Part shown: positions 1 through 36,140 of the stretch, one piece after another
Layout: each line of letters starts with the position of its first letter
How positions within the stretch are numbered: the stretch's first letter is position 1
IMG/VR virus record: IMGVR_UViG_2703718873_000026
Length of the DNA: 36,140 nucleotides
From: a virus
Taxonomy: Duplodnaviria; Heunggongvirae; Uroviricota; Caudoviricetes
Strand: one strand, 5' to 3'
The notes under the pieces: generated by a model
The model's database searches: none
What the model saw: the letters and a program-made list of their open reading frames with translations, nothing else
What the model was told of the DNA's origin: nothing
Program-made: the position numbers and the translations under genes

Positions 1-8440: not shown

Positions 8441-8904
8441 CAGATAAGCTCCACTGTGCAGTGCGGCGCATCCTGCACCCGGCTGATGGCCCAGCGGGCG
8501 TCACGCCACAAATCACCGCTTGCTTCCGCCAGTTCCTCGCCCCGCTTCACACCGGACGCCGTGGCGTCATAGTCCTGGTAACGTTCGTTGAGCATGGCGC
8601 GTGCCCAGCAGTAAACCGCGTTGAAATAGTGCTGAATGCGCTCACTTTTGCTGTCCAGCTGTTCCGCCGGAACCTCTGCCAGCGAGGCATACCCCAGCAT
8701 CTGCTGGCGTCTGCGAAACTCATACAGCTCTGCGTTGACCTCCGAAATTGCCGACAGCGCAACCTGCTTTAAACGCGGCTGCGTCACCGTGCCGTCAGTG
8801 CGCATCACGCTGCGAAACTCCGACAGGTCCACATCAGGCCAGAACGGCGTATTCCTGATGATTTCCGCCTGTTCCGGTGCCTGTTCTGGCGCAACAAACT
8901 TCAT
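8440..8904 (-). CDS. L: head completion/stabilisation protein, P2 gpL-like
   Basis: ATG at 8902-8904 with AGGAG upstream; ..FWPD.DL...R...RLDGTVT.PRL...YA.LAEVPA..L.. pattern. ORF track start 8967 is a GTG extension. Confidence 0.75.
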   Translation of the reverse strand: MKFVAPEQAPEQAEIIRNTPFWPDVDLSEFRSVMRTDGTVTQPRLKQVALSAISEVNAELYEFRRRQQMLGYASLAEVPAEQLDSKSERIQHYFNAVYCWARAMLNERYQDYDATASGVKRGEELAEASGDLWRDARWAISRVQDAPHCTVELI

Positions 8905-8999
8905 GCTGCTTTCTCCTGAAATAGAGGGCGGTGGACGGGGTTTTGATGTGGCAGTGCCTTTCGCCACCCCGTGCCGCCCGTGTGCGGGGGCACGTTCTG

Positions 9000-9650
9000 T
9001 CAGCGGCTGTCATTGCGCAGTCTGCGCTCCAGCTGCTGTTTGTCTTTTTTCACGCCACAGCGAGGATCGAGCTGTAACGCATGGTTGAGATGATTAAGGG
9101 CGGAAGCCGGGTTGCTTTCACTCAGGACAGCGCCAATCGCTTTATGCAGACGCGCCCGTGACTGGTCCGGCATATCCAGACCGTCTGTCAGCTCCAGCGT
9201 CTGCAGCAACAGGTCGGCATCAAAGCCGGTGGCGGCAAGCATTGCGCTCTGGGCTGCATCTGCCATTTCCTCTGCCAGCACGGTCTGCACGTTGCGGTTA
9301 CCCAGCGGCATCACCCAGCCATGACGCAGGGCATGACGCCCGATCTCCAGCGCCCCGGCATAATCTCCGGCATCAATGCGCCACAGCATCACGTACATCA
9401 GCACGTCATCCTGTTGAGCGCCTCCGGCAGCCAGAACGCCCTCCGCCCAGGCGGCATATTTCGGCAGCAGCTCCACCTTGATTTCCGCTTTTTTGACCGT
9501 GGACTGAACGCCCTTGAGACGGCGGCGGTCTTCCGCCAGTTGCAGCAGCATCAGGTCATAGCCCGACGCGTGGCGAACACTACCACCCTCGCGAGCGGCC
9601 TGTTCAGCCTGAACGCGCAGGCGATGCTGCCGTGCGGGACTCAGGCTCAT
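9000..9650 (-). CDS. M: terminase endonuclease (small) subunit, P2 gpM-like
   Basis: 216 aa; sits between L and the major capsid gene as in P2. Confidence 0.75.
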   Translation of the reverse strand: MSLSPARQHRLRVQAEQAAREGGSVRHASGYDLMLLQLAEDRRRLKGVQSTVKKAEIKVELLPKYAAWAEGVLAAGGAQQDDVLMYVMLWRIDAGDYAGALEIGRHALRHGWVMPLGNRNVQTVLAEEMADAAQSAMLAATGFDADLLLQTLELTDGLDMPDQSRARLHKAIGAVLSESNPASALNHLNHALQLDPRCGVKKDKQQLERRLRNDSR

Positions 9651-9653
9651 GAA

Positions 9654-10712
9654 TTACGCTCCGGTTTCTGCTGCGGCGGCGCTGAAGTCACCAATCTGGA
9701 TGTTTTCCACCAGTGCAGCGCAGCGATAGTCCTCAACCACATAGGCTTCGTTAACGGATTCAAAATTTTCAATCCGGTCACGTTTCGGGTTGTCGATAAC
9801 TGAACGGCGGCGGGTATCTTCCTGCCAGTAGATGGACAGGTTATCCAGACGGGTGATCAACAGCGCATTCGGCGGGAAGAACGGCGCACGCACCGCCTGC
9901 AGGCCACCCATGCGTTTCTGACTGATGATCATATCGGCAGCCAGTTTTTCACTGTTTTCCTGCTCTTTGTTGACCAGCGGGAAATACTTGTCAGACAGCA
10001 GTTCACGCCCGCAAATCACCACCAGATCGTCATCGTCCTGGTAGACAACGTCGATAAGCTCATTGACGGCATCCATCACCACGGCGTCCAGGTTGGCATA
10101 TTCGCCACCTTTACCGACTTTCACCGCACGCGGTGTGGTTTCACCGCCCGTGGTGCTGCTGCCCATGACGTGATCCGGTGCATCCTCACGGATTTTCTGT
10201 AACCAGCCTTTGTTCACATCCTGCAGCAGCGGGTTTTCGCTACGGTTGGAGGTTTTCGCACGCTTCACGCCGTTAAAGCCGATCATGATGCGGTCCAGTG
10301 CCTGACGTTTCACGATGGCGTCACGGATACGCACCTGGAAATCCTGAAACTTCGCCCACAGGTCCAGCTTCGCGTAGGTCAGTACCGTGTCAAAGTTGGT
10401 CTGCTCGCATTTGTATTCCACATCGACCATCAGCGTAGGATCGACAGGTTCACGCTCTTTCGCGGTGGTGTCAGTGGTTCCGGCAATGGTGCTGCCAACA
10501 CCCAACCCCAGCAGCTGACCGGACTGCTCAGTCACTGGCGTGACGTTAATCAGCGTCAGGAAAGCGGCGGACTGCTGGATCTGGTCTTCCAGCGTCTGCT
10601 GTACAGACGGCTCCACGGTGAACTTGCTGGACAGTTCTTCAACTGCCACACCGTTCAGACGCGCCAGCTGCTGCAGGTAAGCGTTAAAAGCAAATCGGGT
10701 ATTCTTCTTCAT
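9654..10712 (-). CDS. N: major capsid protein, P2 gpN-like
   Basis: 352 aa; MKKNTRFAFNAYLQQLARLNGV.. colinear with P2 N. Confidence 0.9.
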   Translation of the reverse strand: MKKNTRFAFNAYLQQLARLNGVAVEELSSKFTVEPSVQQTLEDQIQQSAAFLTLINVTPVTEQSGQLLGLGVGSTIAGTTDTTAKEREPVDPTLMVDVEYKCEQTNFDTVLTYAKLDLWAKFQDFQVRIRDAIVKRQALDRIMIGFNGVKRAKTSNRSENPLLQDVNKGWLQKIREDAPDHVMGSSTTGGETTPRAVKVGKGGEYANLDAVVMDAVNELIDVVYQDDDDLVVICGRELLSDKYFPLVNKEQENSEKLAADMIISQKRMGGLQAVRAPFFPPNALLITRLDNLSIYWQEDTRRRSVIDNPKRDRIENFESVNEAYVVEDYRCAALVENIQIGDFSAAAAETGA

Positions 10713-10728
10713 CGGGTTTTGTGCTCCA

Positions 10729-11562
10729 TCAGCAATTGGTCAGAGTGTCAGCGGGGGCGTTACCGCCTGTTGCACGCTGGCGGTAGTCCTGGCGGCAGTC
10801 TTCATGACTCAGCTTGTCCACCAGTTCGTTAAAGGCGGTTTGCTGTGCCTGCAGGGCAGTCTCCAGCTCAGACAGGCGTTCTTCCTGCTCAGACAGGGAT
10901 TTTTCGGTGCGTGCGCTCAGGTTCTGCTGCTCAGTGGCGACCAGCTCCACGGCCTTATGCACATCAGAGAACCGGGCGTCATCGGACTGCTCTTTTTTGG
11001 TAAACAGCGCCGTGACACGGGCAAACAGGGACGGTTTGTCGTCCTGGATTTCTTCCAGTTCGATCACCGTTTCCTCTGCAGCGGTAAAGAGATTGGCAGG
11101 ATTCTGCTTGCGGTTTGCCAGTGGGTTATGGGCTGCACTGGCGCTGAATGTCAGCATTTCAGTGCCCAGACTGGCAGGGTCATCAGTGGCTGCCAGGCCG
11201 ACCAGGTAGGCTTTGCCCGTATCAGCGAACTTCGGGCTGACTTCCATAGAGGTGAATAATTTCTGGCCTTTTTTCACCAGCTCCACCAGGGACTCCGTTG
11301 GCTCAACGTCGGCATACAGCGCCATCTTGCCTGCCAGCGGACCTTCCATGATTTCTTCAGCAAACAGCGCCGTCACCTTGCCGTAGCGGTTAAAGGTGCT
11401 GTCCGGCAGATAAGACTTGATGTGCTCAAGGTTAATCAGCGCGGTATACACCGCCGGGTTGTAGCTGGCTGCCATCTGTTCCAGCCATTCACGCTGGATT
11501 TCGCGTCCGTCGGTGGTGGCACCTTCCACCCCGATGCGAAAACGCTTTGCTTTCACTGTCAT
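10729..11562 (-). CDS. O: capsid scaffolding protein, P2 gpO-like
   Basis: 277 aa; ..FRIGVEG.T.DGR.I....EQMA..NLEH.. and C-terminal ..ATGGNA...LTNC as in P2 O. Confidence 0.85.
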   Translation of the reverse strand: MTVKAKRFRIGVEGATTDGREIQREWLEQMAASYNPAVYTALINLEHIKSYLPDSTFNRYGKVTALFAEEIMEGPLAGKMALYADVEPTESLVELVKKGQKLFTSMEVSPKFADTGKAYLVGLAATDDPASLGTEMLTFSASAAHNPLANRKQNPANLFTAAEETVIELEEIQDDKPSLFARVTALFTKKEQSDDARFSDVHKAVELVATEQQNLSARTEKSLSEQEERLSELETALQAQQTAFNELVDKLSHEDCRQDYRQRATGGNAPADTLTNC

Positions 11563-11640
11563 GAGCCGTGCTCCGTTAGAAAAAACTTACTGGAGCCTTA
11601 TGGTTGCGGTGATGGGGGCAGTGAAACAATGCGCGGTATT

Positions 11641-11658
11641 TGTACCGACAACCACACA
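11641..11658. promoter_or_regulatory. late-promoter activator dyad TGT-N12-ACA in the divergent O/P intergenic region
   Basis: TGTACCGACAACCACACA between the divergent O and P starts, where P2 has late promoters PO/PP. Confidence 0.45.
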
Positions 11659-11704
11659 AACCGCAGGCGGGGAAAGCCGTCATTCAAGGCTGTAGGTTTG
11701 TGCC

Positions 11705-13471
11705 ATGAACACCACACTGACACCCGCAGATCTCGATCCCCGTCGGCAGGCCATGCTGCTGTACTTTCAGGGATACCGCGTAGCCCGCATTGCTGAAATG
11801 CTGGGCGAGAAAGTTGCAACCGTTCACAGCTGGAAAAAACGCGACAAGTGGGGTGACTATGGGCCGCTGGATCAGATGCAGCTCACCACCGCCGCACGCT
11901 ACTGCCAGCTCATTATGAAGGAGCACAAAGAAGGGAAAGATTTCAAAGAGATTGACCTGCTGGCGCGCCAGTCTGAGCGCCACGCGCGGATCGGCAAGTT
12001 TAACAATGGCGGCAACGAAGCCGACTTAAACCCTAACGTCGCCAACCGCAATAAAGGCCCACGCCGTCAGCCGGAAAAGAATGTTTTCACCGATGAGCAG
12101 ATTGAGAAGCTGGAAGAAATCTTCCATTCCTCCATGTTCAACTACCAGCGCCACTGGTGGGAAGCCGGAAAAACCAACCGCATCCGCAACCTGCTGAAGT
12201 CACGCCAGATCGGCGCGACCTTCTATTTTGCCCGTGAAGCCCTGATTGACGCCCTGCTTACCGGACGTAACCAGATTTTCCTTTCTGCCAGTAAGGCTCA
12301 GGCCCACGTCTTTAAACAATACATCATCGACTTCGCCAAAGAAGTCGAGGTGGAGCTAAAAGGCGATCCGATGGTGCTTCCTAACGGAGCCACGCTTTAC
12401 TTCCTCGGCACCAATGCCCGCACGGCCCAGAGTTATCACGGCAACCTGTATCTGGATGAATATTTCTGGATACCGAAATTCCAGGAGCTGCGCAAAGTGG
12501 CTTCCGGGATGGCTATTCACAAAAAATGGCGACAAACCTATTTTTCCACGCCATCCAGCCTGACCCACAGTGCTTATCCGTTCTGGTCCGGTGCGCTGTT
12601 CAACCGTGGACGCAACAAAGCTGACAAGGTGGACATCGACCTGTCCCACAGCAATCTGGCCCCCGGCCTGCTGTGCGCAGACGGGCAATACCGCCAGATA
12701 GTCACCGTGGAAGATGCGGTGCGCGGCGGCTGTAACCTGTTCGACCTCGACCAGCTACGCATGGAGTACAGCCCGGACGAATACCAGAACCTGCTGATGT
12801 GCGAGTTCGTGGACGATCTCGCGTCCGTGTTCCCGCTCAGCGAACTGCAGGCGTGCATGGTGGACAGCTGGGAAGTCTGGACCGACTTTCATGCACTGGC
12901 CCTGCGCCCGTTTGGCTGGCGCGAAGTGTGGATCGGTTATGACCCGGCAAAAGGTACGCAGAACGGCGACAGTGCCGGATGCGTGGTGGTGGCTCCGCCA
13001 GCCGTGCCGGGTGGTAAGTTCCGCATTCTTGAGCGTCACCAGTGGCGCGGGATGGACTTCCGCGCCCAGGCTGACGCCATCAAAAAACTCACCGAACAGT
13101 ACAACGTGACCTATATCGGTATCGACTCAACCGGCGTTGGTCACGGGGTTTATGAGAACGTGAAAGCGTTCTTTCCTGCCGTCCGGGAGTTTGTCTACAA
13201 CCCCAATGTTAAAAACGCCCTGGTACTCAAGGCCTACGACATTATCAGCCACCGCCGTCTGGAGTTTGACGCCGGGCACACCGACATTGCGCAGTCATTC
13301 ATGGCAATCCGTCGCGCCACCACCGCCAGCGGCAACCGCCCGACCTATGAAGCCAGCCGCAGCGAAGAAGCCAGCCACGCCGATCTGGCCTGGGCAACGA
13401 TGCACGCACTGTTTAACGAACCGCTGCAGGGCGAATCCGCCAATACCAGCAATATTGTGGAGATTTTTTGA
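11705..13471 (+). CDS. P: terminase ATPase (large) subunit, P2 gpP-like
   Basis: 588 aa; length and position match P2 P. Confidence 0.9.
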   Translation: MNTTLTPADLDPRRQAMLLYFQGYRVARIAEMLGEKVATVHSWKKRDKWGDYGPLDQMQLTTAARYCQLIMKEHKEGKDFKEIDLLARQSERHARIGKFNNGGNEADLNPNVANRNKGPRRQPEKNVFTDEQIEKLEEIFHSSMFNYQRHWWEAGKTNRIRNLLKSRQIGATFYFAREALIDALLTGRNQIFLSASKAQAHVFKQYIIDFAKEVEVELKGDPMVLPNGATLYFLGTNARTAQSYHGNLYLDEYFWIPKFQELRKVASGMAIHKKWRQTYFSTPSSLTHSAYPFWSGALFNRGRNKADKVDIDLSHSNLAPGLLCADGQYRQIVTVEDAVRGGCNLFDLDQLRMEYSPDEYQNLLMCEFVDDLASVFPLSELQACMVDSWEVWTDFHALALRPFGWREVWIGYDPAKGTQNGDSAGCVVVAPPAVPGGKFRILERHQWRGMDFRAQADAIKKLTEQYNVTYIGIDSTGVGHGVYENVKAFFPAVREFVYNPNVKNALVLKAYDIISHRRLEFDAGHTDIAQSFMAIRRATTASGNRPTYEASRSEEASHADLAWATMHALFNEPLQGESANTSNIVEIF

Positions 13472-14496
13472 TGGGAAAGAGTAAGAAAAACCGCGCTGCG
13501 GCGACGAATCAGCTCAAGCATAAAAGCCAGACTTCAGCCGAAGCATTCAGCTTTGGCGATCCCGTTCCTGTTCTGGACCGCCGTGAACTGCTGGACTATG
13601 TGGAATGCGTACAGATGGACCGCTGGTATGAGCCGCCCGTCAGCTTTGACGGACTGGCACGAACCTTCCGCGCTGCCGTGCATCACAGCTCACCGATTGC
13701 AGTAAAATGCAACATTCTGACCAGTACCTACATCCCTCACCCGCTGCTCAGCCAGCAGGCTTTTTCGCGTTTTGTACAGGACTATCTGGTTTTTGGTAAC
13801 GCCTACCTGGAAAAACGCACGAACCGCTTCGGAGAGGTCATCGCTCTTGAGCCTGCGCTGGCAAAATACACCCGACGCGGGTTAGACCTGGATACCTACT
13901 GGTTTGTGCAATACGGTATGACAACCCAGCCGTATCAGTTCACGAAAGGCAGCATCTTTCATCTGTTGGAACCGGACATCAACCAGGAGATCTACGGCCT
14001 GCCCGGTTATCTTTCTGCCATTCCGTCAGCTCTGCTCAACGAGTCCGCCACGCTGTTCCGCCGCAAGTATTACATTAACGGCAGTCATGCAGGCTTCATC
14101 ATGTACATGACCGATGCTGCGCAGAACCAGGAGGATGTGAACAACCTCCGCAATGCGATGAAAAGCGCCAAAGGACCAGGTAACTTCCGCAATCTGTTTA
14201 TGTACTCGCCTAACGGCAAAAAGGACGGACTTCAGATCATCCCATTGTCAGAAGTCGCGGCGAAGGATGAGTTTCTGAATATCAAAAATGTCAGCCGCGA
14301 TGACATGATGGCAGCGCATCGTGTGCCACCGCAAATGATGGGGATTATGCCGAATAATGTTGGGGGGTTTGGGGATGTGGAAAAAGCGAGTTTAGTGTTT
14401 GTGAGGAACGAATTAATACCCTTACAGAAAAGGATGCAGGAATTAAATAAATGGCTTGAAGATAATATATTACAATTCAAACCATATAAATTTTAA
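13471..14496 (+). CDS. Q: portal (capsid) protein, P2 gpQ-like, with a divergent AT-rich C-terminal ~20 codons
   Basis: ..SAEAFSFG.P...DRR..LDY..WYEPP.SF.GLAR..HHSS..NILTST.IPHP.. and ..GPGNFRNLFMY.PNGKKDGLQ.IPLSEVAAKDEFLNIKNVSRDD.MAAHRVPPQ.MGIMPNN.GGFGDVEKA..VFVRNELIPLQ.. colinear with P2 Q. ATG overlaps the P stop; the ORF track adds one TTG codon (13468). Confidence 0.9.
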   Translation: MGKSKKNRAAATNQLKHKSQTSAEAFSFGDPVPVLDRRELLDYVECVQMDRWYEPPVSFDGLARTFRAAVHHSSPIAVKCNILTSTYIPHPLLSQQAFSRFVQDYLVFGNAYLEKRTNRFGEVIALEPALAKYTRRGLDLDTYWFVQYGMTTQPYQFTKGSIFHLLEPDINQEIYGLPGYLSAIPSALLNESATLFRRKYYINGSHAGFIMYMTDAAQNQEDVNNLRNAMKSAKGPGNFRNLFMYSPNGKKDGLQIIPLSEVAAKDEFLNIKNVSRDDMMAAHRVPPQMMGIMPNNVGGFGDVEKASLVFVRNELIPLQKRMQELNKWLEDNILQFKPYKF

Positions 14497-14505
14497 CGAA
14501 AAATC

Positions 14506-14532
14506 AGCCTTAGCGTTCATAACGTTAGGGCT
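14506..14532. terminator. bidirectional hairpin terminator between convergent Q and retron RT
   Basis: 12-bp stem AGCCTTAGCGTT / AACGTTAGGGCT (two G-U pairs), 3-nt loop, A-run upstream (T-run on the minus strand) and T-rich tail downstream. Confidence 0.55.
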
Positions 14533-14537
14533 GTTCA

Positions 14538-16484
<1,947 letters not shown>

Positions 16485-16528
16485 TCAACTTTCTGTTTTC
16501 CAGAAGTATTTTGGCTATTTTCGGTGAT

Positions 16529-16558
16529 AGCGCGCGCTCGTATCCCCGCCACGCCTGC
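16529..16558. other. cos (cohesive end site) of P2/186 type
   Basis: Minus strand reads GGCGTGGCGGGGATACGAGCGCGCGCT. From memory P2 cos is GGCGAGGCGGGGAAAGCAC followed by TGCGCGCT and the 186 end starts GGCGTGGCGGGGA. Located beyond the 3' end of Q, as in P2/186. Confidence 0.5.
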
Positions 16559-16574
16559 CCGCTTTATGCAGTGG

Positions 16575-16685
16575 TTTTCATGCACATGCATGACATGAGC
16601 AAAAGCCCGCCAGTTCTGGCGGATCTGAGCAAAGACGATCCTCAATCGATCATGCGATTTCATGCAGCATAGTCATGCACTGTCA
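16575..16685. repeat. cluster of CATGC(A/G) repeats flanking cos (candidate cosB / terminase-binding elements)
   Basis: At least five copies within ~110 bp (..TTCATGCACATGCATGACATGAGC.. and ..ATCATGCGATTTCATGCAGCATAGTCATGCACTG..); the same hexamer lies in the retron a1/a2 repeats. Confidence 0.35.
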
Positions 16686-16934
16686 AGGAAGTGAAAATCC
16701 GTATCTGAATGGCCACTTGAAAAACGGATCATACGGGTTTACAAAGATGAATGTTCGCTGTGAACGGGAAGCGGAAGTTAACTTTCAGATAACATAATCC
16801 ATATGCGCGAGAACCTCTAAAATAGAATGGGACACCTAAGCGGGGTACTTACAACGATTCTTTCCATATTCACAGTTAACACTCTGTTTGGCGTATTTTT
16901 ATTCAAATAGCAAACACCAATAAAAGGAGTTTCC

Positions 16935-17270
16935 ATGAACAATATTCCCCCTATACCACAGTTAGGAATTTATGTCTCAAAAATCGATCCCACCCTACGT
17001 ATCACTGTAACCGATGTTGATATTGTTGATGGTGAGGATGATTCTCCTGATGATGAATTGTTTTATTTAGTCCACTGGATCGAGGGGGAAGATGAAAGTG
17101 ATATGACAGCAATGGGATTTGAGCTAGACCCAGTAGAGTGGCAGGCTTTCGTTGAATCTGAGCAATTAGTGTTTGAGCGTGATCCGTACATGGATTCAAT
17201 CCCCGAAAATTCAAACTTGGCAAAGATTCGGGATTTTCTCATGAAGACTAAACAGAATGATCATTCGTAA
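16935..17270 (+). CDS. hypothetical acidic protein (111 aa, rich in D/E)
   Basis: ATG with AAGGAG about 7 nt upstream; opposite strand to the Tum/A genes; between cos and the tum module. No family recognised. Confidence 0.55.
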   Translation: MNNIPPIPQLGIYVSKIDPTLRITVTDVDIVDGEDDSPDDELFYLVHWIEGEDESDMTAMGFELDPVEWQAFVESEQLVFERDPYMDSIPENSNLAKIRDFLMKTKQNDHS

Positions 17271-17424
17271 GTGTAAGCATCCATCAGGAAAATGGTTTTG
17301 TAAGTGAATCATCAACTTTTAGAGAGTCTCAGACACTCCCACTTCTGCTTCTGACACAAAGCGGACGATCACTTATCAAAATAACCGCCCACCTTACGCC
17401 TTATTTCACTCATTGCCCAAACTA

Positions 17425-17454
17425 GCCCCCATCAGAATGAATCCTCCTGGGGGC
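17425..17454. terminator. GC-rich hairpin between convergent genes (possible terminator)
   Basis: GCCCCCA ..16 nt.. TGGGGGC between the end of the 16935..17270 ORF and the end of the DinI-like gene; no clear T-tract. Confidence 0.3.
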
Positions 17455-17462
17455 AACATTTC

Positions 17463-17696
17463 TTAATGCAGCCAGCTGTCGTCCTCCCACACCTTCTGCA
17501 TAATTTTCATCACTTGTTTTCTTTCTTCATCCAGTTGCAGTCCGGTTAGTTCCACACCGTTAGAGCTACCTTTGCGAATGCGAATTACCGTTTTGGGATA
17601 CAGGGGGCGCAGATTGCGGTAAAGCTCGGATTCAAGTGCGTCCAAGGTAGACTGGCTAATCTTCTGCTCTTTATCGATCATTATTTCAATGCGCAT
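17463..17696 (-). CDS. DinI-like protein (Tum C-terminal-domain-like antirepressor candidate)
   Basis: From ATG 17694-17696 with GAGGTG upstream: MRIEIMIDKEQK..LDALESELYRNL..VIRIRKG..GL..DEERKQVMKIMQKVWEDDSW, same pattern as E. coli DinI. ORF track extends to 17768 in a frame overlapping the upstream ORF. Confidence 0.7.
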   Translation of the reverse strand: MRIEIMIDKEQKISQSTLDALESELYRNLRPLYPKTVIRIRKGSSNGVELTGLQLDEERKQVMKIMQKVWEDDSWLH

Positions 17697-17706
17697 AAAA
17701 GTCACC

Positions 17707-17895
17707 TCAGCTGATGACATCCATTGAGCGGTTGTATTCGTGGCTTCTGATTTTTGCCATGAGTTCATCAGTCAATTCAGAAACCCACTGCAGAGCCAGC
17801 CCCTTCTCTTCATCACTACACTCACTAGCCGCTACAAGCTTAAGAAAAAAATCAATGCGCTGGAGCTTCAAAGACTCCAAAAAATAGTCCTGCAT
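17707..17895 (-). CDS. small protein upstream of the DinI-like gene (possible N-terminal part of a split Tum-like antirepressor)
   Basis: 62-aa ORF starting ~45 bp downstream of a LexA box, ending just upstream of and in a different frame from the DinI-like ORF. Confidence 0.5.
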   Translation of the reverse strand: MQDYFLESLKLQRIDFFLKLVAASECSDEEKGLALQWVSELTDELMAKIRSHEYNRSMDVIS

Positions 17896-17935
17896 CTTTC
17901 CTCCTATGACACCAAAACAATACTGTATACATAAC

Positions 17936-17955
17936 CACTGTTTATATTTACAGTA
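17936..17955. promoter_or_regulatory. LexA (SOS) box
   Basis: CACTGTTTATATTTACAGTA matches CTGT-N8-ACAG, immediately upstream of the minus-strand tum-like module, as expected for the SOS-controlled tum promoter of 186. Confidence 0.7.
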
Positions 17956-18047
17956 TATAATAATCTTACTGATGTAAAACGTTTTTTTACGTTCATCGGC
18001 CTGATATGCCTGGTATTATTAAGAGCACGAATTGTTAACCCGCGTAA

Positions 18048-20462
18048 TTAATACAGGTTCCGCCACTTATCATCTTCCTTCAGACGCTGGTTCCGATAGA
18101 AGATACGCAGGCCTGCTCCTGACGGAATACTGCCGCCGCGAAGGAGCAAATCGACTTCTTTCTCGCTGCCATCAAATCCCCTGGACTTCAGTTCATAGAC
18201 GAGCTGCTGTCGCTGATGGTCTGTAATTCGCTGTTTGTAGTCTTTACGCCGTTTCGGTTTCACCTGGCGTAACCTTGCAGCCAGTTCCCGGCGCTCTTTT
18301 TTGCTCATACTGTGCAGGTAATCGTGCAACTCCTTGTCATTCATACGGGTAATATCCGTTCTGGAGTCCCCATCAGCTGATTTGTCTTTCCCTTGTTGGT
18401 TCAAATTTTCAGCAAGGGGACAGTTATTGCCACGAGTCCAAGGGGCGCAAGCGCCCTGGTCGGCTACCGCCTCCTGAACGTCAACGGCCTTACGAACCAT
18501 TTTCCACTTCACTGCATGAGTGCAGATCTTGCCCTCTGCAATGGGTGACCAGATGCCATAAATACGAATGCCGTGATCGCCATAGGCGGTCGGCTCTTCG
18601 TTGATTTCATAAGCGGTTCTGATAAGGTGATATTTACGGGGAACCAGTACGCCGCCCTGCTTCATGATGTAGGTGGCAAAACAACCAGCATCAGCAGCAG
18701 CCAGGATGGCATCAAGGCGCGGGTCATCCAGTATCGGCGCACCTGCTTTTTTGTCACCCTGTTGCCTTGCCGCCTGACCAGCCAGCAAGCGAAGTTCACG
18801 GTAAGCCTGACGTCCCGGAATACCAAAGAAGCGGAACTGCTGAACACGATGCAGAGACGCCCAGGCATTAACGTATTCGGCGTTATCACGCAGGGATTTA
18901 CCCGTTTCCTTGCTGATCTCGCCAGCCAGACCACGCCCGTCAATGTTCTTACTGATGTATTTCGCGATGTAGCTTGTCGGTGTTCCTTTGCGCGGGTTAA
19001 TCAGCTCAGACTTAAAGCGTGGCCCCGTGTTGTTGCCCAGCTCCTCGCGGTCTACACGGATGGCAAACTTACGCAGTAATGCAGTGATGGCGCGGCGGTC
19101 TTTTTTACGCATGAAGCACATGAGATGCCAGTGCACAGTACCGTCATGGTGCGGCTCAGCCACCCGCACGCCATACCAGCGCAACCCGGTTTTGTGCATT
19201 GCCTTACGAAATGCAGCAAACATGCCGACCATATAATCGCTGCTTTGTCTTACCGTCGCATTTGTCCAGGTCGGGTTGGGTCTGCCGTTGTTGAGCGTGG
19301 AATGGAAACGTGACGGACAGGTGATAGTGTAGAAAACGGCGCAGTCACCGCGCATTTCCGCGATAAGCTCCAGACCTTTAACACAGGCCATCATCTCATT
19401 GCGGCGATGCGCAGGGTTGCTGCTGCTGGCGTTTACCACATCCTCCATGTCCAGCGTGTCGCCGTCTTCGTTCACCAGTTCATGAGAACGGAAAAACTCC
19501 AGCGACTTACGGCGCTGCTCACGTTTATGCATCACGGCTTCATAGCTGACATAGGGAGATGCTTTTTTGCTGACCAGGCAGACAGCACGCAACTGCTCTT
19601 CCCGCCATTCGCAACGCATCTTCCATAATTTCCGATACCACCAGTCGGCGCACAACATACGCGCCAGCGAACCCGGAATGAGTTCATAGGGCACGGGTTT
19701 ACGGCGGTTTCTTTTCCGACGGAGTTGCTCAAACGCAGGTGGGATGACATCCAGACGCAGGGTTTCCGCCGCCACCTTTTCCCATGTCTTGCGGATTTCT
19801 TCTGGCTTAACGTCATCGGTGGCATACAAATCGCCACAAGCTGCATCAAGGCACATGCTCATATGCGCAGCTACCAGGGTGGACAGGCGTTTCACCTGAT
19901 CCTGACTCATTTCAGGCAGAATCAGCAGGCCCTCCAGCCCTTGATGGCTTGCCATAAAACGGAAAGAAGCAGACAGCTGACTGTCACGTACACAATCCAG
20001 TCGCTCCAGACATGGCTTAATCGTCTCACGCAAATAGCGGGAATAAGCCTTTGGCCTGCCCAGGCTGCTGAAGTATTCGATACGTTGCATCAGCGGCTTG
20101 CTAATATGGGTGGGCTGGGCGCTGACGTCCGCCAGAATGACCATGTCCGGGTTAAAACGCTGCTGTTCATGCGCTAGCTTTGCCCGGCTAATGAGCTTAT
20201 CCTGCTCCATTTCGCGCTGGACAGGATCACGAGATTCATTAAAGAAATAACGCTCCCAGACCTGCTCACTCAGTGCATCGCGGCGCAGCTGTTCCTGCTC
20301 ATTATCGGCAGCGTACAGAGTGATCAGGTTTAAAAGTGCAGACTCCGGAGCAACTTCCGCCGGGTCCAGATAAGGGTTAATGGCCTTTTTCGGGCCGTTC
20401 CATGAAAATGCTGCAGCGGCCTCGTTAAAGCCGCTAGAGTTGCTCATATCGTCATGACTCAT
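18048..20462 (-). CDS. A: replication initiation protein (rolling-circle endonuclease), P2 gpA-like
   Basis: 804 aa; metal-binding ..[12 protein letters not shown].. and Tyr-containing region ..[10 protein letters not shown]..; start ATG overlaps the dam stop (ATGA). Confidence 0.85.
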
Positions 20463-21316
20463 ACACGCACCTCGTACACAGCAGAACTATCTACGCCACA
20501 CGAAGGATCAAATCCCACCCAGCAGCGCGCCCCGGAAACAGCAATGATTTCTGTTGCAGATTTACTCTCGCCAGCCGACACGCCGATGCTGCGTTTTGCC
20601 TTGATGTAGTGGTGAGTGAAATTTCGATACAGCGAACGGATCAGGGATGTGTCACTGTTAGAAACAATGACTGGATGACCTTCTGATGATCGATATTCAA
20701 GAACAGATGCCAGGTGATACTGGTCATCTTCAGTGAAGCCGTCAGTGTGATAGCCGGAAAACGTACCGTCATAAGGCGGATCGCAATACACCACATCCCC
20801 CACCTGCAGCATCGCCAGCGTTTCATCAAAGCTGGCGCAGATAAACGTTGCTCGCTGGGCTTTCTCTGCAAATGCGCGAATTTCTTTTTCAGGGAAATAC
20901 GGATTTTTATAATTACCGTATGGAATGTTGAAATGCCCGCTCTTGTTATAACGACATAACCCACGGTAACCATGACGATTGAGATACAGGAAATATACCG
21001 CTTTCATGAAATCAGTAATTTCAGTGGAGTAATTAAACTCCTGCCTTATGTTGTAATAAGCCACCTCCCTGTTTGCTTCCTCAAATAAAGCTCTGGCACG
21101 AGATATAAACGCCTCGCAATCAGCAGCAACCTTTTTATAGAGGTTGATTAAATCAGGATTAATATCCGCAACAAGATAGCTGGGGTAATCCGTCTCCATC
21201 ATCACAGCACAGGAACCCGCGAAAGGTTCAACCAGTCGCGGGCCAGCAGGAAGATGTTTTTTCAGTTCGGACATAATGGCAGTTTTATTACCCGCCCATT
21301 TCAGGATGGTGCTCAT
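20459..21316 (-). CDS. dam: DNA adenine methyltransferase (Dam-like, N6-adenine)
   Basis: From internal [14 protein letters not shown]..; motifs ..[10 protein letters not shown].. (AdoMet binding) and DPPY. ORF track extends 24 codons upstream. Confidence 0.85.
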
Positions 21317-21615
21317 ACAGCACCTCCTGCAATAACATATCCTAAAGCTTCTAATGGGGTTAATGGGCGAATTGATAGCATCACCCATTGTTCTGAAACT
21401 GCCATGACGTCATTAACCGGAAGCACATGAGAGATAACAGCGGCCCATTCCCTACCCGTAAATACGCCATGCTTCCATTCGCAAAGAGAAAGAACATCAC
21501 CAACTTTATAGCCACGATCGTCTTTACGAAGTTCAGCCGTCTTTTGACCTGCAACCACAGCGTTGAAATACTTAGGTGCAATTTTTAATTGATGGATACG
21601 CACTGCCCTTGTCAT
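21313..21615 (-). CDS. small hypothetical protein (about 100 aa; DUF3850/ASCH-like by N-terminal pattern)
   Basis: From internal [45 protein letters not shown]..; family assignment from memory only. ORF track extends to 21675. Confidence 0.55.
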
Positions 21616-21839
21616 ACAGCACCTCCGTTGTAATGTTTGCCTTTCAGCTCTGCGATTTCCTGGCAGGTAATGCAAAGCTGCACTCCCGGAATGGCACGGC
21701 GGCGTGCTGGCGGAATTGGCGCTTCACACTCAATGCAAAGCACGCGAGACACGCCCGGTGTTTTGGCACGGGCAGCACGGATATGGCGCTGGCGTTCTTC
21801 TTCAACGCGCTGCTGTACGAGATCCATTGCATCAGCCAT
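21612..21839 (-). CDS. TraR/DksA-family C4 zinc-finger protein
   Basis: 75 aa with CIECEAPIP ...18 aa... CITCQ. Confidence 0.7.
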
Positions 21840-22078
21840 TAGTGGATCTCCTGCGCTTCGTTCTGGATTGCTTCAGCAGTCACACGCAGCAGTTCTGCCG
21901 CTTCCACGTGGTTTAGCTGACGGGATGAGATATGACACGCCAGGCTATCAAGGCGAGCTGCCATTGCTTCAGCCCTTGCCCGGCGTTCTTCCAGACGAGC
22001 CTCTGTCAGTAAAATATTAAGCCCTGCATCATCCGGTCCGGTTTTAGTCGTGAGGATTTCAATATTACGCATAATCAA
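21839..22078 (-). CDS. hypothetical early-region protein
   Basis: 79-aa ORF, start overlaps next gene (ATGA-type); between cII-side genes and A. Confidence 0.5.
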   Translation of the reverse strand: MIMRNIEILTTKTGPDDAGLNILLTEARLEERRARAEAMAARLDSLACHISSRQLNHVEAAELLRVTAEAIQNEAQEIH

Positions 22079-22139
22079 TTCTCCTGAATTTAGATAAAGG
22101 GATGCCCGGCGGGTTTACGCCATTAATTTCATTAGTTGG

Positions 22140-22481
22140 TTAATTCGGCATGGTTAGCCGTCTGGGAAATAAGCTCACCACTGCACGAAAATGATTCATT
22201 GCTTTAATCAACTCCCGCTTTTCGTCAGTGGTCAGCTCATTGATGCTGATGCTATGACGTTCAGCCGGAATTTTTGCCATAAAGAATATGGCTGCCAGTG
22301 CTCGTTTATTTTGTTCGTTATTGATATCCCGTGGATCACGCATATCTTTAATAAACCGCTCAAGCTCTGACTCAATATTCAGGCCAAAAACTTTCGCCCT
22401 TAATTCCGCTATGTGATTAAGTCCATTCAGGCGTTCACCGGGGCTTAATGGAACAGTAGCCGCAGCGCCTTCAATAGCCAT
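22140..22481 (-). CDS. hypothetical early-region protein (position of 186 fil/dhr-type genes)
   Basis: 113-aa ORF, ATG with GGGGGA upstream; overlaps the upstream gene by ~37 nt. Confidence 0.5.
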   Translation of the reverse strand: MAIEGAAATVPLSPGERLNGLNHIAELRAKVFGLNIESELERFIKDMRDPRDINNEQNKRALAAIFFMAKIPAERHSISINELTTDEKRELIKAMNHFRAVVSLFPRRLTMPN

Positions 22482-22645
22482 TTGTTCCCCCGTTTTTTCG
22501 TAGATAGTTCTGCCAGCAATTCATCTTGTGAACGGCACGGATGCCAGCGTTTACCATCCTCACCCATGATCCAGCCGTGACCGTAGTGCATTGCCGGGCT
22601 TTGTTTTACCAGCAGCGATGCAAATGATGGTTCTTTCGTCAGCAT
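22445..22645 (-). CDS. hypothetical small early protein
   Basis: ATG at 22643-22645 with GAGGTG upstream, 8 nt after the cII stop; ORF track extends to 22675. Confidence 0.5.
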   Translation of the reverse strand: MLTKEPSFASLLVKQSPAMHYGHGWIMGEDGKRWHPCRSQDELLAELSTKKRGNKWLLKALRLLFH

Positions 22646-22652
22646 AAGCACC

Positions 22653-23162
22653 TCACAGCAAACCGAATGAAGCACCGAGGCCAGTCACGGTATCAACTGC
22701 ACTCGCCATCGCAGGATTAGCCTGTAAACGGGCCTGCAATGAAACAGCAGCCAGCGCCATCAGTCGTGTTACAGAGTTAATGCTGCTGATAGCATCACGA
22801 CGACCGGCACTAGTTTTTACATCACCAGATACCGCACCTGCTGCAACACGTCCAATCTCTGCAGTTGCGCTCATGACGTAATGCGGCAGTTTCTCTTTTG
22901 CAACCTCATTAATCGGTACACATGGCAGGCAGTGAATCTGTGCCAGAAAACCATCTACCAGCGTTGAATCTTCTGTCAGATCGGTAAGCAGCCAGATTTC
23001 TGGTGCGGTTAATAAATGAGGTTGAGATGGGTTCAGCTTGTTCCGCAGAATCTGCACATTCATGCCAGCACGTTCTGCCAGTTGCACCAGATTGTGGCGC
23101 AGTGCGAATGCACGACAGGCTTCATCAAAATGTGGATGTTTGGAAACTTGGTAATCAAACAT
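22653..23162 (-). CDS. cII: CII-like lysogeny establishment activator (phage 186 CII homolog)
   Basis: From ATG 23160-23162: [60 protein letters not shown], 169 aa, colinear with 186 CII (also 169 aa). ORF track adds 3 codons from a TTG. Confidence 0.85.
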
Positions 23163-23226
23163 GGTTTTCAACTCCGAACTTATCGCAAAATCGAACTCAG
23201 CGTCTTATTGCGAAAATAGACATCTA

Positions 23227-23403
23227 TTAAGCAGACAAAGCATCAACAGTCAGAGCAGCCAGGTTAATCATTACCTTTTCACGTTTTTTGTCTTTACGAA
23301 GACGATGACGAGGTAGTCGGCCATCAGCCAACATGTCGTTAATCGTATCAATAGAAAGGCCAGTCAGTTCGCTATAACGTTGGTTTGGGAGAAGGTTCGG
23401 CAT
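23227..23403 (-). CDS. apl: Apl/Cox-like excisionase/repressor with a chimeric N-terminus created at crossover site B
   Basis: ..[40 protein letters not shown].. resembles P2 Cox. Current ATG (23401-23403) and first ~8 codons (MPNLLPNQ) are encoded by site B plus tail-fibre cassette DNA. ORF track extends to 23508. Confidence 0.6.
23368..23393. other. invertase crossover-like site B: TTCGCTATAACG-TT-GGTTTGGGAGAA
   Basis: Right half identical to the inner half of site C; core TT versus AA at site A; lies exactly at the apl / tail-fibre-cassette junction. Confidence 0.55.
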
Positions 23404-23888
23404 TACCCGTTGGTGTGCCTGTTCCGTGGCCTTCCGCCACTCCGCCAACAGGCTGGCTGAAATGCAACGGTGCGGCTTTTTCTGCTGAAGAATACCCGGA
23501 ACTGGCAAAGGCTTACCCGACCAATAAATTGCCTGATTTACGCGGTGAATTTATTCGTGGCTGGGATGACGGTCGCGGGATTGATACTGGTCGCGCTTTG
23601 CTTAATTGGCAGCCACACACAATTTTGGACCATGCACACTATATGGAATTATGGACAGGGGACGGACTCGCCGCAGGAAGTGCACGGGAAGGAGTAAACC
23701 CAGGAATACTGGCTACATACGGTGACGGGGGAATAGTTAAAACGGATGAACCCGGTCTTAAGGTGCCTTCCTCACTACGAGCTATTAGCTCTCGTAGTGT
23801 TAAACGTTATGGTGAAATTAGTGAAAATGTAGGTACAGAAACTCGTCCTCGTAACATCGCTTTTAATTATATTGTGAGGGCCGCATGA
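23382..23888 (+). CDS. tail fibre variable C-terminal cassette 1 (receptor-binding segment), no own start
   Basis: Begins at the conserved half-site GGT TTG GGA GAA (G L G E) and encodes ..[62 protein letters not shown].., typical of Mu S / P2 H C-terminal domains. Confidence 0.75.
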   Translation, partial: GLGEGSALPVGVPVPWPSATPPTGWLKCNGAAFSAEEYPELAKAYPTNKLPDLRGEFIRGWDDGRGIDTGRALLNWQPHTILDHAHYMELWTGDGLAAGSAREGVNPGILATYGDGGIVKTDEPGLKVPSSLRAISSRSVKRYGEISENVGTETRPRNIAFNYIVRAA

Positions 23889-24490
23889 TGAATAAAGCTG
23901 TATTAAATAGCGAACTCATTGCCATAAAAGCGGGAGATATTACCGTTTATAATTATGATGGTGAAACGCGGGAATATATTTCTACATCAACTGAATATCT
24001 CGCTGTCGGCGTCGGTATCCCGGCATGTTCCTGTCTGGATGCACCAGGTACACATAAAGCTGGTTATGCAATCTGTCGCTCTGTAGATTTAAATTCATGG
24101 GAATATGTGCCAGACCATCGCGGTGAAGTTGTCTATAGTACCGAAACGGGAGATACCAAAGAAATCACAGTTCCGGGTGATTACCCTGAAAATACAACCA
24201 CTATCGCCCCATTAACGCCATACGATGAATGGGATGGTGAGAAATGGGTGACAGATACCGAGGCACAGCATAGCGCCGCAGTAGGCGCGGCAGAAGCACA
24301 GCGCCAGTCGCTGATTGATGCTGCTATGGCTTCCATCAGTCTGATTCAGCTGAAATTGCAGGCCGGGCGGCAGCTGACGCAAGCAGAAATCACCCGCCTT
24401 AACGCTGTGCTGGATTACATTGACACGGTGACGGCAACAGATACCAGCACCGCGCCGGATGTCATCTGGCCTGAACTGCCGGAGGCGTAG
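23885..24490 (+). CDS. tail fibre assembly protein (Tfa / P2 gpG-like)
   Basis: 201 aa; C-terminal ..LQAGRQLTQAEITRLNAVLDYIDTVTATDTSTAPDVIWPELP.. typical of Tfa chaperones. Confidence 0.8.
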   Translation: MMNKAVLNSELIAIKAGDITVYNYDGETREYISTSTEYLAVGVGIPACSCLDAPGTHKAGYAICRSVDLNSWEYVPDHRGEVVYSTETGDTKEITVPGDYPENTTTIAPLTPYDEWDGEKWVTDTEAQHSAAVGAAEAQRQSLIDAAMASISLIQLKLQAGRQLTQAEITRLNAVLDYIDTVTATDTSTAPDVIWPELPEA

Positions 24491-24905
24491 GCCATTCAAT
24501 ATCTGGAGCACTGGAGGTATCAACCAGTTCCAGTGCGTCCAGATAATCCAGCCACAAATTATATTGCGCCAGTTCCTCACTTTTCAGACGACCAATCGCC
24601 GCTTTGCCAGGCCACTGATGGGTATTGATGTAGGTATTGACTTCAGAAACCAAAGATATTTTTTTCATTTCAGCCGTCAACACCTCATCCTCTTTTGAAG
24701 GGGGTGGGGAATTAATCCATACTGGCCGTCCTGAACTGTCAGCGCCAATTTCTTTCCCTTCTGGATGCAGCCCAAGAAATTGCTCATATGTTTCTCTGGT
24801 AATTTCAATAACATCATCAGGAAGCGTTCCCGCATCCTCATATTCTGGAAACAATTCTTGCAGATAAAAACTTTTACTTCCGGGTGAAAAGAATACTGAG
24901 TTCAT
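24462..24905 (-). CDS. tail fibre assembly protein (second, opposite-orientation copy)
   Basis: 147 aa; C-terminal ..LAQYNLWLDYLDALELVDTSSAPDIEWP.. ; convergent with the first Tfa. Confidence 0.8.
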   Translation of the reverse strand: MNSVFFSPGSKSFYLQELFPEYEDAGTLPDDVIEITRETYEQFLGLHPEGKEIGADSSGRPVWINSPPPSKEDEVLTAEMKKISLVSEVNTYINTHQWPGKAAIGRLKSEELAQYNLWLDYLDALELVDTSSAPDIEWPTPPAVQAR

Positions 24906-24907
24906 TA

Positions 24908-25360
24908 TTACCGTCCAATGATTAATGCTGAGACGCTGGTATCTGAAGGAAAGGCTGCATTCAGTGGTTTGTCGACTTTGAACACAATCGTATTATTCCC
25001 CCTGACAGCGGCAAAAGAACAAACCGCAGTCGCGTATGAACCTGTAATATTACTGGATACACCACCATAAGCTGTTGTTGATACCAGAGGGATAACGCCC
25101 AGCACCTTATTAGGAAATACAAAGGGCAATGTGGCTGTGGCAATATAAGACTTATTAGAACCTGTAATGGCATAAGCATTATCAGTCATTCCATTCATCG
25201 CCACCGGGCCGCTTATACTTACAGTAACCATCTGAATGATTAGCCCGTCAGGTTGACGAATCACAAAATTTCCATTGCCACCAGTAACCGTCCAGAAAGA
25301 CATATCAGGGATTTGGTTTTCCCCGTTGCCCACATTCCGTTTTGCCGCTTCTCCCAAACC
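24908..25360 (-). CDS. tail fibre variable C-terminal cassette 2 (alternative receptor-binding segment)
   Basis: On the minus strand begins ..FINVGLGEAAKRNVGNGENQ.. at site C, in frame with the same G-L-G-E half-site codons. ORF track 24908..25402. Confidence 0.7.
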   Translation of the reverse strand, partial: GLGEAAKRNVGNGENQIPDMSFWTVTGGNGNFVIRQPDGLIIQMVTVSISGPVAMNGMTDNAYAITGSNKSYIATATLPFVFPNKVLGVIPLVSTTAYGGVSSNITGSYATAVCSFAAVRGNNTIVFKVDKPLNAAFPSDTSVSALIIGR

Positions 25361-25374
25361 AACGTTTATGAAAA
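25349..25374. other. invertase crossover-like site C: TTCTCCCAAACC-AA-CGTTTATGAAAA
   Basis: Inverted copy of site B (shared half GGTTTGGGAGAA, complementary core); about 55 bp upstream of the invertase gene. Confidence 0.55.
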
Positions 25375-25429
25375 TGCAGAGATAATGGCTAACTGGCATC
25401 ATCCACGGTTTTTATTCAGGGGATTGATC

Positions 25430-25996
25430 ATGCTTATTGGCTATGTACGCGTGTCAACAAATGACCAGAACACCGATTTGCAACGTAATGCACTGAACTG
25501 CGCGGGATGTGAGCGGATTTTTGAGGATAAAATCAGTGGCACTAAGTCCGACAGACCGGGGCTTAAAAAACTGCTCAGGACACTATCGGCAGGAGACACT
25601 CTGGTTGTCTGGAAGCTGGACAGGTTGGGGCGCAGTATGCGGCATCTTGTTACGCTGATAGAAGAGTTGCGTCAGCGTGGCGTGAATTTCCGAAGCCTGA
25701 CTGACAGTATTGATACCAGCACCCCAATGGGCCGTTTCTTTTTTCATGTCATGGGGGCCCTGGCTGAAATGGAACGCGAACTGATAGTTGAACGTACCAT
25801 GGCAGGGCTGGCTGCAGCTCGTGCCAAAGGCAGAGTAGGTGGACGCCGTCCTAAGTTGACCACCGAACAGTGGGCACAGATTGGGCGTTTACTCGAGGCC
25901 GGAGAATCAAGACAGCGTATTGCACTGATTTTTGATGTAGGCGTTTCTACCATTTATAGAAAATTTCCGGCAAATAAGAGCAATGAATCCCCCTGA
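25430..25996 (+). CDS. pin: serine recombinase, DNA invertase of the Hin/Gin/Pin/Cin family
   Basis: From internal ATG: MLIGYVRVSTNDQNTDLQRNAL..GDTLVVWKLDRLGRSM..FRSLTDSIDTSTPMGRFFFHVMGALAEMERELI.ERT.AGLAAAR.KGR.GGR.PKLT.., near-colinear with E. coli e14 Pin. ORF track extends 59 codons upstream. Confidence 0.9.
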   Translation: MLIGYVRVSTNDQNTDLQRNALNCAGCERIFEDKISGTKSDRPGLKKLLRTLSAGDTLVVWKLDRLGRSMRHLVTLIEELRQRGVNFRSLTDSIDTSTPMGRFFFHVMGALAEMERELIVERTMAGLAAARAKGRVGGRRPKLTTEQWAQIGRLLEAGESRQRIALIFDVGVSTIYRKFPANKSNESP

Positions 25997-26044
25997 ATCA
26001 GCATTATTTTGATTATCCCTGCAAGTAGACAAATACCGTCATTT

Positions 26045-26062
26045 TGTGTGAATAACGACACA
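26045..26062. promoter_or_regulatory. late-promoter activator dyad TGT-N12-ACA upstream of FI (PF-like)
   Basis: TGTGTGAATAACGACACA about 75-95 bp upstream of the FI ATG; AGGAGG before the ATG. Confidence 0.45.
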
Positions 26063-26138
26063 ACTGCGCTTAGCTGTTTGTCAGGCACAATCACTTCAAC
26101 ATAGGGCGAAGCCTAATCCAATCAGGAGGTTCGCCACT

Positions 26139-27311
26139 ATGGCTCAGGATTACCACCACGGGGTGCGCGTTGTTGAAGTCAACGAAGGCACCCGATCTAT
26201 TACCACGGTGAGCACCGCCATCGTGGGTATGGTCTGCACGGGCGATGATGCCGATGCAAAAATGTTTCCTCTTAATAAACCCGTGCTGATCACTGATGTG
26301 CTGACTGCCAGCGGTAAAGCGGGTGAGTCAGGTACTCTGGCCCGTTCGCTGGATGCCATCGCTGACCAGGCAAAACCCGTGACCATTGTTGTGCGTGTGC
26401 CGCAGGGTGAAACGGAAGACGAAACCACGACCAATATCATCGGCGCAGTGACTGCTGAAGGTAAAAAAACAGGTATGAAAGCCCTGTTATCTGCCCAGTC
26501 ACAGCTCGGCGTTAAACCGCGCATTCTCGGCGTGCCAGGCCACGACACCAAGGCGGTAGCTACTGAGTTGCTAAGCGTGGCGCAAAGCCTGCGTGGATTT
26601 GCTTACCTGTCAGCGTATGGCTGCAAGACAGTGCAGGAGGCGATCACTTACCGCGAAAACTTCAGCCAGCGCGAAGGGATGCTGATCTGGCCTGACTTTA
26701 CTGGCTGGGACACGGTGCTGAATGCCGAAGCAACGGCATATGCCACCGCCCGTGCGCTTGGTCTGCGCGCCAAAATTGACGAGCAGACCGGATGGCACAA
26801 AAGCCTGTCCAACGTGGGCGTGAACGGTGTCACCGGAATTTCTGCAGATGTGTTCTGGGATCTGCAGGACCCGGCAACCGATGCAGGTCTGCTGAACCAG
26901 AACGACGTCACCACGCTTGTGCGTAAAGACGGTTTCCGCTTCTGGGGTTCCCGCTGCCTGAGTGATGACCCGCTCTTTGCCTTCGAAAACTACACCCGCA
27001 CGGCGCAGGTGCTGATGGACACGATGGCAGAAGCACACATGTGGGCGGTGGATAAACCGCTTAACCCGTCGCTGGCCCGCGACATTATCGAAGGTATCCG
27101 CGCCAAAATGCGCAGCCTGGTCAGTCAGGGCTATCTCATTGGTGGTGATTGCTGGCTGGATGAGTCGGTGAACGACAAAGACACGCTGAAAGCCGGAAAA
27201 CTCACCATCGACTACGACTACACGCCAGTGCCGCCACTTGAAAACCTGATGCTGCGTCAGCGCATCACCGATCAGTACCTGGTGAATTTCGCCAGCCAGG
27301 TCAGCGCGTAA
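26139..27311 (+). CDS. FI: contractile tail sheath protein, P2 gpFI-like
   Basis: 390 aa; [19 protein letters not shown].. typical of P2 FI. Confidence 0.9.
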
Positions 27312-27320
27312 GGGGACAAC

Positions 27321-27836
27321 ATGGCTTTACCACGCAAATTAAAACACCTGAACCTGTTTAACGACGGGAACAACTGGCAGGGGATCGTTGAGTCGCTGAC
27401 GCTGCCGAAATTTACCCGCAAATATGAGAAGTATCGCGGCGGCGGAATGCCGGGTGCGGTGGATGTGGACCTGGGGCTTGATGACAGTGCGCTGGACACA
27501 GAATTTTCCATTGGTGGTACTGAATTGCTGCTGTTTAAACAGATGGGTAAAGCCACGGTGGATGGCATCCAGCTGCGCTTTACCGGCTCTATTCAGCGTG
27601 ACGATACCGGGGAAGTGCAGGCCGTGGAGCTTGTCGTGCGTGGACGTCACAAAGAAGTGGATTCCGGCGAGTGGAAGACGGGCGAAAGCAACACCACCAA
27701 AGTGACCAGTACCAACAGCTACGCGAAGCTGACCATCAATGGTGAGGTGCTCTATGAAGTGGACCTTATCAACATGGTGGAAATTGTGGACGGTGTGGAC
27801 CTGATGGAAGCGCACCGCAACGCCCTCGGCCTCTGA
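27321..27836 (+). CDS. FII: tail tube protein, P2 gpFII-like
   Basis: 171 aa immediately after FI; MALPRKLKHLNLFNDGNNW.. Confidence 0.85.
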   Translation: MALPRKLKHLNLFNDGNNWQGIVESLTLPKFTRKYEKYRGGGMPGAVDVDLGLDDSALDTEFSIGGTELLLFKQMGKATVDGIQLRFTGSIQRDDTGEVQAVELVVRGRHKEVDSGEWKTGESNTTKVTSTNSYAKLTINGEVLYEVDLINMVEIVDGVDLMEAHRNALGL

Positions 27837-27890
27837 TATATCTGAACGGCGCGGGATACCGCGCCAGAACCCAATTGACAGGACAGCAAA

Positions 27891-28193
27891 ATGAGCGATA
27901 AGCAGACTGAAAAGACCATTCAACTGGATACCCCCATCAAGCGCGGTAAAACAGAAATCACCGAAATTGTGCTGCGTAAACCGCAGTCCGGTGCGCTGCG
28001 CGGTACACGCCTGCAGGCCATTATGGATATGGATGTAAACGCGATGATGACCGTGATCCCCCGCATCTCCAGTCCGGCACTGACTGCACAGGAAATTGCA
28101 GAGATGGACCCGGCAGATCTCACTGCCATGTCGGTTGAGGTTGTCACTTTTTTGTTGAAGAAGTCGGTGCTTGCCGGTTTACCGACAGCCTGA
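27891..28193 (+). CDS. E: tail assembly chaperone, P2 gpE-like
   Basis: 100-aa ORF between FII and the tape measure gene; contains the slippery run TTTTTTG near its 3' end. Confidence 0.75.
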   Translation: MSDKQTEKTIQLDTPIKRGKTEITEIVLRKPQSGALRGTRLQAIMDMDVNAMMTVIPRISSPALTAQEIAEMDPADLTAMSVEVVTFLLKKSVLAGLPTA

Positions 28194-28327
28194 CGGTTGA
28201 CGATCTGGTGGCAGATATCGCCACCATTTTTCACTGGCCGCCATCCGTTACTGACGTTATGCCGCTGACCGAAGTGCTGGAATGGCGGTATAAAGCGATT
28301 CAGAGAAGCGGGGCCAACGATGAGTGA
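27891..28327 (+). CDS. E+E' fusion by programmed -1 frameshift (P2 gpE' type)
   Basis: TTTTTTG at about 28149-28155; the -1 frame stays open to a TGA overlapping the T start (ATGAGTGA), as in P2 E/E'. Confidence 0.5.

Positions 28328-36140: not shown

Follow-up and report, generated by a model that had tools for sequence, protein, structure and literature searches.

The open reading frame at positions 16935–17270 (+ strand) of the window, that is, of the whole 36,140-nucleotide stretch of DNA analysed here, raises the question of what a small acidic protein does next to the cos site of a P2-like prophage, and whether it belongs to the retron encoded across that site. The ORF starts with ATG, specifies 111 amino acids and ends with TAA at 17268–17270. 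Its product contains 15 aspartate and 11 glutamate residues (26 in all) as opposed to four lysines and three arginines (seven), with a pI of 4.05, and the original prediction of a highly acidic, D/E-rich ORF was thus correct to the exact coordinates. The good Shine–Dalgarno sequence claimed for it was also confirmed, as AAGGAG can be read at 16924–16929 (+), separated from the ATG by a 5 nt spacer, and this motif was kept in all homologous loci upon alignment. The GC content of the ORF (40.5%) is lower than that of the window (51.2%). Two antisense ORFs (17002–17223 and 17063–17242) were discarded as unsupported, and no Rfam match was obtained between positions 16000 and 17900.

As had been noticed earlier, the ORF runs opposite to its neighbours, all of which lie on the − strand: the retron Ec67-type RT-Toprim gene (14538–16298; Pfam RVT_1, E = 2.5e-31; PADLOC RT-Toprim_I-C, E = 4e-217; ‘retron Ec67 family’ in PGAP), a DinI-like gene of the 186 Tum type (17463–17696; Pfam DinI, E = 1.2e-22; PGAP), which belongs to the phage backbone and is convergent to the ORF, and the GPA replication gene gpA (18048–20462; PGAP). 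Between the DinI-like gene and gpA, all sibling prophages carry a gene for a conserved 62-aa acidic hypothetical protein (WP_001154431/WP_001154434; 17707–17895, −), which is backbone and not cargo. The proximity to cos was likewise borne out, for a sequence match to the 186-type cohesive-end motif, GGCGTGGCGGGGA, was located at 16543–16555 (−), in the cos block of P2/186-like phages (16527–16681) that is conserved in ~1300 E. coli genomes, and the ORF lies ~380 nt from this motif.

It had been supposed that the protein belongs to no recognisable family. This did not hold, as it falls into PF26332 (DUF8087) and phrog_17127, both of them uncharacterised families. The match to phrog_17127, whose function is not annotated, extended over residues 1–111 of 111 (PHROGs, E = 2e-70), and PF26332 was precomputed on all 61+ homologues. 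A large protein search yielded 61 homologue clusters, all with PF26332, from E. coli, Raoultella, Providencia, Morganella, Citrobacter, Edwardsiella, Enterobacter, Serratia, Pectobacterium, Xenorhabdus and Klebsiella. The identical sequence is WP_001059831.1, named ‘DUF8087 domain-containing protein’ by PGAP and ‘Ybl33’ in UniRef; identical or near-identical proteins, this exact sequence among them, were found on at least 1000 contigs, and E. coli B/BL21 and E2348/69 carry the identical protein. The whole 900 bp segment was present in 131 of 5426 complete E. coli genomes.

Beyond this the family is small. Only 34 relatives, of 70–127 aa and with the first ~80 residues in common, emerged when 1.84 billion representative proteins were searched with a profile, and a second, word-indexed search added further members from Nitrosospira and metagenomes. 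A close-alignment search for the locus gave matches in only five of 185,579 species-representative genomes. With no match by tblastn in 50,697 GenBank phage records, prophages and islands are the only known locations of the gene. Scans of the protein with Pfam (a model set lacking DUF8087), NCBIfam and PADLOC gave no match and no catalytic, transmembrane or defence-system signature, no family of the PADLOC-DB v2 defence-protein models matched it at E ≤ 1, and nothing relevant was found in literature searches for DUF8087, WP_001059831 or Ybl33. DUF8087/phrog_17127/Ybl33 is thus already catalogued, and the new findings are where it comes from in evolution, that it is independent of the cargo on the Q side of cos and that its charge is conserved throughout the family.

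AlphaFold2 arrived at the same topology from 29 and from 49 sequences (mean pLDDT 76.6 and 80.6), with predicted strands at residues 11–15, 22–31, 43–50, 61–64 and 78–82 and helices at 66–76, 84–87 and 94–108; the acidic loop 31–40 (pLDDT 59) and the extreme C-terminus were uncertain in the model. The confidently modelled part is a five-strand barrel plus helices, with a weak resemblance to SH3 folds. Weak scores were obtained with the SH3/Tudor-like barrels of DUF1653 (PDB 3BE3), FeoA, the CarD N-domain and EF-P domain I, at 7–13% identity and with unrelated functions, and the resemblance to DUF1653 and other small barrels is one of fold class only and not of homology. PDB sequence searches with two profiles gave no match at E ≤ 10. 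Remote homology and structure prediction, as proposed earlier, brought out no DNA-mimic fold, the predicted barrel and helices matching neither Ocr, ArdA nor any solved DNA mimic. A mimic of the SSB C-terminal tail (‘DDELFY’ versus ‘DDDIPF’) was rejected, the motif being internal and forming a β-strand.

Acidity, on the other hand, was found throughout the family. All 107 DUF8087 members of at least 65 aa had a pI of 4.99 or below and a D+E content of 17–30%, and the 60-residue core without the variable loop carried a net charge of −5 to −12 in every member (−11 in the window protein). D27, D56, E63, D65 and E68 form conserved acidic columns; P8, G11 and W69 do not vary at all, and Y13 is kept in 30/31 sequences. 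As the core charge is kept family-wide while the poly-acidic loop varies from 4 to 15 residues, sequence comparison indicates that selection acts on the negative charge as a property of the fold and that the D/E run itself is not conserved.

The origin of the gene became evident from its immediate flanks. Matches to backbone alone stop at ~16770–16783 and resume at 17343, delimiting an inserted cassette (16772–17342) with backbone on both sides, and homology of the cassette to other genera covers 16772–17306. Upstream of the DUF8087 gene lies the 3′ end of an Flk_N-like (phrog_5825) gene (16821–16910, +), an open frame ending in ...TLFGVFLFK and TAG, which is the C-terminal membrane-anchor tail and corresponds to ...LLGAVLFK-TAG of an intact Enterobacter operon, the spacer and SD beyond it aligning as well; the Flk_N-like C-terminus matched the equivalent remnant in Serratia (L010) with E = 1e-4 (tblastn). 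Downstream, a stub of 16 codons of a P2-type integrase, MIIRKCKHPSGKWFCK followed by a stop (17257–17307, +), overlaps the last DUF8087 codons exactly as intact int does in Klebsiella and Enterobacter prophages. The native operon has the order C repressor (HTH_3), Flk_N-like, DUF8087, int, and was found in P2-like prophages of Klebsiella, Enterobacter and Buttiauxella and in five IMG/VR contigs (L004–L009, L016–L017, L033 and L067–L071); in the loci from Klebsiella and Enterobacter, the start of int and the stop of DUF8087 overlap, and a gap of ~620 bp is found in Buttiauxella (L033) and in L068. Alignment of these loci thus shows the lysogeny operon of P2-like phages to be the native place of DUF8087 and, as debris of the Flk_N-like gene and of int flanks DUF8087, shows the cassette of the window to be a ~570 bp relic from the repressor–integrase operon of another P2-like phage, transplanted into the cos–DinI/Tum slot of a 186-like prophage.

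The same alignments show that related cassettes have been dispersed to unrelated islands and phages across the Enterobacterales. In E. coli ST648, Morganella, Serratia, Symbiopectobacterium, Lonsdalea and Proteus, the cassettes have an int stub of 28–62 codons and are 86–96% identical in nucleotide sequence over 0.6–1.2 kb, within otherwise unrelated islands. Stubs of 52–62 codons occur in L003, L012, L029–L032 and L059–L061, those of L003, L012 and L029–L032 being matched by tblastn with E = 2e-8 to 8e-18. Three P2-like viral contigs (L059–L061) carry a longer cassette with an extra gene for a 127-aa protein exactly in the cos–DinI slot, plausibly an intermediate form as judged by its layout. 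The 127-aa protein, which has no family and an N-terminal hydrophobic segment (L003, 6659–7042; also L031, L032, L059–L061 and L065), accompanies the longer DUF8087 and int-stub cassette at 92–98% identity across genera and is absent from the window. Between C and int, the partner conserved upstream of DUF8087 is the Flk_N-like gene (L004, 7343–7990; L016, 7341–7976; L033 and L067–L071). Its product has ~213 aa, belongs to PF27202/phrog_5825, possesses a C-terminal membrane anchor and weakly resembles Ant anti-repressors in their ORF6C-like region. In Escherichia phage 520873 (L074), a region homologous to Flk_N-like is present in three pieces, without annotation.

Outside its operon, the DUF8087 gene has been retained. 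Nei–Gojobori analysis of eleven loci from ten genera gave dN/dS values of 0.07–0.24 in essentially all 55 pairs, solo–solo pairs included, by which the ORF at 16935–17270 is shown to be a genuine gene under purifying selection, and DUF8087, as far as substitution patterns reveal it, to be maintained by selection as an autonomous gene without Flk_N-like or int.

With regard to function, the interpretation that we favour, although tentatively and at somewhat less than even chances, is an anti-defence one, in which the acidic DUF8087 protein would work autonomously and inhibit a basic protein that binds DNA. The protein is small and soluble, displays no catalytic, membrane or defence signature, has conserved negative electrostatics and occurs in many host elements, and thus most likely binds and blocks a basic protein. 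It would act alone, as a stoichiometric binder and inhibitor of a positively charged protein, most likely a nucleic acid-binding one; binding would take place on the conserved negative face of the small SH3-like β-barrel, made up of D27, D56, E63, D65 and E68 together with the acidic loops, and the mode of action may be that of CarS, TifA or the classical DNA mimics. The most probable benefit would be anti-defence or anti-restriction for the mobile element that carries it. The earlier idea of a DNA-mimic or anti-defence factor is in this respect a reasonable hypothesis which the family-wide negative charge would fit.

Two known proteins provide a precedent. The CarS antirepressor of Myxococcus xanthus (PDB 2KSS) is a small, highly acidic protein with a five-stranded antiparallel SH3-like fold, whose acid-lined pocket mimics operator DNA to the recognition helix of the repressor (PMC2926617). 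DUF8087 resembles it in being small and acidic and, to judge from a predicted and weakly SH3-like barrel, may resemble it in its five-stranded fold; in the native operon, the C repressor gene is located two genes upstream of DUF8087. TifA (Orf65 of phage phi47), which counteracts type IV restriction enzymes, has ~21% acidic residues, is electronegative at its surface and carries an SH3-like domain at its N-terminus; it inhibits the nuclease through direct binding and is not a strict B-DNA mimic (PMC11322646). Like it, DUF8087 is a small, acidic phage accessory protein, with a predicted and weakly SH3-like fold; unlike it, TifA stems from a phage of Gram-positive bacteria, and a fold search of the predicted viral structures in BFVD gave nothing significant for DUF8087. 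CarS and TifA show that acidic SH3-like inhibition can work without Ocr-like shape mimicry. With Ocr (T7 gp0.3) and ArdA themselves, DUF8087 shares the strong net negative charge, the small size and the residence on mobile elements, whereas there is no Pfam match to them, its predicted β-barrel with helices differs from the all-helical Ocr and the elongated ArdA, and it is placed in a lysogeny operon and not in an early or leading region; membership of the Ocr or ArdA families by sequence or fold homology thus failed.

The contexts of the gene extend well beyond the P2-like phages and comprise at least six kinds, namely two P2 slots, a CP4-57-like island, an island with a recombinase trio in which conflict-system genes are present, a lambda-type int fragment followed by a gene for a 373-aa protease-like protein, an inovirus neighbourhood (Zot/pIV), and GPA-Rep elements. 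On the evidence of these loci, DUF8087 travels promiscuously, as a single gene, on mobile elements of many kinds. The distant members are 29–41% identical, many of them with a basic N-terminal extension (MGxAKxRG...RIAQA), and reside on small integrative elements with a backbone of P4-type int, AlpA-like HTH_17 and Phage_GPA Rep (L019, L020, L022, L027 and L028), whose cargo includes Hachiman, OLD-TOPRIM with UvrD, BglII-type R-M, SRA-HNH, TIR-STAND and AAA_16-TPR (TPR-STAND) proteins. Such GPA-Rep elements occur in Nitrosospira and metagenomes and may be satellites of the P2 family or defence islands. A bolder proposal, to which we give a good deal less credence than an even chance, is that DUF8087 would represent an unrecognised, widely mobile family of SH3-like acidic inhibitors, exerting anti-defence without B-DNA shape mimicry from P2-like phages to GPA-Rep elements; the range so covered extends from enterobacterial P2-like phages, in which it would be co-expressed with the immunity repressor and int, to GPA-Rep elements of β-proteobacteria and metagenomes. 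In a narrower variant, the proteins that DUF8087 might neutralise would be nucleases, for instance type IV enzymes of the SRA-HNH kind, whose genes adjoin it in some elements. An SRA-HNH nuclease gene is indeed the next gene to DUF8087 in two related distant elements, but in contrast to the target of TifA this gene is co-resident on the element and not an enemy's.

Among the alternatives, DUF8087 could instead be part of a prophage superinfection-exclusion or defence module together with the tail-anchored Flk_N-like protein, which it might, for example, sense, regulate or neutralise from the cytosol; the solo copy would then be an antidote orphaned from that module, or a minimal decoy blocking a protein of an incoming phage. 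In intact P2-like prophages, DUF8087 always directly follows the Flk_N-like gene between C and int, a position typical of prophage exclusion genes, and the defence genes met with near it elsewhere (Hachiman, OLD-TOPRIM with UvrD, SRA-HNH and TIR-STAND) point the same way, as does its present slot, which holds a KAP NTPase or a SIR2 and ATPase pair in siblings and belongs to the published P2 defence hotspot as delimited in the accessible part of that study (PMC9122126). We nevertheless regard such a module as unlikely, given that purifying selection has retained DUF8087 without the Flk_N-like gene in many genera, that the distant members are never found beside an Flk_N-like gene, that PADLOC gave no match, and that a soluble protein of 70–111 aa with neither an enzymatic nor a membrane domain is atypical of a stand-alone defence effector. 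A type II antitoxin was also considered and rejected, both for the window, where no co-oriented neighbour gene is present apart from dead remnants, and for the native operon, where the upstream Flk_N-like protein has no known toxin domain.

Somewhat less probable again is a role as regulator of the life cycle of GPA-Rep or P2-type elements, be it as an antirepressor like CarS or P4 epsilon, sequestering the DNA-recognition helix of a repressor, or as a modulator of the neighbouring Int or Rep. In the P2-like operons, as in each of the five distant elements covered, a tyrosine integrase gene is zero to one genes away from DUF8087, which is divergent from the AlpA–GPA operon in L019 and L027 and would have an acidic SH3-like precedent in the antirepressor CarS (PMC2926617). 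Its orientation relative to int is not constant, however, being upstream, downstream or convergent; moreover, DUF8087 persists beside a dead int stub and in other types of element, and an antirepressor co-transcribed with its own repressor would make little sense. A recombination directionality factor, normally a basic protein that binds DNA, was rejected in view of the acidity of DUF8087 and its variable orientation relative to int.

The gene in the window might also be a hitch-hiking relic, intact because the cassette is young, severed from its operon promoter, silent and without function at this site. Dead fragments of its former neighbours lie on both flanks, a standard promoter scan found no consensus promoter on the + strand for the ORF, and the E. 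coli P2-type copies of DUF8087, being at least 99% identical, provide little information on selection within this context. A scan of the alignment did reveal a weak candidate σ70 promoter, TTCACA-N19-TATTTT with its 19 nt spacer (16869–16899, +), which falls within the Flk_N-like remnant and was present in seven of seven solo cassettes, these being closely related sequences, and in none of the operon-type loci. A LexA box upstream of the ORF was rejected, the sole match being an ACAG-N8-CTGT palindrome in the wrong orientation. Against the notion of a silent relic, the solo cassettes from seven genera have diverged (dS 0.05–0.41) with the frame kept and with dN/dS values of 0.07–0.42 (0.07–0.23 bar one pair) while their int stub decayed or was deleted further, and both the promoter-like sequence and the SD were conserved in all solo copies, so that we think this explanation improbable, and more so than a regulatory role.

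That the ORF is an accessory gene in a cos-proximal variable region of a P2-like prophage, as first proposed, was substantiated by the sibling prophages, in which the same cos–DinI slot is filled by a KAP P-loop NTPase or a SIR2 and ATPase pair. The slot lies inside the gpA–gpQ interval, which, according to the accessible part of Rousset et al. (2022; PMC9122126), is a P2 defence hotspot with cargo such as old, tin, retrons and DprA-PRTase. In Table S5A of that study, WP_001059831 is entered as ‘hypothetical’ at least 50 times, and DUF8087 thus shares the locus with the cargo described, but in the accessible part it is neither grouped nor tested as a defence system (PMC9122126). The window has one slot on either side of cos, a Q-side slot (14497–16526) and a DinI/tum-side slot (16682–17462). 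Cargo of the former comprises retrons, DprA, and a TIGR02391 or RSH gene, and that of the latter DUF8087, a KAP NTPase or the SIR2 and ATPase pair. At least 15 different values were found for the spacing between Q (portal) and cos among 27 P2-type viral contigs. Comparison of the prophages (the window with L024–L026, L034 and L035) hence shows a P2 cos hotspot composed, on this evidence, of two independently varying cargo slots, with DUF8087 belonging to the A/tum side and, unlike the cargo described by Rousset et al., being independent of the Q-side system.

The original prediction had also offered the protein as a partner of the defence locus next to it. Accompanied each time by DinI and gpA, the identical protein faces, across cos, retron Ec67, Ec86 with its effector (BL21), DprA (E2348/69), TIGR02391 or a GTP pyrophosphokinase, and Ec67 is co-present in only 12 of the ~131 E. 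coli genomes which carry the DUF8087 gene. The RT was classed by PADLOC as RT-Toprim I-C, a ‘single gene’ type, and retron Eco2/Ec67 is by experiment a single-protein system (PMC12916289). Conserved co-occurrence and co-orientation with the RT and ncRNA, as displayed by a retron accessory gene, were not found, DUF8087 being on the opposite strand, across cos and in the company of five or more unrelated cargos. A function as partner, regulator or antidote of retron Ec67, for which the one argument is physical proximity (the RT starts ~640 nt away, on the other side of cos), is effectively refuted by the many different cargos with which the identical protein is combined, by the rarity of Ec67 in gene-carrying genomes, by the single-gene nature of type I-C RT-Toprim retrons and by cos itself, which parts DUF8087 from the retron in packaged DNA.

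Upstream of the RT gene, a 13 nt inverted repeat (16336–16348 and 16454–16466, 92% complementary) fits the a1/a2 repeats of the Ec67 msr–msd; it lies wholly on the Q side of cos, ending ~75 nt from the cohesive-end motif, and has no Rfam match. The 64-aa ‘hypothetical protein’ WP_071529030 annotated by PGAP over the repeat region and cos (16469–16663) is probably spurious. The prophage itself resides between rcdA and ybjL of E. coli FHI_NMBU_11 and displays an apparent inversion of ~21 kb (window 1–3262 and 22653–25996): int (1–1053) and cI (1449–2018) abut a C-terminally truncated tail-fibre gene (2207–3262; a pseudogene in PGAP), and the C-terminal piece of the tail fibre (23415–23888), two tail-fibre assembly genes and a Hin/Gin-type recombinase (25430–25996) abut cII (22653–23162). 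The arrangement has the appearance of an inversion in which an invertase aberrantly recombined the H gene with the cI/apl switch; an event of this kind would inactivate the phage.

Whatever the function of DUF8087, the comparisons made here show that the cos hotspot of these phages has two independent cargo slots, one per side, that cargo can reach the hotspot as a fragment of the repressor–integrase operon of another P2-like phage, and that the neighbouring retron needs no partner. If the gene proved to be silent or trivial, it would merely be one more hypothetical moron. If the proposed inhibitory function is true, DUF8087 would constitute a new fold family among the few known acidic protein inhibitors on mobile elements, and E. 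coli BL21 would constitutively carry such an inhibitor, a natural copy that would render the existence of an inhibitor family immediately testable.

Follow-up and report, generated by a model that had tools for sequence, protein, structure and literature searches.

A predicted SOS operon with separately translated antirepressor-like and DinI-like genes in a 186/Fels-2-type P2-like prophage

Bacteriophage 186 encodes its SOS-dependent antirepressor as a single protein, Tum, which binds the CI repressor and prevents it from binding the operators (Shearwin 1998, as cited in Lemire 2011, PMC3121763). The window analyzed here, that is, the complete 36,140-nucleotide stretch of the virus record IMGVR_UViG_2703718873_000026, contains a related locus in which a 62-aa ORF is followed, in a different frame, by a 77-aa DinI-like ORF. 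The first-pass annotation raised the question whether this module is naturally bicistronic, frameshifted or subject to programmed recoding and, accordingly, whether the SOS response can still inactivate CI in this prophage. The analysis described below indicates that the module very probably represents the SOS operon in a P2-like prophage of the 186/Fels-2 type, with separately translated antirepressor and DinI-like genes (hereinafter tumA and tumB; Table 1).

The genomic position of the module is that expected of a tum locus. The element is phiR67-like and carries a reverse transcriptase of the retron Ec67 type. The two ORFs are located directly downstream of a P2-type, gpA-like replication gene (804 aa, 20462..18048, minus strand), in a phage with CI, CII and Apl of the 186 type rather than C and Cox of the P2 type. 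The CI protein of this prophage (1449..~2018, minus strand) matches the Pfam families Phage_CI_repr and Phage_CI_C and is 33% identical to 186 CI; homologues of CII and Fil are annotated in an identical E. coli region.

Table 1. Coordinates of the predicted elements of the tumA-tumB operon in the window
Feature	Position	Strand	Basis
SOS-operon putative -35, TTTACA	17978..17973	-	layout like 186 p95; invariant in 10 aligned relatives
SOS-operon putative -10, TACTGT (left arm of LexA box 1)	17955..17950	-	analogy to 186 p95; invariant in relatives
Predicted LexA box 1, TACTGTAAATATAAACAGTG	17955..17936	-	PWM 23.5 bits; conserved in relatives
Predicted LexA box 2, CAGTGGTTATGTATACAGTA	17940..17921	-	PWM 16.4 bits; conserved in 10 relatives
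tumA SD, AGGAGG	17905..17900	-	sequence; invariant in relatives
tumA-like gene, 62 aa, predicted antirepressor	17895..17707	-	ORF; PHROG 698; hhalign against the N-terminal part of Tum
tumB SD, GAGGTG, overlapping the tumA stop TGA	17708..17703	-	sequence; purine-rich SD here in all relatives
tumB-like gene, 77 aa, DinI family	17696..17463	-	Pfam DinI; similarity to the C-terminal part of Tum
G+C-rich hairpin, possible weak terminator (position of 186 t95a)	17425..17454	-	8 nt past the tumB stop; low confidence

The A+T-rich spacer between the gpA-like gene and tumA holds the predicted promoter and operator. The motif CTGT-N8-ACAG, on which the original identification of a LexA box was based, is present in the window only once (17938-17953, minus strand), within LexA box 1. 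Given that 0.53 matches per window are expected by chance and that 42 of 100 shuffled windows contain at least one, the bare motif is weak evidence when considered alone. A position weight matrix (PWM) made from 17 E. coli LexA operators is far more discriminating: the best score per shuffled window averages 11.7 bits (sd 2.6, n = 100 shuffles) versus 23.5 bits for box 1, in agreement with the proposal of a LexA box in front of the 62-aa ORF. The first-pass annotation missed the second box, which shares 5 nt with the first one, so that the two form a 35-nt double element (17955..17921) that conforms to the layout of colicin-type double operators, with a degenerate left arm (CAGTGG...) in the second box. 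The 36 kb contain just one other strong site for the LexA matrix, at the int gene (1083-1102), where a putative int promoter spans 1106..1078.

The predicted operator overlaps a putative promoter, as in the 186-type SOS operon. The assignment of this promoter is based on its likeness to the annotated promoter p95 of 186: the arrangement is TTTACA, 17 nt, TACTGT in the window and TTCACA, 18 nt, TACTGT in 186. A generic sigma-70 scan of positions 16800-18200 reports no promoter, because the putative -10 element is weak. The TTTACA hexamer, both LexA boxes and both ribosome-binding sites (RBSs) are invariant or nearly invariant in ten relatives, despite the divergence of the flanking non-coding DNA.

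The tumA gene starts with an ATG at 17895 and ends with a TGA (17709..17707). A pairwise BLASTP comparison of its product with 186 Tum detects no similarity, a Pfam search identifies no family, and PDB sequences queried with the profile of the family give no match; the databases label the protein only “hypothetical protein”. Searched with the single sequence of the 62-aa ORF, a set of 1.84 billion cluster representatives yields only short stand-alone relatives and no fused Tum proteins. With the pairwise comparison negative, the link between tumA and Tum required profile methods. The 62-aa ORF matches PHROG 698 with an E-value of 5.9e-38, and this ORF and 186 Tum both match PHROGs 698, 8554 and 1993 in a colinear manner, Tum with its residues 1-61. 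An hhalign comparison started with the profile of the 62-aa family (alignment A2, which consists of 28 diverse relatives, 32-74% identical, from a scan of the 1.84 billion cluster representatives) aligns residues 5-44 with residues 5-44 of 186 Tum with the probability of 94.5% and an E-value of 7.5e-8. The pattern common to the two includes a hydrophobic helix, a cysteine at the turn and the motif xxLALxW/L-I/V-xEL. Thus, at the profile level, the tumA product is predicted to be homologous to the antirepressor part of Tum, and the misgiving that the upstream ORF might have no similarity to Tum applies to BLASTP and not to profile comparison. The AlphaFold2 model of the 62-aa protein is a two-helix hairpin (helices 2-23 and 28-61, pLDDT 88), for which a Foldseek search against the PDB yields only non-significant helical hairpins (best E-value 0.83), so that the fold comparison is uninformative with respect to the function of tumA.

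The identity of the downstream gene is straightforward. The 77-aa ORF matches the Pfam DinI profile (PF06183) over its full length (profile positions 1-63 of 63) with an E-value of 6.6e-23 and a score of 81.3 bits, compared with the gathering cut-off of 24.2; its residues 1-75 match the structure of E. coli DinI (1GHH) with an E-value of 2.7e-6, and the protein is named “DinI-like family protein” in RefSeq/PGAP. It aligns with residues 71-145 of the 146-aa Tum of 186 at 41% identity (E-value 3e-24), which bears out the first-pass description of 186 Tum as one protein with a DinI-like C-terminal domain. The alignment that had been proposed as a check thus places the two ORFs on the N-terminal and C-terminal parts of Tum, respectively. 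The description of the second ORF as a DinI-like one with its own Shine-Dalgarno (SD) sequence and in a different frame (+1) is equally accurate. The hairpin that follows tumB has a 7-bp GCCCCCA/TGGGGGC stem in the RNA fold, a z-score of -1.15 and a poor T-tract; the similarity between the window and Fels-2 stops at this hairpin. An Rfam search of positions 14000-18200 produced no match and thus revealed neither a retron msr/msd nor any other known RNA beside the module.

The module is widespread: with at least 80% coverage, it is detected in 1083 of the 5426 complete E. coli genomes (~20%). TumA-like proteins are nearly always stand-alone and 50-75 aa long, and they form 483 clusters at 90% identity and 67 at 50% identity. 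Distant tumA-like genes, with products 35-40% identical, are found directly after the gpA gene in P2-like prophages that encode Phage_CI_repr/Phage_CI_C and CII (Phage_CP76) proteins; next come a convergent ogr gene and the portal gene, and a dinI-like gene is lacking. In these distant loci, the sole strong LexA box of the 9-12 kb is located 15-40 nt upstream of the tumA-like gene, and a LexA box at this distance precedes every tumA-like gene examined. The ESSI-2-type phages show a similar arrangement, and the Erwinia phage ENT90 possesses the 186-type N-terminal part alone. Because many prophages with a 186-type CI carry a tumA-like gene and a LexA box without a dinI-like gene, the tumA-like gene appears to be the constant element. 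As judged from these gene neighborhoods, the constant unit is a LexA box and a small helical protein encoded beside a 186-type CI, whereas the DinI-like part is an accessory that is absent, adjacent or fused. Such a unit fits an antirepressor role of the small protein.

Relative to 186, the two halves of the module are in different frames, and the prophage in the window is rearranged elsewhere (see below), as might be expected had a recent frameshift or nonsense mutation broken a fused 186-type tum gene and left a decaying pair of pseudogenes. This scenario is hard to reconcile with a comparison of 10 modules, those of Fels-2, 813R9, p13P477T, SEN8, SopEphi, 500465-1, two Klebsiella phages, Yersinia MLG42 and the window. 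In 9 of the 10, the tumA and tumB ORFs comprise 62 and 77 codons, respectively; the exception is the 500465-1 record, in which the single-base indels are probably sequencing errors. Both lengths, each gene with its own SD, recur in Fels-2, SopEphi, SEN8, MLG42 and the Klebsiella phages, and in comparisons with relatives at 78-83% DNA identity, where the synonymous divergence reaches 0.5-0.7, dN/dS is 0.06-0.07 for tumA, for which the full range is 0.06-0.11, and 0.05-0.09 for tumB, so that both ORFs are under purifying selection. Neither the presence of the module in more than a thousand E. coli genomes nor the diversity of the stand-alone TumA-like family is what a recent lesion would leave behind, and a shifted reading would make the tail of the 62-aa protein alignable with the 186 linker, which it is not; a broken tum is therefore highly improbable. 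Equally improbable is programmed recoding, whereby a +1 frameshift or a stop-codon read-through would produce a fused Tum-like protein beside the separate products. Recoding could draw on the fact that the tumB frame is open for 24 codons before its ATG, resulting in a mechanical ORF of 101 aa, with its ATG at 17768, that overlaps the end of tumA, and on a local hairpin that covers the junction in the window/Fels-2 lineage. Yet the upstream extension is not kept in the relatives, where spacer indels shift the frame, and it is only through this mechanical ORF that the genes are “overlapping”, as the first-pass annotation had it: the SD-preceded genes themselves are 10 nt apart in the window. 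Among the compared modules, tumA ends with TGA, TAA or TAG, and the spacer is 10, 11, 12 or 13 nt long, which places tumB in the +1, +2 or 0 frame relative to tumA. With all three frame offsets arising from a variable spacer, conserved frameshifting is excluded. Furthermore, no slippery motif is conserved in the aligned relatives, the SD and the ATG that belong to tumB itself are conserved, and RNAalifold detects neither a conserved structure nor compensatory pairs at the junction across the relatives, so that the junction lacks the properties of a programmed frameshift or recoding site. A hairpin masking the tumB RBS, with translational coupling or attenuation, was also considered as a general feature of the module and was rejected: it is confined to the window/Fels-2 lineage and shows no covariation. 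The comparative evidence indicates that selection maintains two independently translated cistrons and excludes both a recent lesion and a conserved programmed frameshift; of the three possibilities originally listed, the bicistronic one stands, and the frameshifted and recoded ones do not.

A different concern is that the 62-aa ORF might encode an unrelated small SOS-induced protein, with the antirepressor function residing in the DinI-like protein or absent altogether. The failure of BLASTP to connect this ORF with 186 Tum, the lack of a Pfam family or a solved relative, the generic helical hairpin without a significant structural match and the uninformative database label would all be compatible with this possibility. 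We nevertheless consider it improbable, given the colinear profile homology to residues 5-44 of Tum and the identical genomic position. Moreover, the many P2-like prophages with a 186-type CI in which a tumA-like gene and a LexA box occur without a dinI-like gene, as well as ENT90 with its N-terminal part alone, are not readily explained if the antirepressor were the DinI-like protein. Finally, both the annotation of PSP3 and a personal communication (Lemire 2011, PMC3121763) attribute UV induction to tumA.

The prophage in the window is inserted between rcdA/ybjJ and ybjL, and positions 1-22700 are 99.99% identical to E. coli FHI_NMBU_11. The gene order is non-canonical. The first block (1-2105, minus strand) contains int and CI and is followed, on the plus strand, by a pR-like promoter (2046-2074) and the first 17 codons of apl (2164-2214). 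After this 5' part of apl, the sequence switches abruptly to the 3' end of the tail-fibre gene H on the minus strand; from H, the minus-strand order comprises the late genes, cos, the retron reverse transcriptase, tumB, tumA, A and further genes up to cII and the last 50 codons of apl, which extend to 23379. Beyond this point, a variable tail-fibre segment, an invertase gene and the tail operon are encoded on the plus strand.

An in silico inversion of the segment 2215..23379 restores the gene order of Fels-2 and P2 and rejoins, in frame, both apl (67 aa) and H (516 aa). One inversion junction, in the minus-strand reading, is TTCTCACATACC-TT-CGATTGTGACAT, and the other is TTCGCTATAACG-TT-GGTTTGGGAGAA; both are hybrids of two sites exchanged at a 2-bp core. 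The parent sites are a quasi-site within apl and the tail-fibre crossover site, for which Fels-2 has TTCTCACATACC-TC-GGTTTAGGCGAA at the corresponding place in H. The reconstructed CI-apl-cII junction is found in one piece and with 100% identity in E. coli N1420, and with at least 80% coverage in 417 genomes, whereas the actual inverted junction is present in only four complete genomes, all other matches ending at the crossover. Both inversion junctions are present in FHI_NMBU_11. An assembly artefact was considered and rejected, given that these junctions recur in four independent complete genomes and that the breakpoints lie exactly at the 2-bp core of the invertase site. Judging from the structure of these junctions, the ~21-kb inversion is invertase-mediated and splits both apl and H.

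We infer that, after the inversion, pR reads the truncated apl and then runs antisense through the late genes, that the cII-to-A operon is left without its promoter, and that H is truncated. Although the SOS operon itself is intact and TumA may still be able to inactivate CI here, SOS induction of this prophage copy probably fails unless the segment flips back; the invertase gene appears intact. A further, rather unlikely possibility is that the prophage is locked and that the sole remaining role of its operon, with a TumA that acts in trans and with broad specificity, is the induction of other 186-type prophages or the provision of a DinI-like SOS modulator to the host or, alternatively, that the inversion is a reversible switch of inducibility. 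The initial worry that the split of the module stops SOS from inactivating CI thus appears misplaced: the split is the normal, selected form, and it is the unrelated inversion that probably blocks induction.

For the module as such, a bicistronic SOS operon, the following mode of action can be proposed. In an undamaged cell, LexA would occupy the double operator, which covers the -10 region and the start of the sigma-70 promoter downstream of gene A. Upon DNA damage, LexA would be cleaved and a single mRNA produced, from which the two genes would be translated separately. TumA, the helical hairpin, would bind the 186-type CI and stop it from binding its operators, and TumB would modulate the RecA filament and in this manner tune SOS induction. 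The predicted LexA binding and the proposed TumA-CI and TumB-RecA interactions are extrapolated from the work on 186, PSP3 and Fels-2; binding of TumB to the RecA filament and modulation of SOS are, in addition, what membership in the DinI family would imply. The specificity of TumA for its own CI is an assumption, because nearly identical TumA proteins (97-98% identity among the window, Fels-2 and 813R9) occur together with CI proteins that are only 38-56% identical. The conserved part of these three CI proteins is the N-terminal helix-turn-helix (HTH) domain, which suggests that TumA recognizes this domain and may act across immunity types.

Taken together, these observations indicate that the two-ORF layout is the normal, selected and widespread form of the 186-type SOS antirepressor module. 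Being neither a lesion nor a recoding site, the split alone does not compromise the SOS control of CI, and the inducibility of this particular prophage depends on the inversion that parts pR from the lytic operon. Given that about one-fifth of the complete E. coli genomes carry a tumA gene labelled “hypothetical protein”, annotation of these proteins as TumA-like antirepressors is justified. The results also support the interpretation of 186 Tum as a small antirepressor fused to a DinI-like protein.

The two-gene tumA-tumB form is already known from the literature and, since the deposition of the genome, from the annotation of PSP3. A literature search on the names tumA and tumB returned only irrelevant papers. 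Lemire et al. 2011 (PMC3121763) noted that tum is split in two in Fels-2 and PSP3 and read 186 Tum as a fusion; the identification of the upstream PSP3 gene as the antirepressor is cited there as a personal communication of G. E. Christie. Phages 186, PSP3, Fels-2 and SopEphi are UV-inducible because of tum (Lavigne 2009, PMC2771037), and the lethality of a lexA-null mutation in Salmonella is due to Fels-2 (Bunny 2002, as cited in Lemire 2011, PMC3121763).

The module in the window shares with that of 186 the LexA box over the -10 element of a promoter downstream of gene A, the 186-type CI as the predicted target, and the combination of an N-terminal antirepressor part with a C-terminal DinI-like part. 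In 186, unlike the window, the two parts are fused via a linker of ~25 residues, the next gene is orf97, and the N-terminal similarity is detectable only at the profile level. In the 186 record, tum is a single 146-aa ORF behind p95, with a LexA box that starts at the -10 element; the same way of encoding as in the window, which would have removed the contrast between the two phages, was thus not observed. The record also includes internal starts, the last of which is a GTG after AAGGAGG that yields a 76-aa product, the first residue of which aligns with Met1 of the 77-aa ORF; hence 186, too, makes a free DinI-like protein. The truncated Tum products are called modulators of SOS induction in the 186 record.

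The PSP3 record (NC_005340) contains a tumA gene of 60 aa, described as “similar to 5' end 186 tum; UV induction of prophage”, and a tumB gene of 77 aa, described as “similar to dinI and 3' end of 186 tum”. As in the window, the two cistrons follow a LexA box downstream of gene A, and the TumB proteins are closely similar. The differences are that tumA and tumB of PSP3 are in the same frame, with TAG plus 3 nt between them, and that PSP3 TumA is of the 186 sequence type, which the profile of the window TumA family matches weakly (E-value 0.004, probability 8.6%). Both 186 and PSP3 have one LexA box each, in contrast to the predicted double box in the window.

The closest relative is Fels-2 (NC_010463), with 96-97% DNA identity over the promoter, both ORFs and the junction, a TumA protein (STM2728) that is 97-98% identical, the same 10-nt spacer and the same double LexA box. 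In the Fels-2 annotation, STM2728 is “hypothetical” and STM2726.1 is “DinI family, similar to TumB PSP3”. The two prophages differ downstream of tumB, where Fels-2 has the orf97 homologue STM2726 and the window has a 111-aa ORF on the opposite strand and the retron Ec67-type reverse transcriptase, and in their CI proteins, which are 38% identical.

Outside the P2-like phages, the double operator is most similar to that of the ColE1 cea gene. The ColE1 operator, verified in NC_001371, is located ~45 nt upstream of the cea start codon. It likewise consists of two 20-nt LexA boxes with a 5-nt overlap, and 29 of the 35 positions (ColE1 5061-5095) are identical to those in the window. The boxes in ColE1 are located just downstream of the -10 element, whereas box 1 in the window appears to include it, and the regulated genes are unrelated to tumA and tumB. 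Tight repression and late induction are typical of colicin genes with such overlapping pairs of LexA boxes. By analogy, in the lineage with the double box, the antirepressor may be fired only after sustained damage. A functional parallel is provided by the dinI-gfoA/gftA loci of the Gifsy prophages of Salmonella, in which a LexA-controlled dinI homologue is likewise combined with a small antirepressor directed against a non-cleavable repressor (Lemire 2011, PMC3121763), although in this case dinI comes first, the antirepressors and repressors belong to other families, and the phages are lambdoid rather than P2-like.

Many P2-like prophages that encode a 186-type CI repressor carry a tumA-like gene with a LexA box and lack a dinI-like partner, and Erwinia phage ENT90 possesses the 186-type N-terminal part by itself. 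Thus, the tum module, i.e., the SOS-controlled antirepressor operon, exists in four architectures: one fused gene, two genes that share a reading frame, two genes in different frames, and an antirepressor gene by itself. The 62-aa predicted antirepressor TumA is 97-98% identical across the window, Fels-2 and 813R9, whereas the CI repressors of the same three elements show only 38-56% identity, with the conserved part corresponding to the N-terminal HTH domain. This disparity between the sequences hints that TumA might be an antirepressor of broad specificity or, alternatively, that the SOS module might reassort freely among immunity types.

Elsewhere, the spacer of a promoter-like site that precedes the integrase start codon (an ATG near 1051) by about 25 nt contains the highest-scoring LexA box of the whole window. 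The presence of this predicted box within a promoter-like spacer upstream of int suggests that the int promoter could be under SOS control. Phage 813R9 contains a variant box, TACTGGTTACATATACAGTT, at the same place upstream of int; in Fels-2 and 186, both of which were compared, there is no LexA box at this position. Between CI and int, a 63-aa ORF encodes a protein with a signal peptide-like N-terminus and several cysteine residues that matched no Pfam family; it is possible that this gene is a moron expressed in lysogeny.

The prophage also contains a 21-kb inversion, with one endpoint at the crossover site of the tail-fibre invertase and the other at a quasi-site inside apl, and the exchange point coincides exactly with the 2-bp core. 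The inversion splits apl into fragments of 17 and 50 codons, truncates the tail-fibre gene H and cuts off the cII-to-A early operon from the lytic promoter pR; when it is reversed in silico, both apl and H are again in frame. Among E. coli genomes, the canonical, uninverted junction is common, and the inverted junction was found in 4 complete genomes. The invertase gene is apparently intact and adjoins a 2-kb invertible tail-fibre segment that is flanked by 19-nt repeats and holds two alternative fibre tips together with assembly genes.

Coordinates of the features discussed in the text
Feature	Position	Strand	Remarks
Promoter-like site TTGACA/AAAAAT	1078-1106	minus	17-nt spacer
LexA box CACTGGTTATATATACAGTA	1083-1102		score 25 (matrix built from E. 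coli LexA operators)
63-aa ORF	1242-1433	minus	RefSeq hypothetical
CI gene	1449-2105		
apl, 17 codons	2164-2214	plus	
Inverted segment	2215..23379		junctions at 2201-2226 and 23368-23393
Retron Ec67-family reverse transcriptase/endonuclease	14538-16478	minus	646 aa; Pfam RVT_1; RefSeq name
Non-coding block	16530-16681		about 150 nt
111-aa acidic ORF	16935-17270	plus	convergent with tumB; RefSeq hypothetical
Dam methylase	20459-21388		
apl, 50 codons	23379..23227	minus	
19-nt inverted repeat AACGTTGGTTTGGGAGAAG	23376-23394 and 25348-25366		perfect repeat
Invertase, Hin/Gin/Cin-type	about 25430-25996	plus	Resolvase and HTH_7 domains

The gene next after the tum operon, which occupies the cargo position beside cos, encodes the retron reverse transcriptase; a search of 14000-18200 yielded no Rfam match for an msr/msd RNA. 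Given the combination of this enzyme with a Dam methylase, the element resembles the phiR67 prophage. The adjoining non-coding block shows 88-91% identity in Fels-2, 813R9 and p13P477T, and the cargo gene next to it is different in each case (e.g., the retron reverse transcriptase in the window, a Hypoth_Ymh protein in 813R9 and STM2723.1 in Fels-2). The 111-aa acidic ORF, for which no Pfam family was matched, holds the position that is taken by orf97 in 186 and Fels-2, but orf97 is encoded on the opposite strand.

Follow-up and report, generated by a model that had tools for sequence, protein, structure and literature searches.

How is the invertible tail-fibre module at 23368-25996 of a 36,140-nt stretch of prophage DNA (the window) connected to the tail-fibre gene H, and does it still switch host range? 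The initial annotation read the region as a tail-fibre host-range shufflon with two variable cassettes, two opposed Tfa genes, inverted crossover sites and a Pin-family invertase, arranged like the Mu G and P1 C segments. Repeat searches and Pfam matches confirmed these parts, including the inverted 26-bp sites, and the likeness to Mu and P1 proved correct. Judged by them, the region belongs to a P2/186-like prophage and is an invertible module of the Mu-G/P1-C/e14-P type, with the following features.

23368-23393: site B, a hybrid crossover site, TTCGCTATAACG-TT-GGTTTGGGAGAA
23381-25361: invertible segment, 1,981 bp between crossover centres
23382-23888, plus strand: cassette 1, an alternative H C-terminus (Pfam Collar (tail-collar), E=1e-15)
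23885-24490, plus strand: Tfa1, assembly chaperone for cassette 1 (Pfam Caudo_TAP, E=2e-30)
24462-24905, minus strand: Tfa2, assembly chaperone for cassette 2 (Pfam Caudo_TAP, E=3e-28)
24908-25360, minus strand: cassette 2, an alternative H C-terminus, GLGEAAKRNVG... (weak match to Gp53-like_C)
25349-25374: site C, a bona fide crossover site, TTCTCCCAAACC-AA-CGTTTATGAAAA
25430-25996, plus strand: serine DNA invertase, 188 aa (Pfam Resolvase and HTH_7; catalytic Ser9, C-terminal HTH)
25448-25519: putative recombinational (Fis-dependent) enhancer inside the invertase gene, homologous to P1 cin nt 19-90

Both B, with TT at its centre, and C, with AA, are 26 bp long; they face in opposite directions, and their central dinucleotides match. 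A 19-nt sequence, AACGTTGGTTTGGGAGAAG, recurs without mismatch as an inverted repeat at 23376-23394 and at 25348-25366, where chance would give ~9e-5 such pairs per 7 kb, and within the 36-kb window exact copies of the half-site GGTTTGGGAGAA occur only at 23382-23393 (plus) and 25349-25360 (minus). Site C scores 18/20 on a dyad consensus that we derived from the element's own sites. Site B is composed of the cassette half-site and the right half of a quasi-site in an apl/cox-like gene, described below. The match of cassette 2 to Gp53-like_C reached 24.6 bits, just under the Pfam cut-off of 24.9.

The invertase aligns with Gin (PDB 3uj3) over residues 1-184 (E=1e-93), has Ser9 within MLIGYVRVSTNDQ, and shares 83.5% of its residues with PinE, 78.6% with P1 Cin and 75.1% with D108 Gin; on these comparisons its gene is intact and of the Pin/Cin/Gin family. 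Inside the gene, 25448-25519 is identical to the annotated P1 cin enhancer at 56/72 positions, a conservation that is not independent evidence because the stretch also encodes the conserved N-terminus; we therefore list it as a candidate enhancer. Apart from the prophage integrase (1-1053), the window encodes no tyrosine recombinase. The label shufflon was rejected, since the recombinase is of the serine type and the R64 arrangement is not found here. The R64 shufflon and p15B Min likewise have several crossover sites and several C-terminal cassette arrangements; R64, however, relies on the tyrosine recombinase Rci and 19-bp sfx sites on pilV, and Min has six designed sites in the fibre region, whereas the third site of the present element is the hybrid left behind by a single aberrant event. 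From its recombinase and paired sites, the module is a simple Din-family (Gin/Cin/Pin/Hin) inversion switch.

The fibre gene itself, the split apl/cox-like gene and the inverted segment are placed as follows.

2046-2074, plus strand: candidate early lytic promoter (pR-like), TTGACA-17-TAAAGT (from a consensus scan only)
2164-2214, plus strand: 5' fragment of the apl/cox-like gene, its first 17 codons (MTPNISITLNTPHVTIE), broken off at site A
2201-2226: site A, a hybrid crossover site, ATGTCACAATCG-AA-GGTATGTGAGAA
2204-3262, minus strand: H', the truncated tail-fibre gene (352 aa), constant N-terminal part, ending LLTYLRL* at site A
2214-23380: inverted segment, 21,167 bp, relative to the canonical P2/186 gene order (blastn and gene tables)
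23227-23379, minus strand: 3' fragment of the apl/cox-like gene, 50 codons, which has lost its start codon and promoter

The N-terminal part of H' matches Pfam Phage_tail_fib (E=1.5e-64), and PGAP calls H a pseudogene ('incomplete, missing C-terminus'). The H constant part lies 21 kb from the module and runs on the opposite strand (3262 to 2204), so that the window holds a rearranged, non-working copy of the module. Upstream of site B lie instead the 3' two-thirds of the apl/cox-like gene, on the opposite strand. The initial annotation had held that each cassette is in frame with H, which we confirmed: once the half-sites are joined, the rebuilt H fusions are 518 and 500 aa long, and identical sequences are present in public data. 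The fusion to cassette 1 is found in PRO_A-1443 and that to cassette 2 in N1420 and fS25a; in collinear prophages H proteins are annotated at these two lengths. The adjacency of cassette and H constant part, absent from the window, is retained in its collinear relatives PRO_A-1443 and N1420. Host-range switching, which had also been proposed, does not occur by flipping here, because the 21-kb inversion leaves neither cassette joinable to H by recombination between sites B and C.

The gene set of a P2/186-like phage (Peduovirinae) is complete in the window, and its order becomes canonical only after the 2214-23380 inversion is undone. For this comparison we used the P2 order (Q P, O N M L X ... 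V W J I H, FI FII E T U D ogr) and the P2 early-side set int, CI, apl/cox, cII and A. The inverted segment carries H, I, J, W, V, S, R, the lysis and head genes, P and Q, as well as the retron RT, A, Dam, cII and the apl remnant, so that about two-thirds of the prophage is turned around. By blastn against two collinear prophages at the same att/chromosomal site, 2213-21327 of the window is the reverse complement of PRO_A-1443 and 23377-36140 is collinear with it; likewise, 1-2214 and 20030-23390 map onto N1420 in the same inverted/collinear manner.

Both breakpoints lie exactly in the central dinucleotides of two sites, the H crossover site (TTCTCACATACC-TT-GGTTTGGGAGAA) and a weak quasi-site at the 17th codon of the apl/cox-like gene (ATGTCACAATCG-AA-CGTTATAGCGAA). 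Site A accordingly combines the left half of the apl quasi-site with the H half-site. The initial annotation counted it as the third site of a three-site system; it is one of the two hybrid products of a single recombination. When the inversion is undone in silico, the 5' fragment and 23379 to 23227 join into a 67-aa apl ORF and the H-cassette fusions come into frame, and both exist elsewhere; the apl ORF is annotated intact in the N1420 prophage as WP_000188450.1. In the reconstructed prophage, the two real crossover sites reach 19/20 and 18/20 on this consensus and the apl quasi-site comes third (13/20, AA/TT centre). With 0.64 sites of 13/20 or better expected per shuffled 33 kb, it is not rarer than chance; we rejected it as statistically special, and it proves nothing beyond being the best site available. 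The deletion predicted as a third outcome, between the apl site and site C (ATGTCACAATCG-AA-CGTTTATGAAAA), was found in 0/5426 complete E. coli genomes. A search of the whole window against Rfam returned only the host RybB, and neither the retron msr/msd nor a regulatory RNA near the switch was found.

The same 5426 genomes show that the rearranged order is rare and derived. The CI|H junction (site A) is present full-length in four of them and the apl'|cassette-1 junction (site B) in two, while the canonical junctions are commoner: CI-apl-cII in 148 genomes, H|cassette 1 in ~160 and H|cassette 2 in 24. Two of the four rearranged genomes are STEC O128ab:H2, and the form also occurs on hundreds of public contigs. 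The four independent complete assemblies (Norway, Canada, Japan) and the window are only 2-5 changes apart. The exact H' protein is found on 709 contigs and is listed in 1599 index blocks, and the intact 67-aa apl protein is on at least 1000 contigs, contig counts that hinge on gene callers picking identical start codons; H' stands beside CI-int-rcdA in all 25 contigs examined. No near-identical canonical copy of the clone was found, the closest comparisons being PRO_A-1443, 99.4% identical over 19 kb, and N1420, with different cargo genes. Canonical copies were accordingly rejected as revertants, since they are not of the same clone.

Within the clone, the 2-kb segment occurs in both orientations. 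JNEC-KY202 differs from the window solely by a flipped 23376-25366, and its segment is also flipped relative to FHI_NMBU_11, at 100% identity. The orientation-specific apl' remnants are about equally frequent (593 vs 537 contigs), and a SNP at 14155 is common to one flipped and one unflipped genome. The orientation heterogeneity that the initial annotation had proposed as its test was thus found. Since the clone carries both orientations about equally, the invertase probably still works, and the segment appears to go on inverting between site C and the hybrid site B without yielding a tail fibre.

Together the results suggest, with a probability of about 85%, that a Din-family switch of a retron-carrying P2/186-like prophage was uncoupled from H by invertase-type recombination with a quasi-site in apl. 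In the canonical phage, the invertase would recombine two inverted 26-bp sites, probably aided by Fis and the in-gene enhancer, and place either cassette 1 with Tfa1 or cassette 2 with Tfa2 behind the H constant part, giving two fibres (518 or 500 aa) whose receptor-binding tips differ. In this lineage an enzyme of that kind would have recombined the H-side site with the apl codon-17 quasi-site and inverted 21,167 bp. As a result H is shortened to 352 aa, apl is split, and the early operon (apl-cII-...-Dam-A) is parted from its promoter beside CI, and the cassette segment would flip on between B and C with no fibre product. The pR-like candidate now reads through 17 apl codons into H antisense. 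Its place upstream of the apl start fits a 186-type layout and suggests the pR assignment; promoter and terminator scans around the switch gave hits at chance level and served only as a pointer to it. With a shortened H and an early operon severed from its promoter, the prophage is probably trapped in the chromosome ("grounded") and would keep CI immunity, the retron and the invertase. From gene order and the consensus promoter match, we infer a loss of inducibility. The prophage's own invertase is the presumed agent, with Fis and the enhancer as presumed helpers; against its agency, another Pin-like invertase could act in trans, E. coli genomes having up to 8 matches each to the module region.

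Several other readings have to be set against this one. That the module is an intact host-range switch working now would fit its intact parts and flipping segment, but the H constant part stops at site A on the other strand, 21 kb off, a B x C flip merely swaps which cassette faces the apl remnant, and neither H nor a late promoter lies upstream of the cassettes, so we hold it to be very unlikely. As to how the inversion arose, large prophage-associated inversions by homologous recombination are common in E. coli, according to background cited in PMC6379469, and RecA-dependent homologous recombination, or IS activity or transposition, could be proposed in place of the invertase. However, the parental H and apl sites have in common only the 2-nt centre (TT) and 2 of the 3 bases next to it at the crossover, which is not enough for homologous recombination, both junctions sit precisely in the central dinucleotides of two 26-bp dyad sites, and no IS, duplication or long inverted repeat lies at them; such an origin is exceedingly unlikely. 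A mis-joining of short inverted repeats during assembly is practically impossible. Invertible segments can indeed yield spurious alternative contigs (PMC4134206), but both junctions are common to the four complete genomes from three countries, H', which requires junction A, is on hundreds of contigs, and the repeats at A and B, of only 2-5 nt, are far too short to mislead an assembler.

The inversion might also be programmed, the apl site having been selected as part of a three-site system in which the 21-kb segment toggles reversibly between inducible and locked forms. Re-inversion is chemically possible because sites A and B are inverted with matching AA/TT centres (plus strand), hybrid site B is clearly recombination-proficient with site C, and the apl quasi-site is the best in the prophage. 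In a second lineage, E2348/69, which has an identical invertase protein, the H site has likewise recombined with a quasi-site. But that event took place at a different site and the cassettes were lost, so that it resembles an accident and not design. Furthermore, every sampled member of the clone is inverted (the 4 complete genomes, the window and the 25 contigs) with no near-identical canonical copy found, the apl site lies inside coding sequence with a 13/20 match within chance, and decay is building up, int being frameshifted in KY174 and shortened in L013. We consider a selected toggle of this kind unlikely. It is likewise unlikely that the tail-fibre invertase also serves to switch the prophage on and off through the H and apl sites, with the locked form selected and spread in the STEC clone. 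If it were true, the early lytic operon would be reversibly uncoupled, and the host would keep immunity, the retron and other prophage genes without the risk of induction.

Uncoupling by one aberrant recombination, our preferred reading, has parallels in known systems. The P segment of e14 in K-12 (stfP-tfaP / tfaE-stfE, pinE) has the same layout of opposed cassette and Tfa pairs, and in both elements the invertase lies outside the segment and adjoins one crossover site. Tfa1 is 89.6% identical to TfaE and the 5' part of cassette 1 is 92.8% identical to stfE in nucleotides, whereas Tfa2 is only 48.3% identical to TfaP and cassette 2 also differs. Moreover, e14 is a lambdoid remnant whose constant part adjoins the segment, in contrast to the P2/186-like prophage studied here, where it has moved 21 kb. 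Mu G/Gin and P1 C/Cin share with the present module invertases of 75-79% identity, 26-bp sites of 12-2-12 structure (P1 cixL, ...CCTAAACC-TT-GGTTTAAGAGAA, resembles the present crossover sites), an enhancer in the 5' part of the invertase gene (putative here) and alternative S/H C-termini, each with a cognate assembly protein; they differ in phage family and cassette sequences, and the P1 cix site lies at the cin 3' end. Recombination of Cin with quasi-sites (cixQ) was reportedly obtained by Iida and Hiestand-Nauer in 1986 and 1987 (the 1987 work as cited in PMC4134206), in laboratory selections on plasmids or P1. There too a bona fide site recombined with a degenerate one sharing its central dinucleotide, here AA and TT, which match when inverted; unlike the cixQ cases, the present event is natural, covers 21 kb of prophage and is fixed in a clone.

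The P2-like prophages EC958 Phi2 and those of EPEC E2348/69 are of the same phage type and carry the same kind of 2-kb segment. In EC958 Phi2, inversion of a 2067-bp segment between TCCTCAATTACC-TT-GGTTTAGGAGAA and GAGAGATAAACG-TT-GGTTTGGGGGAA was shown by long reads (PMC4134206), and at the EPEC P2-like loci the orientations were mixed within cultures (PMC4272514). Sites B and C are similar to these EC958 Phi2 sites. The switches in these reports are still joined to H, and a 21-kb inversion through apl is not described in them. In HK022 lysogens, an Int-mediated inversion via a secondary site locks lysogeny (Dorgai et al. 1993, as cited in PMC6379469). There, as presumably here, the phage's own site-specific recombinase uses a secondary site inside the prophage and locks lysogeny by a partial inversion; the HK022 enzyme is, however, a tyrosine integrase acting on att sites, not a serine invertase acting on a tail-fibre crossover site. 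In the literature that we searched, we found no description of a large invertase-mediated inversion inside a P2-like prophage, an absence that is not proof. The module is of a known kind, and the quasi-site inversion is a natural example and not a new mechanism.

The locus carries a warning for annotation, since the two alternative apl remnants, the 352-aa piece of H and the orphan cassettes figure as separate proteins or pseudogenes across hundreds of assemblies. The ~50:50 split of orientations over ~1,100 contigs offers ready data for estimating flip rates on a phylogeny. More broadly, the prophage offers a clean natural case, with base-exact junctions, in which a serine invertase acted on a quasi-site 21 kb off, a kind of event that was until now mainly a laboratory phenomenon. 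It points to a concrete route by which a prophage may be immobilised by its own accessory recombinase, and suggests that the immobilised form can persist in a widely sampled pathogen lineage with its switch still flipping and no fibre product.

The initial annotation described 23368-25996 as a three-site tail-fibre host-range shufflon made of two cassettes, two opposed Tfa genes, inverted sites and an invertase. Repeat search and Pfam recover every one of these parts. A 19-nt perfect inverted repeat (23376-23394 and 25348-25366) is the strongest in the surrounding 7 kb, with a chance expectation of ~9e-5 for such pairs, and the half-site GGTTTGGGAGAA, proposed to be shared by sites B and C at the ends of the cassette segment, has exact copies in the window at these two places only. 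Pfam places four ORFs between the two sites. With crossover sites read in a 12-2-12 layout, the switch and its surroundings are laid out as follows.

Features of the prophage, in window coordinates
1-1053, minus strand: int
1449-2105, minus strand: CI repressor
2201-2226: site A, ATGTCACAATCG-AA-GGTATGTGAGAA
3262 to 2204, minus strand: H constant part, Phage_tail_fib N-terminal (E=1.5e-64)
22653-23171, minus strand: CII-family gene
23368-23393: site B, TTCGCTATAACG-TT-GGTTTGGGAGAA
23382-23888, plus strand: cassette 1, Collar domain (Pfam)
23885-24490, plus strand: Tfa1, Caudo_TAP (Pfam)
24462-24905, minus strand: Tfa2, Caudo_TAP (Pfam)
24908-25360, minus strand: cassette 2, weak Gp53-like_C match just under the Pfam cut-off
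25349-25374: site C, TTCTCCCAAACC-AA-CGTTTATGAAAA
25430-25996, plus strand: serine recombinase of 188 aa, Resolvase and HTH_7 (Pfam), directly outside site C

An alignment of 184 residues links the recombinase to the crystallised Gin invertase (E=1e-93), and the catalytic Ser9 is present. Its identity is 83.5% with e14 PinE, 78.6% with Cin of P1 and 75.1% with Gin of D108. An R64-type shufflon was rejected because this recombinase is of the serine type. One stretch of the invertase gene matches the annotated P1 cin enhancer (cin nt 19-90) at 56/72 positions and, because it overlaps conserved coding sequence, we regard a recombinational enhancer within the gene as putative. The nearest relative of the whole module is the e14 P segment, with 89.6% identity between Tfa1 and TfaE and 92.8% nucleotide identity between stfE and the 5' end of cassette 1. 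Tail-fibre segments inverted by Gin, Cin or Pin are classical. Live inversion has been shown with long reads for the 2067-bp segment of the P2-like EC958 Phi2, whose 26-bp sites are very similar to those of the window (PMC4134206), and by paired-end mapping for EPEC P2-like prophages (PMC4272514).

The module lies in a P2/186-like prophage with int, CI, a CII-family gene, A, Dam, a retron RT and P2 head and tail genes; FI, FII, E, T, U, D and ogr are found downstream of the invertase. The insertion point in E. coli has rcdA on one side and rybB/ybjL on the other. A 22-nt direct repeat (19-40 and 33286-33307, 21/22 identical; CGCTGCCGCCA[C/T]TTTGTCGCCA) is probably the att core. Its left copy falls within the 3' end of int, and the host sRNA RybB maps to 33363-33441 on the minus strand (105 bits), ~60 nt past the right copy. 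RefSeq records matching a 646-aa ORF (14538-16478, minus strand, with small ORFs up to ~16935) are annotated as retron Ec67-family RT/endonuclease, which makes the prophage a phiR67-type retronphage. At the gathering threshold, Rfam gave no msr/msd RNA upstream of the retron RT. Cargo between portal and replication gene, a typical P2 defence hotspot, differs among otherwise close prophages: the collinear prophage of N1420 (L005 25049-29426) has ATP-dependent nuclease, HIRAN, HipA-domain and exonuclease genes, whereas the cargo of the window (14538-17768) includes the retron RT and a DinI-like gene.

The working three-site system that had been proposed is contradicted by the position of the tail-fibre gene, H. 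Its constant part is absent upstream of site B and lies displaced by 21 kb on the minus strand, where the truncated product H' ends ...GKDVTGLLTYLRL at site A, a hybrid site near CI. Site B neighbours the final 50 codons of an apl/cox-like gene (apl) on the minus strand. The first 17 apl codons and a Shine-Dalgarno sequence are directly left of site A, with a pR-like promoter match at 2046-2074 ahead of them. PGAP calls H a pseudogene in all four complete genomes that share the rearrangement.

In silico re-inversion of 2214-23380 yields a 67-aa apl ORF, canonical P2 gene order and a full H. As the initial annotation had claimed, both cassettes join H in frame in this reconstruction: one orientation gives an H of 518 aa, and flipping the segment joins LLTYL to GLGEAAKRNVG for an H of 500 aa. 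Real counterparts occupy the same chromosomal site: PRO_A-1443 has the 518-aa H, and N1420 carries the 500-aa H and an intact 67-aa apl gene (WP_000188450.1). Base-level blastn against PRO_A-1443 gives window 2213-21327 as reverse complement and 23377-36140 as collinear, and 1-2214 and 20030-23390 show the same mapping pattern against N1420. The exchanges therefore fell within the central dinucleotides of A and B.

Inversion by Din-family invertases involves 2-bp staggered cleavage and needs inverted sites with matching centres; Iida and Hiestand-Nauer (cited in PMC4134206) reportedly found that Cin recombines with quasi-sites having the same central dinucleotide. The parental sites, B' (TTCTCACATACC-TT-GGTTTGGGAGAA, a good dyad) and A' (ATGTCACAATCG-AA-CGTTATAGCGAA), are in inverted orientation and have matching centres. 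Every 26-mer of the reconstructed prophage centred on AA/TT was scored out of 20 against TTCTCNNAAACC. The two real sites scored 19 and 18 and the apl site ranks third with 13, shuffled sequence giving 0.64 sites of at least 13 per 33 kb. The enzyme thus seems to have taken the best quasi-site that the prophage offers, and nothing suggests selection of the apl site for inversion.

Junctions were counted in 5426 complete E. coli genomes. The CI/H junction is full-length in four (FHI_NMBU_11, CFIAFB20190167, JNEC-KY202 and JNEC-KY174) and the junction of the apl remnant with cassette 1 in two; the reconstructed junctions occur in 148 (CI-apl-cII), ~160 (H/cassette 1) and 24 (H/cassette 2). The inverted arrangement is real and derived. 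Because only 2-5 changes over the 22.5-36 kb of prophage compared separate the rearranged genomes (Norway, Canada, Japan) from the window, all five belong to one clone. Position 2078 is A in the window and in the collinear N1420 and G in all four rearranged genomes, so the window is a fifth member outside the complete RefSeq genomes. The two Japanese strains, JNEC-KY202 and JNEC-KY174, are STEC O128ab:H2 (PMC13534694). In a 15-billion-protein collection the exact 352-aa H', obtainable only with junction A, is present on 709 contigs (1599 index blocks), and CI, int and rcdA adjoin it in 25/25 contigs read. The exact intact H is on 25 contigs in its 518-aa form and on 9 in its 500-aa form.

Genome comparison and contig counts reveal both orientations of the cassette segment within the clone, the heterogeneity by which the initial annotation had proposed to check its reading. 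JNEC-KY202 departs from the window solely by carrying 23376-25366 in reverse, with 100% identity. SNP 14155 G>A is common to JNEC-KY202 (flipped) and CFIAFB20190167 (unflipped), so the flip arose inside the clone, later than the large inversion. The start of the apl remnant changes with the facing cassette: MPNLLPNQ... (58 aa, cassette 1 facing) is on 593 contigs and MPLLPNQ... (57 aa, cassette 2 facing) on 537, close to the 1:1 expected for a fast, unbiased switch. Such near-equal orientations argue that the hybrid site B is proficient and the invertase active. The remnant is annotated in the window (23227-23403, minus strand) as a 58-aa 'hypothetical protein', and its equivalent at L002 15087-15260 as a 57-aa 'regulator'; these two small proteins are annotation artefacts, usable as orientation markers.

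Judging from the sequence, H lacks its receptor-binding end, apl is split, the early operon through replication gene A is cut off from the promoter region beside CI, and upstream of the cassettes there is neither H nor a late promoter. Such a prophage should neither respond to induction nor form infectious particles, with CI, retron RT, Dam and invertase kept intact. Re-inversion between A and B was not seen in the four complete genomes, the window or the 25 contigs read. The prophage is probably grounded, and it is unlikely that the arrangement serves as a reversible, selected lysogeny lock. JNEC-KY174 (L007) has a 1-nt deletion at the equivalent of window 482 that frameshifts int, and in one Logan assembly (L013 5894-6655) int is shortened to 253 aa and a small YdcA-like gene is absent; these int lesions are signs of further decay.

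EPEC E2348/69 (L008, NC_011601.1 866738-881094) carries a related prophage with an identical invertase protein (WP_000905023.1). This prophage has lost its cassettes, and V-W-J-I-H stands inverted against a truncated S gene, with a cargo ORF of 384 aa separating V from the invertase. The left junction reads TTATGCTAAACG-TA-GGTATGTGAGAA and the right TTCCAAGTAACC-TA-CGTTTATGAAAA (L008 ~6993-7018 and ~11738-11763). The unrearranged S allele of ECO2947 has a quasi-site, TTATGCTAAACG-TA-GGTTACTTGGAA (L009 640-665), both halves of which stand exactly at the E2348/69 junctions. This arrangement, restricted to 4 records of the E2348/69 / O127:H6 lineage, appears to be a second, independent aberrant case.

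Of the initial interpretation, then, the module stands and the working three-site system does not: the window holds a switch of a known kind in a rearranged prophage. We found no description of a natural quasi-site inversion of 21 kb, shared by a whole clone, that uncouples switch from fibre gene and early operon from promoter; literature coverage is incomplete and novelty unproven. The value of the case lies in a base-exact natural quasi-site event, in its persistence within an STEC clone that has been sampled widely, and in population-scale evidence of a disconnected switch that is still flipping.
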